Positions 1 to 64,000 of a stretch of DNA of 64,000 nt are shown piece after piece; positions within the stretch are counted from its first letter, which is position 1, and the number at the start of each line of letters is the position of its first letter. Source of the stretch: an uncultured Candidatus Binatia bacterium (GTDB lineage Bacteria; Desulfobacterota; Binatia; Bin18). A program made the translations under genes and the position numbers. The stretch is taken from contig CBDCPK010000005.1 of assembly GCA_965220195.1 (NCBI GenBank), positions 3,029,875 through 3,093,874 of the forward strand, read 5' to 3'. Below the pieces are notes generated by a model. It did not search any database. It was not told where the DNA came from and saw nothing but the letters and a program-made list of their open reading frames with translations.

Positions 1-44
1 ATTGAACGGCGTAAAGCGGCAGCCTGATAGCGAATGACAGCAGC

Positions 45-2450
45 GTGTCTTCGATCGGGGGGTTATCCATGAGTCGTGAGGGAACAGGAAAAATGCTGGG
101 AGCGCAGGTACGCCGGGTCGAAGATCCGCGCGTTTTACTGGGGAAAACCCAATACGTTGACGACCTCGTATTGCCCGACATGCTGGCAGTCGCCTTTGTC
201 CGCAGTCCGTACGCCCACGCCAAAATTACGAACATCGATGTTCAGGCTGCGCTGACCAAGTCCGGCGTGGCATGTGTCCTGACCGGCAAGGACATTCTGG
301 AAACGATCAAGCCGCTCCGAGTCGAATTTGATACGCAGAAAGTCCCTTTTCACAAATCGTGCAACTGGCACGTCCTCACGCCTGACAAGGTCCGTTTTGT
401 GGGTGATATGGTTGCGGCGGTTGTGGCGACGGATCGCTATACCGCCGAGGACGCCGCCGAGCTTGTCGAAGTCGACTATGAGCCACTTGAGGCCGTGGCC
501 GACATGGAACACGCACTGCTCGCCGATGCCCCACTCGTGCACGAAGAGTGGGGCGACAATGTCATGGAACGGCTCGAAGCCCAGATTGGTGAGGTAGGCA
601 AGGCGTTTCAAGAGGCCGACTGTGTAGTGTCCGAACGGTTTGTGACTGGTCGTCACATGGCCTCACCCATGGAAACGCGGGGTTGTGTCGCCCAGTTTGA
701 TGTCGCAACGGAGTCGCTGACCGTCTGGTCCTCCACCCAAGTACCCCATACCCTGCGGGCCAGTCTGGCGACGCTGCTGGACCTGGCGGAGCACCGCATC
801 CGGGTCATTTCTCCTGATGTGGGTGGAGGCTTTGGCCTCAAAGCACATCCTTTTCCTGAAGAAGTGGTGGTGACCTATCTGGCCGGAGCCCTGCGCAAAC
901 CGGTCAAATGGATTGAAGACCGACGTGAGCATTTGTCGGCCTCTCTCCAGGCCAAGCATCAGATTGTCAATGCGGAATTGGCTCTCAAGAGCGACGGTAG
1001 CGTGCTGGGCCTCAAGGCACGTTTCCTGAGCGATGCGGGTGGCTATTCGTCCTATCCATGGAGTTCGGCTTTTGAGCCAAAACATGCGGCCGGGACCATA
1101 ACGGGTCCCTATAAGATTCCGGCCTTTAGCTTTGAAACCTGTACAGTCGCAACCAACAAAGCCTCCATTGGGGTGTACCGGGGCGTGGGTATCCCGGTTG
1201 CGGCTCTGGCCATGGAGCGTCTTCTGGATATGGGTGCCCAAAAGCTCGGTCTTGACCCGGCAGAGATCCGGCTGCGGAATATGATCCCGCAGGACGAGCA
1301 TCCGTATACGACCCTGATGGGTGCGGAGATCGAGAGCGGCAGCCACCAGGCCTCATTACAACAGGCGCTGGATATCCTCGGCTACGGCGATTTTCGGACT
1401 GAACAGCAGAAAGCCCGCGAGAACGGCCGTTATCTTGGGGCGGGGATCGGCTCGTATGTGGAAGGTACGGCCCACAACTCGGCCGTGTTTGATTCCTTTG
1501 GTGTCAAGATCGGTGGCTATGAGGCGGCGACGCTGCGCATTGATGAGTCGGGCAAGGTGACAGTCTTCGTTGGGACGCATTCGCACGGCCAGGGCCACCA
1601 CACCGTCTATGCCCAACTGATCGCGGACACGCTGGGCGTGGCGCTCGAAGACGTCGCGGTTGTCCAGGGTGATACACAGGCCACCCCGCGTGGCTGGGGG
1701 ACCTGGGCCAGTCGGAGTGCGGTAACGGGTGGGGGGGCCGTGACTTCGGCGGCGCGAAAGCTACGTGATAAGTTGCTGCGCATTGCGGCGCGCCTGACCG
1801 AGGTGCCCGCAGACGACCTCGAACTTGCCCAGGGTGTCGTCCAACGCAAAACCGGCGGGGTACGCCTGCTTTCCATTCCTGAGTTGGCGCATCGAATTAT
1901 CGCCCAGCCGACGAGCCTGCCTCCCGACGAAGAGCCGGGGCTGGACGTGACCGTGGCCTACGAACCGCCGCCGATAACGCACTCCAACGCGACCCATGTG
2001 GCCGCGGTTGAAGTCGATATTGAAACCGGCCAGGTTCGACTCTTGCGCTATATCGTGGTTGAAGACTGCGGCACGATTATCAATCCCATTATTGTGAATG
2101 GTCAGATTCAGGGCGGGGTAGCCCAGGGGATCGGTTCCGCGCTGTACGAGAACGCTGTATACGATGACACTGGCCAATTCCTGACCGGCACATTCATGGA
2201 CTATCTGATTCCCACAGCCGCAGATGTGCCCCAGGTAGAAATCGGACATATTGAAACGCCGTCGCCGTATACGCTCAACGGCATCAAGGGCATGGGCGAG
2301 GGTGGGGCGATTGCCCCGCCCTCGGCGATTGCCAATGCCGTAGCCGACGCGCTGTCACCCTTTGGCGTGCGGATCAACGAGGTTCCGCTGACCCCGGAGC
2401 GCGTACTCAGCATGCTGGACCGGGCTCAAGCGAATTCCAGTGCCGAATGA
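45..2450 (+). CDS. Molybdopterin-dependent hydroxylase large subunit (aerobic CO dehydrogenase CoxL / xanthine dehydrogenase family)
   Basis: 801-aa ORF. The N-terminal GAQVRRVEDPRVLLGKTQYVDD motif and overall layout are typical of CoxL/XdhA-type large subunits. Codon usage is high GC. Confidence 0.8.
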   Translation: MSSIGGLSMSREGTGKMLGAQVRRVEDPRVLLGKTQYVDDLVLPDMLAVAFVRSPYAHAKITNIDVQAALTKSGVACVLTGKDILETIKPLRVEFDTQKVPFHKSCNWHVLTPDKVRFVGDMVAAVVATDRYTAEDAAELVEVDYEPLEAVADMEHALLADAPLVHEEWGDNVMERLEAQIGEVGKAFQEADCVVSERFVTGRHMASPMETRGCVAQFDVATESLTVWSSTQVPHTLRASLATLLDLAEHRIRVISPDVGGGFGLKAHPFPEEVVVTYLAGALRKPVKWIEDRREHLSASLQAKHQIVNAELALKSDGSVLGLKARFLSDAGGYSSYPWSSAFEPKHAAGTITGPYKIPAFSFETCTVATNKASIGVYRGVGIPVAALAMERLLDMGAQKLGLDPAEIRLRNMIPQDEHPYTTLMGAEIESGSHQASLQQALDILGYGDFRTEQQKARENGRYLGAGIGSYVEGTAHNSAVFDSFGVKIGGYEAATLRIDESGKVTVFVGTHSHGQGHHTVYAQLIADTLGVALEDVAVVQGDTQATPRGWGTWASRSAVTGGGAVTSAARKLRDKLLRIAARLTEVPADDLELAQGVVQRKTGGVRLLSIPELAHRIIAQPTSLPPDEEPGLDVTVAYEPPPITHSNATHVAAVEVDIETGQVRLLRYIVVEDCGTIINPIIVNGQIQGGVAQGIGSALYENAVYDDTGQFLTGTFMDYLIPTAADVPQVEIGHIETPSPYTLNGIKGMGEGGAIAPPSAIANAVADALSPFGVRINEVPLTPERVLSMLDRAQANSSAE

Positions 2451-3415
2451 GGCTACTGATGGATACCAACCTGCGGCGCCCTATCACGGACAGAGAGATG
2501 CGGACCTACGAAGAGGATGGCGTTGTCTGGTTGCCGGGTATTCTCGATCCGGAGTGGGCTGATTACCTCGCCCGCGGAATCAATGAATTGGTCAAAAACC
2601 CTCAGGGACAGGCGGTGGATTTTACGAATCTTGGTCTGGCCGCGAATACGCCTGAAGCTGTTTCCGGTTTCCAGGCTCGTGACAAGTGGTCGGAAGGTCA
2701 GAAGGAATGGGGCTCGCCTCGGCAATTAGCCGGTACAGTGTTGCTCGAAGACAGTATTCAGCCGGAAACGGACAAGCGGGGCCATTATCTCTCCATCACC
2801 GGCTCATGGCAGGTTAGCGATGTCCTGCGCGATGTGGCCATTCATTCACCTCTGCCGGAAATCGCGGCCACGTTGATGCAATCGCAGAAAGTTTTTCTGT
2901 ACGACGATCAAGTCCTGGTCAAACCGCCCCTCACCCTGGAGAAAACCTCGTGGCACCAGGACTTGGGCTATGACAACATCCAGGGCAGCCAGGTTTGTGG
3001 CGTGCGCGTTCCGGCGTATGCCGAGAGTGCGGACATGGGCCTGGTCCACTATCTGAAGGGTGTTCACAAGTCGGGCCAGATTTACAAGGTTAATTTTTTC
3101 ATCAGCAATGCCCATGCGGACGATGATGGCGGACTCGACGTTCCACGCATCGACGGACACGAAGACGATTTCGATATCGCCACCTTCGCGCCCCAGCCTG
3201 GGGATGTGGTGGTGCATCATCTAGCCAGTTTGCACGGGGCCGGCGGGAACCTCTCCCCAACGCGTACGCGCAGTGGAGTGACGGTGCGCTACGGCGGTGA
3301 CGATGTCACCCACAAATTCCGTCGTCACGCCCCACCGCAAGACCTCAGCTCACTACCCGACGGTACTCCCCTCGGACATGATGCCGCAAAGAACCCTCAG
3401 GTCTGGCCACGATAG
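2447..3415 (+). CDS. Phytanoyl-CoA dioxygenase (PhyH) family Fe(II)/2-oxoglutarate oxygenase
   Basis: WHQD (HxD) motif plus a distal His (VVVHHLASLHG). The 4-bp ATGA overlap with the upstream stop suggests co-translation with the Mo-hydroxylase gene. Confidence 0.55.
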   Translation: MRLLMDTNLRRPITDREMRTYEEDGVVWLPGILDPEWADYLARGINELVKNPQGQAVDFTNLGLAANTPEAVSGFQARDKWSEGQKEWGSPRQLAGTVLLEDSIQPETDKRGHYLSITGSWQVSDVLRDVAIHSPLPEIAATLMQSQKVFLYDDQVLVKPPLTLEKTSWHQDLGYDNIQGSQVCGVRVPAYAESADMGLVHYLKGVHKSGQIYKVNFFISNAHADDDGGLDVPRIDGHEDDFDIATFAPQPGDVVVHHLASLHGAGGNLSPTRTRSGVTVRYGGDDVTHKFRRHAPPQDLSSLPDGTPLGHDAAKNPQVWPR

Positions 3416-3473
3416 AAATTTCCACTGGCCTGCCTTCAAGCTATTCGAGGACTCTCAACTACGGCGGAACACT

Positions 3474-3815
3474 ATGAGTGAAAGCAAAACTAAAGGGCTG
3501 GTGTCTGATTACCAGGAGACGATCGCCAAGATCGGCAGCCACGGACCGCGTCCGTTCGGTCTCGGGTTGACGCACGGTTCGATGTTTACGCTGGTCTACC
3601 GTCCTCCCAATCCGGACGACCAGGAGCCTCACGACCAGGACGAACTGTATATTCCCATGAACGGCAGCGGGACGCTCATCGTTGATGACGAACGCCACTC
3701 GTTCAAGACCGGCGATATGCTGTTTGTCCCGGCCCACGCCGAGCATCGCTTTGAAGACTGCACTGACGGTCTGATGCTGTGGGCGATTTTTTACGGACCA
3801 AAGGGCGGGGAGTAG
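3474..3815 (+). CDS. Cupin domain protein
   Basis: Two-His cupin motifs (GxHxH-like ... PAHAEHRFED). The start was moved to the internal ATG at 3474 because the longer ORF overlaps the upstream gene. Confidence 0.6.
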   Translation: MSESKTKGLVSDYQETIAKIGSHGPRPFGLGLTHGSMFTLVYRPPNPDDQEPHDQDELYIPMNGSGTLIVDDERHSFKTGDMLFVPAHAEHRFEDCTDGLMLWAIFYGPKGGE

Positions 3816-3990
3816 GGGAACCCACCCCGGCCCTTCGGGCCACCCCTCCGAGGAGGGGATAGAAAAATTTCCCTCTTGGGAGGGAAAGAGGAAACGTGTC
3901 AGCATCTGCCTAGCTGTTGAAGGACACGTTTCCTCTTTGTGCCGCGGTAGCGGCGGAGTGGGTTCCTCTTCGTATCACACGTCCAAGGAG
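3816..3990. repeat. Composite palindromic intergenic element (REP-like) made of a 43-bp GGAACCCACCCC unit, a tetraloop hairpin and a 15-bp-stem AACGTGTC hairpin
   Basis: The unit GGAACCCACCCCGGCCCTTCGGGCCACCCCTCCGAGGAGGGGA recurs at 8425-8467 and, inverted, at 34396-34438. A perfect 15-bp inverted repeat AAGAGGAAACGTGTC / GACACGTTTCCTCTT sits at 3886-3937. The right end GGAGTGGGTTCC is the inverse of the left end. Confidence 0.6.
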
Positions 3991-3998
3991 GGAATCTG

Positions 3999-4196
3999 GT
4001 GATACTGTCCTTCAGCATTCTGCTTCTGCTTTCGGCCTGTAATCTGAGCAACTCAGTCGAGTCCGCTCCATCGACCGCGTGCTCTCAAATCGGCGTGCAG
4101 TGTCAGCTTCCGGGCGGGCCGCTCGGCGTGTGCCAATCGGCCCCATGCTCTGCAGGCGAGACTCCGCCCTGCTTTGCCTGTACTCCGCAGCACTAA
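3999..4196 (+). CDS. Small cysteine-rich lipoprotein/secreted peptide (65 aa)
   Basis: GTG start 8 nt after an AAGGAGGG RBS. Signal peptide with lipobox LSAC. The mature 52-aa part has 7 more Cys and several Pro/Gly. Confidence 0.4.
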   Translation: MILSFSILLLLSACNLSNSVESAPSTACSQIGVQCQLPGGPLGVCQSAPCSAGETPPCFACTPQH

Positions 4197-4280
4197 CCCT
4201 TCCTTGCTTGCATTCGCCGGCATTATCCGGTGTGATGTGCGCCGCGATAATGCGAAGGGGTGAGTCAGGAGAGAGAACGT

Positions 4281-5633
4281 ATGGGTCGCTACGATTATGA
4301 TTTCTTTGTTTTAGGGGCCGGCTCCGGTGGCGTGCGGGCGAGCCGGATTGCGGCTTCGTATGGGGCCAAGACCGCGGTTGTTGAGGAACGCTATCTGGGC
4401 GGAACCTGCGTCAACGTGGGCTGCATTCCAAAGAAACTCCTGGTGTACGCTTCGGAGTTCCGGGACCATTTCGAGGATGCCGCCGGCTTTGGGTGGACGG
4501 TCGGAGAGCGGACGGTTGATTGGAAAAAGCTAATTGAGAATAAAGACAAAGAAATCAACAGGCTGAACGGCATTTATCGCAATCTGCTCGAAGGCGCGGG
4601 CGCGGAAATCATTGAAGGCACCGCCCGCCTGATTGACGACCACACCATAGAGGTGGACGGCAAGCAGTACACCTCAGAATATATTCTGGTTGCGACCGGA
4701 AGCTGGCCAACTTTTCCCCAAACTCCGGGCATTGAACATGCCATTACCTCAAATGAAGCTTTTTATCTGGATGCGTTGCCCAAACGCGTAATTATTGTGG
4801 GTGGCGGCTATATTGCGGTCGAGTTTGCGACCATTTTTCACGGTCTAGGGTCAGAGGTGACCGAACTCTATCGGGATGAGCTGTTTCTGCGTGGCTTTGA
4901 TACCGACGTCAGGCAAGTCCTGGCTGATGAAATACGCAAACGAGGAGTAGATTTGCGCTTTAACTCAGACGTGAGTGGTATTGAAAAAACACCGCACGGA
5001 ATCAGAGCCACGCTGAACGACAAGAGCGAGCTTGAGGCCGATATCATCATGTACGCCACCGGCCGCTTACCCAACTCAAAAGGGCTCGGCCTTGAAACAG
5101 CCGGCGTTGAGACGAACGAGATCGGTGCCGTGTGTGTGGATGTCTATTCGCAAACCAACATCCCCCATATCTATGCTGTCGGAGATGTCACCGACAGGCT
5201 CAACCTGACGCCCATGGCTATTGCCGAAGGCCACGCCGTGGCGGAAACCCTGTTCAATAATAACCCTACTCGACCGGACCATATGAATGTGGCAACGGCA
5301 GTCTTCAGCCATCCGAACATCGGTACGGTAGGTCTGACGGAAGAGGAGGCGCGCCAGGAATACGACGCGATAGATATCTATAAATCCTCGTTCCGGGCCT
5401 TGAAGCACACGCTGAGCGGGCGGGATGAGAAGACCTTTATGAAGATTATTGTTGACCCAAAATCAGACCGGGTGGTTGGCTGCCATATGACCGGCCCGGA
5501 GGCAGGGGAGATTATTCAGGGCCTGGCCGTCGCCATCAAATGCCAGGCCACCAAAGCGCAGTTCGATGCCACCATCGGCATCCATCCGACCTCAGCCGAA
5601 GAATTTGTTACCATGCGACAAAAGGCTGCCTGA
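4281..5633 (+). CDS. gor: Glutathione-disulfide reductase family flavoprotein (pyridine nucleotide-disulfide oxidoreductase)
   Basis: GGTCVNVGCIPKK redox-active disulfide motif, an FAD Rossmann GxGxxG at the N-terminus and a C-terminal dimerisation HPT motif. AGGAGAGAG RBS before the ATG at 4281. Confidence 0.75.
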   Translation: MGRYDYDFFVLGAGSGGVRASRIAASYGAKTAVVEERYLGGTCVNVGCIPKKLLVYASEFRDHFEDAAGFGWTVGERTVDWKKLIENKDKEINRLNGIYRNLLEGAGAEIIEGTARLIDDHTIEVDGKQYTSEYILVATGSWPTFPQTPGIEHAITSNEAFYLDALPKRVIIVGGGYIAVEFATIFHGLGSEVTELYRDELFLRGFDTDVRQVLADEIRKRGVDLRFNSDVSGIEKTPHGIRATLNDKSELEADIIMYATGRLPNSKGLGLETAGVETNEIGAVCVDVYSQTNIPHIYAVGDVTDRLNLTPMAIAEGHAVAETLFNNNPTRPDHMNVATAVFSHPNIGTVGLTEEEARQEYDAIDIYKSSFRALKHTLSGRDEKTFMKIIVDPKSDRVVGCHMTGPEAGEIIQGLAVAIKCQATKAQFDATIGIHPTSAEEFVTMRQKAA

Positions 5634-5751
5634 GTTGAGCAATCTTCGCCCCTTCGGCGAGCTCAGGGTCGGTTTGGCTCCATCTCTGCTGAAGAAGCAC
5701 AGCGCAAGAGATTAAGTCTCCGTAAGGAGGACGCATCTAAAAGGAGACTCC

Positions 5752-6684
5752 ATGGAATGGAATGATGGCTTACCTGATGTCAGTTCATGGCAACCCAGAA
5801 GCGATAGGCAAGAGAATCTGAGTACCGGCTTGATGGTTACCTGCCAAGCATCTCAAACCAGAATTATAAATGAGGCCGAGAACGAGAGGAAATTCAATAT
5901 CGACAACTACGATTCCGGCCCAGGTGTCGAGGACATCGTGCGCCAAGAGTTATCCAAGCTCATGCCTCAGAGGTACTGCGTCGATGCTGGGGTGATTAAT
6001 GACCAAACGGGTAAAACCGCTGGAGACTTTGATATAGTAGTCAGAGACCAGACATGGACCAATGTAGTTAAACTCAAGGCGACGTCTCAATCACGCCGCT
6101 CTCATTTTCCTTTCGAGGCAATATATGCAGCAATAGAAGTCAAACAAACATTGGGTTTCCAGCAACTCGATAAAGCCATGGAGAAGCTCGTTACACTTTC
6201 TCGCTTAGACCGCCCTCGGAATCCGTATGGTCACATAACGGAAAACCAGCACTTTCCGTCCTTAGATAGGGAGGGTGCTATATTAAATCCACTTCATACC
6301 ACCGTATTTGGGACAAGAATACAAGACGGAATCGAGTTTCACGACATTGCTCGTAGATTCGACCAAATCAACGCCTGTCTCAATCGAGACCAGATGGTCA
6401 CAATGCTGTGTATTCTTGACCAAGGAACAGCGTGGTACTCTGTTAGGAGTGGTGAACCGTACAACGCGACTTTTATGACAGACCGGCAAGAGCCTCTCAT
6501 CTTGCAGGTGAATTACCAAGAGCCACAAAATGCTTTCTATAGATTCTTTCAGCATCTATCAGGACATCTTGCCCGTTCAGTGCTCGGATTAGGTAGACTA
6601 AGTTCCGAATACGGTTCACCACCTCCACCAAGAGAAACCATAGATAATGAGAATGCCTTTTATAATCAGGAAACTCGGCGGTGA
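5752..6684 (+). CDS. PD-(D/E)xK nuclease-fold protein (NERD-like), hypothetical
   Basis: GDFDIVV ... AAIEVKQT resembles the D...ExK catalytic core. G+C is visibly lower than in flanking genes. Strong AAAGGAG RBS. Confidence 0.5.
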   Translation: MEWNDGLPDVSSWQPRSDRQENLSTGLMVTCQASQTRIINEAENERKFNIDNYDSGPGVEDIVRQELSKLMPQRYCVDAGVINDQTGKTAGDFDIVVRDQTWTNVVKLKATSQSRRSHFPFEAIYAAIEVKQTLGFQQLDKAMEKLVTLSRLDRPRNPYGHITENQHFPSLDREGAILNPLHTTVFGTRIQDGIEFHDIARRFDQINACLNRDQMVTMLCILDQGTAWYSVRSGEPYNATFMTDRQEPLILQVNYQEPQNAFYRFFQHLSGHLARSVLGLGRLSSEYGSPPPPRETIDNENAFYNQETRR

Positions 6685-6903
6685 GGCCCCACAACACTGA
6701 GGAAGATGAAGAACACGACCATGTATTGGGGTGGTTCGAAGCTCAAGGAGCAAGATACCAGACGCGGATAAATACCGTGCTGCGGGTGTTCAAGGACGCG
6801 TCAAGCTCGGGGCCAGATAATGCGATTTTCTTCGACCAAAAGTGGTAGAGTTAATAGACGCGAATCCAATCGGTCTCCAGTTGCCTGCTGATGAGGGTAG
6901 CTG

Positions 6904-7242
6904 ATGAAATTACCAAACGTGCGTCGGGCGCAGATCGAACGGGAAAAGATCATGGATTACCTGCTATCACCCGCCAATCCACGTAGCAGAGCCAAGGCAG
7001 ATTTTTTTCTGAGTTTCGGTTTCAGCAGAGATCACTGGGAAGAGTTCGCGAAGGCACTGAAAGCTCATGCCGCATCTTATGAGGTCGCCCGAGTTGTAGA
7101 GACCGCATACGGTCCACGCTATCATGTGGACGGCGCGCTGGAGACACCGGACGGGCGCAATCCGGTCGTAAGGACCGTCTGGCAAACCGACCAGGGAAGT
7201 GCATATCCCAGACTCATTACAGCGTACCCGCACAGGAGGTGA
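6904..7242 (+). CDS. DUF6883-like protein (putative toxin-antitoxin-like pair member)
   Basis: 112-aa ORF with RBS. The partner gene starts 4 nt after its stop. This sequence type is recalled as DUF6883. Confidence 0.45.
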   Translation: MKLPNVRRAQIEREKIMDYLLSPANPRSRAKADFFLSFGFSRDHWEEFAKALKAHAASYEVARVVETAYGPRYHVDGALETPDGRNPVVRTVWQTDQGSAYPRLITAYPHRR

Positions 7243-7245
7243 GAA

Positions 7246-7488
7246 GTGTTCAAGGAACATGAGCAGATCGTGCTTACCGCTGAGGTGTTTGGTGATGAGG
7301 GAGAAGCACTAAAACCGGGCGACGTGGGCACACTCATCCACATCCACCCCAATGAAGAAGCCGCCGTGGTGGAGTTCCTCTCGCTGGATGGCGGAACAGT
7401 GGCTCTCGCTACGGTGTTGCCGTCACAGATGCGTCCGGTGACGGGTGCTGACCTCACTCATGCCCGAACGGTTACGATGGCGGCCTAA
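7246..7488 (+). CDS. DUF4926-like small protein
   Basis: GTG start after a CAGGAGG RBS. 80 aa. Usual genetic partner of DUF6883. Confidence 0.45.
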   Translation: MFKEHEQIVLTAEVFGDEGEALKPGDVGTLIHIHPNEEAAVVEFLSLDGGTVALATVLPSQMRPVTGADLTHARTVTMAA

Positions 7489-7587
7489 GAACGAGTCGTG
7501 CGCGATCTCAAAGATTCCTCACGAGGTAATAACATGACTCGCACGCTTGAAGAGGCTTTCGAGAGGGCTTCCGATGGAAAGTATGGC

Positions 7588-7974
7588 TTACCAGAGACGG
7601 CGAACGCCGTACCGGTCGAAGAGTGATTCGTTCGAAATGAAAACGAGATTGTGCGTCAGTGCCTGGGCGATGAGCATCCGGTCGAAGGGGTCGCGATGGG
7701 GACCAGGTAAAGCTCCGGCGCGACTGGCGTCATCCACTGTGATGGCAAGCTCGCCGAAACCCTGGTTTGCTATAGCTTCGGCAACGTCGGCGGCGATCAG
7801 GTCAGCGCCCGGGAGTTTGCCGAGCCGATGCTTGGTGGTGATTTCCCAGGCCGACGCTGCGCTTATCAACACTTCATTTGCCTCATCCGCAATCGCGCGG
7901 TGTACTGTCTCAGATAGACGCCTGCTGTCTGTCATCCACCAAAGAAAGGTATGAGTGTCCAACAGTGCTCGCAC
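7588..7974 (-). CDS. vapC: Type II toxin VapC (PIN domain ribonuclease)
   Basis: LLDTHTFLWW N-terminal PIN signature with conserved acidic residues. Directly downstream of the antitoxin gene. Confidence 0.8.
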   Translation of the reverse strand: MRALLDTHTFLWWMTDSRRLSETVHRAIADEANEVLISAASAWEITTKHRLGKLPGADLIAADVAEAIANQGFGELAITVDDASRAGALPGPHRDPFDRMLIAQALTHNLVFISNESLFDRYGVRRLW

Positions 7975-7976
7975 TG

Positions 7977-8210
7977 CTATTCACCTTCCCATGCTTTCAA
8001 CTCTTCCTCCGGCAGTGGGTCGAAGAAACTGTCTGGAATGACAATCTTTCCCTTGAAAATATCGGGCTGTCGCTTACCGCGCTTTTGGACGCTCACCAGT
8101 CGCGCCACCGGTTTGCCGTTGCGGGCGATGATGACCTCTTGACCGTTCTCGACTTGCACGAGCAGACGAGACAACTGGGTCTTCGCTTGATGGACATTCA
8201 CCACTGGCAT
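7977..8210 (-). CDS. vapB: Phd/YefM-type antitoxin (VapB)
   Basis: 77 aa with KTQLSRLL...IIARNGKPVARLV Phd/YefM fold signature. Its stop is 3 nt before the vapC start. Confidence 0.75.
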   Translation of the reverse strand: MPVVNVHQAKTQLSRLLVQVENGQEVIIARNGKPVARLVSVQKRGKRQPDIFKGKIVIPDSFFDPLPEEELKAWEGE

Positions 8211-8424
8211 CGCTGCTCCCTTGATCTGTGATTAGCTAAGCATATGACTAATACGGATATTATGTCAAGCAGCCAACCTCGATCATAATCTTCGGGAGCG
8301 CTGACCAGAGTACACAGTTGCATCTGCGCGTTCCCAACTATGGAAAACTCTTCAAGGCGGTGATGGCGGCGCACATTCCCGATTGGAAAAAACACGCTGT
8401 CCGCCGGCGCCGCGCTGCAGCCTG

Positions 8425-8467
8425 AGGTGGGAGGAACCCACCCCGCCGCTACGCGGCACCCCTCCTG
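8425..8467. repeat. Second copy of the 43-bp GGAACCCACCCC REP-like unit
   Basis: GGAACCCACCCCGCCGCTACGCGGCACCCCTCCTGGGAGGGGA. Same ends and the same CCCCTCC/GGAGGGG palindrome as the copy at 3819-3861. Confidence 0.55.
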
Positions 8468-8502
8468 GGAGGGGATTTTCGGGGAAGAGAGGTTAGAGTA
8501 TT

Positions 8503-9195
8503 TTATGGCCAGATAATACGGATTTCCTCGACCAGCAGACCAACTGAATTTTTGAGGTCGATGAAGTTCGGCACATCACCTTGAATCTGCTCAATCTGCA
8601 TCTCGTCCGACTGCCAGCCCTTTTCAAAGGCGGCCATATCAGCCCAAGACAGCTCCGCGACACCGTCAAAAGCGGGTGTCTCGGCTTCGTAGATTTCGGG
8701 AGCGACGTGGCATTGGACATAGCGTCTGAGCCCCGGCGTTCTGGGGACAATGGGGGCGTGGACATTACGCCAATGATCCTGAAACTCGGCAACGCTGAGC
8801 CCCGGTTTTCGTTTGAGTAGAAAAAGGGCTTTGACTCCGGGCGCGTCTTTGGCCAACTCGGGCCCTGGGACGACAACATTTTCCCTGGTCATCAAAAACG
8901 ACGGACCCTCGTCGGCAATGAAATTCGGCTCATCCGGGTAGGCTCCATTCATATAATCGGGGTTGGTGCCCAGCCCCCGGCCGGTTTCCAGGTCGTCAAA
9001 CCAGATCTCGGCCAGACCTTCGTATGGGCTGGTCGGGACTCCGGGGATGTCATCTGGCATGCGATGGCTCTGCACATAACGTCTCAGCGCTTTGATGCGG
9101 ACGGCCAGGGGAGCATGAATATCACGCCAGTGGCGATGAAAATGCTCGTGACTGATATCCGGCTTCTTTGGTATCAGCGCAAATCCTTTGATCAT
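8503..9195 (-). CDS. EthD-domain protein (tandem EthD domains)
   Basis: Two repeats of a HFHRHWRDIHAP / FQDHWRNVHAP-type EthD motif. AGGAG RBS. Confidence 0.6.
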   Translation of the reverse strand: MIKGFALIPKKPDISHEHFHRHWRDIHAPLAVRIKALRRYVQSHRMPDDIPGVPTSPYEGLAEIWFDDLETGRGLGTNPDYMNGAYPDEPNFIADEGPSFLMTRENVVVPGPELAKDAPGVKALFLLKRKPGLSVAEFQDHWRNVHAPIVPRTPGLRRYVQCHVAPEIYEAETPAFDGVAELSWADMAAFEKGWQSDEMQIEQIQGDVPNFIDLKNSVGLLVEEIRIIWP

Positions 9196-9216
9196 TGGAA
9201 TACTCCTGTCGGGTGT

Positions 9217-9600
9217 TTAATCCCCGGCTTTATACAGCGTCGGTTTCGGCGCCGCTCCCGAGGGTAGATCGTGCACCGGGACAAAGCGTGAGGCCTCGAT
9301 AGCCTGAAAGCCGCTGGGATTGCCTTTGTATTTCTCCACGGCAAACGCCACTTCCGTCATGCTGAGGGTCAGGTTGAAAAGGTTTTGCTCTTTGGTCGGC
9401 AGAGCGTCCAGAGAGAATTGGTCCAGGTAATCCAATGCTTTTTCAAGGCGGGGCCGAACCGCGACGTAAAATGTGCGTAGCTCTTCGGTCGTACTGGTGC
9501 GCCGTTTTTTGGTGCGTTCTCGTTCGGTCGCCAGGCACCAGCCGGCCTGGGCCAATGGTTCCAGGTCGGCGAATTCCTGAGGCAGGAGAGAGTCGGCCAT
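9217..9600 (-). CDS. Hypothetical protein
   Basis: The start was trimmed to the internal ATG (MADSLL) so that it does not overlap the upstream Rieske gene. No recognisable motif. Confidence 0.4.
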   Translation of the reverse strand: MADSLLPQEFADLEPLAQAGWCLATERERTKKRRTSTTEELRTFYVAVRPRLEKALDYLDQFSLDALPTKEQNLFNLTLSMTEVAFAVEKYKGNPSGFQAIEASRFVPVHDLPSGAAPKPTLYKAGD

Positions 9601-9608
9601 CGTCGGTC

Positions 9609-10913
9609 CTAATCGAACAGCGAGTCGCGGACGCCATCGCGTCTGGCGCGAATCTCCTGCTCGACCGCCCAATATGAGTGCCGGACGAAGAGTTCTTCGT
9701 CTTGCAGGTAAATCTGCTCAATCGCCCCGGTCTCCAGGGCATCCTGGGTATGTTCATGTGTGGCGCCGTCTTCGAGCAGGGCATCCCGCAGGAGAATTTT
9801 ATTGTATTCCTGCCCGAAGCGCTCGCTGGGGGTTGCGGCGCTTGGCATGTGAATCTTGAGTTCCCACAGCGCTTCGTTTTCCGAGACCGGCCAGAACTGA
9901 TGAGTATGCCACACGCCGGGCAGAATGAGGATGTTGAGATTCGGAAAAATGTGGACAATATCAAAGCCCCAGTCGTCTGCGTTGGTGACATTGATGCCCT
10001 GACCGGTGGGCAGAACGAAATCATTGTCTCTGGAGGTGATGGCGGCCGATTTGCCGAGTGCCAGTCCCTCAACATCCTTGGGCTGAAAATACTTATTGCC
10101 CGGCCAGTTGCCGACGCGGTGGCGGTCGTACAGGTCCAGCTCATAGGCATGACCGTAGGGGTTGTCCGGGCGGGTAAAGACGTCCGGCCAGGAATAACTG
10201 TGCAGATAGCGCACATGATAGATTTCGGACTGCGCGTCCAGCATCAACTTCCAGTTGGCGCGCTGATAGGACTGATAATGAAACTGGAGAGGAACGCGCT
10301 GAAACGGAAAGTCCTGCATGCGTTGGCCGGCTTCTCCCAGATACTCCTCTAAGGTCTCGGTCGGGTGGGGGTCGAGATTGACAAAGATAAAGCCCTCCCA
10401 CACCGCAGTATGCACCGGAATAAGATTGGCTTGGCCCTCAAGATTCTCGTAAAAGCGCTCACCGTCGGGTACGTCTCTGAGGGTGCCTTCGGCATCATAG
10501 ACCCAGCCATGAAACTTGCAGCTCAAATAGCACGAGCTTGACCCTTTATAGTCCCAGACCAATTTATTGCCCCGATGACGGCAAACGTTGTAGAAACCCC
10601 GAACAATATTGTCTTTGCCCCGAATGAGAACGATGGAAGCCTTGGCAATGGCGATCTCATGGACGAAATAGTCGCCGGGGTTGGGAATGGCATCAACCGT
10701 TCCGACGTGCAGCCAACATTTTTTGTAAATATATTCGCGCTCAGCCTCAAACCACTGCTTGGAGACCAGGGGTTCGATAGAGACCGGCCCGGTCCCGAGT
10801 TCTGGATATTTCTCGTGCCAGCGATGCACACTGGCGTCAAAGTCTTTCTGTAACGAAACTTGCACCCTCTCGGTTGGTTGGGCGGGCAGAGAAGCATCCA
10901 GACGCGTACTCAT
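9609..10913 (-). CDS. Rieske [2Fe-2S] aromatic-ring-hydroxylating oxygenase alpha subunit
   Basis: CxH-N16-CxxH Rieske motif (CRHRG...CKFHGW) and a catalytic domain with His/Asp iron ligands. GAGGAGAG RBS. Confidence 0.8.
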   Translation of the reverse strand: MSTRLDASLPAQPTERVQVSLQKDFDASVHRWHEKYPELGTGPVSIEPLVSKQWFEAEREYIYKKCWLHVGTVDAIPNPGDYFVHEIAIAKASIVLIRGKDNIVRGFYNVCRHRGNKLVWDYKGSSSCYLSCKFHGWVYDAEGTLRDVPDGERFYENLEGQANLIPVHTAVWEGFIFVNLDPHPTETLEEYLGEAGQRMQDFPFQRVPLQFHYQSYQRANWKLMLDAQSEIYHVRYLHSYSWPDVFTRPDNPYGHAYELDLYDRHRVGNWPGNKYFQPKDVEGLALGKSAAITSRDNDFVLPTGQGINVTNADDWGFDIVHIFPNLNILILPGVWHTHQFWPVSENEALWELKIHMPSAATPSERFGQEYNKILLRDALLEDGATHEHTQDALETGAIEQIYLQDEELFVRHSYWAVEQEIRARRDGVRDSLFD

Positions 10914-11011
10914 TCAACTCTCCTCATTGGCTCAGAACGCTAAGAGGGCAATCTTTCACGTGGCTTGGGCGAATGCAAGTAGAAACGCCGAATGAACACA
11001 CAGGTGCGTGT

Positions 11012-12175
11012 TCACTCAAACAAGCGCTCAAACCAGGGCAGAACATATGTCTCGTTAATCGAATAGGTATAGGCGTGGCCCCACTCAGGCAGCTCGGTAA
11101 ATGTCACTTCTTTCAGACCGTTTTCGACAAGCGTGGCGTGTGCCAGGCGAGCGACCGCCACCGGAAAAATAAAATCCTGGCTGCCATGGATAATCAGAAA
11201 GGGCAGGGTGGTGGCCTTCTGCATATCCAGCCAGGGAGGGAGGACCCCGGCGACAGGAGCAATTGCCCCAAAGAGATGGGGGCGCCTGGCGCCCAAGGCA
11301 TACGAGAACGTACCGCCGTCCGACAAACCGGTGACAAGAATCCGATCGGGATCAATGGCGTAGCGTTGGCGTACGGCCATGAGCGTGGAGGTCACGGACA
11401 CGACGTCCCGCTCCGGCTTCTCAATCGCCCAGGTCGGCCCGAGCGATTTGGGCGCGAGTACGATATAGCCCTCGCTCTTGGCTGGCCGCAGCCAGGTCAG
11501 CAAGTATTCGTCATTGGCTCCACCCCCGCCGTGCAGGGCGATAATCAGCGGCCAGTGTTGTTTCGGGTCATACTGCTCCGGAACATAGAGGGAGTAGGCT
11601 CCGTGGTTGCTTGACGACGGATGGTGGGAAATACCGACCTGCTGCTGCTGGGCAGGGACGCGCTCTTCGAGCTTGGGGAGGTGGGCAACCGCCTCCGGCA
11701 GAACCCAGTAGGGGTGCAGTGTCGGTGTGTCCAGACGAACCTCGTACAGAAGATAGCGCGCCCTGGTGAAGGCTGCGCGGCTCTGCATAAACGCCCCGAT
11801 AAAACCGGACTGATCGCTCCGTATAAAAATACCATAGGCCGTATCCAACAAGCCGACGGCCTCAAGCCAGGTCTGGTGGAATTCCTGTCGCTCTGGCAGT
11901 GGCTTAAGTCCGCTCAATTCAGACCGGAGGCGAACAAACAGTTCGCCAACCGTTTGGCTGAGGCCAGTCTGGAGTTGCGTGAATTTGGCCGGGTGGAGCT
12001 GTTCCTGGATATGCTCAAAGGCCTGCAGGAAGCGGAGTACATCTCTCTCCTGACGCGCAATGACGGACTGGTAGTCATCTTGTACCGGCTCTGCTGCTAT
12101 TGGCAGCGGCATGAATATGACACAGAGGCAGACGAGCAGGCAGGAGAGGAGGGGCGTCAGCCGAGGGTGAAGCAT
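11012..12175 (-). CDS. Secreted alpha/beta hydrolase (esterase/PHB depolymerase-like)
   Basis: N-terminal signal/TM peptide. GLSDGG nucleophile elbow with the Ser-Asp-His arrangement (HGSQD...GHAY). Confidence 0.7.
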   Translation of the reverse strand: MLHPRLTPLLSCLLVCLCVIFMPLPIAAEPVQDDYQSVIARQERDVLRFLQAFEHIQEQLHPAKFTQLQTGLSQTVGELFVRLRSELSGLKPLPERQEFHQTWLEAVGLLDTAYGIFIRSDQSGFIGAFMQSRAAFTRARYLLYEVRLDTPTLHPYWVLPEAVAHLPKLEERVPAQQQQVGISHHPSSSNHGAYSLYVPEQYDPKQHWPLIIALHGGGGANDEYLLTWLRPAKSEGYIVLAPKSLGPTWAIEKPERDVVSVTSTLMAVRQRYAIDPDRILVTGLSDGGTFSYALGARRPHLFGAIAPVAGVLPPWLDMQKATTLPFLIIHGSQDFIFPVAVARLAHATLVENGLKEVTFTELPEWGHAYTYSINETYVLPWFERLFE

Positions 12176-12213
12176 CTTCAGTTTCGGGGGCCTGCAGTAT
12201 GATGCCGCTACCC

Positions 12214-12657
12214 CTAATGCTTGGCCTTTTTCTTCTTTTTCTGCTTCCGTTTAGCCGGGGTGAGGAGAGAAACGTAGCTGATCCCGTCTCTGTTATCGGT
12301 CGTGACCGGCAGGGCGGCGGCTTTCCAGCCGGTATGACCGGCCTCCATGAGGTGTACGTTTTCATAGCCCGCAGCAGCGAGTCGCTCGACCGCCTGCTTT
12401 GCCCGCGAGCCTTTCTCACAACCGACAATCAACGGAGTCTCTTTAGGGCACACCTCTTCCATGACCAGATCAAAGCTTTCGTTCTGGAAGACTGACTTCG
12501 TGGTTGGATGAAAGAAGACAATCGGGACGTTGATGATTTTGCCTTTTGGATGACCGGTGGCGAATTCGGCCACCGTGCGGACATCAACATACGTCGTAGC
12601 GTCGTCGTTCTTCAGGCGCTCAAACGCTTCTTGGGGGGTGAGAGTCGTGCTACTCAT
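12214..12657 (-). CDS. Rhodanese-domain sulfurtransferase
   Basis: Active-site loop CEKGSRA and the rhodanese fold. Lys-rich C-terminal tail. Confidence 0.75.
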   Translation of the reverse strand: MSSTTLTPQEAFERLKNDDATTYVDVRTVAEFATGHPKGKIINVPIVFFHPTTKSVFQNESFDLVMEEVCPKETPLIVGCEKGSRAKQAVERLAAAGYENVHLMEAGHTGWKAAALPVTTDNRDGISYVSLLTPAKRKQKKKKKAKH

Positions 12658-12935
12658 GAACGGGACTCCTGTGGAGTCGGAAATTCCGGTGGGTCGAATT
12701 CCCGCACAAAGGGCGGGATTATGCGGCAGCGTTCTCGGCCGGCCGCCGGCAGTGCGCCTGTCAGTGTGTACTCGATCTCGCCGTCCGTTTCTCCACCGCT
12801 CTCACTGGTGCTGACCTCCTCAAGATGGTGATGCGCAAATCTCCCAGTGGGGGAGAGGGCGAAGACACATTCCAACACCTTTCGGGCCGGCAGGCGGCCC
12901 AGCGTGGGGTGAATCAGGGTCTCACGCTTTTTCAT
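12654..12935 (-). CDS. Hypothetical small protein co-transcribed with the rhodanese gene
   Basis: GGAAGGA RBS. ATGA overlap with the rhodanese start. Confidence 0.4.
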   Translation of the reverse strand: MKKRETLIHPTLGRLPARKVLECVFALSPTGRFAHHHLEEVSTSESGGETDGEIEYTLTGALPAAGRERCRIIPPFVREFDPPEFPTPQESRS

Positions 12936-13060
12936 GCTGCTTCCTTCCAGGATGGACTCTCCAGCGCGTGCTGGTCGTATTTATTTACGGGGTTTTGGCT
13001 TGACAGGCAAACCGCATCCGGCATAGCATACGGCCTTAATTAAGGAGGGCGCGTATCCCT

Positions 13061-13711
13061 ATGCAGGAAACCAGACAAAAAGAACTCGTCAACGGGGAGG
13101 TATGGTACTCGCCCGGAGACGATGTCCCCAACGTCCCAACCAAGCTCTTTGCGCTCCAAAACCTGTGTACTGACTGCAAAATGTGCGAGGTGGCGTGCTC
13201 GCTGATCCACTCACCGGAAGGCGAGCTGAACCCGGTCTGGACACGCATTAAAATCGACCATGCGCCCCAGGTCTCGCGCGTCTCAAAAGACGGCTTCGGG
13301 TTTATGCCGGCCATCTGTCATCACTGTGCCAATCCGCCCCCGTGTGCTGAAGTCTGTCCGACGGATGCGTTCTATTATGATCCCAAGACCCAGGCGGCGG
13401 TGATTGACCAGGACAAGTGCATTCAGTGCATGGAATGCGTTCCCGGTTGTCCGTTTGACACAGTCTTTGTTGCGCCGACCGGTGAGCTGCTCAAATGTGA
13501 CTTGTGTGGTGGGGACCCGGCCTGTGTAAAAGCCTGTTCCACGCGACCCGAGATGCTCAACGCGGGCAAACAATACTCCCGCATGCCGGTTCTCTTTTAT
13601 GAAGAGAAGGCGGCCTTTGGTCAAATTTTACGCCAAAAGCCCGAAGCGAAAGATGAAGTCGGGATCATGCAGGCCATGTTGTCAAAAGGAAAAGTGAGCA
13701 GTGCGGCGTAA
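13061..13711 (+). CDS. 4Fe-4S dicluster ferredoxin-type electron transfer subunit
   Basis: Four Cys clusters (CTDCKMCEVAC, CHHCANPPPCAEVCP, CIQCMECVPGCP, CDLCGGDPACVKAC). AAGGAGG RBS. Confidence 0.75.
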   Translation: MQETRQKELVNGEVWYSPGDDVPNVPTKLFALQNLCTDCKMCEVACSLIHSPEGELNPVWTRIKIDHAPQVSRVSKDGFGFMPAICHHCANPPPCAEVCPTDAFYYDPKTQAAVIDQDKCIQCMECVPGCPFDTVFVAPTGELLKCDLCGGDPACVKACSTRPEMLNAGKQYSRMPVLFYEEKAAFGQILRQKPEAKDEVGIMQAMLSKGKVSSAA

Positions 13712-13775
13712 GCCGAATGGCGTTATCGCAATTGGAGTGGAGCACAGCGGACGGAAGACAAAAGGAGTCAGCATC

Positions 13776-15806
13776 ATGGAAAGTGGCTTATTACGAGTCG
13801 ATCTCACAACAGGGGAAATTAAACGCGAAATACTCCCGCATTCCATGTTTGAACGCTGGGTCGGCGGCTCGGGGATTAACGATTGGCTTTTGTGGGAGCA
13901 TTTTCTGAAGCATGACATCATGTGCGATGCGCGGAGCCCGGAAAATGTCCTTATCTTTGGTGTGGGTCCACTGGCCGGTGTCGGGTCGGGTATTGGGGTG
14001 AAAGGCCGGCTGACGTTCAAAAGCCCATGTTATGGGTCTTTCGGTGATTCGACAGGTGGGGGTAAATTTCCTTACGTCGTGCGCTTCAGCGGCTATGACT
14101 ATATCGTGGTGACCGGGAAAGCGCCCAAGCCGGTGTATATCCATATTTGTAACGGAGAAGTCACCATCTGCGACGCGACCCACTTATGGGGGAAAGACAG
14201 TGCGGAAACGCATCAGATGCTCAGAAAAGAGCTAGGCGACTATCCCTCTGAAGCCTACACCCTGTCTATTGGTCAGGCGGGTGAAAACCAGGTTGGCATT
14301 GCTGGTGTGATTGCTGATGGCTGGCGGATTCACGCGCGCTGTGGTGGTGGCGGAGTCATGGGTTCAAAGAATCTCAAGGCCATTGTGACCCAAGGTACTC
14401 AGGGCATTAAGATTGATGACCCATCTAGTCTGCTCGAATGGTCGGATGGATTTCGCCAAAAGCTCGACGCCAACGAAGCCGCCTATGGCTTTAAGCGCCG
14501 TGGCACCCTGGGTGCTGTCGAGATGTACCAAAAGATTGGCGGCAATTTTTGGCGTAATAACCAAGGGGCGATGTTTCGTGGTGAGGAAGTGCGCTCCGAC
14601 AACTGGGTCAAGAAATATCATAAGTACTCGGAAGTCTGCTCCTCGGACTGTTATATTGCCTGCGATGGCCGTTATAAGATCGAAGGGCACGAATCCGACG
14701 CAGCTCAAAAGTATGTCGGCGAGTCTTTTCGCCACCCGGAATATCTGACGACGGGGAGTAGCGCAGGCGCCCTGGATGTCCGGGATTGGGCCGAGGTCGC
14801 CCACTGGGGCAAGATCACCAACGACTACGGCATCGACAATCAAGATTTGTCCTGCTCGATTAGTTTCCTCATGGAGCTCAAACAGCGTGAGATTATTTCC
14901 GATCGTGACGTGGAAGAGCTCTTTGGCAGACCCCAAAGTCTGGAATGGGGCAAGATGGAAGACATCGAAGCCTTGGTTGAAGATGTCGTCTACCAGAGAA
15001 ATCCTTTTGGCTGGCTGTTCCGGGATGGGGCCTATCATGGCGCCCTGCGCTACTCGGAACAACAAGGCCAGAATTTTATGAAGTATGCCATGTATGGCAA
15101 GGGTGGGGCGAGTTTCACCGAAGAGATGCGACCTTTTCCCACCTGGATGAACAACATGGCCGTGGCTTCGCGCGGGGCCGACCACCTCAAAGGCATTGGC
15201 CTGATCGAGAAATTCCAACGCAGAGACTTGTCGAAGGTCTATTTCAACGGCAGGACCGAAGCCGGAGATCCGACGATTCCGGATCTCAAGGGAGCGAGTA
15301 CCGCCCTCATTGAGAATCAGGTTGCCCTCATTAATTCGTACGGTGTGTGCATGTTCCACTGGATGCTTGATCCCCTCGGATATGCACCTGAGAGTTATTA
15401 CGGTGAGGTGTATACGGCAGTGACCGGTATTGATCGGACCAAAGAGGAGCGAATGCTTGATGGGGAGCGCATTTGCAATCTCGAAAAGGCCTTCAACTCC
15501 CGCCTCGGCATGCGGCGTGAGCACGATACGATCTGCGAGCGCTGGATGCATGAACCGTGTCCCGAAGGACCCAACAAAGGCCGTGTGGCCGGCGACATGT
15601 TTGAGCAGGTGCTTGAGGAATATTATGAGTGGCGTGGTTGGGACAAGGAAACCGGACTCCAAACGCGTCAAAAGATGGAGGAATTGGGATTGGAAGATGT
15701 GGCCGATGTGCTGGCTGCGGACAACGCCATGGCTGGTGAACGTCGCGCCGACCGCGCGGTCCACGTGGATGTCAAGATCGCGGATGACCCCGGTATTCCG
15801 GACTGA
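13776..15806 (+). CDS. aor: Tungsten-containing aldehyde:ferredoxin oxidoreductase (AOR family)
   Basis: AOR N-terminal LLRVDLTTGEI signature. The large AOR catalytic domain follows the ferredoxin gene. The start was set at the ATG preceded by an AGGAG RBS. Confidence 0.85.
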   Translation: MESGLLRVDLTTGEIKREILPHSMFERWVGGSGINDWLLWEHFLKHDIMCDARSPENVLIFGVGPLAGVGSGIGVKGRLTFKSPCYGSFGDSTGGGKFPYVVRFSGYDYIVVTGKAPKPVYIHICNGEVTICDATHLWGKDSAETHQMLRKELGDYPSEAYTLSIGQAGENQVGIAGVIADGWRIHARCGGGGVMGSKNLKAIVTQGTQGIKIDDPSSLLEWSDGFRQKLDANEAAYGFKRRGTLGAVEMYQKIGGNFWRNNQGAMFRGEEVRSDNWVKKYHKYSEVCSSDCYIACDGRYKIEGHESDAAQKYVGESFRHPEYLTTGSSAGALDVRDWAEVAHWGKITNDYGIDNQDLSCSISFLMELKQREIISDRDVEELFGRPQSLEWGKMEDIEALVEDVVYQRNPFGWLFRDGAYHGALRYSEQQGQNFMKYAMYGKGGASFTEEMRPFPTWMNNMAVASRGADHLKGIGLIEKFQRRDLSKVYFNGRTEAGDPTIPDLKGASTALIENQVALINSYGVCMFHWMLDPLGYAPESYYGEVYTAVTGIDRTKEERMLDGERICNLEKAFNSRLGMRREHDTICERWMHEPCPEGPNKGRVAGDMFEQVLEEYYEWRGWDKETGLQTRQKMEELGLEDVADVLAADNAMAGERRADRAVHVDVKIADDPGIPD

Positions 15807-15850
15807 TTGAAAAGAGGACACGTTGACTCTTTTGTGGAAAGGAACAGGAC

Positions 15851-16132
15851 GTGATTACGGTTCAGGCAGAGTATACCGCTCGTTTTAAGGAAATTACACA
15901 GACTACGAGTGAGACCATCCAACTCGAACAGGCCAATATGGCCGAGTTGGCGCAGATGCTGACCGATAAATATGGGCCGCAAATGCAGGCGTTGCTTATT
16001 GATCCCAATACGCAGGACCTGAATACGAACGGGACGCTGTTCATTGACTCCAGTGGACGGCGACTCTTTATCGACGATACCTTGGCGGACGGGGAAACCG
16101 TCTCCTTTATGGTCGGTATTGCCGGAGGCTAG
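15851..16132 (+). CDS. MoaD/ThiS-family sulfur carrier protein
   Basis: 93 aa ending in Gly-Gly. GTG start after a GAAAGGAACAGG RBS. Adjacent to the AOR operon. Confidence 0.65.
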   Translation: MITVQAEYTARFKEITQTTSETIQLEQANMAELAQMLTDKYGPQMQALLIDPNTQDLNTNGTLFIDSSGRRLFIDDTLADGETVSFMVGIAGG

Positions 16133-16218
16133 ACGCCGTCTGACCCCCTCTCCCTCCAGGGGAGAGGGAATACTTCCCCAATCCCCAAACCCTTATCCCC
16201 CATTCCGCAATCAAGCCC

Positions 16219-17631
16219 ATGCCCGAATCCATCCCTGAAATAGATTGTGATGTCGTGGTTATCGGGGGCGGTATTGCCGGTCTTTCGGCAGCTATTAGCG
16301 CACTGAACGAAGGCGCCGAGGTCATCCTGCTCGAAAAGGCTCCCAGGCTGCAACGTGGTGGGAACTCCGCCATTGCCGATGCCCAGATCCGCTATCCTCA
16401 CGAAGCTGATGAGTACTGTCCGACTCGACAGACCAAAGAAGATTTCCTTGACGCTTTTATGCGGGTCTCGCGTGGACGGGCGAACAAAGAGTTGGTGCAG
16501 GTCGTGGTGGATAACGCGGCCGACGTCGTCGATTGGCTGACCGGGATGGGGATCGCATGGGAAAAGGGCTATCCCAACGTCGCCGGCTATCGACGCCAGC
16601 CCGTGGGCGGCGGCTGGCAGTTGATCGATACTCTTTACAAACATCTGGAACGGGGCGGGGTGCATGTTGCGTATGAGACTGCGGCTGAAACACTCCTCAC
16701 CAACCGGAGTGGCCGCGTGGTTGGTGTGCGTGCGCTCGAACCCGAGGGCTATACCGATATTAAAGCCCGTGGCGGGGTCGTTATTGCCTGTGGCGGTTTC
16801 GAGGCCAACCCGGAAATGCGGGTGCGGTATTTGGGCCGGCATATGGACGGGCTCATCCTGCGCGGCAGCCGCTACAATACTGGGGATGGGCTGCGTATGG
16901 CCCTGGCCATCGGGGCGATGCCGGCCGGCCAATGGGGAGATTTCCACTCTGCCGTGCTTGATGCGCGTTCCTCGCCTTTTGAGTGTGGGGTGACGGCGAT
17001 CTACATCTTTCAACTTGGCCTCTTCGTTGATGAAGACGGGGAACGCTTTCTCGATGAAGGGGAAGACTTTCGCGATCAGACCTATGTGAAATTCAGTAAG
17101 GCCATTATGGCGCATAAAAGCGGGGTGGCCTTTAACGTCTTCGACAACAAACCGCGCGCTGAAGACCCGGAAGCCTGGAAACGGGCGATTCGGACGGACG
17201 AGGAGGCATTTGAAGCGCCGAGTATTCAGGAGTTAGCCGAACGCATCAAGGTTCCGGGCGACCGCCTGGAGCGCACTATTGAGGAATACAACGCCGCCTG
17301 CCCTACCGGGACGTTTGATCCGCTCACACTCGACGGCCTGGCTACGCAGGGCCTGGTCGTCAATAAGACCAACTGGGCACGTCCGCTCGACACGCCGCCC
17401 TATCTGGCCTATCCGGTGACTGGGGGCATTACTTTCACCTTCGGCGGCCTCAAATCCAACCCGAAAGCCGAAGTCATCCACTCTACGGGCCGCGCTATCC
17501 CCGGCCTGTACGTCGCCGGCGAGCCTATGGGCGAGTTGTATTACTACAACTATATGGGCGCAACCTCGGTTTTACGCGGTGCCGTGTTTGGCCGTATTGC
17601 GGGCCGGGAAGCCGCTCGACAGGCTTACTGA
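16219..17631 (+). CDS. FAD-binding dehydrogenase (fumarate reductase/succinate dehydrogenase flavoprotein-like, TcuA-like)
   Basis: N-terminal DVVVIGGGIAGLSAA FAD Rossmann motif. GGxxxxxG and C-terminal FAD-binding signatures. Confidence 0.7.
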   Translation: MPESIPEIDCDVVVIGGGIAGLSAAISALNEGAEVILLEKAPRLQRGGNSAIADAQIRYPHEADEYCPTRQTKEDFLDAFMRVSRGRANKELVQVVVDNAADVVDWLTGMGIAWEKGYPNVAGYRRQPVGGGWQLIDTLYKHLERGGVHVAYETAAETLLTNRSGRVVGVRALEPEGYTDIKARGGVVIACGGFEANPEMRVRYLGRHMDGLILRGSRYNTGDGLRMALAIGAMPAGQWGDFHSAVLDARSSPFECGVTAIYIFQLGLFVDEDGERFLDEGEDFRDQTYVKFSKAIMAHKSGVAFNVFDNKPRAEDPEAWKRAIRTDEEAFEAPSIQELAERIKVPGDRLERTIEEYNAACPTGTFDPLTLDGLATQGLVVNKTNWARPLDTPPYLAYPVTGGITFTFGGLKSNPKAEVIHSTGRAIPGLYVAGEPMGELYYYNYMGATSVLRGAVFGRIAGREAARQAY

Positions 17632-18076
17632 TAATCTCCGCTCGGATTAAACTTGGCGTCTTTGGCTAATACGCCCTTACCCGGAACATAATTCACCTCG
17701 ACCCGGATGCCGTCCGGGTCCTCAAATAAGACCGAGTAGTAGCCCGGTGCCCACGGGCCTTCCTGGGGTGGGGTGACGATGGTCGCGTTGAGTTCTTTCA
17801 ACAGGTCATAGACCTGATCGACATCCTGCGTGGAACGGGCGCGAAAACAGAAATGGTGCAGCCCGGTGCGTGTTTGGACGAAACGTTCGTCTTGGTGCTC
17901 GGGGGCACAAGGCTGTATGCCAACACCCGTCCGGGCGCCAACATGGTAGCACATATCTTCGCCATCAAAGACGAGTTGGAGGCCAAGAAACGGCAGTAGC
18001 TTTTATAGAACGCCTGGCATTCCTTGAACCGACTGACCGTCAGAATAATATGTGCAATCCCGTTTACTTCAATCAT
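17625..18076 (-). pseudogene. VOC/glyoxalase-family gene interrupted by an apparent -1 frameshift in an A4 run
   Basis: The N-terminal half (MIEVNGIAHIILTVS..., ORF 17798-18076) and the C-terminal half (GLHHFCFRA..., ORF 17625-17954) are in different frames. They join cleanly if one base is added near 17998-18001. Confidence 0.5.
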
Positions 18077-18287
18077 GACGAGACCCTATTTTTCTCTTCA
18101 CGTAGGACAAGTATCCAAGGCTTCGGACACGGATATCCACCTCGGATGTGAAGACCGGTTGTCTGTCACGACCGAGAGAAAAGCGCTACGGGGTTTTGAC
18201 CCGAGCCGCTCTTTCGGCACCGACTTCCCCTCGTTTTTTCCAGACTCTCTGGACGAGTGAGGTAAGCGGGTGCCGAATGCGTAACAA

Positions 18288-18500
18288 CTATGCAGGTTGG
18301 GGTGGGATGTCTCCTGTGGAACGAATATCTTCAAATTGACGAAGGGCGCGCTGGAACTCTTGCGTAGTGACCCGAAAGCGTTGGAACAATCGACGTGCAT
18401 CGACGAGGTCATGTGGCTGGCGTAATAGATGTTGAACTAACCGTTCGGTCGGGCCTTCCTGCGTGCCCGAGGCTGATAAGGGTTTGTCAGGGTCTGACAT
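18288..18500 (-). CDS. Hypothetical small protein (70 aa)
   Basis: Strong GGAGGAG RBS before the internal ATG (MSDPDKP...). No known motif. Confidence 0.35.
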   Translation of the reverse strand: MSDPDKPLSASGTQEGPTERLVQHLLRQPHDLVDARRLFQRFRVTTQEFQRALRQFEDIRSTGDIPPQPA

Positions 18501-18610
18501 ATTCTCCTCCTTCTCTGTACATTTTTTCCTATATGCGCTGATTTTATAAGAATCGGCAAGACCCCCTGAAATGCTCAGCATCCATATGCAATATCTCAGG
18601 GGAAACCCAA

Positions 18611-19753
18611 TTATTTTTCAGAGTGCTTAGTGTTGAACACTTCATCCGTATGCTCCCCCAGCTGTGGAGCGCGAGACCGAAAATCGGGCCGCTGGCCGTC
18701 GATCGAAAAGGGTAAACCCATGGCCTCAAGAGCAGTGCCGGGCACCTGGCGAATCATATCCATCGCCTGGGTTTGGGGTTGAGCAATGACTTCAGGAATC
18801 GTCAGAATCGGGGCGCACGGAACGCCTATCGCTTCCAGACGCTCCATCCAGGTTTCTTTGGTCTCTTGAGCCATATGCGCGGCGATTTCTTGTATCAGAT
18901 AATCCCGATGTTCCATGCGGCTCGCATTCGTTTGATAGCGAGAATCGGTTACCCACTCGTCGCGGCCAAGGGCTTTGGCGAGTTTGAAGAACAGCCGACT
19001 ATTGGCGACGCCCAGGACGAGGGGGCCGTTCTGCGTTTCAAAGGCGCCGAAGGCAACCTGACGAGGACTGCCGGTTGCGTGGCGAGCAGGCGCTTTGCCG
19101 GTCTTCTTATATTGGATCAGCGCCGTGCTGACATAGAAGACAGCCGTCTCAAAGAGTGACGTCGTAATCACGCAGCCGCGACCGGTCCGGTCTCGTTTGC
19201 GCAGGGCGGCCAGCGCAGCAATGGTTGTCCACATGCCGGTGCCATAATCGACGACCGAGGTCCCCATACGTACCGGCGGACCATTTTCCTGGCCAGTCAT
19301 ACTCATCAGCCCGCCAAAGGCTTGCAGCAGCACTTCGTAGCCGGGCTTATCCTTGAGCGGTCCGGTATGCCCAAAGGCCGTTACCCCACAATAGACGAGT
19401 GTAGGGTTGCGAGACAGGAGGAGGTCTGCTTCCAGTCCAACTTGAGCGGCGACCCCAGGACGGAGATTATGGAGAAACACGTCGGCCTGTTCGATGAGTT
19501 GATACAGTCGTTCCATGTCTGCCGCGTCTTTGAAGTCGATCACGACTGAGCGTTTGTTGCGGTTCATATTATGAAAGGGCAGGGAGGTGTCATCGACAAA
19601 CGGCGGCCCCCACGCCCTGGCGTCGTCGCCGGTTTCAGGCCGCTCGACTTTAATCACGTCCGCACCGAGGTCGGCCATAATGGCTCCGGCTAAAGGGCCG
19701 GCCAGGTTCATGCCAACCTCAACAATTTTTACTCCCGAGAGCGGCATCGGCAT
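18611..19753 (-). CDS. CoA-transferase family III (CaiB/BaiF-type)
   Basis: N-terminal LSGVKIVEVGxxxAGPxAG signature and family III fold length. Confidence 0.8.
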   Translation of the reverse strand: MPMPLSGVKIVEVGMNLAGPLAGAIMADLGADVIKVERPETGDDARAWGPPFVDDTSLPFHNMNRNKRSVVIDFKDAADMERLYQLIEQADVFLHNLRPGVAAQVGLEADLLLSRNPTLVYCGVTAFGHTGPLKDKPGYEVLLQAFGGLMSMTGQENGPPVRMGTSVVDYGTGMWTTIAALAALRKRDRTGRGCVITTSLFETAVFYVSTALIQYKKTGKAPARHATGSPRQVAFGAFETQNGPLVLGVANSRLFFKLAKALGRDEWVTDSRYQTNASRMEHRDYLIQEIAAHMAQETKETWMERLEAIGVPCAPILTIPEVIAQPQTQAMDMIRQVPGTALEAMGLPFSIDGQRPDFRSRAPQLGEHTDEVFNTKHSEK

Positions 19754-19804
19754 CTCCGTTTCACTGCCTGCGCTGTTTTTGTATGGGCCTGGGATAGGTG
19801 CTTT

Positions 19805-20599
19805 CTACCGTCCCCGAAAATGGGGTGGCCGCTTGGCCAGGAACGCCGCCACGCCCTCACGAAAATCCTCACTCATATAGGCGCGGACAACCAGATCTTC
19901 TCCTAAAATATCCTCGCCGACCGCGCGTCTATGGTGTTGTAAGCGCCGAAGAGCTTCTTTGGTGACCTGGAGGGTCAGGGGAGCGTTCTGAGATATTTCC
20001 TCGGCTATCTGACGAACCTGATGGTCAAGCTGGCCCGCCTCGAAAATCTCATTGACCAGACCGAGTTGCAGGGCCTCCTGGGCTCCGACCAGTCTGGCCC
20101 GAAACATCAGCTCCTTCGTTCTCGCCGGGCCTATGGCATCAATAATACGGGCATGGATGGCCACGCTCAGGCAGTTTCCCAAGGTGCGGGCAATGGGAAA
20201 CCCCATCCGGCTCTCCGGGGTACAATAGCGCAAGTCACTCACCAGAGCCAAAGCCGCACCGGCCCCGACGGCAACGCCTTGAATAGCAGCAATAACCGGC
20301 TTTTTGACACTTTCGAGGCGGCTGATAATCCCTTCGAGTTTGCGCTCGTATTCAATCGCGTCAGAGTCTTCCTTGAACGAGGTAAACTGGCTGATGTCCG
20401 TACCGGAGACAAAGGCTTTGTCGCCAGCTCCCTGCAGGATAAGCACTTTGATGGTGTCGTCCCGGTCAACGATATCGCAGGCTTCCTCCAGCGCGGCGTA
20501 CATATTCCAGGTGAGGGCATTCCGCGCCTCGGGCCGGTTAAAGGTCACCGTCGCTATGGAGCCATCCGAGCCGGTGTGATCGAAAAGGAGTTCGCTCAT
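19805..20599 (-). CDS. Enoyl-CoA hydratase/isomerase (crotonase family)
   Basis: Crotonase fold with the GAGDKAF oxyanion-hole motif. The start was trimmed to the ATG (MSELLFDH) that has an RBS. Confidence 0.8.
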   Translation of the reverse strand: MSELLFDHTGSDGSIATVTFNRPEARNALTWNMYAALEEACDIVDRDDTIKVLILQGAGDKAFVSGTDISQFTSFKEDSDAIEYERKLEGIISRLESVKKPVIAAIQGVAVGAGAALALVSDLRYCTPESRMGFPIARTLGNCLSVAIHARIIDAIGPARTKELMFRARLVGAQEALQLGLVNEIFEAGQLDHQVRQIAEEISQNAPLTLQVTKEALRRLQHHRRAVGEDILGEDLVVRAYMSEDFREGVAAFLAKRPPHFRGR

Positions 20600-20651
20600 A
20601 GGGGCGCATCTTTCCTGTGCTACCGCTCGTGGGAGAGGGACGCGCGGTGCA

Positions 20652-22271
20652 TCATGCCGATGATTGAATGGACAACTGTTCGCCTTCACTCTTGGCCATT
20701 ACGGTTGTGATCGCCAAGTCTCCGGTGACATTCACCGCGGTCCGAAACATATCGAGAATACGATCAACACCGAGGATTAATGCCAGCCCCACAGTCGGGA
20801 TCCCGGTCGAAGTCAGGACGAGGGCCAAGGTAATCATCCCGGCTCCAGGAACACCCGCCGCACCAATCGAGGCCATGGTGGCGGCCAGCACAATGCTGAG
20901 TTGACTGCCGAACGACAGGTCGGTTTGGAATACCTGGGCAATAAAAATTGCCGCAACGCCTTGATAGAGCGCCGTCCCGTCCATATTCACGGTAGAGCCG
21001 AGGGGGAGGACAAAACTCGCCACGGGATTACTCACGCCGATATTCTTCTCGGCGCACTCTATGGAAACGGGCAGGGTGGCTGACGAAGAAGAGGTAGAAA
21101 AGGCGATGAGTTGAGCCGGGCGGGCGGCACGCATAAACGCCGTCCACGGCAAGCGACCGATCAGGTGGACCAGGCCACCATACACAAGACCGCCATGAAT
21201 GGCTAAGCCAAGAACGACCGTACAGCCATACACGAGCAGGGCTGTCAGTACGCTGATACCACTCGTCCCGATCACTTCTGCGACAAGGGCGGCAACGCCA
21301 TACGGAGCCAAGGCCATCACCCAGCCTATGATGACGATCATCGCGTTCTGAAGCTTCTCAAAGAGCGAGACCACACTGGCGCTCTCCTCAGGACCCAGAG
21401 CGGTAATTGCAACACCCAGGACAATAGCGAAGAAAATAATCTGGAGCATATTGCCGCTGGTGAGCGAGTCGATGGGATTCGTCGGGATAATATCAAGCAG
21501 GGTATCGACCATGGAGGGAGAAACGGCGGCGGCGGACATCCGGTCGCCCGCCGCAGCTCCGAACTGGGCGAGTAGTACGGTGCGGTCGGCTGGGTCAATA
21601 AACTGGCCGGGTTGGACGACGTATGCACAGACGAGGCCGATGGAGACCGCGACGGCGGTTGTTCCCAGGTAGAGGCCCAGCGTTCGACTCCCCAGGCGGC
21701 CAAGTTTGCGAATATCGCCCAGGCTAGCCACACCTACAAGAAGTGAAGCGAAAACCAGGGGGACGACGACCATCTTGATCAGACGCATGAATAGCTGCCC
21801 TATGGGGCGTACGACGTCGATCACCTGCTCACCCAGCCGGCTGATAGGCCGTGGGGAAAAAGCAAAGCCGCCTCCCTCCAATGGAGTCCTGGAAATTTGC
21901 AGCCAGCCTTCTACAGAGCCGCCCGGAGAGAGCGCTCCGAGTTGTTGGCGGATGTGGCCGGACTGGTCTGCCAGCGCCAGCCGTTGACTGAAAGGAAACC
22001 GGACTTTCGCCCAAATGGGAACTTCTCTATCTGCTCCAAGAAGATCGGGATGCTGCTCGAATTTGGTTTCGAGCAACCTCATCTGGATCGGGACACCAGC
22101 CGGCATCTGAACGCGAGATGACGCATCAGCCGGATTTTGCTGGAAGACGATCTGCGAGGCGTCGCGAATGGCATAGACATCGTGCGTCAGCAAGAGCGAA
22201 TTGGGACCGAGCAGAAGGCCCACCACCGCGCCAACCGCCATCCCGATGAGAATCTTTGTATAGAGCTGCAT
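20652..22271 (-). CDS. Dicarboxylate/amino acid:cation symporter (DAACS) family transporter with an inserted soluble domain
   Basis: Multiple TM helices and a C-terminal region with the DAACS signature. About 110 aa are inserted after TM1. Confidence 0.7.
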   Translation of the reverse strand: MQLYTKILIGMAVGAVVGLLLGPNSLLLTHDVYAIRDASQIVFQQNPADASSRVQMPAGVPIQMRLLETKFEQHPDLLGADREVPIWAKVRFPFSQRLALADQSGHIRQQLGALSPGGSVEGWLQISRTPLEGGGFAFSPRPISRLGEQVIDVVRPIGQLFMRLIKMVVVPLVFASLLVGVASLGDIRKLGRLGSRTLGLYLGTTAVAVSIGLVCAYVVQPGQFIDPADRTVLLAQFGAAAGDRMSAAAVSPSMVDTLLDIIPTNPIDSLTSGNMLQIIFFAIVLGVAITALGPEESASVVSLFEKLQNAMIVIIGWVMALAPYGVAALVAEVIGTSGISVLTALLVYGCTVVLGLAIHGGLVYGGLVHLIGRLPWTAFMRAARPAQLIAFSTSSSSATLPVSIECAEKNIGVSNPVASFVLPLGSTVNMDGTALYQGVAAIFIAQVFQTDLSFGSQLSIVLAATMASIGAAGVPGAGMITLALVLTSTGIPTVGLALILGVDRILDMFRTAVNVTGDLAITTVMAKSEGEQLSIQSSA

Positions 22272-22279
22272 GCAGCCCC

Positions 22280-23188
22280 CTACGACTCGTTCGCGTCGTC
22301 CCAGGTGCCACGCACGGTTGTCTCCGTTTGTTGTTCGAGGGCTTTGATCGTTGCCAACACATCTTCCTGAGCAAACCCACCCGACTGATAGGCTTTGAGC
22401 AGTCCCTGTGCGGCTGAAGCCATGGTCAGGGGCACGTCCAATTCCGCGCCAAGATCGGTGGCGAGACCCATATCTTTGCAGGCGAGATCAATCGTAAACG
22501 TTGGCGCGAGCCGGTCGCGTAAAATGGCTCTGGTCCCGGACTCCCAGATAAAACTATTGCCGCTGCTGGCTTTGACGATTTTCCACAGCGCATTTGGATC
22601 GACACCGGCTTTAGCTCCGAGAATGAGGGCTTCGGCGCCACCCATCATATGAATAAAGGCCAGCATATTGTTCACCAGCTTGGCGACATTACCCGCACCA
22701 ATAGCCCCGACATGAAACACATTGCTGCCCATGCATTGCAGTACGGACTCACACGAATCGTACACCGCCTTATCCCCGCCAACCATGATGGCCAGCGTGC
22801 CTTTGCGTGCACCGCGCACCCCGCCGCTGACTGGTGCGTCAAGAAAATGCACCCCCTGGGCATTCACCTGTTCCGCCAGTCTTTGAACGACGGTTGGTGA
22901 ATTTGTGCTCATATCGATAATGGTTTTTCCTCTGGCAATACCGGCCAAGGCCCCGTTGTCAGCCAGGACGACTTCTTCGACATGGGCGGGCATGGGTAAG
23001 GAAAGACAGACCACTTCCACACCGGTGGCCGCGGCCTTGGGACTCTCGACCCAGGTCGCGCCATCTTCGATCAGATTGCCGGCTGCCTCTTGTTTGATGT
23101 CATACACCTGAAGGGAATGGCCGGCCTTCAGAAGATTGAGTGCCATAGGGTTACCCATATTGCCTACACCAACAAATCCCAGCTTCAT
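22280..23188 (-). CDS. NAD(P)-dependent 3-hydroxyisobutyrate/6-phosphogluconate dehydrogenase-like oxidoreductase
   Basis: GFVGVGNMGNPMA Rossmann motif and the HIBADH family layout. AGGAGG RBS before the ATG at 23188. Confidence 0.75.
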   Translation of the reverse strand: MKLGFVGVGNMGNPMALNLLKAGHSLQVYDIKQEAAGNLIEDGATWVESPKAAATGVEVVCLSLPMPAHVEEVVLADNGALAGIARGKTIIDMSTNSPTVVQRLAEQVNAQGVHFLDAPVSGGVRGARKGTLAIMVGGDKAVYDSCESVLQCMGSNVFHVGAIGAGNVAKLVNNMLAFIHMMGGAEALILGAKAGVDPNALWKIVKASSGNSFIWESGTRAILRDRLAPTFTIDLACKDMGLATDLGAELDVPLTMASAAQGLLKAYQSGGFAQEDVLATIKALEQQTETTVRGTWDDANES

Positions 23189-23259
23189 GCGATCCTCCTT
23201 TAGTTGTGCGAAACGAAGAGCAAACATGTCCTCCAATAGAGATGGGATGCTGGACATGT

Positions 23260-23811
23260 TTACGCTTTGGATGCTGTGAGGTCTATATGAATACGTAAGT
23301 CATCTGCAATACGGTCGAGCTGGTCTCTCAGGGTCGTCTCAGCAACGTCGCTCGGAACAGCCAGAGAGATCCGCATATGATAGATGACTGTGCCGTGGCC
23401 CGGCTCTGGCTGCGTGGAGGTCTGCATGTGCACAATATTCGCCCCCCGCTCGGCTAAGCAGCGGGCCACACGAGCGACAATGCCAGCTTTATCCACACCG
23501 GTTGCCACAAGTTCATAACCGCGCGTCTCCTCATTGGCACCATAGGGGAGGGGCTCTTCTTCAAGTGGCCGAAAAAAGACGGTCAGACGTTTTTCCCATT
23601 CGAGCCGTTTGCAAGCCGCTGAGAGCCGTTGCTGACAGTCCGGGCTCCGACCCGAGAGGAGGAGGAGCACGGCAAACTCACCCCCCAGAATAGTCATGCT
23701 GGAGTCTTCGAGGTTGCAATCGCACTCGAAAATCAGTTCAGCCAAATCGGCGACTATGCCGGGCCGGTCCCGACCGATGGCGGATAACGCGAACCATTGT
23801 TTCACGAGCAA
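23260..23811 (-). CDS. Tandem ACT-domain protein (GcvR-like)
   Basis: Two ACT-like repeats (IGRDRPGIVADLAE... and ATGVDKAGIVARVAR...). Confidence 0.5.
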   Translation of the reverse strand: MLVKQWFALSAIGRDRPGIVADLAELIFECDCNLEDSSMTILGGEFAVLLLLSGRSPDCQQRLSAACKRLEWEKRLTVFFRPLEEEPLPYGANEETRGYELVATGVDKAGIVARVARCLAERGANIVHMQTSTQPEPGHGTVIYHMRISLAVPSDVAETTLRDQLDRIADDLRIHIDLTASKA

Positions 23812-23838
23812 TTCCTTGGCGTCTGTGGACGGTAATGA

Positions 23839-24612
23839 TTATGCGCGTTGTGCCTTTACGGCTTCAACCAGCTGACTGAGGATGGAAGCTGACGTTCCGC
23901 GCAGGCTCAGCGTGCATAGGGGAGTTAATTCGCTTTCGTATAAATTTACCTCGATCAGCGTACCGCCTTTCTGGCTGACGGCAATGGGAAAGCCGGCGGC
24001 CGGATACACGGTCGCCGAGGTGCCGGCGACGATCATACAGTCGCACAACTGCGTTTCGCTATAACATCGCTCAATCGCATCTTGTGGAATGGGTTCACCA
24101 AACGAGACGGTGTCGCTTTTGAGAATACCGGAACAGTTGGGACATTCCGGCGGCAGCTGGTGCAGGGGCACCTCGGCGCCTGGAAAGCGAGAGTTGCAGG
24201 CAATGCAGCGCACCAGAGTATAATTGCCATGGATTTCGATGAGGTGCCGGCTGCCGGCTCGCCGGTGCAGGTTGTCAACGTTCTGCGTAATCATGCTGCG
24301 CAATATGCCCATGTTTTCCAACTCAACCAACGCAGTGTGCCCGGCATTCGGCTCCGCCGTGCCCAGGGTCTGCCATATCTCCTTGCTTGGTCCCGAGGGT
24401 GATAAGCGCTCTTCCCAGGCTTTCTTTGGGTCTTGGAGAAACAGCTCGTAGCCATTCATGGGCGGCTCTCCATACTTTGTCCACAAACCGCCCGGCCCAC
24501 GAAAGGGTGGAATCCCGCTCTCAACAGAGATACCGGCCCCGGTCATGGCCATGACATATTTAGCCGAAAGAAGGTGCCGCGCGGCTTCCTGAATTATTTC
24601 GGGCTCTGCCAT
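23839..24612 (-). CDS. cobB: NAD-dependent protein deacylase (Sir2/CobB family)
   Basis: GAGISVESGIPPFRG NAD-binding motif, a Zn-ribbon (CxxC...CxxC) and the catalytic His. Confidence 0.8.
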   Translation of the reverse strand: MAEPEIIQEAARHLLSAKYVMAMTGAGISVESGIPPFRGPGGLWTKYGEPPMNGYELFLQDPKKAWEERLSPSGPSKEIWQTLGTAEPNAGHTALVELENMGILRSMITQNVDNLHRRAGSRHLIEIHGNYTLVRCIACNSRFPGAEVPLHQLPPECPNCSGILKSDTVSFGEPIPQDAIERCYSETQLCDCMIVAGTSATVYPAAGFPIAVSQKGGTLIEVNLYESELTPLCTLSLRGTSASILSQLVEAVKAQRA

Positions 24613-24655
24613 ATCTCACCTCTGTCTTGTTCAGCGCTACGGGCCTCGTCTCCGC

Positions 24656-25414
24656 TCACTTGCCCTGCCAATTCGGTGCCCGTTTTTCAGCAAAGGCGAG
24701 GGCGCCTTCGCGGGCATCCTCGGTCGCTTGCAACTCATTATAGAGCGCGCGTTCTAATTTCAGCCCTTCCTCAAGGGGCACATCCAGACCGCGTAAGGAG
24801 GCTTGCTTGATATGCTGCACGGCCAGCGGCGCGCTCTTGCAAATCTCCTCGGCGATCTCTTCACACTTGCTCATAAGCTGGTTCATGGGGACGAGGTGGT
24901 CAACCAGACCGAGACGGTAGGCTTCTTCCGCGGAAATACGCGCGCCGGTATACAGCAGCTCTAAGGCCCGTCCCAGAGGAATGATTCGGGGTAAGCGTTG
25001 CGTCCCCCCGCCGCCCGGCAGCCAGCCCAGGCGGACTTCACCAAACCCGAATTGGGCATGTTCCGCAGCCACGCGGATATCGCACGCCAGGGCCTGCTCC
25101 AGGCCGCCACCATTGGCGTGGCCGTTGATTGCGGCGATGATGGGTTTATACAGGTCGAACAGGGTCGGGAAGAGATTGGTATTTTCGTTTTTTGGACGAT
25201 TGACATAATTGGACTTTATGTCACTCCCGGCACTAAACGCCCGCTCCCCGGTTCCGGTCATAATAGCGACCCGCAAGTTCGGATCGTCCCGAAATTCGGT
25301 CCAGATATCGGCCAGCATATTATAGGTTTCAAAGTCACAGGCGTTGAGGCGTTCCGGGCGGTTAATGGTCACATAGGCAATATGACCTTTTTTCTCAAAA
25401 AGCACTTTTGACAT
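24656..25414 (-). CDS. Enoyl-CoA hydratase/isomerase family protein
   Basis: Crotonase fold. The start was moved to MSKVLFEKKG, which has a GGAAGGAGGG RBS. The longer ORF would read through the G-rich intergenic repeat. Confidence 0.8.
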   Translation of the reverse strand: MSKVLFEKKGHIAYVTINRPERLNACDFETYNMLADIWTEFRDDPNLRVAIMTGTGERAFSAGSDIKSNYVNRPKNENTNLFPTLFDLYKPIIAAINGHANGGGLEQALACDIRVAAEHAQFGFGEVRLGWLPGGGGTQRLPRIIPLGRALELLYTGARISAEEAYRLGLVDHLVPMNQLMSKCEEIAEEICKSAPLAVQHIKQASLRGLDVPLEEGLKLERALYNELQATEDAREGALAFAEKRAPNWQGK

Positions 25415-25439
25415 AACTCCCTCCTTCCCATCGTCAGCT

Positions 25440-25552
25440 ATCAGGTGAGAGGTCAGAGAGGCAAGGGGAAGAGGGGGTAGGGTGAGGGGATTGGGGATTA
25501 GGGGTTGGGTGCCTGTCCCCTCTCCCCTGGCGGGTGAGGGGGATTGAGAGAT
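25440..25552. repeat. G-rich low-complexity intergenic repeat (GGGGA/GGGTG motifs)
   Basis: Runs of GGGGAAGAGGGGG, GGGGATTGGGGATTAGGGG and CCCCTCTCCCCTGG. Similar C-rich motifs occur at 16141-16205 on the opposite strand. Confidence 0.4.
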
Positions 25553-25557
25553 ACAGT

Positions 25558-26109
25558 CTATGTTAATGAGATAGCGTTCCATTGAACGCCTATTGGCGAG
25601 ATGACATCGTGAACCTTAGCAGTCTTGGATAGTCTTTTGAGCCTGGTTTTCGCCTGGCAGTATACAATTTCGCAGCTTTGGCGAGACTCGTCGTACTCCC
25701 AAATTTCCACATCTTTTGGGATCAGGTGTTGGTACGTTCGTATATAGTAATGCGTAAGGGTCTCCTTTGTTCTTGGTCTCTCATGGCGGAGAACAAAGAG
25801 TATCTTTCGATATTTCCTTGGGCCGCAATAGAAGTAGTACATCGCTTCGTTCCAAACCGTCATCTTTGCGCTAGGAACATTCCCGCTGGAAGTCCATTTA
25901 TGAGACTTGCACTCGACGAGCACAGGCGGTTCTTCAGAACCAAGGTCAAAAGAATGAGGCTTCTTTTGTCTGTAAACGCCAACATCTATAGAAAAATTCT
26001 TTACAACGTGAATACCTCTTTCCGCTAATACGGCCATGGCCAATTGTTCAAAATCTCTGCCAACACGGGAGTTGCTGGTTGAACCGATTCTTTGAAAATT
26101 CTCAGCCAT
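25558..26109 (-). CDS. Orphan PD-(D/E)xK-like nuclease-fold protein, hypothetical
   Basis: FDLGSEEPPVLVECKSHKW resembles the D...E-x-K core. The gene is clearly AT-richer than its neighbours. GGAAGGAG RBS. Confidence 0.45.
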   Translation of the reverse strand: MAENFQRIGSTSNSRVGRDFEQLAMAVLAERGIHVVKNFSIDVGVYRQKKPHSFDLGSEEPPVLVECKSHKWTSSGNVPSAKMTVWNEAMYYFYCGPRKYRKILFVLRHERPRTKETLTHYYIRTYQHLIPKDVEIWEYDESRQSCEIVYCQAKTRLKRLSKTAKVHDVISPIGVQWNAISLT

Positions 26110-26113
26110 AATA

Positions 26114-27004
26114 TTATTCGGACTCCTTCCTGGGCGCTTCGAATCGTTGCACTTCTTGCTGCTCCTGCCTGACCTGCTTTTCGGACTTGACCTGAACGAC
26201 GGACGCCTCCGCTACCCGCCTGGCGACTATAATAAATCCCGTATGTGCGACCATACGGTGTTCCGGGCGTATGGAGCGGTCCTTGACATGCCAGAATCGC
26301 AGCATGTTTTCCATGACCTCTACGCAGGCAAACCCGGGATCCGCGTGGAGCGCATCTACCAGCTCCTTGACTTGCAGCACCGTGGGGAGATAGCCGACGA
26401 GCACCCCGCCAGGCCGGACGACTTCTCGTGCGTGGGGCAGGACCTGCCACGGCTCCGGGAGGTCGACCAGGACGCGATCAACCTCCCGAATCGGCAAACC
26501 CTGATAGGCATCAGTTTGGGCTACTATCCAGTTTGGCGTAGCGCCAATAAAACGTCTGACGTTGTTGCGTGCCATCTTGCAATGGTCGGTCCGAATATCA
26601 ACGGTGAGTAAACGTCCCTCCGGCCCTATGGCCCGAAGCAAAGCGATACTCAGAGCGCCCGGACCTGATCCAACCTCAAGCACCCGGGCACCAGGGAAGA
26701 CATCTCCCCAGAGCAGGATAGGGCCAATATCTTTAGGATAGATTACCTGGGCCTGGCGAGGCAGATTGGGAATCAAGCGCGCATAGGTTGGTCGCAATAT
26801 GCGGAATCTTTCGCCTTGACCAACTTGGACCACACTTCCTTCTACAAGCCCAATAAACTGCTCAGCAGGAATATTCCCGCCACGCAGCGCAATAATACTA
26901 CCGGGATGCAGGATACGAATATATTCGCGCTCTTTCTGGTCAACGAAGAGAACGCTGTCGCCCGGCTGCAGGATCGCCCGATCTGATACGGACGGCGGCG
27001 TCAT
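26114..27004 (-). CDS. trmI: tRNA (adenine58-N1)-methyltransferase TrmI (Gcd14 family)
   Basis: SAM-binding VLEVGSGPGALS motif and the Gcd14-type N-terminal domain. GGGGGGAGG RBS. Confidence 0.7.
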   Translation of the reverse strand: MTPPSVSDRAILQPGDSVLFVDQKEREYIRILHPGSIIALRGGNIPAEQFIGLVEGSVVQVGQGERFRILRPTYARLIPNLPRQAQVIYPKDIGPILLWGDVFPGARVLEVGSGPGALSIALLRAIGPEGRLLTVDIRTDHCKMARNNVRRFIGATPNWIVAQTDAYQGLPIREVDRVLVDLPEPWQVLPHAREVVRPGGVLVGYLPTVLQVKELVDALHADPGFACVEVMENMLRFWHVKDRSIRPEHRMVAHTGFIIVARRVAEASVVQVKSEKQVRQEQQEVQRFEAPRKESE

Positions 27005-27132
27005 CCTCCCCCCTGCAGCGTTCGCGTGCCCCTTCCGATAAAAAATATAAGTATTTGATTTTGAAGGATAAATTTAACATTCATATGGCGACGGTACCAC
27101 GCGTGTCACAGACTGACAAGAACCCTTCACCC

Positions 27133-27162
27133 TTGACAGTCAGGCAAGCTATCGCCTATTCT
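27133..27162 (+). promoter_or_regulatory. Sigma70-like promoter (TTGACA-18-TATTCT)
   Basis: Consensus -35 and a near-consensus -10 with 18-nt spacing, about 30 nt upstream of the small zinc-ribbon gene pair. Confidence 0.4.
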
Positions 27163-27188
27163 GGCGAAATAATAGCGGAGGAAAGAAC

Positions 27189-27371
27189 ATGGCAGAGAGA
27201 GCGAAAACCGCCCAAAAAGACAAAAAATCCGACTCACAACAAATATGTCCAATGTGTGGAGCGACCAGTCGGGTCGTGCAGTTTGCCGGATTCGGGAAAA
27301 AAGGGTTCTATTGGGTGTGTGAAAAGAACATAGAACACGCAGTCACAACAAGCTCAGTCCGGAGTCTGTAA
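27189..27371 (+). CDS. Small zinc-ribbon protein (60 aa)
   Basis: CPMCG...C...C motif. GGAGG RBS. Confidence 0.4.
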   Translation: MAERAKTAQKDKKSDSQQICPMCGATSRVVQFAGFGKKGFYWVCEKNIEHAVTTSSVRSL

Positions 27372-27704
27372 ATGCCGCGGGCGAAGCAAGCTGAGAAGAA
27401 GCGTGCACTAGGGCTCTTTGACGAAGAAGAGCACGGGGAGGATCTCGACGAAGAGGAACTTCCAAAAGACGAAGCTGGACGACGCAAGATAAAAAAGCGC
27501 TATGAAGAACTCCTCGGGATTCGGGTCTCCAAGCTGCGTGGACGCGTGTTGAATCGGGAGCGGATCAATAAGACTATTGAGGGGATCTATTTTATCTGCG
27601 CGCGCTGCTCTCAGATATGCCATAGCCTGGATGAAGGCATTGTCGAAGATCCTGATAATACTGAAAATCTGTGTGAAGCGTGCGCGACGAGTAGGGCGGA
27701 CTGA
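27372..27704 (+). CDS. Zinc-ribbon protein with acidic/basic N-terminal region (110 aa)
   Basis: CARCSQIC ... CEAC four-Cys ribbon. Its start abuts the upstream stop (TAAATG). Confidence 0.4.
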   Translation: MPRAKQAEKKRALGLFDEEEHGEDLDEEELPKDEAGRRKIKKRYEELLGIRVSKLRGRVLNRERINKTIEGIYFICARCSQICHSLDEGIVEDPDNTENLCEACATSRAD

Positions 27705-27882
27705 ACAATCGTAGAGAGTCTTGCCGTTCTTCCTGCCATTGGCAGGCTGTCTATCCCTTGCACATTCCCGTGCAATATACTAGCAAGAATGCAGCGGCGA
27801 CAGGTAGCGTATCGGGCGCCGCCAGCGTCGTGTTTCCCGTGTACACGTTCACGAGGACCCCCTCTGAATTCCAGGAAGTCGC

Positions 27883-28695
27883 ATGCGACAGCACCAGACC
27901 CATACTTCCTTCCCGTTCCGGCTCCACTCGTCTCGGCGTGGCCTGCTCGTTGGGCTGTCCATGTTTGCTCTCCTCATGCTCCTGCCCGGCCGTGCTCCTG
28001 CGGTGTCTACCGTCCCCGTCCAGGTCCATCATGTCGGATTTGATCGGCACGCACAGGCTCCTGTGGTGATTCTTGCCGACGCTGAGAGTTCGCGCTTCCT
28101 CCCGATCTGGGTCGGTCCATTTGAAGCCCGGGCCATTGCGCTGGCGCTGGCCGGGACACCCGCTCCCCGTCCTCTGACGCACGACCTGATGAAAAACGTC
28201 CTGGAACACATGGGTGTTGAGTTTCAAAAGATCGTGGTGAGCGCGCTTAAAGATAATACGTATTTCGCGCAGATTCATTTACTCTTCACCGACCGGTCGG
28301 TCGAGATTGACAGTCGCCCGAGTGATGCTATTGCGCTTGCTCTCAGGTTCGACCGGCCTATTTTCGTTGCGGAGGACGTCTTTGCGGAAAGCAGTCAGCG
28401 GTTACCCGCACCACTCCAGACCATCAGCGCGACGGTCATGGGTATTGAGGTGCAGAATCTGACCGCTGAACTGGCAGAACATTTTCAGCTGCCGACCGCA
28501 GAGGGAGTGCTCGTGACAAATGCTGCTCAGGATCGGGGGACACTGCAACGCGGCGATGTCATTCTGGCCCTGGAGGGCGAACTCATCCGGAATATCTCAG
28601 ACTTTCAGCAGAAAACTTTGCAGGAGAATCAGTCCGTCCGTCTTCTCGTCCGACGTTCCGGACGGAATATCGATGTCATCCTTATGCTGCGATGA
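27883..28695 (+). CDS. Bifunctional nuclease (BFN/DUF151) domain protein with N-terminal membrane anchor and C-terminal PDZ-like domain
   Basis: DUF151 core (VILADAESSRFLPIWVG...SRPSDAIALALR). Hydrophobic N-terminus. Confidence 0.6.
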   Translation: MRQHQTHTSFPFRLHSSRRGLLVGLSMFALLMLLPGRAPAVSTVPVQVHHVGFDRHAQAPVVILADAESSRFLPIWVGPFEARAIALALAGTPAPRPLTHDLMKNVLEHMGVEFQKIVVSALKDNTYFAQIHLLFTDRSVEIDSRPSDAIALALRFDRPIFVAEDVFAESSQRLPAPLQTISATVMGIEVQNLTAELAEHFQLPTAEGVLVTNAAQDRGTLQRGDVILALEGELIRNISDFQQKTLQENQSVRLLVRRSGRNIDVILMLR

Positions 28696-28732
28696 ATAAC
28701 GGTCAAAGAGTGAATCAAAAAGGAGTATGGTC

Positions 28733-29140
28733 ATGAACGCTTTAGAGGATAAAGAGGCTATTCGTGATTTAATGACGCGGTACTGCCTCTCGATTGATGC
28801 CGGACGTTATGAGGAGTGGGTTCAATGTTTTACCGAGGATGGCACGTTTAACAGTCCGATTCTCGGCGTATGGCAAGGGCCGGAGAAACTGCTGGCCTTT
28901 ACCTCGCGCTATAAAGAATGGACTGGAGACGCGCAGCCCCGTCACTGCGTCATGAATATTCTGATTGACCTTGACGGTGATACGGCTACCGCAGAGAGCT
29001 ATCTGCTCATGACGCACGCGGCGCAAGGAAAAACTGAACTTGTGATTTCCGGGCGTTATGAGGACGAGATTGAGAAAGTTGCCGGACAGTGGCGTTTTAA
29101 GGAACGCAAGGTTTGCCCCGATACCTCGCCGGCAGGCTGA
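28733..29140 (+). CDS. NTF2-like (SnoaL-type) protein
   Basis: AIRDLMTRY...DAGRYEEW pattern typical of SnoaL-like proteins. The second ATG was chosen for RBS spacing. Confidence 0.55.
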   Translation: MNALEDKEAIRDLMTRYCLSIDAGRYEEWVQCFTEDGTFNSPILGVWQGPEKLLAFTSRYKEWTGDAQPRHCVMNILIDLDGDTATAESYLLMTHAAQGKTELVISGRYEDEIEKVAGQWRFKERKVCPDTSPAG

Positions 29141-29223
29141 AGAGGGTCGGTGCCCAAGCCTCTGTAACGCCTTTTCCATACCCCCTTTCAAAGTCGAAGA
29201 AAGCCGGATAAGACCGGCCACGT

Positions 29224-29311
29224 GGAGGGATGGCCGAGCGGTTGAAGGCGCCGGTCTTGAAAATCGGTAGAGTCCAAAAGGCTCTCGTGGGTTCGAATCC
29301 CACTCCCTCCG
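29224..29311 (+). tRNA. tRNA-Ser (anticodon UGA)
   Basis: Acceptor stem GGAGGGA/TCCCTCC. D-arm GCCGAGCGGTTGAAGGC. Anticodon loop CTTGAAA. Long variable arm. T-arm GTGGGTTCGAATCCCAC. Discriminator G. Confidence 0.85.
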
Positions 29312-29413
29312 CGTCCCCTTGATTCCCTTTGTTCCCGCCCGTTTGCCCCAGCGCCCAACGATTGGTCAGGGAAGGGAATGTGATAATGTTAATATCAAGA
29401 GAGAGGAGTAGGG

Positions 29414-29590
29414 ATGTCGCGTCGTAAGATAGCCATGCCTGAGGAATTGGAGGAATCAACTCGGAGACTCAAGAGGATGACGACCCCACGGAGCAAGATC
29501 GGTAAGATGAAACAGACGGCTGATAAGCTATTGGAACGGAACAAACAACTGATTGATCGATTGAAGAAAGACAAGGATAAGGAAGAATGA
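29414..29590 (+). CDS. Hypothetical small basic coiled-coil protein (58 aa)
   Basis: GAGAGGAG RBS. Its stop overlaps the next start (ATGATGG). Low G+C. Confidence 0.3.
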   Translation: MSRRKIAMPEELEESTRRLKRMTTPRSKIGKMKQTADKLLERNKQLIDRLKKDKDKEE

Positions 29591-29880
29591 TGGGCTTCGT
29601 GTTTGAAAAAGAAGGAAAGGCATACTGTATGGTGCTTAAAAGAAATGGGGATAACGGGTTCAAAGAGGGATACTTTACAGACAGAGAAAAAGACTCCAAA
29701 GAGAACGAATACTTGATAAATGGCAAAAGCTGTAAACGTGCTCATAACCCAGGGTCTCCCGAGTCTGGCCCTTGGAAGCCGCTTGGTCCCGATTGGAGCG
29801 GGGTTGTCAGCGCCTACGAAAAGGATGGGTGGGTAAAATCTCCGCTGACAAGTTTTGAGGGTCCCATACGACGGCTGTAG
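29587..29880 (+). CDS. Hypothetical protein (97 aa)
   Basis: Translationally coupled to the upstream small ORF. Low G+C. Confidence 0.3.
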   Translation: MMGFVFEKEGKAYCMVLKRNGDNGFKEGYFTDREKDSKENEYLINGKSCKRAHNPGSPESGPWKPLGPDWSGVVSAYEKDGWVKSPLTSFEGPIRRL

Positions 29881-29892
29881 GGAAAGGGGCAA

Positions 29893-30123
29893 GTGATGAG
29901 CAAGCTACGTCAGTTCTTCCGGCCGGCAGAGAGGTATGAGGACGGCCGGTTTAAGACCTATGATGATATGAGTGAGGAAGGGAAAGCAGCTACGAAGTTG
30001 CGGCTGAAGTTTATAGGCATCATGCTCTTGATTACCGTGCTCGGTCTTCTCCTTGCATGGGAGGGGTACAAGCACAACAGAGAAATGGAAGCACAGGGGA
30101 AAGAAGGCTTCTATTTGTGGTGA
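29893..30123 (+). CDS. Hypothetical small membrane protein (76 aa)
   Basis: One predicted TM helix (IGIMLLITVLGLLLAW). GGGGCAAG RBS-like. Confidence 0.3.
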   Translation: MMSKLRQFFRPAERYEDGRFKTYDDMSEEGKAATKLRLKFIGIMLLITVLGLLLAWEGYKHNREMEAQGKEGFYLW

Positions 30124-30235
30124 CAACGAGGCTCTGAGGTAGAGATGAAATTCCCTAGAGGGTGTTAGGCACTTCTGACAACCTATTGATTTTATGTAGG
30201 TTTTTTACAGAGCCACACAATGCCGCCCTCTATTT

Positions 30236-30372
30236 TGCTGTTCCCGAGGGGCCCGAAAACGCGGCAGTTTCGGCAGCATGCCGGGAACAGTAACTGTCCA
30301 GCGATTCCAAAGGGTTAGCCCTTGAAAAAAAAGCTGTTCCGCTGTTCCCGACCTCTAATGGGGAACAGAAAG
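30236..30372. promoter_or_regulatory. Array of CTGTTCC/GGGAACAG inverted and direct repeats upstream of hsdR (candidate operator region)
   Basis: CTGTTCCCG-N35-CGGGAACAG with a nested CCGAAA/TTTCGG hairpin. Second palindrome CTGTTCCC-N11-GGGAACAG. Tandem CTGTTCCGCTGTTCCC and GAACAGAAAGAACAG. Confidence 0.4.
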
Positions 30373-30462
30373 AACAGAAAATATGACCATACGCTGACAA
30401 TGGACGAGGCGGTACTATGCTGGCGCAAGAGGGTGAGATGTGATGAATGAAAGAATCCCGCC

Positions 30463-32871
30463 ATGCAGAAGACCCGTCTCAGCGAAAGCGATGTCCGCGC
30501 CAAGTATATTACGCCAGCCCTGCATCAGGCCGGCTGGGACGAGGCGCAGATTCGGCGCGAGGTCAGCTTCACCAAGGGCCGCATTATCGTGCGCGGCAAG
30601 CTGGTCAGCCGGGGTGAGGGCAAGCAGGCCGATTACGTCCTGCACTACAAGCCCAACCTCCCCATTGCGCTGATTGAAGCCAAGGACAACATGCACGCGG
30701 TTGGTGATGGCATGCAGCAGGCCCTGGGCTATGCCGAGACGCTGCATATCCCCTTTGTTTTTTCCTCCAACGGCGAGGGTTTTGTGTTCCACGACCGGAC
30801 CGGCCTGAGCCCTGAGCGGGAAACCACCCTCAGCCTGGACGCCTTTCCCGCGCCGGCCGAGCTGTGGGAGCGCTATCGTGCCTGGAAGGACCTGACACCA
30901 GAGGCCGAGTCCGTTGTTTCGCAGGACTATTTCAGCGACGGCGGCGGGAAGACCCCGCGCTACTATCAGGTCAACGCCATCAACGCCGCCATTGAGGCTA
31001 TTGCCAAGGGCCGCGAGCGCCTCCTGCTGGTCATGGCTACCGGAACGGGCAAGACCTATACCGCCTTTCAGATCATCTGGCGGTTGTGGAAGGCGGGCGG
31101 TAAAAAGCGCATTCTGTTTCTGGCCGACCGCAATGTGCTGATTGACCAGACGATGGTCAACGACTTCCGGCCTTTCGGTCCGGCCATGGCCAAGCTGTCG
31201 CCCAGGGCCGGGACCATCGAGCGCGCGGACGGTGCCTCCGAGGACCTGAGCGCCGCGATTGACCGCAGGCGGCGGATTGACACCTCGTATGAAATCTATC
31301 TCGGCCTGTACCAGGCCCTGACCGGGCCGGAGGACCGTCAGAAAGTCTTTCAACAGTTTTCGCCCGGCTTCTTCGACCTGATTGTGATTGACGAGTGCCA
31401 CCGCGGCAGCGCGGCCGAGGATTCGGCCTGGCGGGAAATCCTGGACTATTTCTCGTCCGCCACCCACATTGGTCTGACGGCCACGCCCAAGGAAACGGCC
31501 TATGTGTCCAACATCGAATACTTTGGCGAGCCGGTCTATACCTACTCGCTCAAACAGGGCATCCACGACGGATTTCTGGCCCCCTACAAAGTCATCAAGG
31601 TGCATATCGACCGCGACGTAGAGGGCTACCGACCCGAATCCGGCCAGTTGGACCGGGACGGGCACGAGGTCGAGGACCGCCTCTACAACACCAAGGATTT
31701 TGACCGCAATCTGGTATTGGACGAACGGACCAAGCTGGTGGCCCGCAAGATCACCCAATTCCTGAAGGAAAGCGGCGACCGCTTCCAGAAGACGATTGTC
31801 TTCTGCGTTGACCGGGAGCACGCGGCCCGGATGCGCCAGGCCCTCATCAACGAGAACGCCGCCCTGGTAGGCGAGAATCACCGCTATGTCATGCGGATCA
31901 CCGGCGGCGACACCGAGGGGCAGGCTCAACTGGACAACTTCATTGACCCGGAATCCCGATACCCCGTATTGGTCACCACTTCGCGTTTGCTCTCGACCGG
32001 GGTGGATATCCAGACCTGCCGGCTCATCGTGCTTGACCGGGAGGTGGGCTCCATGACCGAGTTCAAGCAGATTGTCGGTCGCGGCACCCGTGTGCACGAA
32101 GACACACGCAAGTTCTACTTTACGCTGATGGATTTTCGGGGCGCGACCGGTCATTTTGCCGACCCGGACTTTGACGGCGAGCCGGTGCAGATATACGAAC
32201 CCGGCGAGGACGATCCCATCACGCCGCCCGACGACGAAACAACGCCCCCGCAACCGGGCGAGGATGAGACGATTGTAGATGGTCTGCCACCCGATAGGCA
32301 GAAACCCCGCAAGATATATGTGGATAGTGTGAGCGCCGGCATCGTTGCCGAGCGGGTTGAGTATCTGGACCAATACGGCAAGCTGGTCACCGAGTCCTTA
32401 CGTGACTTTACCCGAAAGGCGCTGAAAAAGCGCTTTGCCAGCCTGGACGATTTTCTCCGGCGCTGGAAAGCGGCCGAACGCAAGCAGGCCATTCTTGAGG
32501 AATTGGCTGCCGAGGGGCTGGCGCTCGACACGATTGCCCAGGAACTCGGCAAGGACCTCGACCCTTTTGACCTGATTTGCCATGTAGCTTTTGACGCCAA
32601 GCCGCTGACCCGGCGCGAACGGGCTGAAAACGTCAAGAAGCGCGACGTGTTCGCCAAGTACGGAGACCGGGCCCGCACCGTGCTCGACGCATTACTCGCC
32701 AAGTATGCCGACGAGGGCGTGCTGAATCTGGACGATACCAACGTGCTGCGCATCCCACCCTTGAGCAACCTGGGCACCCCGCTGCAGCTTCTTAAGGCCT
32801 TTGGCGGCAAGGGAAGGTTCGTCCAGGCCGTTCACGATCTGCAAGCCGAGCTGTATAGGGAGAGCGCGTAA
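30463..32871 (+). CDS. hsdR: Type I restriction enzyme R subunit (HsdR)
   Basis: The N-terminal SESDTRAKYITPALHQAGW motif is classic for HsdR. Walker A GTGKT and DECH box (VIDECHRGS). Helicase C domain. Confidence 0.9.
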   Translation: MQKTRLSESDVRAKYITPALHQAGWDEAQIRREVSFTKGRIIVRGKLVSRGEGKQADYVLHYKPNLPIALIEAKDNMHAVGDGMQQALGYAETLHIPFVFSSNGEGFVFHDRTGLSPERETTLSLDAFPAPAELWERYRAWKDLTPEAESVVSQDYFSDGGGKTPRYYQVNAINAAIEAIAKGRERLLLVMATGTGKTYTAFQIIWRLWKAGGKKRILFLADRNVLIDQTMVNDFRPFGPAMAKLSPRAGTIERADGASEDLSAAIDRRRRIDTSYEIYLGLYQALTGPEDRQKVFQQFSPGFFDLIVIDECHRGSAAEDSAWREILDYFSSATHIGLTATPKETAYVSNIEYFGEPVYTYSLKQGIHDGFLAPYKVIKVHIDRDVEGYRPESGQLDRDGHEVEDRLYNTKDFDRNLVLDERTKLVARKITQFLKESGDRFQKTIVFCVDREHAARMRQALINENAALVGENHRYVMRITGGDTEGQAQLDNFIDPESRYPVLVTTSRLLSTGVDIQTCRLIVLDREVGSMTEFKQIVGRGTRVHEDTRKFYFTLMDFRGATGHFADPDFDGEPVQIYEPGEDDPITPPDDETTPPQPGEDETIVDGLPPDRQKPRKIYVDSVSAGIVAERVEYLDQYGKLVTESLRDFTRKALKKRFASLDDFLRRWKAAERKQAILEELAAEGLALDTIAQELGKDLDPFDLICHVAFDAKPLTRRERAENVKKRDVFAKYGDRARTVLDALLAKYADEGVLNLDDTNVLRIPPLSNLGTPLQLLKAFGGKGRFVQAVHDLQAELYRESA

Positions 32872-32874
32872 TTC

Positions 32875-34335
32875 ATGTCCGTTCGCACTCTGGTCAAATC
32901 CATTCAGGACATCATGCGCCAGGACACGGGCGTGGACGGTGACGCCCAGCGTATCAGTCAGTTGTGCTGGATGTTCTTTCTCAAGATCATTGACGACCAG
33001 GACCAGGAAATGGAGATGGAGAGGGAGGGGGAGGGCTACACGTCCCCTATACCCGAGCAGTTTCAATGGCGGACCTGGGCGGCCGACCCCGAGGGCATGA
33101 CCGGTGAGGAACTGTTGAACTTTATCAACGCCGACTTGTTCCCGTCGCTGAAGAACCTGGAAATTGACCAGGCAGGAGCCCGTAGCCGCGTTGTGCGCGA
33201 TGTTTTTGAGGATGCCTACAACTACATGAAGTCCGGCCAGTTGGTGCGTCAGGTGGTCAACAAGATCAACGATATTGACTTTAATGACCTGACCGAGCGT
33301 CAGCATTTCGGCGACATCTACGAGCAGATTCTCAACGACCTGCAATCCGCGGGCAATGCCGGCGAGTATTATACGCCCCGCGCCGTAACCGCCTTTATGG
33401 TTGATCGTATCGACCCCAAGCCGGACGAGACCGTATTCGACCCGGCCTGCGGGACCGGTGGCTTTTTGACCTGTGCACTGCGTCACATGCGTGAGCGTTA
33501 TGCCAAACGGCCCGAAGACGAACCGACCATACAGGCTGCCCTGCGTGCCGTTGAAAAGAAGCAGCTCCCCCACATGCTGTGCGTGACCAATATGCTGCTG
33601 CACGGCGTTGAAGACCCGAGCTTTGTGCGCCACGACAACACCCTGGCGCGGCCCTACATTAGCTGGGAGCAAAAGCACCGGGTGGACATTGTCCTGACCA
33701 ACCCGCCTTTTGGCGGCAGGGAGGAAGACGGTATTGAGGCCAACTTTCCGAAAGAGTTTCGGACCAAGGAGACCGCAGACCTGTTCCTGGCTCTTATTAT
33801 CCGCCTGCTGAAGCCGGGTGGGCGCGCCGCCGTGGTGCTGCCCGACGGCTCGCTGTTTGGCGAGGGCGTCAAAACGCGGCTCAAGGAGCACTTGATGGAG
33901 GAGTGCAACCTGCATACCATCGTGCGCCTGCCCAATTCCGTGTTCCGGCCGTATGCCTCTATCGGCACCAATCTGCTGTTCTTTGAGAAGGGCGCACCAA
34001 CCACTGACATCTGGTTCTACGAGCACCGCGTGCCCGCAGGTCAGAAAGCCTATTCCATGACCAGGCCGATCCGGCTGGACCATTTACAGCCCTGCATCGA
34101 CTGGTGGGGTGGGGCGGAGCGCACGGACCGCACGGAAACGGAGCGCGCCTGGAAGGTGACCGCCGAAGCCGTCAAGGCGCGCGGCTACAACCTGGACATC
34201 AAAAACCCGCATACCCAGGCAGACGACCTCGGCGACCCGCAAGAACTGCTGGCCAAGCTCAGCGCAACCGAGGCCGAGGTCACGGACTTGCGGGACCAGT
34301 TAAAGGCGATATTGGCCGAGGCGTTGCTGCGGTAA
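32875..34335 (+). CDS. hsdM: Type I restriction-modification N6-adenine DNA methyltransferase M subunit (HsdM)
   Basis: NPPFGG catalytic motif, SAM-binding FDPACGTGGFL, and the HsdM N-terminal domain. Starts 4 nt after the hsdR stop. Confidence 0.9.
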   Translation: MSVRTLVKSIQDIMRQDTGVDGDAQRISQLCWMFFLKIIDDQDQEMEMEREGEGYTSPIPEQFQWRTWAADPEGMTGEELLNFINADLFPSLKNLEIDQAGARSRVVRDVFEDAYNYMKSGQLVRQVVNKINDIDFNDLTERQHFGDIYEQILNDLQSAGNAGEYYTPRAVTAFMVDRIDPKPDETVFDPACGTGGFLTCALRHMRERYAKRPEDEPTIQAALRAVEKKQLPHMLCVTNMLLHGVEDPSFVRHDNTLARPYISWEQKHRVDIVLTNPPFGGREEDGIEANFPKEFRTKETADLFLALIIRLLKPGGRAAVVLPDGSLFGEGVKTRLKEHLMEECNLHTIVRLPNSVFRPYASIGTNLLFFEKGAPTTDIWFYEHRVPAGQKAYSMTRPIRLDHLQPCIDWWGGAERTDRTETERAWKVTAEAVKARGYNLDIKNPHTQADDLGDPQELLAKLSATEAEVTDLRDQLKAILAEALLR

Positions 34336-34395
34336 GGGCCGCTTGCAATCCACCGTTTCAGCCCCTCTCTCGCTCTCCTCTGTGGCCTTCATATC

Positions 34396-34456
34396 CCCTC
34401 CTTGGAGGGGTGGCCCGAAGGGCCGGGGTGGGTTCCTTTTCGCATCACACGTCCCG
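34396..34456. repeat. Third (inverted) copy of the 43-bp GGAACCCACCCC unit fused to the GTGGGTTCCTTTTCGCATCACACGTCC element
   Basis: CCCCTCCTTGGAGGGGTGGCCCGAAGGGCCGGGGTGGGTTCC is the reverse complement of 3819-3861. It is followed by a near copy of 3955-3985. Confidence 0.55.
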
Positions 34457-34593
34457 AGAGGAGAGAAGAGCACAGGCCTGTCCTTTACCACCGTATTGGA
34501 ACGCCTCCGGCTCATCCAACCTGCGGAACGAGTTTGATGCATACGGCTATTCCCCCTAAATTTGACTGATCCTAGTCATAAGGGGAATCACTC

Positions 34594-34890
34594 TTGAATA
34601 AATCCCGTCAAGCCAGGCAGACCGGCCCGGCACGGACTTCCGGCTGGAAGCTGGGAGAGGCCAAGGCAAAGTTCAGTGAACTCGTTCGCCTTGCCGCGTC
34701 CGGGCAGCCGCAACGGGTCACGGTTCACGGGAAGGACGCCGTGGTCATCGTCGCGGCAGACACATTCGAAGCCCTCCAGGCGCGGGAGCAATCGGGCAGC
34801 TTACACGAACTCCTGTCCCAATCTCCGCTGAGCCGTATCACGTTCGGTGGAGATAGTGTTCGGAGTCCGGTCCGTGAGTGTGCGTTGTGA
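34594..34890 (+). CDS. Phd/YefM-family antitoxin-like protein
   Basis: WKLGEAKAKFSELVR...VTVHGKDAVVIV matches the Phd/YefM N-terminal fold. TTG start after an AAGGGGAA RBS. Confidence 0.55.
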   Translation: MNKSRQARQTGPARTSGWKLGEAKAKFSELVRLAASGQPQRVTVHGKDAVVIVAADTFEALQAREQSGSLHELLSQSPLSRITFGGDSVRSPVRECAL

Positions 34891-34936
34891 ATAGCGCTTG
34901 CCTCTCTCGTCTTTCTATTTCACAATGGTCTCCATG

Positions 34937-35149
34937 AACACGGTCACTGTTCGCCTGGATGCAGAGCTTGCCCTTGAGTTGACAAAACTCGCGAAACGTA
35001 CGGGACGCCCCAAAAGCGAGTTGATTCGCCGTGCGTTACGCCGCCAACTGGCATTGGCTCGTTTTGAAGAACTGCGTCAGGGTGTCGCGCCGTTCGCAGA
35101 GGCCAGAGGGTGGCTTACGGATGAAGACGTTTTCCAGAACGTCTCATGA
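34937..35149 (+). CDS. Ribbon-helix-helix (CopG-like) antitoxin
   Basis: MNTVTVRLDAELALELTKLAKRTGRPKSELIRRAL is a typical RHH. Its stop overlaps the vapC start. Confidence 0.6.
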   Translation, partial: NTVTVRLDAELALELTKLAKRTGRPKSELIRRALRRQLALARFEELRQGVAPFAEARGWLTDEDVFQNVS

Positions 35150-35541
35150 GGGTATTCTTGGACACCAACGTGCTGGTTGCCGCCTACGCGACGCGCGGAC
35201 TTTGTGAGGATGTCTTTCGAGTCATATTAGCAGAACACGAACTCGTCGTGAGCGAGACCGTGCTCGCCGAATTTGAGCGCGTCCTGGTGCAGAAGCTCCG
35301 CTTGCCTCTTCCGCAAGTAAAAACACTGTCATCTTTCTTACGAAGACAGGCCGACATCGTTGACCCTGTCGCTCCCTCCGTGTGGCCGAAACGTGACCCG
35401 GACGACCGATGGGTCGTTGCGGCAGCGATAGAGGGAGGCGTTGATTTTCTTGTCACTGGTGATCGTGACCTGCTTGAAGTCGCTGCTGAAGTGCCCGTTT
35501 CCATCGTCTCGCCGCGAACGTTCTGGGAGCAACTTCGTTAG
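35146..35541 (+). CDS. vapC: VapC-family PIN-domain toxin
   Basis: MRVFLDTNVLVAA N-terminus, with conserved Asp/Glu positions later in the sequence. Confidence 0.8.
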   Translation: MRVFLDTNVLVAAYATRGLCEDVFRVILAEHELVVSETVLAEFERVLVQKLRLPLPQVKTLSSFLRRQADIVDPVAPSVWPKRDPDDRWVVAAAIEGGVDFLVTGDRDLLEVAAEVPVSIVSPRTFWEQLR

Positions 35542-35678
35542 TCCGCAGGGTGGCTGAGGAAAATGTCAGGTGAAGCTTCGCTCACTTGGCCTACGAGGCT
35601 GTTGGCCGGTTACACTCCTAAAGCATTGCCAAAAAGTAGCCTATACGCTACTGGAGGGTATGCCTGGGAGATGAGCAT

Positions 35679-35999
35679 ATGGCAAGGCGCACCATTCCGT
35701 ACGAAGACCTCCTCTATCAGGACCTCCAAGACCCCGAAGAGGCTGTGGCGTATCTGAACGCTGCCCTGGACGACGAATATGCACAGGGGGCAGAGGTCTT
35801 TCTCTTAGCCCTCCGTGATGTTGCCAAGGCTCGTGGTATGAAACAACTCGCTCAGGACACGCAACTCAGCCGGGAGAGCTTGTACCGAACATTGTCCCGT
35901 AAGGGGAACCCTCGCTTTTCCACGCTTGAGGCCGTGTTGAAGAGTCTTGGGCTGAAACTGAGTGTGACGGTGAAGCCCCCGGAAACAAAGGCTGCCTGA
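35679..35999 (+). CDS. HigA-family addiction-module antidote protein (orphan)
   Basis: DPEEAVAYLNAALDD...LLALRDVAKARGM...SRESLYRTLS matches the TIGR02684-like antidote family. No killer partner is detected upstream. Confidence 0.6.
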   Translation: MARRTIPYEDLLYQDLQDPEEAVAYLNAALDDEYAQGAEVFLLALRDVAKARGMKQLAQDTQLSRESLYRTLSRKGNPRFSTLEAVLKSLGLKLSVTVKPPETKAA

Positions 36000-36005
36000 C
36001 CTCCG

Positions 36006-36065
36006 CGTTACCTCTTCAATGAATGCCGAACACCTGCTCACCCACTTCGACCGCATAGCCGACGC
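36006..36065 (+). repeat. Direct repeat 1: duplicated 5' end of hsdS (about 50 bp plus GCCGACGC)
   Basis: CGTTACCTCTTCAATGAATGCCGAACACCTGCTCACCCACTTCGACCGC matches 36804-36852 with two mismatches. Confidence 0.7.
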
Positions 36066-36109
36066 GGCGCAGGTGACGCTTCGCTCGCCTAGGCTACGAG
36101 GCTGCCGAT

Positions 36110-36604
36110 ATGACTAAACCACGCGTGTATGTTGAGACCACGATTCCCAGCTTTTACCACGAAGAGCGCTCTGCTCCCGACATCGTAGCGCGCCGGGAAT
36201 GGACGCGGCGATGGTGGGACAGTGCGCCCGAGCACTACGAGCTTGTCACCAGCCCGGCCGTTCTGGACGAGCTGGCCCGCGGGATCCCGGAACGCAGTGA
36301 GAGACGCCTGTCGCTGGTGCGCAATCTCCCGCTCCTGCCCGTCGAATTGGCTATCACCGAGATCGTCCAAGGGTATATCAGGCACAAGCTGATGCCGGCG
36401 GATCCTGGTGGTGACGCCTTGCACTTGGCGCTCGCCTCCTACCACAAATGCGACTTTCTGGTAACGTGGAATTGTCGACATCTGGCAAACGCGAACAAGT
36501 TTGGCCATATCCGCCGTGTGAATACGATGCTCGGCCTTTTTATTCCGGCGCTCGTGACCCCGTTGGAACTCTTTGGAGGGAGCGATGAAACAGAATCAGA
36601 GTGA
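36110..36604 (+). CDS. PIN-like domain protein (putative VapC-like toxin)
   Basis: C-terminal DALHLALASYHKCDFLVTWNCRHL resembles the PIN C-terminal motif. The N-terminus (VYVETT) has Glu in the first acidic position. Confidence 0.5.
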   Translation: MTKPRVYVETTIPSFYHEERSAPDIVARREWTRRWWDSAPEHYELVTSPAVLDELARGIPERSERRLSLVRNLPLLPVELAITEIVQGYIRHKLMPADPGGDALHLALASYHKCDFLVTWNCRHLANANKFGHIRRVNTMLGLFIPALVTPLELFGGSDETESE

Positions 36605-36782
36605 CCCGGTGATTGATGAGATTCGAGAAGTGCGGCACCGCATCTCGGCGTGCTTTGGCCATGACCCCACACGGTTGGTAGCCTTCTACATGGAAATGCA
36701 GAAGCAGTACCAGGACCGGCTGATTGAGACCGCAAAGAGTTCTCAGGATAAGGATAACCAGCAATCTGACACGGCGCTTTAA
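36585..36782 (+). CDS. Small partner protein of the PIN-like gene (putative antitoxin), 65 aa
   Basis: Overlaps the PIN-like gene's 3' end by 20 nt. Charged helical protein. Confidence 0.4.
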   Translation: MKQNQSDPVIDEIREVRHRISACFGHDPTRLVAFYMEMQKQYQDRLIETAKSSQDKDNQQSDTAL

Positions 36783-36803
36783 CGCGCGAACAGCTCGCCG
36801 CAT

Positions 36804-36863
36804 CGTTACCCCTTCAATGAACGCCGAACACCTGCTCACCCACTTCGACCGCCTCGCCGACGC
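36804..36863 (+). repeat. Direct repeat 2: authentic 5' end of hsdS
   Basis: Partner of 36006-36065. Contains the hsdS start codon at 36817. Confidence 0.7.
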
Positions 36864-38532
36864 ACCGGACGCTATTCCGCGCTTGCGCCGGTTTATTCTT
36901 GATCTGGCGGTACGCGGCAAGCTGGTGGAGCAGGACCCGGAGGATGAGCCGGCGGGGGAGCTGTTGAAGCGGATTACGCCTGAGAAGCAACGACTTGTGG
37001 CTGAGGGGAAATTCAAATCGCTAGATACTACCGAATTCGATAATGGAGCAGAGAATGTTTCATTCTCAATCCCTGCTAATTGGGTGTGGTGTCGCCTGGA
37101 TGATATAGCAGCAATTGCCAGAGGCGGGTCGCCACGACCCATCAAAGCTTATCTCACGGATGACAGGGACGGCATCAACTGGATAAAGATCGGCGATTCA
37201 GAGAGAGGCAGTATCTACATAAACGAGACGAAAGAAAAAATTCGGCCTGACGGCCTAAAGAAATCAAGAATGGTCTTCCCCAATGATCTGATTCTATCGA
37301 ACTCTATGAGTTTTGGTTATCCATATATCTTGAATATTCAAGGATGCATACACGACGGATGGTTAGTCATACGAACTCCAGATGGTTTGTTGGATAAACT
37401 GTTTCTCTACAATTTGCTCCTTTCAAGCCATTCTAGGAACACGTTTTCAAATGCTGCGGCAGGGGCAGTAGTACAAAATCTAAATGCGGATAAGGTGCGG
37501 AGGCTTTCCATCCCCCTCCCACCCCTTGCCGAACAACACCGCATCGTCGCCAAAGTTGATGAACTGATGGCCCTGTGTGACCGGCTGGAAACAGCGCGGG
37601 AGGAGCGGGAAGCGACACGCAACCGACTGGCAACGGCAAGCCTCGCCCGCCTCAACGCACCCGACCCCGACCCGGCGGTCTTTCAGAACCACACGGCCTT
37701 TGCCCTCAACAACCTCACTCCGCTTACTACCCGTCCAGACCAGATCAAGGCGCTACGTCAGACCATCCTTAACTTGGCGGCACGGGGGAAGCTGGTGGAG
37801 CAGGACCCGGAGGATGAACCGGCGGGGGAACTGTTGAGAAAAGTAGCTGAGACCCGGAAGGCTCTAGTCGCTGAACGTAAAATGAAGCGTTCAAAGGACC
37901 TGCCGCCAGTAGAGGATCAAGAGATTAAGTTTGGTATACCAGCAGGATGGGCCGTTACTCGTATGGGCGTCGCGTATGACGTTCGTGACGGAACTCATGA
38001 CTCACCGAGGTACGTTGATGAGGGGTATCCACTTATCACTAGCAAAAACCTATCTTCCGGGTACTTATCCTTTGACGAGACGAAATTGATTAGCGAAGAG
38101 GACTACATTAAAATCTCGCAGCGATCTGCAGTCGTAAAAGGCGATATACTTTTGGCGATGATTGGGAGCATCGGAAATCCAGTGATCGTCGATACTGATC
38201 AACCATTCGCAATCAAAAATGTCGCCCTGCTAAAATATTTTGATCCAGACTATTCTAATCCCAGATTTTTACGGTTTTTCCTTCTAAATGCTGCTAACGA
38301 GATGAAGGCTCTTGCTGCCGGTGGTTTGCAACCATTCGTCTCACTTAGTTTCCTGCGAAACTATCCTCTTGCTCTTCCGCCGCTTGCCGAACAACACCGC
38401 ATTGTTGCCAAGGTTGATGAACTGATGGCGGTGTGTGACCGGTTGGAGGCGAGCCTTGCTGGGGGTGAGGAGACGCGGGGGCGGTTGGTGGAAGCGGTGT
38501 TACATGAGGCGTTGGCGCCAGAGTTGCACTGA
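36817..38532 (+). CDS. hsdS: Type I restriction-modification specificity subunit (HsdS)
   Basis: Two target-recognition domains. The duplicated conserved regions LAxRGKLVEQDPEDEPAGELL and LPPLAEQHRIVAKVDELMAxCDRLE each occur twice. Confidence 0.85.
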   Translation: MNAEHLLTHFDRLADAPDAIPRLRRFILDLAVRGKLVEQDPEDEPAGELLKRITPEKQRLVAEGKFKSLDTTEFDNGAENVSFSIPANWVWCRLDDIAAIARGGSPRPIKAYLTDDRDGINWIKIGDSERGSIYINETKEKIRPDGLKKSRMVFPNDLILSNSMSFGYPYILNIQGCIHDGWLVIRTPDGLLDKLFLYNLLLSSHSRNTFSNAAAGAVVQNLNADKVRRLSIPLPPLAEQHRIVAKVDELMALCDRLETAREEREATRNRLATASLARLNAPDPDPAVFQNHTAFALNNLTPLTTRPDQIKALRQTILNLAARGKLVEQDPEDEPAGELLRKVAETRKALVAERKMKRSKDLPPVEDQEIKFGIPAGWAVTRMGVAYDVRDGTHDSPRYVDEGYPLITSKNLSSGYLSFDETKLISEEDYIKISQRSAVVKGDILLAMIGSIGNPVIVDTDQPFAIKNVALLKYFDPDYSNPRFLRFFLLNAANEMKALAAGGLQPFVSLSFLRNYPLALPPLAEQHRIVAKVDELMAVCDRLEASLAGGEETRGRLVEAVLHEALAPELH

Positions 38533-38601
38533 CGATATTCTTAACTTAGTTACATGCGAATTATCCGTCTACGAACGATAGCGGATTGTAGAAGGTGATG
38601 G

Positions 38602-39894
38602 ATGGAACTAGAGAAGATAAAAAGCGTGGATGAGTACCTACGCTCTTTACAATCTTTGCGCAATGCACATGCCTACAGGTATAGGGGACAATCTAACAGT
38701 GCATGGCCGGTATGCTCCTCATGGGCTCGCGCATTTAAAGGCCAAACACATTGGGACTGCCTTTCCTACCATTCAGACCTGATACGCGATTTTCCTTCCT
38801 TTGATTCTCTACCTGGATACGTAAGAGACCTTTCCAGAGAGAATCCGAGTCTTCTTACAGATTGGGATAAAGTAGCAATTATACAGCATTATGGAGGTGA
38901 GACTGGAAAAAAGACTATACTGACCGACTTTACTATAAGGCCGCTTATTGCCCTATGGTTCGCTTGTCAAGAAAAGGAGCACCGGAAAGAAGACGGAAAA
39001 GTCTTTGCTGTTTCAATTGATATTTTAGACGAGGTAGGGCTCCCGCATATCGATGATTATATTCGGGGCAACCATTCAGATTTGTACACTCTCGATAGAT
39101 CGTACCTATTTCCTACAAGTTTTCAGTACAATCCCAGAGGCAATACCAGAAGTCCTCACAAAAGCTATGTTTCTCGGATCGATAAGCAAGCATCATCCTT
39201 TGTCCTAGGGATTGAGAGGGTTGAGGAGGCTAAATGCAAATCAGTCATAATTGAGGCCAGCAGCAAGAAGCGAATACTCAATGAGTTGCGCTACTTTTTC
39301 TCCATATCAGAGAAAGCGCTCATGGATGATTGGTATGCTCTTGGCGAGGCTGTAGCGAACGGCAAGGAGGTGTCTACCGACGGTTTTACCGATGCTGAGT
39401 ACTATAACTTAGCGAAGGATATTAGTTTGTTACATAGACAACCGAGGGCTGGGCGTCCTTATTTTGAGGAAGCCCTCCAATACTGGCATTCTCAGAGAGA
39501 TCGTAGAGAGGCAATGGTTAAAGCCAGTTACTCTGATGACGCCGACCGAGAAAGAGTGCGTTGTTACATGAATCAAGCAGGAGCGCACTATTACATGAAT
39601 ACGGCTTGGACGATCTACTGTCTTGAGGATGCAGATGAGGGGGAGACACGGCGTGCTTGTGGTTATGCCCACAAGGGTTTTGATATGGCTAGCTATGATC
39701 CACAGCGTCCCGGATTCGCTGTAGTCTATGCCCTTTGTCTACTGAGATTGAATAAGGAAAAAGCCGCATACGATTTATGCAGGAGAGAACTCGATTTCTA
39801 CGAGCACTCTGCCCCCGCCTTCTGTACGGGCAAGAATTCTCCTTCTATTGATAAATTGAGAAGGATAGTGAACATTTATGAGGCTCACCATTAG
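38602..39894 (+). CDS. FRG-domain protein
   Basis: The N-terminal YRYRGQSNSAWPV motif is the FRG signature. Low G+C. GAAGGTGA RBS. Confidence 0.65.
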   Translation: MELEKIKSVDEYLRSLQSLRNAHAYRYRGQSNSAWPVCSSWARAFKGQTHWDCLSYHSDLIRDFPSFDSLPGYVRDLSRENPSLLTDWDKVAIIQHYGGETGKKTILTDFTIRPLIALWFACQEKEHRKEDGKVFAVSIDILDEVGLPHIDDYIRGNHSDLYTLDRSYLFPTSFQYNPRGNTRSPHKSYVSRIDKQASSFVLGIERVEEAKCKSVIIEASSKKRILNELRYFFSISEKALMDDWYALGEAVANGKEVSTDGFTDAEYYNLAKDISLLHRQPRAGRPYFEEALQYWHSQRDRREAMVKASYSDDADRERVRCYMNQAGAHYYMNTAWTIYCLEDADEGETRRACGYAHKGFDMASYDPQRPGFAVVYALCLLRLNKEKAAYDLCRRELDFYEHSAPAFCTGKNSPSIDKLRRIVNIYEAHH

Positions 39895-40080
39895 CAATCT
39901 CTCATTGATTAACTAGACGCTCACACCTCTGGCAACCCAACCCCACGAACTCCACAAAATTTCCCTAGAAGCAGCCTGACTTCATCTGGACGATTTTCAC
40001 TTGTCCGATTGCGAGCGGATGGGATGCAAGCCAGGGACTCCTTCACCCTCACCCTCTATAGGGGAGAGAGAATAGGACAG

Positions 40081-40125
40081 GGACAGGGCTGGGAATGTCG
40101 GATTACGCCGCCGGTTCATCCGACC
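40081..40125 (+). repeat. 45-bp direct repeat, copy a (GGGAATGTCGGATTACGCC...)
   Basis: About 85 percent identical to 41703-41745 in the same orientation. Confidence 0.55.
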
Positions 40126-40183
40126 TACGGGACGCTCTTGAAGCCGTTGACAACATGTCCCATATCCGGGACACTATTCTTCC

Positions 40184-40516
40184 GTGAGGCCCGCCTTCTT
40201 TCATCCCAAAGCGAGAGACATCTTGCGGACTTTTCCAGAAACAGTACGAAAAGAGTTGGGCAAGGCTATTATAGATTTGCAGAAAGGGGCTTCTGTAGGC
40301 CCGCCCCTCTCTCGGCCTATGCCGTCCGTGGCTCTAGGGACAAATGAACTCAGAATCCGTGATCGTACGGGAATTTATCGAACCTTTTACTATACAAAGG
40401 CAGCGCGTGGGGTCTTGATCTTTCACGCGTTTATTAAAAAGACGCAGAAAACGCCGTTACGAGAGATTGAGACCGGAAGGAAACGGCTTAAGGAGATGCT
40501 CCATGAACTCAGCTAA
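40184..40516 (+). CDS. higB: HigB-like toxin (RelE/ParE superfamily, Gp49-like)
   Basis: LRIRDRTGIYRTFYYTKAARGVLIFHAFIKKTQK matches the Gp49/HigB family. GTG start. Confidence 0.65.
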   Translation: MRPAFFHPKARDILRTFPETVRKELGKAIIDLQKGASVGPPLSRPMPSVALGTNELRIRDRTGIYRTFYYTKAARGVLIFHAFIKKTQKTPLREIETGRKRLKEMLHELS

Positions 40517-40802
40517 ACCTGTCGTTGCAGAAGACGCGACTGCGCTGGCGGAAATTTTAGGACTGACTCCCATTGATGGAGCGGAAATCCAGTTGCGGAG
40601 CGACTTGAATGACAAAATTATTGAGGTTGTGGAGAAAAGCGGACTCACCCACGCTCAGGTTGCCAAACTGGCTCGGACTTCCCGGTCCCGTATGACGGCA
40701 ATTCTCAACCGTAATACCCAAGATGTCTCTACTGACCTGATGCTCCGCATCATGGCCGGCTTAGGCTATCGGGCCAAACTGACCTTCTCACGGGTGGCGT
40801 AG
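40503..40802 (+). CDS. higA: HigA-like XRE-family HTH antitoxin
   Basis: HTH motif LTHAQVAKLARTSRSRMTAIL. ATGA overlap with the higB stop. Confidence 0.7.
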   Translation: MNSAKPVVAEDATALAEILGLTPIDGAEIQLRSDLNDKIIEVVEKSGLTHAQVAKLARTSRSRMTAILNRNTQDVSTDLMLRIMAGLGYRAKLTFSRVA

Positions 40803-40986
40803 CCGACTTCTTCAGCCCCGTAGCCTCCGTCTCATCCGACCTCTGGAACTCAGCGGGTTCGTTGCCTGATATGGACTAGGCGGAAGATGGCACATCTAAG
40901 AAGTTGACAAGCTAATTTGAGACGCATATGGTTTTGCTGTGACTGACAGAGTTGCCTGAGCGACTCGCTGAAGTCAGTCGCCTTCA

Positions 40987-41020
40987 ACGCTAACTTTTGG
41001 TGGTTAGCGTTTTTCTTTTT
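40987..41020 (+). terminator. Rho-independent terminator (8-bp stem ACGCTAAC/GTTAGCGT plus T-run)
   Basis: Perfect 8-bp stem with an 8-nt loop, followed by TTTTTCTTTTT. The same bases encode the Lys-rich C-terminal tail of the convergent minus-strand PIN gene. Confidence 0.5.
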
Positions 41021-41292
41021 ACGGATTTTCCCGGTCGGTTTTTTCTTGTCTTTTTGTCATCCAGGTCGGTCAGGAGCCTGTCGATTTCGTCGTCTGTCCG
41101 TCCGTGGAGCCGGACGAGACGCGGACGGCGCAACACGGACGAATACTCGTTGAGCAGGTCGTCCGACATGAGGTAAAGGAGGTCGCCATCAAGCATGGCG
41201 TCCAGTATCCGTGCTGGGGGACTGCTCGAATCCGCGCCGATCAGCCCCGAAACGATGACATTGGTGTCGATAATACAAGCCTTCGGCGTCAT
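40990..41292 (-). CDS. PIN-domain toxin (VapC-like)
   Basis: ACIIDTNVIVSGL PIN N-terminal signature. Basic C-terminal tail. Confidence 0.7.
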   Translation of the reverse strand: MTPKACIIDTNVIVSGLIGADSSSPPARILDAMLDGDLLYLMSDDLLNEYSSVLRRPRLVRLHGRTDDEIDRLLTDLDDKKTRKNRPGKSVKRKTLTTKS

Positions 41293-41334
41293 CGGCTCTC
41301 TTCCGCACCTCTCGAACTTGGCCGCTGACGCCGC

Positions 41335-41580
41335 TCAGCGCGACTGCTCGTCACGAAAACGTCTTGTTTCCTCGACTGCCAGGGCCATCGCGTCGGGAGC
41401 GTTCAATCCAAACTGCGCTCGCGCCTTGGCGACAATCTCCTTGGCGGTATCGTAGGGTCGGATCCCTCTCAGTTCCAGGCTTTCCTCGATGATTGAAGCC
41501 ATGGAACGATTCTGCCGGGCCGCCGCTTCCTTCAGTGCCCGGTGTGTCCGGTCGGCTAAACTGATGGTCAGGCGGGGCAT
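41335..41580 (-). CDS. Ribbon-helix-helix antitoxin partnering the PIN toxin
   Basis: MPRLTISLADRTHRALKEAAARQNRSMASIIEESL is an RHH fold. Located upstream of the toxin on the same strand. Confidence 0.6.
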   Translation of the reverse strand: MPRLTISLADRTHRALKEAAARQNRSMASIIEESLELRGIRPYDTAKEIVAKARAQFGLNAPDAMALAVEETRRFRDEQSR

Positions 41581-41702
41581 GAGGATACACTCCTGTTCAT
41601 AAGCGCCGATTCAATGCTGCAAGCACCATAACACCATACCGACAATCTACATGTCCCACTCTTCAAAGGGAACTCTCCCCCTCGCGAGTCTCGGGGATGT
41701 CG

Positions 41703-41745
41703 GATTACGCCCCCGGCTCATCCAACCTATAGGGCTATGGGCGAC
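41703..41745 (+). repeat. 45-bp direct repeat, copy b (GGGGATGTCGGATTACGCC...)
   Basis: Partner of 40081-40125. Confidence 0.55.
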
Positions 41746-41861
41746 CCGACTCCCCTCTCGGGACGTGTAATACATATTAGGCTGTGACCGATGGAGTAGG
41801 TCCCTCTGAAAGCGGAGTCAACAGGGGCTGGGGGAGAGCGACGGGGTTCATTGCATCGTAT

Positions 41862-44510
41862 TCAACGTCGTTTCTCGGTAAACTCTTGTCGGATTTCTGT
41901 CACGGTATCCCTGATCTCCGCAGGTAGGGGTTCAAGTTCTTCGCCCAATTCTTCCCGTACAGCGTGCCAGAGCGGCTCCATTGGCTCGGCCAGTCCGGCT
42001 TCCTCCATTATCTGCTTGACGCGCGGGCCGTGGCCGGCGGCGACGGCCCGGATCAACGACTCTGTTAAACTAGGCCATTCCTGTTCCTGGAAGTCGCCGC
42101 CGATGCGTAGCGCGTGTTCGATCTGGTCCAGCGCTTCTGTCCATTGGCCACGATGAGCCAAGACATCGGAGAGCGTTTGAAAAGTGCTCGGATTCTTCGG
42201 CCCCAGTTCTATCGCGCGGCGGGCGCATTCCTCGGCCTCCAGCAGACGCGCGGCGTCATTCTGGTCAAGAATCGCTGTTGCCAGAATACGCCATGCTTCA
42301 TCATACGTCGGTGCGATATCCGTCGCCCTTCTACAACCAGCTTCCGCTTCATCGTGCCTTCCAAGTACGTTCGATAACCGACCGCCAGCTATCAGCCATT
42401 TTGCGACTGGACGACGTAGTTCCATCGGGTCGTTTGAGCGTACATAATCCGAGGAACGTTGAAAAATGGCGGCTACGTCTTCGTACCGTTTCAGGCCACC
42501 AATGCTAATGGCTTTTCTGCCTAGCGCTCTAATGGCTACATCACGCAGTTCCTTTGGGTCCTCCGTGCGGACATACTCGGTGGTCCGCTCCCAAGCAGCG
42601 GTGGCTTTTTCGTTGCGTCCCAGCTTGGCAAGAAGGTCACCCTTGGCGTTGAACGCCTCGGCGGCCAATTGGCGTAAGTCCACAGAGTCATCTGGATGGA
42701 CGTATTCCGTGACACGCTGCCAAGCAGCGATAGCCTCTTCATGACGACCCAATTTGGTGAGAGCCATGCTGTTGGTCCCGTGAGCCCAGGCGGCCATGTT
42801 GCGCAATTCTACCGAGTCATCCGGACGGATATATTCCGATGCCTGCTCCCATGTGGCGATGGCGTCTTCGTGCCGCTCCAGTTGGAAAAAAGCAAGGCCC
42901 TTGCTTGCCAATGCCGCGACGACTACGCCGCGTAATTCTGGCGAACCAGACGGACTCGTCTGCTCCAAGACACGATCGGAGGCGGCTATGGCGTCTTTGA
43001 AACGGCCCTCTTCAATCAGCGTGACGCTGCGTTCCACCCACTCGACAAGACGCTCTAGGCTTGCTTTATCTTGGCCTGCAAACGCCTCCTGAATTTTCTC
43101 AACGACCGGCGCGTTCGGACTGATAAAGTTCTTAGCAAGATCGAGCGCCTCGCGTTGCCAGTCCTCCCGCCCTTTGAAGTCCGTATCTCCAGCTACGTAG
43201 CCAGCCAGGATGGTGAGCCAATCGGACGCTTCTCCGCCGTGTGAGCCGTTCACTCGTAACGCCGACAGTACCGCCGGATACATCATCCGCATTCCGGATG
43301 GACCGAAAAGATCGTGAAGGAAGGCGACGAGTCGCTCTAAGCGGTGCCGGCCTGCACGCGAGAAGCGTAGCAGATAGTAGATGTTGTAAAATCGATCGCT
43401 GACTTCATATCGTATCCGCTTTGCTCCTCGTAGCCGGATCTCTTTTGCATAGCCCTTTTCCATAAGTTGCTTGAGTTGGGCGCTAGCGTGCGAGGAGTTT
43501 AGATTCGCGGCGTCGGCAACCTCCCTCGCCAGCATCGGCTTCCATCCCTCCGCGAGACAGTGAAATACTTTGCGGGACTGACCCGGTAATTCCTCGATCC
43601 GGGCTTTGAAATAAGGCGTCTGTTCGTCGATGAGCCGTTCCAGATCCTCAAAGGCAGAGCCGAGCGGCGATTCGATCAGGAGCCGACAGGCAAGAACCAG
43701 CAACCGCGGGTTCCCGCCCGTCAGCCGACGCAGGGTCTCCAGCCGGCCACGTTCATGACGCAGGGTTTCCGCAATTCCTGGCTTGCCGTCGCAAGCCGCG
43801 AGTGTTTCAAGTATGCGGAGAGTCTCTTCCTGCCCCAGACCTTCGAGCAGGAAGAGCCGGAAGAACTCGTAAAACGGCTCGCCGTGTCCTCGGATGGCTT
43901 CGAAGACGGCGTTAGCAGAACCGACCAACAGGATATTCGGACATTCAATCAGACTGGCCCGCAACGCGTGAACTTCGCGCTCGTCGCGCAACTGCTCGAA
44001 GACGGCGTCGAGGTTCTCGACGAACAGGATCAACCGTTTGCCGCTTGCCCGGCAAAAGTCCATAAGCGCTGCGAGCGCGTACGCGGCGAGCCGTTCCGTG
44101 TCTCTTTCGTCCTGGGCTAGAGCGTTGGCTCTGTCCTCCCACTGCGAGTCCTCGGTGGCGCGGGTCAGATGGCGCAGAGCGACAAGCCAGAAGTCCGCCA
44201 AGTTACCGACATCGTAGCTTTCCTCGTAGAACGGGACGGGTTGCCAGTTCGCGGCAAGGTCGGGCGACTCTCCAACTGCGTGCAGAAACCGTAGCCCAAG
44301 GGTAGTTTTTCCCATTCCGCGCGGGCCGATGAGCAGCATATGCTGACACGGTCGTCCGCGCTGCTGCTCGCGAATCAGGCGGAGCATCTCTGCGAGAGTT
44401 TTTTTACGAGCGACGAACGACGCCTTCAACTCGTCAGGAGTAAGCTGGGCCGGGTTGTACAGACGCTGGCGGATCATGACGCGACACTCCCGTGGTATTT
44501 CCGCCACCAT
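41862..44510 (-). CDS. STAND-like P-loop NTPase with winged-helix and C-terminal TPR array (882 aa)
   Basis: Walker A GPRGMGKTT. Walker B hhhhD(VEN)LD. Winged-helix region. At least 8 TPR-like repeats with a recurring A..W/Y..A pattern. An alternative start at 44477 gives a 4-bp overlap with the upstream gene. Confidence 0.7.
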   Translation of the reverse strand: MVAEIPRECRVMIRQRLYNPAQLTPDELKASFVARKKTLAEMLRLIREQQRGRPCQHMLLIGPRGMGKTTLGLRFLHAVGESPDLAANWQPVPFYEESYDVGNLADFWLVALRHLTRATEDSQWEDRANALAQDERDTERLAAYALAALMDFCRASGKRLILFVENLDAVFEQLRDEREVHALRASLIECPNILLVGSANAVFEAIRGHGEPFYEFFRLFLLEGLGQEETLRILETLAACDGKPGIAETLRHERGRLETLRRLTGGNPRLLVLACRLLIESPLGSAFEDLERLIDEQTPYFKARIEELPGQSRKVFHCLAEGWKPMLAREVADAANLNSSHASAQLKQLMEKGYAKEIRLRGAKRIRYEVSDRFYNIYYLLRFSRAGRHRLERLVAFLHDLFGPSGMRMMYPAVLSALRVNGSHGGEASDWLTILAGYVAGDTDFKGREDWQREALDLAKNFISPNAPVVEKIQEAFAGQDKASLERLVEWVERSVTLIEEGRFKDAIAASDRVLEQTSPSGSPELRGVVVAALASKGLAFFQLERHEDAIATWEQASEYIRPDDSVELRNMAAWAHGTNSMALTKLGRHEEAIAAWQRVTEYVHPDDSVDLRQLAAEAFNAKGDLLAKLGRNEKATAAWERTTEYVRTEDPKELRDVAIRALGRKAISIGGLKRYEDVAAIFQRSSDYVRSNDPMELRRPVAKWLIAGGRLSNVLGRHDEAEAGCRRATDIAPTYDEAWRILATAILDQNDAARLLEAEECARRAIELGPKNPSTFQTLSDVLAHRGQWTEALDQIEHALRIGGDFQEQEWPSLTESLIRAVAAGHGPRVKQIMEEAGLAEPMEPLWHAVREELGEELEPLPAEIRDTVTEIRQEFTEKRR

Positions 44511-45670
44511 TCCCGCAAGAGATTCGAGCGGAATTTCAGGTGACTGTCTTCCTGTTTTACGTAACCGTCGGCCTCCAGGTCGCGGAGCACGGACTGGAAC
44601 GTTTGCTCGTTGCGCTGTCGCAACTCTTCGAGTTCCGCGAGAGCCACACCGTCCTCTCGCCGGCAGACGCGGCTCAGGATATCACGTGCCGCTTCGTGTT
44701 CGTTCTCGTCAAATGCAATTTCGAGGCGCGCTGCATAATGGTCCAGATGGGCGGTGCCACTGGCTCCCGCCAGACGTTCCGCGAAACACCGCTCAATCAC
44801 TTCCAACGAAACGTGAGAAGCTTCGCCTCTGCAAGCATCGCGAAGCGCCGAGAAGAAAAGCTGAACATGGTACGGAACGGGCTCCCGCAGCAGGTCCAGG
44901 ATATGCGTGATAGCTTTTTCGTCGAGAGGAAAACTAGAATCACCGCCCAGCCCTTTCAGAAATTCGACAGCGGTCGGCCTGTTCCACGAGTCCAGGCGGA
45001 ACGGAGAGAGATCGTTAATCAGCCCTGAAAGGCCCGCGCGGCGCAGGACTCCTTCAAGTCCGATCGATCCGCCGACAAGTGTACGGACCCTGGTGCGCAA
45101 TTCTGGCGCTTGGCGCCAAGACCGAAGCCTGGACAGTAGTAATTCAGCATCATGTTTCCGCTCCTCATTCCGCAGCATCCGCGAAAGGAGGAGCGGTAGT
45201 TCATCAATGATGATCAGAAGATTCCCGCCGGTGTCCGGCAGGCTCGTCAGGCGCGCCGTGAGTTGGTCCGCAGCGTGGTCCCACTCACGGCCAATCGCCC
45301 GTCTGAGTTCGACACGCACTATGCCAGTATCAACACTGGCGGACAGGCGTCCAAAGACACCCTTGATGGCGTTCGAGAATGGAATCGCCTCGAAACGGCT
45401 TCGATATTGAGGATTGGCTGCCAGAGCAGCGATAATCGCCGCCATGCAGTCCGCCGGGTCGTCCCCACTTTCAACATCCACATAGATGACATCCCAGTTC
45501 TCGCGCGGCGCGCGGCGGAGCTCCAGCATTAAGCTGGTCTTGCCCACCCGCCTGGGGGCGAGCATTAGAATGTGCTCTCCTTGTTCCAGCTTTTCCCAGA
45601 GGCGGGCTATCTCGTAATCTCGTCCATAGAGGTCGTCGCCGACGACTGCCTGGCCAGTGACGTTGCGCAT
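44474..45670 (-). CDS. AAA+/ATPase_2-type P-loop ATPase with C-terminal winged-helix-like region (398 aa)
   Basis: Walker A APRRVGKTS. Walker B LLIIIDE. Same family architecture as the N-terminal half of the downstream gene. AGGAGA RBS and an AT-rich promoter with a TTGCCAAAAA duplication. Confidence 0.7.
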   Translation of the reverse strand: MRNVTGQAVVGDDLYGRDYEIARLWEKLEQGEHILMLAPRRVGKTSLMLELRRAPRENWDVIYVDVESGDDPADCMAAIIAALAANPQYRSRFEAIPFSNAIKGVFGRLSASVDTGIVRVELRRAIGREWDHAADQLTARLTSLPDTGGNLLIIIDELPLLLSRMLRNEERKHDAELLLSRLRSWRQAPELRTRVRTLVGGSIGLEGVLRRAGLSGLINDLSPFRLDSWNRPTAVEFLKGLGGDSSFPLDEKAITHILDLLREPVPYHVQLFFSALRDACRGEASHVSLEVIERCFAERLAGASGTAHLDHYAARLEIAFDENEHEAARDILSRVCRREDGVALAELEELRQRNEQTFQSVLRDLEADGYVKQEDSHLKFRSNLLREWWRKYHGSVAS

Positions 45671-45953
45671 ATATGAATCTCCTGTGGAGATTTTAGTGTG
45701 GCACCACGATAAATGACAAAGATATTTTTGGCAATAGATTTTTTGGCAAAAATTCTGATGTTATCTTTTGGTAAGGAGAAAATACTGCTAGGACAAAGAC
45801 TTAAAATCGCTCGTGAAGCGTAAGCCACCAAACGGCAGGAATGCGTTTGATCGTTCCGTTCAAGGGGAGGCGAGGCTACGAGGAGAGCCGATCAGATTTC
45901 TTTGGGGGGCAAAAACGTATCCACGAAACCACGAGGGGAAGTCACAGAGACGT

Positions 45954-46055
45954 CGCTCAGCGCGATTGCTCTTCACGAAAACGTCTTGTTTCCTCGACTG
46001 CCAGAGCCATCGCGTCGGGAGCGTTCAATCCAGACTGCGCTCGCGCCTTGACGAC
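45954..46055 (-). pseudogene. Truncated duplicate (3' about 100 bp) of the RHH antitoxin gene at 41335-41580
   Basis: About 90 percent identical to 41332-41433. No start codon and no intact ORF. Confidence 0.6.
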
Positions 46056-46152
46056 AAGACTAAGGCAAACTGTCCTCCCGCCTCCAGTTTAACAGAAGTA
46101 GTCTTATCGGACGTAATCTGCCTCAACGTAGTGCGAGACCTACTGTCCGGCA

Positions 46153-46878
46153 CTACAGTACGCCGAGGGGCGGCATGAGGTGAAGCTCGTCGGTATGAAT
46201 ACCGGCGGGCTGGGCAAGGACGCTCAGCATGGCATCTGCCACATCGTCCGGAGACAGCATTTTTGTCCGGTCCAGGTCTCCGCCGCTTTTGTCCCACAGG
46301 GGAGTATCGACAGCGCCGGGAATAACCGCGGTGACTTTTATCCCCTCTGAACGGACTTCAGCCGCCAGGACTTTCGTCAGACCGAGGGCGCCGAATTTGG
46401 AGGCGGTATAGGCGGTTGAGCCGGGTAAGATCATGTGGCTGGCAATGGACAATACGTTGAGGATATGGCCGCTTTTTCGGGGCAGCATGTGTTTGAGGGC
46501 ACTTTTACAGCAGAGATATGTCCCACGCAGATTGACGTTCATGAGCATGTCCCAGTCCTCGGTACGGGACTCCATGATGGGACCAAAGGCTGCGCCACCG
46601 GCGCTCGTCACCAGAATATCAAGCTGTCCGAACTCTTGGACGGCTTGATCCATCAGACTTGCGATTGCTCGCTCGTCGGTGACATCGGTGGGAACCGCGA
46701 CGGCTCGGGCGCCGGCCTGCGCACATTCTTGGGCAACTCCATCCAGCGTGGCCTGGGTCCGGGCAGCGAGCACGACCCGCACGCCGGCCCGAGCGAGGGC
46801 GAGGGCGGTGGCACGGCCTAGGCCGGAACTCGCGCCGGTAACAACGGCAACCTGTCCGTGAAGCTTGGGGGATGACAT
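46153..46878 (-). CDS. SDR-family short-chain dehydrogenase/reductase
   Basis: TGASSGLG cofactor motif and YxxxK catalytic motif. Confidence 0.8.
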   Translation of the reverse strand: MSSPKLHGQVAVVTGASSGLGRATALALARAGVRVVLAARTQATLDGVAQECAQAGARAVAVPTDVTDERAIASLMDQAVQEFGQLDILVTSAGGAAFGPIMESRTEDWDMLMNVNLRGTYLCCKSALKHMLPRKSGHILNVLSIASHMILPGSTAYTASKFGALGLTKVLAAEVRSEGIKVTAVIPGAVDTPLWDKSGGDLDRTKMLSPDDVADAMLSVLAQPAGIHTDELHLMPPLGVL

Positions 46879-46901
46879 GCTGGATTCCTTACGCGGGGCT
46901 C

Positions 46902-47738
46902 TTACGCGTTCTCTCCGTGATATTCAAAGAAATTCTTCGGGGTTTCCCATAAACCAATACGCACCAGGTGTGCGTCCAGACGCGGTTTCAGCAAGTCCCA
47001 AATAACGTGGACAATGTTTTCTCCCGTGGGGTTCAGATTGCGAAATTCCTCTGTGTCTCGATTGAGATGTTTATGGTCAAAACGCTCGATCACTTCTTCT
47101 TGCACAACCTGCATAAGCTCGACCAGGTCAAAAACCATACCGGTCTGCGGATCGATAGAGCCGGTGACGGTCACTTCCAGTTCGTAATTATGGCCATGGC
47201 CATGCAGATTATTACACTTGCCGAAAATCTCTCTGTTCTGCTCGTCGGATAAGTGCGGACTATGGAGACGGTGGGCTGCGCTAAAGCTGAACGATTTTGT
47301 GAGTGCGGCCATAGTCTTTCCCTCTCCGCCCGACACATCGGACCAGAGTGTTGGTTCTTCATACAGGCGAACGCGCAAGAGCTGTGCTGCCATCTGCTCC
47401 GCACGTAACCGGTCTTCAAGATAATCTCGCATATAGGCTGCGAGGTTCTCCGTCGTAGGAATGCGACGGCTAAAGGCCGGATGGTCGAGATTGATGAATT
47501 TATGGTCAAACTGGCTGGTGACCTCTTTGAGCAAGCGGTCAAGTTCCTTGATATTAATCACCATCCCGGTTTGCGGGTCGCTCTCTCCGTGAACGGTCAC
47601 ACGCAAGACGTAATTATGCCCGTGGCCGTACGGACTGACGCATTTACCAAAGGTCCGCCAATTTTTTTCCTCTGAAAAATCGGGATTCCAATAGCGGTGA
47701 GACGCCTCAAATTCAACAAAGCGGGTGAGATGATACAT
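46902..47738 (-). CDS. Tandem 6-pyruvoyl-tetrahydropterin synthase (PTPS/QueD-like) domains
   Basis: Two repeats, each with SAAHRL/EASHRY and GHGHNY(E/V)L motifs. Confidence 0.75.
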   Translation of the reverse strand: MYHLTRFVEFEASHRYWNPDFSEEKNWRTFGKCVSPYGHGHNYVLRVTVHGESDPQTGMVINIKELDRLLKEVTSQFDHKFINLDHPAFSRRIPTTENLAAYMRDYLEDRLRAEQMAAQLLRVRLYEEPTLWSDVSGGEGKTMAALTKSFSFSAAHRLHSPHLSDEQNREIFGKCNNLHGHGHNYELEVTVTGSIDPQTGMVFDLVELMQVVQEEVIERFDHKHLNRDTEEFRNLNPTGENIVHVIWDLLKPRLDAHLVRIGLWETPKNFFEYHGENA

Positions 47739-47868
47739 TGCATCACCAGTAGGGTTACCCCCTGAGGATGCAGTAATGGGTGCAGGGGGTCAAGTAGGAC
47801 AACCGCGGCGTTTGACGCGGCAAAATCCGGCGGAGCGGGTAGTGCGCTCAGAGCGCTCCGGCATGAGG

Positions 47869-49158
47869 CTAGGCTCGACAAGTCAGGAGAGCGATCTCGC
47901 GTGGAGTGAAAAGACGGATGCGCTGGCCCGTGACACCCAAGCCTCGATTTACATACAGAAAACAATTCTTGAGGCTATACTGGCCACGCGGAAAGCGGGT
48001 AATAAAGCGGGCCAAATTGAACTGCTGCGGCTGAAAGGGCAGGGCAAATTGACCGCCATGGGTATGGCCCGACAGGGTGAGATCAATACCAAGACTGGAT
48101 GCCGCCGGAAAAATGTCGGGACGGTGCGACAATAAAATAGTGGGCTCACGGCTCGGAATGCCTGCTCTGAGGTGGGTGAGGGTAGTATCCGCGTCGAGCC
48201 CGCGGGCCCAATCCTTCCCGCGGTCGTCCAGACCGATGAGGTGGAGCGTTGTGTCGGCAATGGCAAGATGGCTGACCTGGTCCTGCAGAAGCGTAATATG
48301 GGTGTAGTCTGCCAGGCCAGCCGCAACCGCCTGCGCTCCCGCATATCGATCATGGTTGCCAAGACAGGCAAAGACGCCGTGCCGGGCGTGGAGCGCGTTC
48401 AGATACGGGAAGAAGTCCGGGATATACGCAGGGTTGGAATCGAGTATATCGCCGGTCAGGAGAATGAGGTCTGGCCGGAGTTCATTGACCCGCTGTACAT
48501 AGGTTTTGAGTTCCTGTGCGGTGAGATTCGTCCCGATATGGAGATCACTGATATGGGCGATTGTGAGGTGAGGGCTTGTGGCCGGCCAATGGGCAAGGGG
48601 GAGTTCGATCTCGGATACGTGGAGTTGGCGCTGCCCTCCAAGGTAGCCATAGATGAAAAGACCGGTAATGAGCATGAGACTCACACCCGCAAAGAGTTGA
48701 AAGCCCAGTGTCAGCACGGGCTGAACCGACAGGTGGAGTTCTGTAAAGGGGAGGAAGAAGCCGCATATGGCGACGAGGAAAGAGAGGAGTGCCCATGCCA
48801 CGCCACATAATACGAGAAAAACGAAGCAAAAGGCGGCGATAAAAGCCGAGGCAAAATAAATCCGGAGAGGCAAACCGAGGACTGTGGGCAGGGTGGGCAG
48901 GCGCCGAGAGAAGCGAAGGAGAAAGAGATTCAGACAAAAAAGGATCGGTGTGAGAGTCAGGGCGGTGGCTGCGGAAGGTGCAGAGTGAAGCGGAAAAAAG
49001 ACGCTCAAAAACCAAACCGGTACAATCCATTGAGACAAGCTGATCGTGATTAAAAGGAGTATGAAGAAGTTCGCAAAGAAAACGCTCGAAATCCAATGGA
49101 AAGCTCTCGACGCGAGTTGGTATGGTGGGGTTTTCGTCTGAGCAGTTGGCACAGTCAT
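47869..49158 (-). CDS. Membrane-anchored metallophosphoesterase
   Basis: About 200 aa of TM helices, then DLHIG...GDILD...GNHD...GHTHGGQ calcineurin-like motifs. Confidence 0.7.
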   Translation of the reverse strand: MTVPTAQTKTPPYQLASRAFHWISSVFFANFFILLLITISLSQWIVPVWFLSVFFPLHSAPSAATALTLTPILFCLNLFLLRFSRRLPTLPTVLGLPLRIYFASAFIAAFCFVFLVLCGVAWALLSFLVAICGFFLPFTELHLSVQPVLTLGFQLFAGVSLMLITGLFIYGYLGGQRQLHVSEIELPLAHWPATSPHLTIAHISDLHIGTNLTAQELKTYVQRVNELRPDLILLTGDILDSNPAYIPDFFPYLNALHARHGVFACLGNHDRYAGAQAVAAGLADYTHITLLQDQVSHLAIADTTLHLIGLDDRGKDWARGLDADTTLTHLRAGIPSREPTILLSHRPDIFPAASSLGIDLTLSGHTHGGQFALPFQPQQFNLARFITRFPRGQYSLKNCFLYVNRGLGVTGQRIRLFTPREIALLTCRA

Positions 49159-49256
49159 ACTCCGTCGGATTTGGGAGACTGAAATGCAATACCCGAAGCT
49201 AGAGGGGAGTGGAGCTAAAGTAAAGACGGGCTGGCCCGGCGGAGTTGGTCGTCTGA

Positions 49257-50009
49257 TTAGGCAATAGGGTCGGCCAAGGCCTGCAAGATGCGCATCAGAC
49301 GTTGGATCTCCTCAGGTTTGATATCTTCAGGCAACTCAACGACTGCCCGACGCCCCGTGCCGAGTGGGATCTCCTGTCTACACAGGGAAACGTCGGCCAT
49401 CGCCTGAAAAGGGGGAGGGGGTGGCTGAGAGGGGAGGGGAGGGGAAAGAGTCAATGCCTCTTCCTGGGGCGTACGAGTGGATTGAGGCGGGAGAGGTGAG
49501 GGAGCTGTTTGAGGACGAAGAAGACCCAGGCCGGCGAAACGTGATGAATCCAAGAATGCACGAGAAACGACTTCCGCGTTCTTTTTGGTAAATCTATGTT
49601 TTATTATAAGCTGGTTTGTCAGATTGATATCCGAAGGCAGGCCAGTCTGCTCATACTGGGACAGCAGTCGTTGAAAGACCGTCGGTCGGCCGAGAGCTTC
49701 ACGTAAGGCCCGACAACGTTCTGTCTCGCCCGTGGCATGCTCTATTCTGATGAAAAGATCGCTGACCCGGAGATCTTTACCAATGGCTTCGAGGAGGCCG
49801 TACTGGCGTAAGCTGCTGAGTTTTCTGTTAAAAGGTCCAGATTGAGGGGCAAGCGCAATGTGTTCCGCAATGGATTCCCGACTTGTTGCGACCTGATTTT
49901 CAATACGAAATACCTTCCGCGTATCCTCAAGGCACTCTTGGAGGCTATATGAAGGAGCATTCGGACTTTTCGCCCGAGTGGTTTTCGCCCCAAGTGGCAG
50001 ACTCTCCAT
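49257..50009 (-). CDS. Hypothetical protein with Pro-rich linker
   Basis: 250-aa ORF with no diagnostic motif. Confidence 0.35.
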   Translation of the reverse strand: MESLPLGAKTTRAKSPNAPSYSLQECLEDTRKVFRIENQVATSRESIAEHIALAPQSGPFNRKLSSLRQYGLLEAIGKDLRVSDLFIRIEHATGETERCRALREALGRPTVFQRLLSQYEQTGLPSDINLTNQLIIKHRFTKKNAEVVSRAFLDSSRFAGLGLLRPQTAPSPLPPQSTRTPQEEALTLSPPLPSQPPPPPFQAMADVSLCRQEIPLGTGRRAVVELPEDIKPEEIQRLMRILQALADPIA

Positions 50010-50039
50010 CCTTTACCTCCTACGAAATAGTTATCCACA

Positions 50040-50400
50040 GGAAACGGAAGATGTGGATACAGTAATATATTATCCGCTAAGTAATATTCAACTATAAATA
50101 GTAAGTAAATATTACTAAATAGGGTGCGACAATTCAATGTCCAATCCCCGAATAATGAGGGTAAACGGTCAAAGAGATTCCGTGCCTGAGCGATATACCT
50201 GGTATTGCCGGATTCGACTGGGCGGGCAGGCTAGCATTGAACAAAAGAGCACATAATAAATCAGTAATTATTTCTTCTAATAAGATATTCAAGCTCATCA
50301 TATTTGAATATAATAGCTAAAAATTATTAAAGTAAATAAATTACTCTTCTTCAATGATATAAATTTTATAAATATCTAATTATTACTAATTAAATCAGGC
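50040..50400. promoter_or_regulatory. AT-rich divergent promoter region with repeated AGTAAT/ATTACT motifs
   Basis: About 360 bp of very low G+C. Motifs include AGTAAATATTACT, AGTAAATAAATTACT, CAGTAATATATTA, AAGTAATATTCAA, CAGTAATTATTTC and ATTATTACTAATT. Confidence 0.4.
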
Positions 50401-50487
50401 GACGAGTTGAAAACGTCAAAGCTATGCAGCGGACAATTGTTTCTTGACCCTCTGGACGAGAGTTTCTATGCTTCAGGCGGGGGTAAT

Positions 50488-51207
50488 ATGTCGAACCAAA
50501 GTCTCAGCAAGGGCGTGAAAAAGAAGCGGCCGCCCAAGCCGGCGGAACGTTCTGGTGGAAAGATTTCCATTATTCTCGTGGATGATCACCCGATTTTTCT
50601 GTCCGGCCTTCAGCAGTTGTTTCGAAAACAGCCTGACTTTGAACTCCTTGGCGTAGCCGAGAGTGTCGCAGATCTTGAGAATCTCCTCGAAAAGGCAAAG
50701 CCTCAGGTCATTCTTATGGATTTCGAGCTGCCCGAGGGAGATGGGATTAGTGCGACCGCTTTTGTTCGCAAGCAGTCACCGGAAACGAAGGTTGTGATGC
50801 TCACCGGCTATGACAATCCGCCGCTTATCTTTCGTGCCCTGAAGGTTGGGGCAGTCGGATACCTGCTCAAGAATACCCGCTCTAAGGAGATTCTTGAAAC
50901 ACTCCGAAAAGTCGCGGACGGAGAAGTGTTTTTGAATCCTGACCTGGCCCGTAAGTTCTTGCACGAGTTTCAGCGCGATCAAGAGGTCGAAGAGCTGAGA
51001 CGCTTGGTCCAAACACTCACGAATCGAGAGGAAGAAGTGTTACGCCTGGTAGCAACCGGCGCCTCGAATAAAGAAATCAGTCAGCAACTCTTTATCAGTG
51101 AACTCACGGTCAAGATGCATCTTGCGAGTATTTTCCGAAAGTTGCAGGTGAATGACCGGACGAAAGCGGCGGTGCTGGCGCTGAAAGCCGGTTTGGGGGA
51201 CGAATGA
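50488..51207 (+). CDS. NarL/FixJ-family response regulator (REC plus LuxR-type HTH)
   Basis: REC domain with ILVDDHP and a conserved Asp. C-terminal LTNREEEVLRLVATGASNKEIS LuxR HTH. Confidence 0.8.
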   Translation: MSNQSLSKGVKKKRPPKPAERSGGKISIILVDDHPIFLSGLQQLFRKQPDFELLGVAESVADLENLLEKAKPQVILMDFELPEGDGISATAFVRKQSPETKVVMLTGYDNPPLIFRALKVGAVGYLLKNTRSKEILETLRKVADGEVFLNPDLARKFLHEFQRDQEVEELRRLVQTLTNREEEVLRLVATGASNKEISQQLFISELTVKMHLASIFRKLQVNDRTKAAVLALKAGLGDE

Positions 51208-52658
51208 CGCAGCTGGCCCCGGTGATGCTGTACACGCTCTGTCTGGTGTTGTGTATACCAAGAGGGGCAGGGGCCGAAACGGCGGAGACGCGTGTGCAGG
51301 AGCTCCTGGCCGAGTGTCAATCTGCATATCACCGCCTCGTCGATTATCGCGGTATATTACGGCACGAGATATGGGAAAAAGGGGGCGTCCACAGGCAGCA
51401 TGAAATTGCGGTCACCTTTCGCAAGCCCTCTTCTCTGCTCATGCAGTGGCAATCGGGCTTATACCGCGGAACAACCCTGCTCACCAGGCCAACCCGGGCT
51501 CTGGGAACAATTTTCATCAGACTCGGTGGCTGGTTCGATTACGTCCGGGTCAATATTCCGTCCACGGAAATCAGCGACCCTTTTGCCCCAGCCCTCAAAG
51601 ATGTGAACGCGTGGCTATATGCGCTGAGAGCTCTCTCCCAAAGGCCCAGCGCCGACCGTAGCCTCCAACTCGTCGCTCTTCAGCCGGGAGACCCACAATT
51701 GGCCGAAGGGCGGGTGATTCTGTCAGTGCCGGCTTTCCTCATTCCATTTCGTGACAACACGGTGACTACGTATGAGTTCGTGATCGAGCGGGGAACCGGC
51801 CTGCCGCTCGAACTCATACTGCGAGGGGCATCCGGAGAAGTCCGCCAACGCTTGTCGTATACTGATCTCCAGATCAATACCGGGATTTTACAACAAGTCT
51901 TTGAGCGCGAATCTCCTGCATCCGGGGACCCGAGCCTGTTTCGACCTGGGACCGACCTGGATGTCCGCGGATTTGCCCAAAATTGGCTGCGCCGTGCAGG
52001 TGAAATACAAGACTATACCGGGGTATGGGTGACTGAAGCGCGTCGTGGAGGTCAATTGAGCCGACGGACGGCGAGCTTCAAGTTTCGGAAACCGTTCGAT
52101 GTGTATATCGCGTGGGAACAGGAGAGTGGCCGACTCAAGGAAGCCCTCTTTCGGACGGGGTGGAATAGAGAACGGGTCCGGGTCCGAACCTCGTTGTTCG
52201 GTATCCCGATCATTGGTGACCTCGTACCGGACGGCTCATGGATGCGAAGAGAATTGCACTCTTCTCTCACAGAGTTTGGGTTTGGTCAGGTTGTCGAACG
52301 GCTACAGAGGCAACTCTTACAAGGATGGCTCCAGAGCGAGTTGGAAGTGCAATTCCGTGGTATTCAGGAACACGATGGCCGGCCCTGCTACGTCTTGGAG
52401 TTTGTCTTCCCGAATAGTCAATGGCGCACCCATCCGTATTATCGTATCGTGCTGCACTGGGACATTGTCTATCGTGTGCCGGTCAAACAAGAAGCCTACG
52501 ATTGGAACAATCAGTTGGATACACGCTACGGGTTTCAGGATCTCCGTTTCAACGTCTCTCTGAATGAATATGACTTTAACTCCGCAAACCTGGAATACGG
52601 TTTTCTCTTATTCCGGCGGGTCCCGTGGCTTGATTGGTTTCTGACGGGACGGGAGTGA
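51204..52658 (+). CDS. Secreted hypothetical protein with internally duplicated domain
   Basis: Signal peptide. Two related about 150-aa halves. ATGA overlap with the regulator gene. Confidence 0.45.
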   Translation: MTQLAPVMLYTLCLVLCIPRGAGAETAETRVQELLAECQSAYHRLVDYRGILRHEIWEKGGVHRQHEIAVTFRKPSSLLMQWQSGLYRGTTLLTRPTRALGTIFIRLGGWFDYVRVNIPSTEISDPFAPALKDVNAWLYALRALSQRPSADRSLQLVALQPGDPQLAEGRVILSVPAFLIPFRDNTVTTYEFVIERGTGLPLELILRGASGEVRQRLSYTDLQINTGILQQVFERESPASGDPSLFRPGTDLDVRGFAQNWLRRAGEIQDYTGVWVTEARRGGQLSRRTASFKFRKPFDVYIAWEQESGRLKEALFRTGWNRERVRVRTSLFGIPIIGDLVPDGSWMRRELHSSLTEFGFGQVVERLQRQLLQGWLQSELEVQFRGIQEHDGRPCYVLEFVFPNSQWRTHPYYRIVLHWDIVYRVPVKQEAYDWNNQLDTRYGFQDLRFNVSLNEYDFNSANLEYGFLLFRRVPWLDWFLTGRE

Positions 52659-54163
52659 TGGGCGACGAGAGGGGACTCAGCACTCTTCAAGCTGGAACCG
52701 CTGGAGGTCTGCTGGGTCTCCTGTTGGCGGTGAGTGGTTTCGCCGCGTTTAACCTTGGCTATCTTGATCTCTATCAGGCGTTCGTGCCCCTGCTGTGTGT
52801 AGGAGTATTGTTGCGGGTTGAGGTGGGACAGGACTGGTTCCTGTCACTCTTACTCTTTGCGGTGACGAGTTCCTTGCTGTACACGGTTGGGCTGTTTGCC
52901 TTACCCTTACTCCTCGGATCAATACTCCTCAGTCTCCCTTTCGCCTTTGTGGTGAGATGGTGGGGCATGGATGCCGTGCCACAAACCGTACGCGAGGACG
53001 CCTACCCAGTCCGACGGATTCTTGAATTGTGCGCGCTGCTGCAAATAGCGCTCTTTTGCCGTTATATTATCTATCGTTCAAGCGGTGGCCGCATTCCTAT
53101 TCACATTGGAGAATTTGAAGAACTGGCACGATTCATACTGAGTGAAGCCGGCGGCTGGGCTGTTTTTGCCTTGGGCTATGGATTACAGCACCGGGCGCGG
53201 TATGGGACATTGTATACGTCTGGGCTCGATTTTGCGGGCAATTTCCCGACGTTAATGATTACGGGGTTGCTGCTGGTTACGCCGTATAGTGCGATCATGA
53301 TCCTTGGGGTCAATACTTTTGGGGGGGCGGGGCTCTACTTGAGCGCCATTCCAGTTGGGGCCGCCCATGTACTTATGCGAACACTCACGCTCCGCAAAAA
53401 AGAAATTGAGCGTCAAAATACGCAGTTGCAGTTGATGAATGTAGACATGGCCAGAAGCGAACGCATGGCGGCAATCGGACATATGTCGTCTACTATCTCG
53501 CATCAACTCCTCCAAAAAATCGGCCTCCTGGGTCTCCAGTGCGACCTGTTGCGCGACACGCTAGACGAGACGCAGCCGCCCAGCCACGAGAGGTTGGACG
53601 AGGCATCCCAACGGGTCGAACAACTCGACGCGGCCATTACGGACTTGAACACCACCCTGTCTGATCTGCTGGTCTTTTCCCGTGACTTTGCCGTCCATCG
53701 TGAGCCTGGGTTATTGAGCAAACTCCTGCAAGAGGCGGGGCGAGAAATTCACGAGGCCGCTCGAACACGCGGGGTGACCCTCCGCTATGAGCTGGAAATG
53801 CCGGGTGAAGGACCGCTCGTGCCCTTTGATCGTATCAAGCTCAAGCAGGCCATTTTGAATCTGTTGACGAACGCGCTGGAAGCCTCATCTGACGATGGGC
53901 AGATTACAATTGGTGCGCGACAGGTACACGATCAGATGCGGGTCACAATCCGAGATACGGGTACTGGTATTCCGGAAGGCGTGGGCGAACAGCTCTTTGC
54001 CCCCTTTGTCTCCACCAAGAAAACCGGCTCCGGCCTGGGCCTCGCCTTTACGCAAAAGATCATCGAACTTCATAATGGGACGATCACGGCACACAATAAT
54101 CGAGAGGGAGGGGCGACCTTTACCTTTGCCATTCCACTCACTGTGCCGGAACACAAAGGATAG
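52634..54163 (+). CDS. Membrane sensor histidine kinase
   Basis: Multiple TM segments. H-box HMSSTISHQL. N, G1 and G2 boxes (DTGTGIPEG...GSGLGLAF). An alternative start at 52658 overlaps the upstream stop. Confidence 0.8.
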   Translation: MVSDGTGVMGDERGLSTLQAGTAGGLLGLLLAVSGFAAFNLGYLDLYQAFVPLLCVGVLLRVEVGQDWFLSLLLFAVTSSLLYTVGLFALPLLLGSILLSLPFAFVVRWWGMDAVPQTVREDAYPVRRILELCALLQIALFCRYIIYRSSGGRIPIHIGEFEELARFILSEAGGWAVFALGYGLQHRARYGTLYTSGLDFAGNFPTLMITGLLLVTPYSAIMILGVNTFGGAGLYLSAIPVGAAHVLMRTLTLRKKEIERQNTQLQLMNVDMARSERMAAIGHMSSTISHQLLQKIGLLGLQCDLLRDTLDETQPPSHERLDEASQRVEQLDAAITDLNTTLSDLLVFSRDFAVHREPGLLSKLLQEAGREIHEAARTRGVTLRYELEMPGEGPLVPFDRIKLKQAILNLLTNALEASSDDGQITIGARQVHDQMRVTIRDTGTGIPEGVGEQLFAPFVSTKKTGSGLGLAFTQKIIELHNGTITAHNNREGGATFTFAIPLTVPEHKG

Positions 54164-54171
54164 CGAAGCGC

Positions 54172-54927
54172 ATGCAGTTACGGAATGCACTCGCACTGGT
54201 GACGGGCGCGGGCCGCCGCCTGGGACGAGAAATTGCTGTGGCTTTGTCTCAAGGAGGGGCCGATGTGGTCCTGCACACCTATACGTCATCAGGAGAGGAG
54301 ACACAGCAGGCGGTGCAACAATATGGTCGCCGCGCCTGGGTTATACGTGGCGATTTGGCAGACCGCCGCGACATCCAACGAGTAGCCCGTGAAGCCCTGG
54401 AAAAAACAGGAAAAATCGACATTCTCATCAATAATGCCGCTGTTTTCTTTCCTACTCCCATCGCCACCCTGACTGCGCAGGAGTGGCGCGCCTTCCGTCA
54501 GACGAATATATCGGCGCCCTTTTTCCTCTCCTTGCTCATCGGAAGACAAATGTATCAACACAGGCGCGGAAAAATCGTTTTTCTTGGCGATTGGAGCGGC
54601 CAGCGACCAAGTCGAAATTTTCTTCCCTACTGCGTGTCTAAGGCAGGGGTATCTGCACTGACGCAAGCGCTCGCAAAGGCATTTGCTCCACATGTTCAGG
54701 TCAACGAGGTCGCTCCTGGACCGGTCTTACTCCCGGCGGACTATGGCCCAGGCCGGCAAGAAGAGCTGCGTACCCGTACACCGCTGCAACGCTTCGGGAG
54801 CCCGCACGACATTGCGCGCACGGTCCGCTTTCTTCTGGAATCGGGGGATTTTGTGACCGGTGCCAGTTACGTGGTTGACGGCGGTTGGCTGGCTCAGGGG
54901 CCTGATGGCACCGAGACCTCACTATAA
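54172..54927 (+). CDS. SDR-family oxidoreductase (pteridine reductase-like)
   Basis: TGAGRRLG and YxxxK motifs. Confidence 0.7.
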   Translation: MQLRNALALVTGAGRRLGREIAVALSQGGADVVLHTYTSSGEETQQAVQQYGRRAWVIRGDLADRRDIQRVAREALEKTGKIDILINNAAVFFPTPIATLTAQEWRAFRQTNISAPFFLSLLIGRQMYQHRRGKIVFLGDWSGQRPSRNFLPYCVSKAGVSALTQALAKAFAPHVQVNEVAPGPVLLPADYGPGRQEELRTRTPLQRFGSPHDIARTVRFLLESGDFVTGASYVVDGGWLAQGPDGTETSL

Positions 54928-55670
54928 TCGGTCTGACACGGCGCGCCAGGGGCAAAATGATAGATAAATCGGCGCTGTCGTGAAGAATACGCAAGTAATG
55001 TTGAAGAGCAGGTGCCATAGCCGTCGAGGTGGATACACAGGCCGTTGCGCGGGTCTTCGGTTCGTGGGTCGAGCGGTGTGGCGTGGTCTGCAAGTCGCTC
55101 ATGGAGGAGGCGAAAAAGCTCCGTTAGGGAAAAAGATGCCTGGGGTGCTGTGGTCATCTTTTCTGCCACGGTCTGAAAATACTGAAAAGAGTGCGCAATC
55201 TTGGGACATTCGGGATCGTTGAGGTTCATATTGGTCAACAGGTGGACCCCTGGTTCGAGTTGCTGGATACGAATGGTCCGCTCAATCGGGTAGACGACGT
55301 ACGCCGCCTGGCTGTCAACCAGGAGGAGGTTGAAGGGGTTATAGCGATCGGCAGGTTGGTGCTGAACGGACGTAGTGGCCTGGTGGGCGGACGGCGCCTG
55401 AAGGGCGTCCAGGCTCAACAATCCACGCGACCGCCGGCGCGGGTCAGCCGGTTGGGGCGTATGCCGGTTTAACATGCCAGCGACAAGACCATGCGCGTTG
55501 ACACCCAGCCAGGTTCCTCCGGCAACAAGATCCTTCCCGCCGAAAATCCAGGGTGTGTGCTGGAGCACGACGGGTGCGGTAGAGGGGCGATTCAAGTATT
55601 CATCCCGGTTTGCCGCTACCACGACAGGATAATCCGGAAAAATTTGAAAGTATAAGGCGAGCGTACACAT
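54894..55670 (-). CDS. NRDE-family protein (DUF833/TANGO2-like)
   Basis: MCTLALYFQ...VVAANRDEY contains the NRDE motif. The start was trimmed to MCT. Confidence 0.6.
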   Translation of the reverse strand: MCTLALYFQIFPDYPVVVAANRDEYLNRPSTAPVVLQHTPWIFGGKDLVAGGTWLGVNAHGLVAGMLNRHTPQPADPRRRSRGLLSLDALQAPSAHQATTSVQHQPADRYNPFNLLLVDSQAAYVVYPIERTIRIQQLEPGVHLLTNMNLNDPECPKIAHSFQYFQTVAEKMTTAPQASFSLTELFRLLHERLADHATPLDPRTEDPRNGLCIHLDGYGTCSSTLLAYSSRQRRFIYHFAPGAPCQTDYSEVSVPSGP

Positions 55671-55789
55671 GCCGCGCGGCAGTATAAGATGGGGAGCGAG
55701 GCGTCGCAAGAGGGAAGGGGCTTCGCGTTGTGTTTCAGCTACCCCTATGATAGGGTCTGCCGGCATCATGTATGCACTGAGGAGGAAGA

Positions 55790-56761
55790 ATGTTCGAATC
55801 TGTTGATGACGTTGTTTCAAGGCTCTCAGACCAGAAATATATTTGTAATCGACAAATCGCGACCGTTGTCTATTTGGCCAGCCAACTGCGCAAACCGATC
55901 CTCGTCGAAGGGCCCGCTGGTGTCGGGAAGACGGAACTGGCAAAGGTAGTGGCCGGGGCGATGGACTGTGAATTGTTACGCCTGCAGTGCTACGAAGGCC
56001 TGGATGAGGCGAAAGCCCTCTACGAGTGGGAATATGCCAAACAACTGCTCTATACGCAGATCCTCAAGGACAAAATCAGTGAAGTGTTGAAAGGCACGAG
56101 TACGTTGAAGGAAGCGGTCGAGCGCATCGGCAAGCAGGATAGTGTCTTCTTCTCGGAACGCTTTATTCTGCCCCGACCCTTGTTGCAGGCCATATCGGCC
56201 GACCATCCCCTGGTCTTACTCATCGACGAGATCGATAAATCGGACAGTGAGTTCGAAGCCTTTTTGCTTGAGGTCTTGAGCGACTTTCAGGTGAGTGTGC
56301 CAGAGCTGGGAACGATTCAAGCCCAACAGCTCCCGGTTGTGGTCTTGACCAGTAATAATGCGCGCGAGATGTCAGACGCGCTCAAACGGCGCTGCCTCCA
56401 CCTCTTCATAGATTTTCCGAACCAGGAGCAAGAGCTCGAAATTGTGAAGCTCAAGGTGCCGGGGATCGCCACGCAGTTAGCCAGTCAGGTGGTTGAGGTC
56501 GTCCAGTCGATCCGCAAACTGGACCTGAAAAAAGTTCCCAGCATTAGCGAGACCCTGGACTGGGCGAAAGCGCTCACCCTGCTCAATGTGCACCGGCTTG
56601 AAGAATCTCAGGTGAATGAGACCCTGAACACGATCCTGAAATACGAAGGGGACGTGCGCAAGGCAGAGGCGGAGTTAAAGGAATATATCAGCCGTCAGAA
56701 GGCAAAGGTCGAGACACAGGCGACGAGCCAGGAACAAGACGACAAAGATCTCCTGCACTAG
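55790..56761 (+). CDS. MoxR-family AAA+ ATPase (CoxD-like)
   Basis: Walker A GPAGVGKT. Walker B LLIDEIDK. MoxR-type architecture. Followed by a CoxE-like VWA gene. Confidence 0.75.
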   Translation: MFESVDDVVSRLSDQKYICNRQIATVVYLASQLRKPILVEGPAGVGKTELAKVVAGAMDCELLRLQCYEGLDEAKALYEWEYAKQLLYTQILKDKISEVLKGTSTLKEAVERIGKQDSVFFSERFILPRPLLQAISADHPLVLLIDEIDKSDSEFEAFLLEVLSDFQVSVPELGTIQAQQLPVVVLTSNNAREMSDALKRRCLHLFIDFPNQEQELEIVKLKVPGIATQLASQVVEVVQSIRKLDLKKVPSISETLDWAKALTLLNVHRLEESQVNETLNTILKYEGDVRKAEAELKEYISRQKAKVETQATSQEQDDKDLLH

Positions 56762-56781
56762 ATAGGCCCACGTGAGGCTGT

Positions 56782-58194
56782 ATGGACGACAAGATTATTG
56801 AATTCGCCCACTTGCTGCGGGAGAACGGCCTGAAAGTCTCAGCCGCAGAAAATATGGATACCTTTGCCGCTCTTGGGTTGGTTGGAATCCGGGATAAACA
56901 ATTACTGAAAGATACGTTGCGAGCGACCTTTGTCAAACGTCAGGTAGACATCTCGGTGTATGACGAGCTCTTCGATATGTTCTTCACTGGCCTGGGTGAA
57001 GTGATCAAGGCTGCGGCCGCGTCCACCATGCAGGCGATGGAGATGACCGAGGAAGAATTTCAAGAATTCCTCGAACAGCTAGAAGACGCCTTGCAGAACA
57101 TGGACCAAGAAATGTCAGACTTGGCGCGCGCTTTGCTGACCAATAATACGGGGCAACTTGAAAAAATGCTTCAAGAGGCGGCCCAGCAGGCGAATCTCCA
57201 GGATATTCAGCGCTCTTTTCAGGAAGGACAGTTCGCGAATGCGCTCGCCCAGATGATGGGTTTCGGCAATATCCAGCAGGAACTGCAAAACCTCAAGGAT
57301 GCCTTACAGCAGGCCGGTTTAAGTCCAGAACAAATAGAACAATTGTCTCAATATATTGACCAGCGCCTCCAAGACCTCGCGCATATGATCCGCAGCTACG
57401 TCCGGGCCGAGTTAGAGAAAAAAGACTCGGAGTTGCGCGACCAGCAAAAAATGAGGAGCCTGGCGGACAAGAGTTTCTACTATTTGTCTGAGGACGAAAT
57501 TCGGAAAATGAAGGAGGCGGTCACCAAGCTGGCCCAGCGGCTGAAACATATTATTGCGATTCGGCGCAAACGGGGCAAACGAGGGCGGTTGGATTTGCAG
57601 CGAACGCTCCGAAAGAATCTGCAATACGGCGGTGTGCCCTTTCACATTATTCTTGATGTGAAAAAGAAAGAAAAACCGCAGGTTGTTATTCTGTGTGACG
57701 TGTCCGACTCGGTGCGGAACGTCTCGCGCTTTATGTTGCAATTTGTCTACTCCGTGCAGGACCTCTATTCCAAGGTGCGCAGCTTTATTTTTGTGGCGGA
57801 CATTGGCGACGTAACAAAACTGTTCGAGGATAATGAAGTCCACCAGGCCATAGATCTAGCCTTACGGGGCAATTTTATTAATATCTACGCGCACTCGGAT
57901 TTTGGCCGGGCGTTCAAGACGTTTCATCGGGATTATCTCTCTATCATCAATAAGCGGACCACGGTGTTGGTGCTGGGCGACGCGCGCAATAATTATAATC
58001 TGCCGCACGACTGGGTTATTCGGGACTTGCAACAAAAAGCCAAACAGGTGATTTGGCTGAACCCTGAAAGCCGGCTGACGTGGGGATTTGGAGATAGCGA
58101 GATGGACCGCTATGCGCCGTATTGTGATCTGGTTGAAGAGTGTCGTAATCTCAACCAGCTCTACCGCGTTATTGATCATTTGGTGACCGCCTAG
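56782..58194 (+). CDS. VWA-domain protein (CoxE-like)
   Basis: C-terminal VWA with a MIDAS-like DVSDS motif. Long coiled-coil N-terminal region. Confidence 0.7.
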   Translation: MDDKIIEFAHLLRENGLKVSAAENMDTFAALGLVGIRDKQLLKDTLRATFVKRQVDISVYDELFDMFFTGLGEVIKAAAASTMQAMEMTEEEFQEFLEQLEDALQNMDQEMSDLARALLTNNTGQLEKMLQEAAQQANLQDIQRSFQEGQFANALAQMMGFGNIQQELQNLKDALQQAGLSPEQIEQLSQYIDQRLQDLAHMIRSYVRAELEKKDSELRDQQKMRSLADKSFYYLSEDEIRKMKEAVTKLAQRLKHIIAIRRKRGKRGRLDLQRTLRKNLQYGGVPFHIILDVKKKEKPQVVILCDVSDSVRNVSRFMLQFVYSVQDLYSKVRSFIFVADIGDVTKLFEDNEVHQAIDLALRGNFINIYAHSDFGRAFKTFHRDYLSIINKRTTVLVLGDARNNYNLPHDWVIRDLQQKAKQVIWLNPESRLTWGFGDSEMDRYAPYCDLVEECRNLNQLYRVIDHLVTA

Positions 58195-58246
58195 AAGAGT
58201 GAACGTGTCCTCCCCTAGACAGAATATGCTGGACACATTTACTCTT
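58195..58246 (+). repeat. Conserved AACGTGTCC stem-loop element (copy 2 of 3)
   Basis: AAGAGTGAACGTGTCC-N20-GGACACATTTACTCTT. Homologous to 3886-3937 and 63863-63915. Confidence 0.5.
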
Positions 58247-58309
58247 TGCGGTAGGCATACCCCCTTGAAGGTGGTATCCTTTGTGTGATCCCGCGCAAAT
58301 GGAGGAGGA

Positions 58310-58828
58310 ATGGACCGCGAGGGTTTTATTGAAATGAAAGTCGGTGGGTTGACGCTTGACCCGGTGACCAAGACCCCAATCGTCATCCTGAAAGACGCTG
58401 AGAACAAGCTGAACCTGCCGATCTGGATTGGCTTGATGGAAGCGACTTCAATGGCGACCGAGTTGGAAGGGATCAAAATGGCGCGGCCCATGACCCATGA
58501 CCTTCTCCATAACATGATCAAGGAAGTCGGTGGCAAGGTCGAGGCTATTGAGGTGACGAATCTCCAGGACAATACGTATTACGCCGCCATTTGCCTCAAG
58601 GTTGGAGAACGGGATATTGTGATTGATTCCCGGCCTAGTGATGCTATCTCGCTTGCGCTTCGGACGAAAAGTCCCATTTTTGTGGCGGCCGAGGTGCTGG
58701 AATCGTCAAGCGTGCTCCAACAGAAGGAAGACGGTGAGGAAGAAGCGGATTTGTCGAGCGTCTCCCGGGACAAGTGGGCAGAGATCCTGGAGAAGATGTC
58801 TCCGGACGACTTTAAGTACAAAATGTAA
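58310..58828 (+). CDS. Bifunctional nuclease (BFN/DUF151) family protein
   Basis: VILKDAENKLNLPIWIG...SRPSDAISLALR DUF151 core. GGAGGAGGAA RBS. Confidence 0.7.
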   Translation: MDREGFIEMKVGGLTLDPVTKTPIVILKDAENKLNLPIWIGLMEATSMATELEGIKMARPMTHDLLHNMIKEVGGKVEAIEVTNLQDNTYYAAICLKVGERDIVIDSRPSDAISLALRTKSPIFVAAEVLESSSVLQQKEDGEEEADLSSVSRDKWAEILEKMSPDDFKYKM

Positions 58829-58857
58829 TCTTTTTCGTAGACTACTCCATACGGTCC

Positions 58858-59514
58858 ATGGCACGTACTCGTAAGCAAGAACTCTCCCCATCTTCATATC
58901 CTTCAGCACGACTGGTCGAATGGCTCCGGAAGCAGTCGGACGTCATCACGCACTACAAACAGCAGATTGTTCTTGGGGGGGTCGTTGTCGTCGTATGCGC
59001 CATATCCGGCATTTCCTGGGCAGCCTGGGCACAGTATCGCCAGAGTCAGGGGCTGGAACATTTTCGAGTCGGGCTCCTCGCGATAGAATCGAAAGAGTAC
59101 GATAGGGCTGTTGCCGCATTAACCCAGGCCGAAGCGGCGCTTCGCGGTGAGAGTAGGGGGGTCGCTACGTTGCACTTAGGGGAAGCGTTTGAGAAGAGCA
59201 ATCAGCTGTTGGAGGCGAAGGATGCCTACGAGCGAGTCGCCACCTTCCATGATGCTGGACCGTATGTGAAACAGATTGCGCTCTTACGTTTAGGCCACGG
59301 TGCGGAAGAAGCAGAAGAGTTCGATGCTGCGGCACAGTGGTACGGTGAGGCTTCCAGACTGGATGGACCAAGTAAGAGTGAGGCACTGCTGGCCCTGGGA
59401 GAAGCCTTAGAGAGACAGGATGGGGCAAGTGTTCCCCAAGCATATTTTGATTTGCTAGAGCAATTCCCCGACTCTCCACTTGCTGACATGGTTCGCACCA
59501 AGACGGGCAAGTGA
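58858..59514 (+). CDS. Membrane-anchored TPR-like protein (YfgM-like)
   Basis: One TM helix, then Ala/Glu-rich TPR-like helices. Confidence 0.45.
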   Translation: MARTRKQELSPSSYPSARLVEWLRKQSDVITHYKQQIVLGGVVVVVCAISGISWAAWAQYRQSQGLEHFRVGLLAIESKEYDRAVAALTQAEAALRGESRGVATLHLGEAFEKSNQLLEAKDAYERVATFHDAGPYVKQIALLRLGHGAEEAEEFDAAAQWYGEASRLDGPSKSEALLALGEALERQDGASVPQAYFDLLEQFPDSPLADMVRTKTGK

Positions 59515-60258
59515 GTTTTTATAATATGTTTTATGTCTGATAATATATATTCTGTCAAATTATATCTATTTATATCTATGGTGAATACGATCCTGATTAG
59601 GCCGTTGGCGAGGAGGACGGAAAGAACAGCGGCCATCCGATGCGCATTTGCGTATTTTTAAGGCTTTCTGCCTGATTTTCCAGAAGTCATAGCGTGTTCT
59701 CGCGCGACCGTCAGGCTCGGCTCGTATTTAGGCCTCCGCCCCCACTGAGCAGGCCTCCCAACACGGATCGGGCTACCGCTTGGTCTCGCTGACGCCCAGA
59801 TCGAGGCGAGTATTCTGACGGGCCTGATTGTATCGCCGGCGCTCGGAATGAGGATCTTTAGAAAAGTACAGGTATGTTCAGCGACGGAATGGCTGGGTCT
59901 AGGGCAAATCACGATGCTGTTAGCCGTCCGTCATTCCTGCGAAAGCAGGAATCCAGGTCCCCAGTCTCCCGCCCGCTGGATGCCGGATCACGTCCGGCAT
60001 GACGTAAGCGCACTGGCACCGCTACAACTTATTGCGAAACGCGCTAGGGGATAGTCTTCAGTATAGCCCTCTTTCAAGTAAATTTATATGACTATAGTCA
60101 AGAATACTATTACCGAGAAAAAGATAGCAAAATTTGCCTTGTATTTTCTGAATATAGGGGGATTAATTTAGGTCCCCGATTTCGGTATATACGATTTAGA
60201 CTATAGTCAATATTTTCTTGTTGTCATGCCTATATAGACAAATCCCTCAGACTGAACA

Positions 60259-60292
60259 TAAAAAAAGGAGCCCGACTTGGGCTCCTTTTTTG
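60259..60292. terminator. Bidirectional rho-independent terminator
   Basis: AAAAAAGGAGCCCGACTTGGGCTCCTTTTTT: a 7-bp GC-rich stem and 5-nt loop, flanked by an A-run and a T-run. Directly downstream of the minus-strand cupredoxin gene. Confidence 0.7.
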
Positions 60293-60310
60293 CTCCGAAA
60301 TTCAACTCGC

Positions 60311-61033
60311 TCAGGACTGCGAGAGCTCTACCGCAAGACTGGCATCACTACCAGCTTCCACTGTCACTTTTTGCGTGGTTTCCCCTAAAGTTTCATGCCA
60401 GATCTTCACCTCGTATTCACCAGCTGGCACATCGCCCAAGCTAAACTTGCCCTCCCCGTCGGTCACTGCGTAATAAGGGTGGTCAATGACCACGATCCAG
60501 CCGGTCATCCAGTTATGCGCATCGCAGGTCACTTTCACGTACTCGGGCTGATCAAATTTCTTCTTCAATTTCTTCTTAAATTTCGGCTGCGCCTGATTGA
60601 AGGCCGGGTTCGCTTCGCTATAGGTATGAATGTTGTGCAGGATACCATCGTTATTGAGAATCTCGAGTTCCGACCCAGCCGGCGTGAGCACGATATGCGG
60701 CGTGTAGACACATTCTTTTTGATCCAGGGGCATGACCTCGCCAAAATCTTTTCCACTGGAGATATTCGAGATTGAGATAACCGCGTTTTTGATACCTTTG
60801 TTCTCGCCAACGACGAGACTCTCATCATACTTTTGCGTCTGCGCACAGACTTTCGTATCCTTAGTGACTTCAATCGGTTTTGCTTCAGGCGCATCACCGG
60901 CAAACGTAATGCTTCCACTAATGCTCCCACCGTTATTGACCGCGCCAGCGTCGTACCCAAGGGCCACAGTAGCCAGAGACAGACTGGCTCCTACGACCAG
61001 GGAAATAACCGTTTTGATATTCATACTACGCAT
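60311..61033 (-). CDS. Secreted cupredoxin-domain (type-1 copper) protein
   Basis: Signal peptide. His ligand ILHNIHTY and a C-terminal CDAHNWM (Cys-x2-His-x2-Met) blue-copper loop. A C-terminal beta-sandwich-like extension follows. Confidence 0.55.
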   Translation of the reverse strand: MRSMNIKTVISLVVGASLSLATVALGYDAGAVNNGGSISGSITFAGDAPEAKPIEVTKDTKVCAQTQKYDESLVVGENKGIKNAVISISNISSGKDFGEVMPLDQKECVYTPHIVLTPAGSELEILNNDGILHNIHTYSEANPAFNQAQPKFKKKLKKKFDQPEYVKVTCDAHNWMTGWIVVIDHPYYAVTDGEGKFSLGDVPAGEYEVKIWHETLGETTQKVTVEAGSDASLAVELSQS

Positions 61034-61043
61034 GCTTCCTCCT

Positions 61044-63842
61044 CTACATGTTTGTTTCGGTCGCTTCAGTACTTTCGGCCTCTCTTGCTTCGTCAGCAGA
61101 TTGGGTCGACTCCTCTACCAGCGTTGCTGTATCATCAGCTGCTTCCTGAACTGTCGCCGCCACCGCCGCCGTTCCACTCGCTCCATTCCCATTCATACTG
61201 GCAAACGGATCGTCGATGCCAAGCAGCATGATATAATCCCGCATGGCCACAATTTGCTTGTCTTCATCGCCCGCAAGGACATCATCCGGACCACCGGGGT
61301 AAAAGGCCGGCATATTCGTCCCCGGCATGAGAGCCTGGGGATCTTGAATCCACTCGACAATCCACTCTGGATTCAGGCGTTCTTTTGCCAGAGCCAAGTC
61401 CGGTGCCCAGCCGGCCGGCGGTCCCTCCGGCTTGCGGTCGCCCTGCTGATGGCAGGAGAAACACGCAAAATAGTCCTCTGACATGAGCACCTCGCCCGCA
61501 TGAACCATTTCTGGCGAGGTCCGGGAGCGGTCAAAATAGGTGTACGGAATATCCAGCTTACTCAAAGCGTTAAAATAATCCACGATACCGCTGGCCTCGT
61601 CATTGGCAAAATGAAAGGTCGGCATCCGCAGTTCAAGCCAGGGACGGATGGGAATCGGCTGTTGGAGAAAGCCGTAGAACCACTCAGGCTGCACCTTTTT
61701 CCCTTGGCCGGTCAGGATGGGCGGGGCAAAGGATGGATTATCCAAATAAAGCGAGCGCACATCTCCGCCGCCACCTTCGATGACATGACAACCGGTACAA
61801 TTGTAGTACTGGACCAGCCGCTGCCCTTTGACAATGGCGTCGGTCCAGTCACTGTGGGCGGTGAATTGCTCAGGCACATGATGTCCGGTCTGACTCTTCA
61901 AAAAGACGCGGACAGAGAGAATATCCTCGTCCGAGAGATCGAACGACGGCATGAGCTGCTCAATCCGCTCCGTGGCGTAGCCCCGCGGGGCATTGACCTT
62001 CTCATACGTCCAATCTTCCCAGGTATGCGGGACATCGGTCCGGTTCCCAAAGAAGAGTTCTTCCAGGCTCTTCTCCCCAAATGAGGTCAACTCCACCCCA
62101 ATCCGGGCCTCTTTTTCCATGCCGGGGATGTCGTGGCAACCGTGGCAGCCATATCTTCGGACCAGGCCCTCCCCTTCGAGCACCAAGTCCGGGTCCTCCA
62201 ACTCGGCTCGAATGTCCGGCCGTTCAATGTCCGTCTTGAGGGTCAAAAGATAGGACACGATGGCCTGCGCCTCCTCGTCACTCAGACGCAGGTCCGGCAT
62301 GGCCGTATCTGGTGAGTAATCACGCGGATTTTTGATCCAGTGGTATAACCAGCGCGCATTCGTCTTCTCTGCAACACGGGCCAGATTCGGCGCATGATTT
62401 TTGTTCTGCCCGACCATGGTGGCGGTCTGTTCGGAGCTGAATCCGTGGCAGGCTCGGCAGCCAAGAGCGTTGACCAATTGCTCACCTTTTTGGACGAGTT
62501 CGGCATTTGTCGAATCAATCCCTTCAGGCTCAGGATGAGATTCCAACCATGCCTGCCCTTCCTCCATGCTGGCCTTCATCAGATAGGCCGTCACCGCCCG
62601 ACCTTGGTCCTCGGTAAAGAAGAAGTGCGGCATCCGGGTATGCGGTCGAAATTCATGGGGGTTGGTGACCCATTCAACCATCCAGGCCGGGTCGGACTTG
62701 ACGGCGACCCGCCGCAGGTAGGGACCTATTTTCTTGGTCTCGCCATACCCTTCAACCAAATGACAGCCGGTACAGCCGAGCTGCATGAAGAGTTTTTCAC
62801 CGCGAGCGATATGCTGACCAACTGTGGTATTCTGCGTGGCCACCGTCTGCATATCGGTGTGACAGCTCAGGCAGTTAGCTTCCATTTTGGGACCGAGCAG
62901 CAGCGGATGCTCCCAGAACTGCACATAGCCGTGGGCAATATCCACGCTGCTGGTCGCGACCCCCTGGCCATTATGACACGAGGTGCAGCCGAACGATTCC
63001 GGTGGATGGTTTGCCATTATGACGTCATACTGCGGATGCGTTTTGTGCGGATTGGGCTGATCTTCAAAGCCTCGCTTGTCAATACCGACATGACAGGACT
63101 GGCAGCGGTCAACGCGCGCCAAAGGCGTATCAAAATTGCTCCGGTCAAATTCCGGTACGACCACCTGCGTAATAGCGGGAACTGTGGGGAGGACAAGCCC
63201 TGGGAGCGGCCGTATCACGTAATTACCGAGACGCTGTTCCAGGAAATCTTTTTGCTGGTTCATTTTGCGGAGCGTGTCTCGGGCTTCAATAACACGCGCG
63301 TTGATCTCATTGATTTCGTTTTCAATCCGGTCCCGCTCCGACTGCTCGGCCAGAAAGACTTTCTCACGCGCGTCCGCCTCAGCCAGAAGCGCATCAAGGT
63401 AGGCTTTCTCGTCTTTTGTCGAGTGTTCTAACTGAATCGCATGGTCGTATTCGTACCAGGCGGCCTCGATCTCGCTACGGACGATGCGTAAGGCGTTCTC
63501 CGCGTCACTCGTCCGAATTTCGGCGGCCGCCAGTTCGGTCTGCAACGTGGCGAGACGCTGCCCCCCTTCCCCGCCCACGATATCGGTCTGGGCCGAGTCT
63601 AAGGAGGCCAGGACCTCCTGGTAAGCCGGGTCCGCGGCCAGACGCTCTTCTTCAGCCTGGATTTCCGCCAGGGTTTGATTGTAGGCAAGCATCGAGAATT
63701 CGGCCTGATATTTCTTCCAGGGCCGGCGCGAAATCGCATCGTCCCAGACCGACCAGACCGACCCGACCAGCAGCAGCCCCACTGCGAAGAGAAATACTCC
63801 ACTATACGATTTCTTTTCGTCGTCAACTTCTCTACGTGCCAT
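61044..63842 (-). CDS. Membrane-anchored multiheme c-type cytochrome (at least 8 CxxCH)
   Basis: N-terminal TM helix, a coiled-coil, and eight CxxCH motifs (CQSCH, CTSCH, CLSCH, CTGCH twice, CRACH, CHGCH, CFSCH). Confidence 0.8.
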   Translation of the reverse strand: MARREVDDEKKSYSGVFLFAVGLLLVGSVWSVWDDAISRRPWKKYQAEFSMLAYNQTLAEIQAEEERLAADPAYQEVLASLDSAQTDIVGGEGGQRLATLQTELAAAEIRTSDAENALRIVRSEIEAAWYEYDHAIQLEHSTKDEKAYLDALLAEADAREKVFLAEQSERDRIENEINEINARVIEARDTLRKMNQQKDFLEQRLGNYVIRPLPGLVLPTVPAITQVVVPEFDRSNFDTPLARVDRCQSCHVGIDKRGFEDQPNPHKTHPQYDVIMANHPPESFGCTSCHNGQGVATSSVDIAHGYVQFWEHPLLLGPKMEANCLSCHTDMQTVATQNTTVGQHIARGEKLFMQLGCTGCHLVEGYGETKKIGPYLRRVAVKSDPAWMVEWVTNPHEFRPHTRMPHFFFTEDQGRAVTAYLMKASMEEGQAWLESHPEPEGIDSTNAELVQKGEQLVNALGCRACHGFSSEQTATMVGQNKNHAPNLARVAEKTNARWLYHWIKNPRDYSPDTAMPDLRLSDEEAQAIVSYLLTLKTDIERPDIRAELEDPDLVLEGEGLVRRYGCHGCHDIPGMEKEARIGVELTSFGEKSLEELFFGNRTDVPHTWEDWTYEKVNAPRGYATERIEQLMPSFDLSDEDILSVRVFLKSQTGHHVPEQFTAHSDWTDAIVKGQRLVQYYNCTGCHVIEGGGGDVRSLYLDNPSFAPPILTGQGKKVQPEWFYGFLQQPIPIRPWLELRMPTFHFANDEASGIVDYFNALSKLDIPYTYFDRSRTSPEMVHAGEVLMSEDYFACFSCHQQGDRKPEGPPAGWAPDLALAKERLNPEWIVEWIQDPQALMPGTNMPAFYPGGPDDVLAGDEDKQIVAMRDYIMLLGIDDPFASMNGNGASGTAAVAATVQEAADDTATLVEESTQSADEAREAESTEATETNM

Positions 63843-63862
63843 AATAATCCACTATGAGTCAA

Positions 63863-63915
63863 AAGAGTAAACGTGTCCTCCTACTAGATATGAAATGCTG
63901 GATACGTTTACTCTT
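63863..63915 (+). repeat. Conserved AACGTGTCC stem-loop element (copy 3 of 3)
   Basis: AAGAGTAAACGTGTCC-N21-GGATACGTTTACTCTT. The arm mismatch is a G-U wobble on the plus-strand RNA. Confidence 0.5.
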
Positions 63916-64000
63916 TGCTTGCTCGCGTCTCAAGGAAGCGACCCAGATAAAATACCACCACTCCAATCCCAAGGAGCCATAGTTCCTTACCCATACTCTT

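Follow-up and report, generated by a model that had tools for sequence, protein, structure and literature searches.

An uncharacterised, mobile two-gene STAND module in a Candidatus Binatia genome, with a possible role in phage or mobile-element surveillance

What is the role of two adjoining ATPase-like genes, here called A and B, that lie among conflict-type genes of an uncultured Candidatus Binatia bacterium, and which were originally predicted to form a defence or abortive-infection operon? Both are on the minus strand of the window, i.e. the whole 64,000-nt stretch of DNA that was analysed, whose GC content of about 55 % is moderate and not high, as had been supposed. The two predicted minus-strand reading frames, of 398 aa (gene A, 44474..45670) and 882 aa (gene B, extending to 44510), are present. 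They do overlap, but most likely by 4 nt (ATGA) and not by 37 nt: judging from the sequence, the start of the 882-aa frame is probably too long and translation would begin at M12, because the ATG at 44477-44475 makes an ATGA overlap with the stop codon of gene A. The resulting gene B (41862..44477, minus strand) encodes 871 aa, is covered over 100 % of its length by homologs of 872 aa, and begins at the consensus start of these, MIRQRLYNP.

Gene A codes, in this order, for a P-loop nucleotide-binding domain (NBD), a helical lid and a C-terminal winged helix. Its Walker A (APRRVGKTS) and Walker B (hhhhDE) motifs are invariant in the family, which comprises 608 clusters at 50 % identity (E ≤ 1e-30), nearly all of 390–420 aa. 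The Pfam matches to AAA_16 (26.8 bits), AAA_22, nSTAND1 and ATPase_2 (PF01637, 19.9 bits against a gathering threshold of 33.2) were all under cut-off, and residues 330–376 match the winged-helix-like MarR_2. The winged helix is also visible in the secondary structure of the AF2 model (pLDDT 80). The top folds in Foldseek were the archaeal Walker-type ATPases 2qen and 2fna, with TM-scores of only about 0.5, and 2qen was also found in a profile search against PDB sequences; further fold matches were ORC/Cdc6, RuvB, TnsC, plant NLR resistosomes and Avs3. In the NCBIfam scan of the pair, the orc1/cdc6 model TIGR02928 did not reach a family match (E 0.011, 14.6 bits versus a cut-off of 181).

Gene B opens with a NOD module paralogous to gene A, after which come a helical spacer, the TPR-like repeats and, lastly, a conserved tail. 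In its AF2 secondary structure, the NOD module (residues 1–360, 43398..44477) consists of an NBD, a helical domain and a winged helix; it has the Walker A motif GPRGMGKTT, an AAA_16 match over the Pfam cut-off (45.3 bits) and a winged-helix-like HTH_IclR match in residues 315–356; ATPase_2 scored 16.7 bits, not reaching its cut-off of 33.2. In 35 sequences that include the distant clade, the Walker B motif is non-canonical, hhhh(D/E)-N-x-D, with an invariant Asn, and column counts over 35 sequences show an almost invariant GxP-type motif, TGGNPR, whose aligned position in gene A reads PVPYH. The predicted TPR array is indeed there: Pfam TPR matches span residues ~497–805 and, together with AF2 helix pairs (pLDDT ~90, in a model with an overall pLDDT of 77), they delimit an alpha-solenoid at residues ~493–800 (42078..43001) that includes four tandem units of ~43 residues. 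Nowhere is the pair less conserved than in this array (conservation 0.49–0.64 versus 0.82–0.97 in the NOD); whole repeats have been gained or lost between homologs (indels of 37 and 44 columns), and there are in-frame variants without it (L004, L028, L043, L047 and L051). The tail (residues 811–871, 41865..42047; …EPMEPLWHAVR.ELGEE.EPLP.EI…) is kept even in these variants, with a conservation of 0.81–0.88 and many invariant columns. Gene B matched mostly the folds of plain TPR proteins, but also that of the STAND-TPR protein 6mfv.

The relationship between the two genes is visible only with sensitive comparisons. BLASTP, and hhalign on narrow alignments, see a likeness at the P-loop only, whereas hhalign on diverse alignments matched residues 12–374 of A with residues 19–347 of B (98.4 % probability, E 8e-15, 306 columns). 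The original assignment of both proteins to one family therefore holds only at the profile level: the profiles reveal homology between A and the first ~350 residues of B, which makes the two distant paralogs. Both carry a GKT Walker A and, after the NBD, a helical domain with a GxP-type motif and then a winged helix, as expected of STAND proteins in the broad sense; the Pfam models nSTAND1, nSTAND5 and nSTAND6 scored 24.7, 18.5 and 18.3 bits, all under their gathering scores, and NACHT was sub-threshold in two distant B homologs.

Homologs of the two genes co-occur: B directly follows A on the same strand in all 77 related loci, from about ten phyla, including 30 %-identity homologs from Cyanobacteria, Acidobacteria, Myxococcota and Desulfovibrionaceae. 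The overlap is usually of 4 nt, which suggests translational coupling. Two distant plasmid pairs likewise have B after A, distant homologs occurring on plasmids of Clostridium and Segatella, and the two-gene layout is also found in the isolate genome of Enhygromyxa salina and in gut and food isolates. The 77 loci have no conserved third gene, any other gene cluster being common to at most 12 of them. This linkage suggests that A and B may form a complex.

Blastn comparisons of the window with related loci sharply delimit a cassette of ~3.9 kb containing the promoter, A and B (41838..45760, minus strand), with alignments to relatives ending at ~45755–45764 and ~41835–41869. Identity was of 85–92 % with Binatia MAGs and of 78 % over 2.7 kb with Gammaproteobacteria MAGs (L005 and L006); across phyla, the pair shows 65–78 % protein identity and 78 % DNA identity. 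These comparisons indicate that A–B moves horizontally between phyla, as one cassette with its own promoter. A–B is a real, uncharacterised and mobile two-STAND module.

The cassette had been thought to be inserted into a toxin-antitoxin (TA) locus with an intact VapC. Downstream of B there is one TA copy (40990..41580, minus strand) with an intact FitA-like_RHH antitoxin (41335-41580), but its PIN toxin (40990-41292) is truncated at the 3′ end to about half of the domain, being a 100-aa ORF that covers PIN_3 profile positions 3–78 of 115 and ends in a Lys-rich junk tail. The reported duplicate of the antitoxin 3′ end does exist, as a direct repeat (41327–41435 and 45949–46057, 94.5 % over 109 nt), but it belongs to a decayed second RHH-PIN copy upstream of A (45883..46057, minus strand), in which the RHH 3′ end (45949-46057) is joined directly to the PIN 3′ end (45883-45958). 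Neither flanking copy has a complete PIN toxin beside an antitoxin, taking the intact RHH-PIN pair of L002 (16209-16934) as reference. The same remnant lies upstream of A in L003, and in L002 and L003 the TA module occupies other positions relative to A–B. A clean insertion is not supported, since the fragment order RHH'-PIN3' / A-B / RHH-PIN5' does not fit it.

The proposed AT-rich promoter was confirmed, with 34 % GC over the 130 nt upstream of A versus 55 % for the window, and with the duplication of TTGCCAAAAA (1 match versus 0.01 expected by chance). Promoter and operator-like array (45690..45749, minus strand) contain three hexamers, TTGCCA, TTGCCA and TTGTCA, starting at 45749, 45734 and 45719 with an exact 15-nt period, which double as −35 boxes of two overlapping sigma-70-like promoters (45734-45706 and 45719-45690), with −10 boxes TATCGT (45711-45706) and TAAAAT (45695-45690). 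A ribosome-binding site, AGGAG, is located ~8 nt before the ATG of gene A. The original prediction left these conserved, operator-like promoter repeats, a regulator-like feature, uninterpreted.

The array is a property of the family. The pattern TTGSCA-N9-TTGNCA occurs ~60–80 nt upstream of A in 45 of 51 close-clade loci, with three sites in a row in 38, and the strict pattern TTGCCAAAA-N6-TTGCCA was found in 38/86 loci, 36 of them at the promoter position, and nowhere else in the ±10 kb flanks except in L035 (~2.1 kb upstream). Distant homologs are preceded by other repeat sequences with a period of 15–16 nt, so that the site sequence differs between clades of the family. Repeat arrays were enriched upstream of A (28/51 and 12/26) versus other genes (6/697 and 10/229). 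The presence of repeats of similar period but different sequence before distant homologs suggests that the operon is autoregulated by the module's own winged helix via the array.

Directly upstream tandem repeats in 2–4 copies are also iteron-like, and A–B could be imagined as an ORC/Cdc6-like initiator or a centromere-binding ATPase pair acting on them in the maintenance or replication of a mobile element. The likeness of gene A to ORC/Cdc6, TnsC and RuvB, the mobility of the cassette and the plasmid-borne homologs of Clostridium and Segatella would agree with this. However, we consider it improbable: chromosomes carry one copy of the pair, in housekeeping surroundings that vary, its neighbours include no conserved integrase, transposase, relaxase or helicase, the Clostridium plasmid with a distant pair has a separate annotated Rep gene, the repeats overlap the promoter in an operator-like manner, and it is not obvious what a TPR sensor would do in replication.

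Another possibility, rather unlikely but to be weighed seriously, is that A–B is a signal-sensing pair of transcription regulators of the MalT/LAL/PH0952 type, in which the TPR array of B would sense a small molecule or protein and the winged helix of A and/or B would bind the direct-repeat boxes, controlling their own promoter and unlinked targets. The NOD + TPR architecture, the fold match to 6mfv, the MarR/IclR-like winged-helix matches, and a strongly conserved direct-repeat array over the −35/−10 boxes that differs in sequence from one protein clade to the next are all as expected of regulators, as are the lack of an identified effector domain and the many homologs among metabolic genes; moreover, defence and regulatory clades of STAND proteins intermingle in the tree of the superfamily (PMC13581612). 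Nevertheless, neither protein matches a LuxR/GerE or SARP DNA-binding domain in Pfam, and profile searches did not place them with any characterised regulator of the MalT/AfsR type. The 77 loci have no target operon conserved next to the pair, and each locus has a single instance of the repeat motif, before A only (about 20 kb examined per locus, and the 64-kb window). Furthermore, the transfer of a regulator across phyla without its targets would be unusual, and a hypervariable array that gains and loses whole repeats is seen more typically in conflict sensors.

Genomic neighbourhoods bear on both regulation and defence. The predicted defence-island context applies to the window, with Type I RM genes (HsdR, HsdM and HsdS), a gene for an FRG protein, one Gp49/HigB-HTH pair and PIN genes, and to some relatives: L080 has a CRISPR I-F system, a Schlafen-like (SLFN) gene and a WYL gene nearby, L085 a type II RM system and a PIN TA pair, and the Segatella plasmid pair DUF262 and WYL genes. 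Candidates for HEC-01-like ATPase/DUF4276 also recur near A–B pairs, at varied positions. The defence-island context does not extend to most loci, which are of housekeeping type, and the neighbours in L086 and L207 are purely metabolic. In a sample of the neighbours at positions 1–3 of the 77 loci, most of the families that recur most often are metabolic or housekeeping, and defence-type matches make up a small minority of this sample. Additionally, the MAG sets behind the close clade are reported to show a general enrichment in defence genes (PMC8163846), and defence-gene proximity is therefore weak evidence.

This close clade (>50 % identity) consists of MAGs of lineages typical of sponge microbiomes, with isolate names suggesting sponge projects, and sponge symbionts are reported to be enriched in eukaryote-like repeat proteins and in lateral transfer (PMC8163846). 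The TPR protein could thus be a 'eukaryote-like protein' interacting with the animal host of sponge or invertebrate symbionts. We regard such host association as highly improbable, because Pfam and NCBIfam scans found no secretion-related domain in A or B, the TPR array is part of the same protein as a cytoplasmic-type NTPase, and the same layout exists in Acidobacteria, Cyanobacteria and Myxococcota MAGs, in E. salina and in the gut and food isolates.

Domain scans of the window proteins and of 10 distant B homologs found no enzymatic effector, in agreement with the original prediction; in particular, Pfam found no nuclease, TIR or Sir2 domain in A or B. This counts against a role in defence. 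With this in mind, the likeliest reading, to which we give a probability of about 0.4, is that A–B is a self-contained, mobile, two-protein NTP-dependent switch of STAND/ORC-like type dedicated to the surveillance of phages or mobile elements. B would be the sensor: its repeat array would bind a ligand, most likely a protein, and the autoinhibition would be lifted in the way of MalT, PH0952 and Avs proteins. B in its ATP-bound state might then nucleate a hetero-oligomer with its sensor-less paralog A, whose Walker B (DE) is of the canonical hydrolytic kind, B carrying instead its invariant Asn at the catalytic position. The repeat array would be bound by one of the winged helices, which would thereby autoregulate the operon, and the output could be non-enzymatic, e.g. 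an ATP-driven oligomer or filament on DNA, or sequestration of a target.

A surveillance switch is supported by the 77/77 linkage, the paralogy and folds of A and B, their mobility across phyla, the sensor-like variability of the repeats, the absence of a linked regulon near the pair, the operator-like array, the conflict-type contexts (the window, L080, L085, the Segatella plasmid and the HEC-01-like/DUF4276 candidates) and the rare fusions of A-family proteins to SLFN_AlbA_2 or to an AbiEi antitoxin domain. Against it stand the mostly metabolic or housekeeping neighbours, a conserved operator and winged helices that equally fit a transcription factor, and the searches of collections, with no real match in PADLOC 2.0, in NCBIfam, in Rfam or in the phage and viral collections. 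A role in phage defence is thus a plausible, unproven and still tentative hypothesis.

As originally proposed, A–B matches no named defence system. PADLOC matches of A and B (mad8, PDC-S27 and PDC-S01, E ~1e-3) are limited to the P-loop level, those to mad8 (MADS) and PDC-S27 covering 40–130 residues around it, which does not amount to membership. Animal NAIP-NLRC4 and plant sensor NLR-NRC pairs, in which a NOD protein bearing ligand-binding repeats acts with an amplifying or executing paralog, resemble A–B by functional analogy only: NRC resistosomes are among the Foldseek matches of gene A, but A has neither a repeat domain nor a CARD or CC-type executioner, and the lineages are unrelated. 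PF01637 ATPases and ORC/Cdc6 share with gene A an AAA+-like NBD, a lid, a C-terminal winged helix and a similar size; the archaeal PF01637 ATPases (2qen, 2fna) have no defined function and, unlike gene A, are not known to pair with a TPR paralog.

MalT binds short direct-repeat boxes in promoters. Proteins of the MalT/LAL/PH0952 type share NOD and TPR-type sensor with gene B, 6mfv (PH0952-type) aligning with it over about 800 columns, and the MalT type has an autoinhibition logic. Their sequence likeness to A–B is limited to generic AAA_16, and, unlike MalT/LAL, A–B has a two-protein design, no LuxR-type HTH output domain and no linked regulon.

Unlike Avs proteins, A–B has no N- or C-terminal effector (no nuclease, Sir2, TIR or protease fused to A, B or the 10 distant B homologs) and includes an obligatory second, sensor-less paralog; neither protein had a PADLOC match to Avs profile models, the best folds of gene A come from archaeal PF01637-type ATPases and from ORC/Cdc6, not from Avs or NLRs, and we know of no Avs counterpart to the conserved operator array. 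Nevertheless, Avs3 is among the fold matches of gene A, and in Avs1-21 and other defence STAND clades, as in A–B, an NTPase-helical-winged-helix module precedes a variable TPR-like alpha-repeat sensor. Both Avs and A–B have spread horizontally, with some copies residing in defence islands.

Both ORFs lie on the minus strand exactly where the original prediction placed them: gene A (44474–45670, 398 aa) and gene B (41862–44510, 882 aa as read from the start of the ORF). The true start of B is probably Met12, giving a product of 871 aa; this ATG (44477–44475) and the TGA of A share the sequence ATGA, homologs of 872 aa span the entire 871-aa form, and their consensus starts with MIRQRLYNP. A Pfam search with A returned AAA_16, AAA_22, nSTAND1 and ATPase_2, all below threshold, and a MarR_2-like winged helix at its C-terminal side. 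The same search showed in B an AAA_16 domain above threshold, an IclR-like winged helix and TPR families across residues ~497–805, and found no nuclease, TIR, Sir2, protease or any other enzymatic domain in either protein. Neither NCBIfam nor PADLOC gave a meaningful match, PADLOC reporting just P-loop-level similarity to mad8, PDC-S27 and PDC-S01 (E ~1e-3), and no curated model in these two collections names the A-B family, in agreement with the initial impression that the pair matches no named system. Against PDB sequences, the A profile matched only the P-loop of 2qen and, in a spurious-looking alignment, a TetR protein (DarR), and the B profile matched TPR proteins only; Rfam gave zero matches over 40800–46300.

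The A family is marked by a Walker A motif APRRVGKTS, an invariant Walker B hhhhDE, and the motifs GSIGL and PYxxQL, which suggest a competent hydrolase. B proteins carry a Walker A of the form G.RG.GKTT, a GxP-type motif (TGGNPR) and a non-canonical Walker B, hhhh(D/E)-N-x-D, whose Asn is invariant across 35 sequences; B may thus bind nucleotide and hydrolyse it poorly, or may use the downstream Asp as in NACHT proteins. That A and B are paralogs, as originally proposed, holds at the profile level and as a distant relationship, with BLASTP similarity confined to the P-loop. Narrow alignments are misleading here, hhalign on the close-homolog alignments A1 and A3 recovering 26 P-loop columns only, and diverse ones are required: with the distant homologs included, residues 12–374 of A aligned with 19–347 of B over 306 columns (probability 98.4%, E 8e-15), so that A matches the whole NOD of B, that is, the P-loop NBD, the helical domain and the winged helix. 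On these profiles A and B are distant paralogs. The AF2 model of A (pLDDT 80) is closest to the archaeal Walker-type ATPases 2qen and 2fna, followed by ORC/Cdc6, RuvB, clamp loaders, TnsC, plant NLR resistosomes and Avs3; that of B (pLDDT 77) matches TPR proteins and the STAND-TPR protein 6mfv over ~800 columns.

A scan for relatives of A, with one genome per species, yielded 77 distinct loci, and in 77/77 the next gene on that strand is a relative of B, usually overlapping A by 4 nt; separate protein searches with A and with B independently support this co-occurrence. Adjacency holds throughout a close clade of 51 loci (50–93% identity) from MAGs labelled Binatia, Thermodesulfobacteriota, Gamma- and Alphaproteobacteria, Latescibacterota, Spirochaetia and Dadabacteria, with close homologs found by protein search in Acidobacteria MAGs as well. 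It also holds in a distant clade of 26 loci (~30% identity) from Desulfovibrionaceae, Cyanobacteria, Acidobacteria, Caldilineaceae, Myxococcota (including the isolate Enhygromyxa salina DSM 15201) and others. When neighbouring ORFs were clustered, B was represented in 74 loci and A in 67, and the next cluster in only 12, which rules out a third conserved effector gene. Complete genomes with both genes include OZ219926.1, OY282433.1 and OZ242214.1. Still more distant pairs are plasmid-borne, in Clostridium tagluense and Segatella copri. The Clostridium partner, of 530 aa, retains the NOD of B (30% identity, E 2e-63) without the TPR array, indicating that the conserved core is A plus the NOD of B. 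AAA_16 is present in each of ten distant B homologs (710–1250 aa), most of which have alpha-repeats (TPR or PPR) and several a winged-helix match; two have no recognised C-terminal domain, and no enzymatic domain was found in any of the ten. Among 1.84 billion representative proteins, a profile search at E ≤ 1e-30 identified at least 608 A-family clusters (50% identity), nearly all of 390–420 aa. Two rare fusions (P0289 and P0381) carry N-terminal SLFN_AlbA_2 plus HATPase_c_4, or an AbiEi_4 antitoxin/regulator domain; SLFN_AlbA_2 and AbiEi_4 are typical of conflict systems, and the fusions could be gene-calling artefacts.

Conservation along B, measured in 30-residue blocks of an alignment of 26 homologs, was not uniform: it reached 0.82–0.97 in most blocks of the NOD (residues 1–450, with three blocks at 0.70–0.75) and 0.81–0.88 in the C-terminal tail (811–870), and fell to 0.49–0.64 in the repeat region (451–720), where indels of 37 and 44 columns correspond to whole repeats. 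In five genomes (L004, L028, L043, L047 and L051) in-frame variants of B lack the whole TPR array and keep the NOD and the conserved C-terminal ~70–170 residues; these short forms may be decay products or functional isoforms. B matches are split in four further loci (L001, L002, L027 and L036), possibly by frameshift or by divergence.

By blastn, the window is 85–92% identical to loci in Binatia-type MAGs and 78% identical, over 2.7 kb, to Gammaproteobacteria MAGs, and all alignments end at ~45755–45764 upstream and 41835–41869 downstream. These shared endpoints define the mobile unit as a cassette of ~3.9 kb containing the promoter, A and B, with 58% GC (window, 55%); no integrase or transposase was found in it. 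A function in maintenance or replication of a mobile element, to which the plasmid-borne pairs and the ORC/Cdc6-like fold of A are relevant on one side and the lack of integrase and transposase genes in the cassette on the other, appears quite unlikely. Relatives of A were not found in INPHARED phage records or IMG/VR viral contigs. The closest locus is in another Candidatus Binatia MAG, L001 (A 93%; flanking TA segments 94–95%). At >50% identity the close clade spans at least six phylum-level labels, all its members being MAGs, and many of their names (RHO1_bin, COS2_bin, SB0661_bin, jk18x…, an ENGE20 scaffold) suggest that they may come from sponge-microbiome projects. Enrichment in RM and CRISPR systems and in repeat proteins, along with lateral gene exchange, has been reported for sponge symbionts (PMC8163846). 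Its recent spread across phyla would let the cassette serve to trace gene exchange within that community. A role as a host-association factor, to which this apparent origin could point, seems very improbable for a pair that also occurs in MAGs of Acidobacteria, Cyanobacteria and Myxococcota and in the Enhygromyxa isolate.

The region upstream of A has 34% GC and contains the hexamers TTGCCA, TTGCCA and TTGTCA, starting at 45749, 45734 and 45719 with an exact 15-nt period; the second and third double as −35 boxes of two overlapping sigma-70-like promoters. This array, which is a new observation, is kept through the close clade even at 55–70% protein identity: TTGSCA-N9-TTGNCA is found upstream of A in 45/51 loci, with three consecutive sites in 38. 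A stricter, exact pattern matched 38 of 86 loci and in 36 of them lies ~50–85 nt before A on the same strand, the exceptions being L021, on the opposite strand, and L035, ~2.1 kb upstream. In L035 the motif (7866–7886) precedes an A match at 10001 that begins only at residue 35, and there may be an insertion between promoter and A. Distant homologs show other sequences in the same layout upstream of A: Enhygromyxa, for example, has TTACAACAGATTTGTT four times and L077 has AAAACAAATTTGACGT three times, and ACAAC…GTTGT units appear in other loci. Exact 8-mers recurring at 15–16 nt are present upstream of A in 28/51 close and 12/26 distant loci, as against 6/697 and 10/229 for other genes of these loci. 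The sequence of the array thus appears to shift with the protein clade while its layout stays constant, and for this reason the sites are most simply explained if one of the module's own proteins binds them, presumably through a winged helix, and autoregulates the operon.

A-B could also be a trans-acting, signal-sensing regulator, which would define a new mobile class of STAND transcription factors binding DNA through the winged helix of the NOD. We consider this a possible but somewhat unlikely role: the conserved array fits a DNA-binding module, and the stricter pattern occurs once in the 64-kb window (0.01 expected by chance) and gave no second match within the ±10 kb flanks of the matched loci. 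When metagenome contigs were scanned for the operator motif, whose 17 specified bases are too short and AT-rich for that database, at least 120 stretches matched, and none of the 80 loci listed encodes A or B. One unrelated contig (L161:644–726) has three TTGCCAAAA-N6-TTGCCAAA matches at 30-nt spacing without an A or B homolog; these may be due to chance or to a similar operator of an unrelated protein.

The surroundings of the cassette contain the type I RM, FRG and TA genes originally described: HsdR (30463–32871), HsdM (32875–34335), HsdS (36724–38532), an FRG protein (38602–39894) and a Gp49/HigB-HTH pair (40184–40802). Between hsdM and hsdS there are several small TA-type genes (34594–36604), including two for PIN-domain proteins (35146–35541 and 36110–36604). 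The FRG gene sits in a patch of 46% GC (window, 55%), which suggests a separate recent acquisition beside the RM system. The VapC next to the intact RHH antitoxin (41335–41580) had been taken as intact; the PIN gene (40990–41292) is truncated and covers just profile positions 3–78 of 115. The duplicate of the antitoxin upstream of A (45949–46057) is a real direct repeat, with 94.5% identity over 109 nt, but not of the RHH gene alone: comparison with the intact pair in L002 (16209–16934) shows that it extends into the PIN gene, covering its final ~76 nt (45883–45958). A-B thus has a decayed copy of a single RHH-PIN module on either side: upstream (45883–46057) an RHH 3′ end fused to a PIN 3′ end, and downstream (40990–41580) an intact RHH with half a PIN. 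This order of fragments is unlike that left by simple insertion of A-B into a TA locus, as had been supposed. A target-site duplication can also be discarded, since the repeats belong to these two decayed copies and the RHH-PIN module is placed elsewhere relative to A-B in other loci, immediately upstream of A in L003 (9459–9713) and 2 kb downstream of B in L002. The flanks look like the product of recombination at a hotspot rich in TA genes. Next to the cassette on its upstream side, a short-chain dehydrogenase-like ORF (46153–46878) and a 278-aa ORF (46902–47738), by eye with an internal duplication and two HGHGHNY motifs, look like housekeeping genes, and this stretch (46153–47738) appears to be the edge of the island.

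Whether homologs also reside in defence islands received a mixed answer. The pair neighbours CRISPR I-F, SLFN and WYL genes in L080, type II RM and a PIN TA pair in L085, AAA_15 and DUF4276 in L083, and DUF262 and WYL on the Segatella plasmid; in L086 and L207 the neighbours are metabolic only. Metabolic families predominate among the commonest Pfam families of the 299 neighbours at positions ±1–3 of the 77 loci (112 families among 149 proteins), alongside a recurrent minority of OLD/ABC-type ATPases (HEC-01, GajA and AriA-like), HEPN/NTase, RHH and HTH genes. HEC-01-like candidates (AAA_15/AAA_21 ATPases, some with DUF4276) lie within 10 kb of A-B in L006, L014, L027, L037, L046 and L083/L084; their varied positions and orientations and low mutual identity indicate independent co-locations rather than shared synteny. 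The association with defence genes is suggestive, and we estimate at roughly 40% the probability that A-B acts in defence against phages or other mobile elements. A census of prokaryotic STAND proteins found 198 defence-associated clades among 589, interspersed with regulators (PMC13581612), so that architecture alone cannot choose between the roles. A literature search for links of PF01637, Arch_ATPase or COG1672 to defence found nothing useful.

What is firmly supported is that A-B is a co-functional, self-contained and mobile pair of paralogous NOD proteins with an autoregulated-looking promoter, one member bearing a diversifying alpha-repeat array. The most likely mechanism would start with a ligand that binds the repeat array of B and relieves autoinhibition, a step modelled on MalT, PH0952 and Avs; linkage, translational coupling and paralogy would then point to ATP-dependent hetero-oligomerisation of B with A, and conservation and co-variation to binding of a winged helix to the 15-bp-period array, with an output that would be non-enzymatic. 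Whichever the role, the small size of the cassette (3.9 kb) and its own promoter make it easy to test.

Proteins of the STAND/NLR type act in all domains of life as central switches of immunity and regulation, and functions are now being assigned fast to the bacterial ones, among which many clades are uncharacterised. A and B fall within a kind already known, that of STAND/ORC-like NTPases, B having a TPR sensor. Their layout is widespread, and we found no earlier description of it, nor of three features jointly: the obligatory pairing of a sensor-bearing with a sensor-less paralog, the absence of an effector in all homologs scanned, and the conserved operator array. In a more specific version of the defence role, which we regard as rather unlikely, the NOD oligomer itself would execute immunity without an enzymatic effector. 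Ligand-bound B, an ATP binder and poor hydrolyser to judge from its invariant Walker B Asn, would seed ATP-dependent polymerisation of A. The winged helices of A could then coat DNA by the recognition that normally autoregulates the operon at the array, blocking replication or transcription of the invader or of the cell. If A-B is a defence system, it would be an NLR-like pair acting without an enzymatic effector, a bacterial counterpart of sensor/helper NLR pairs.
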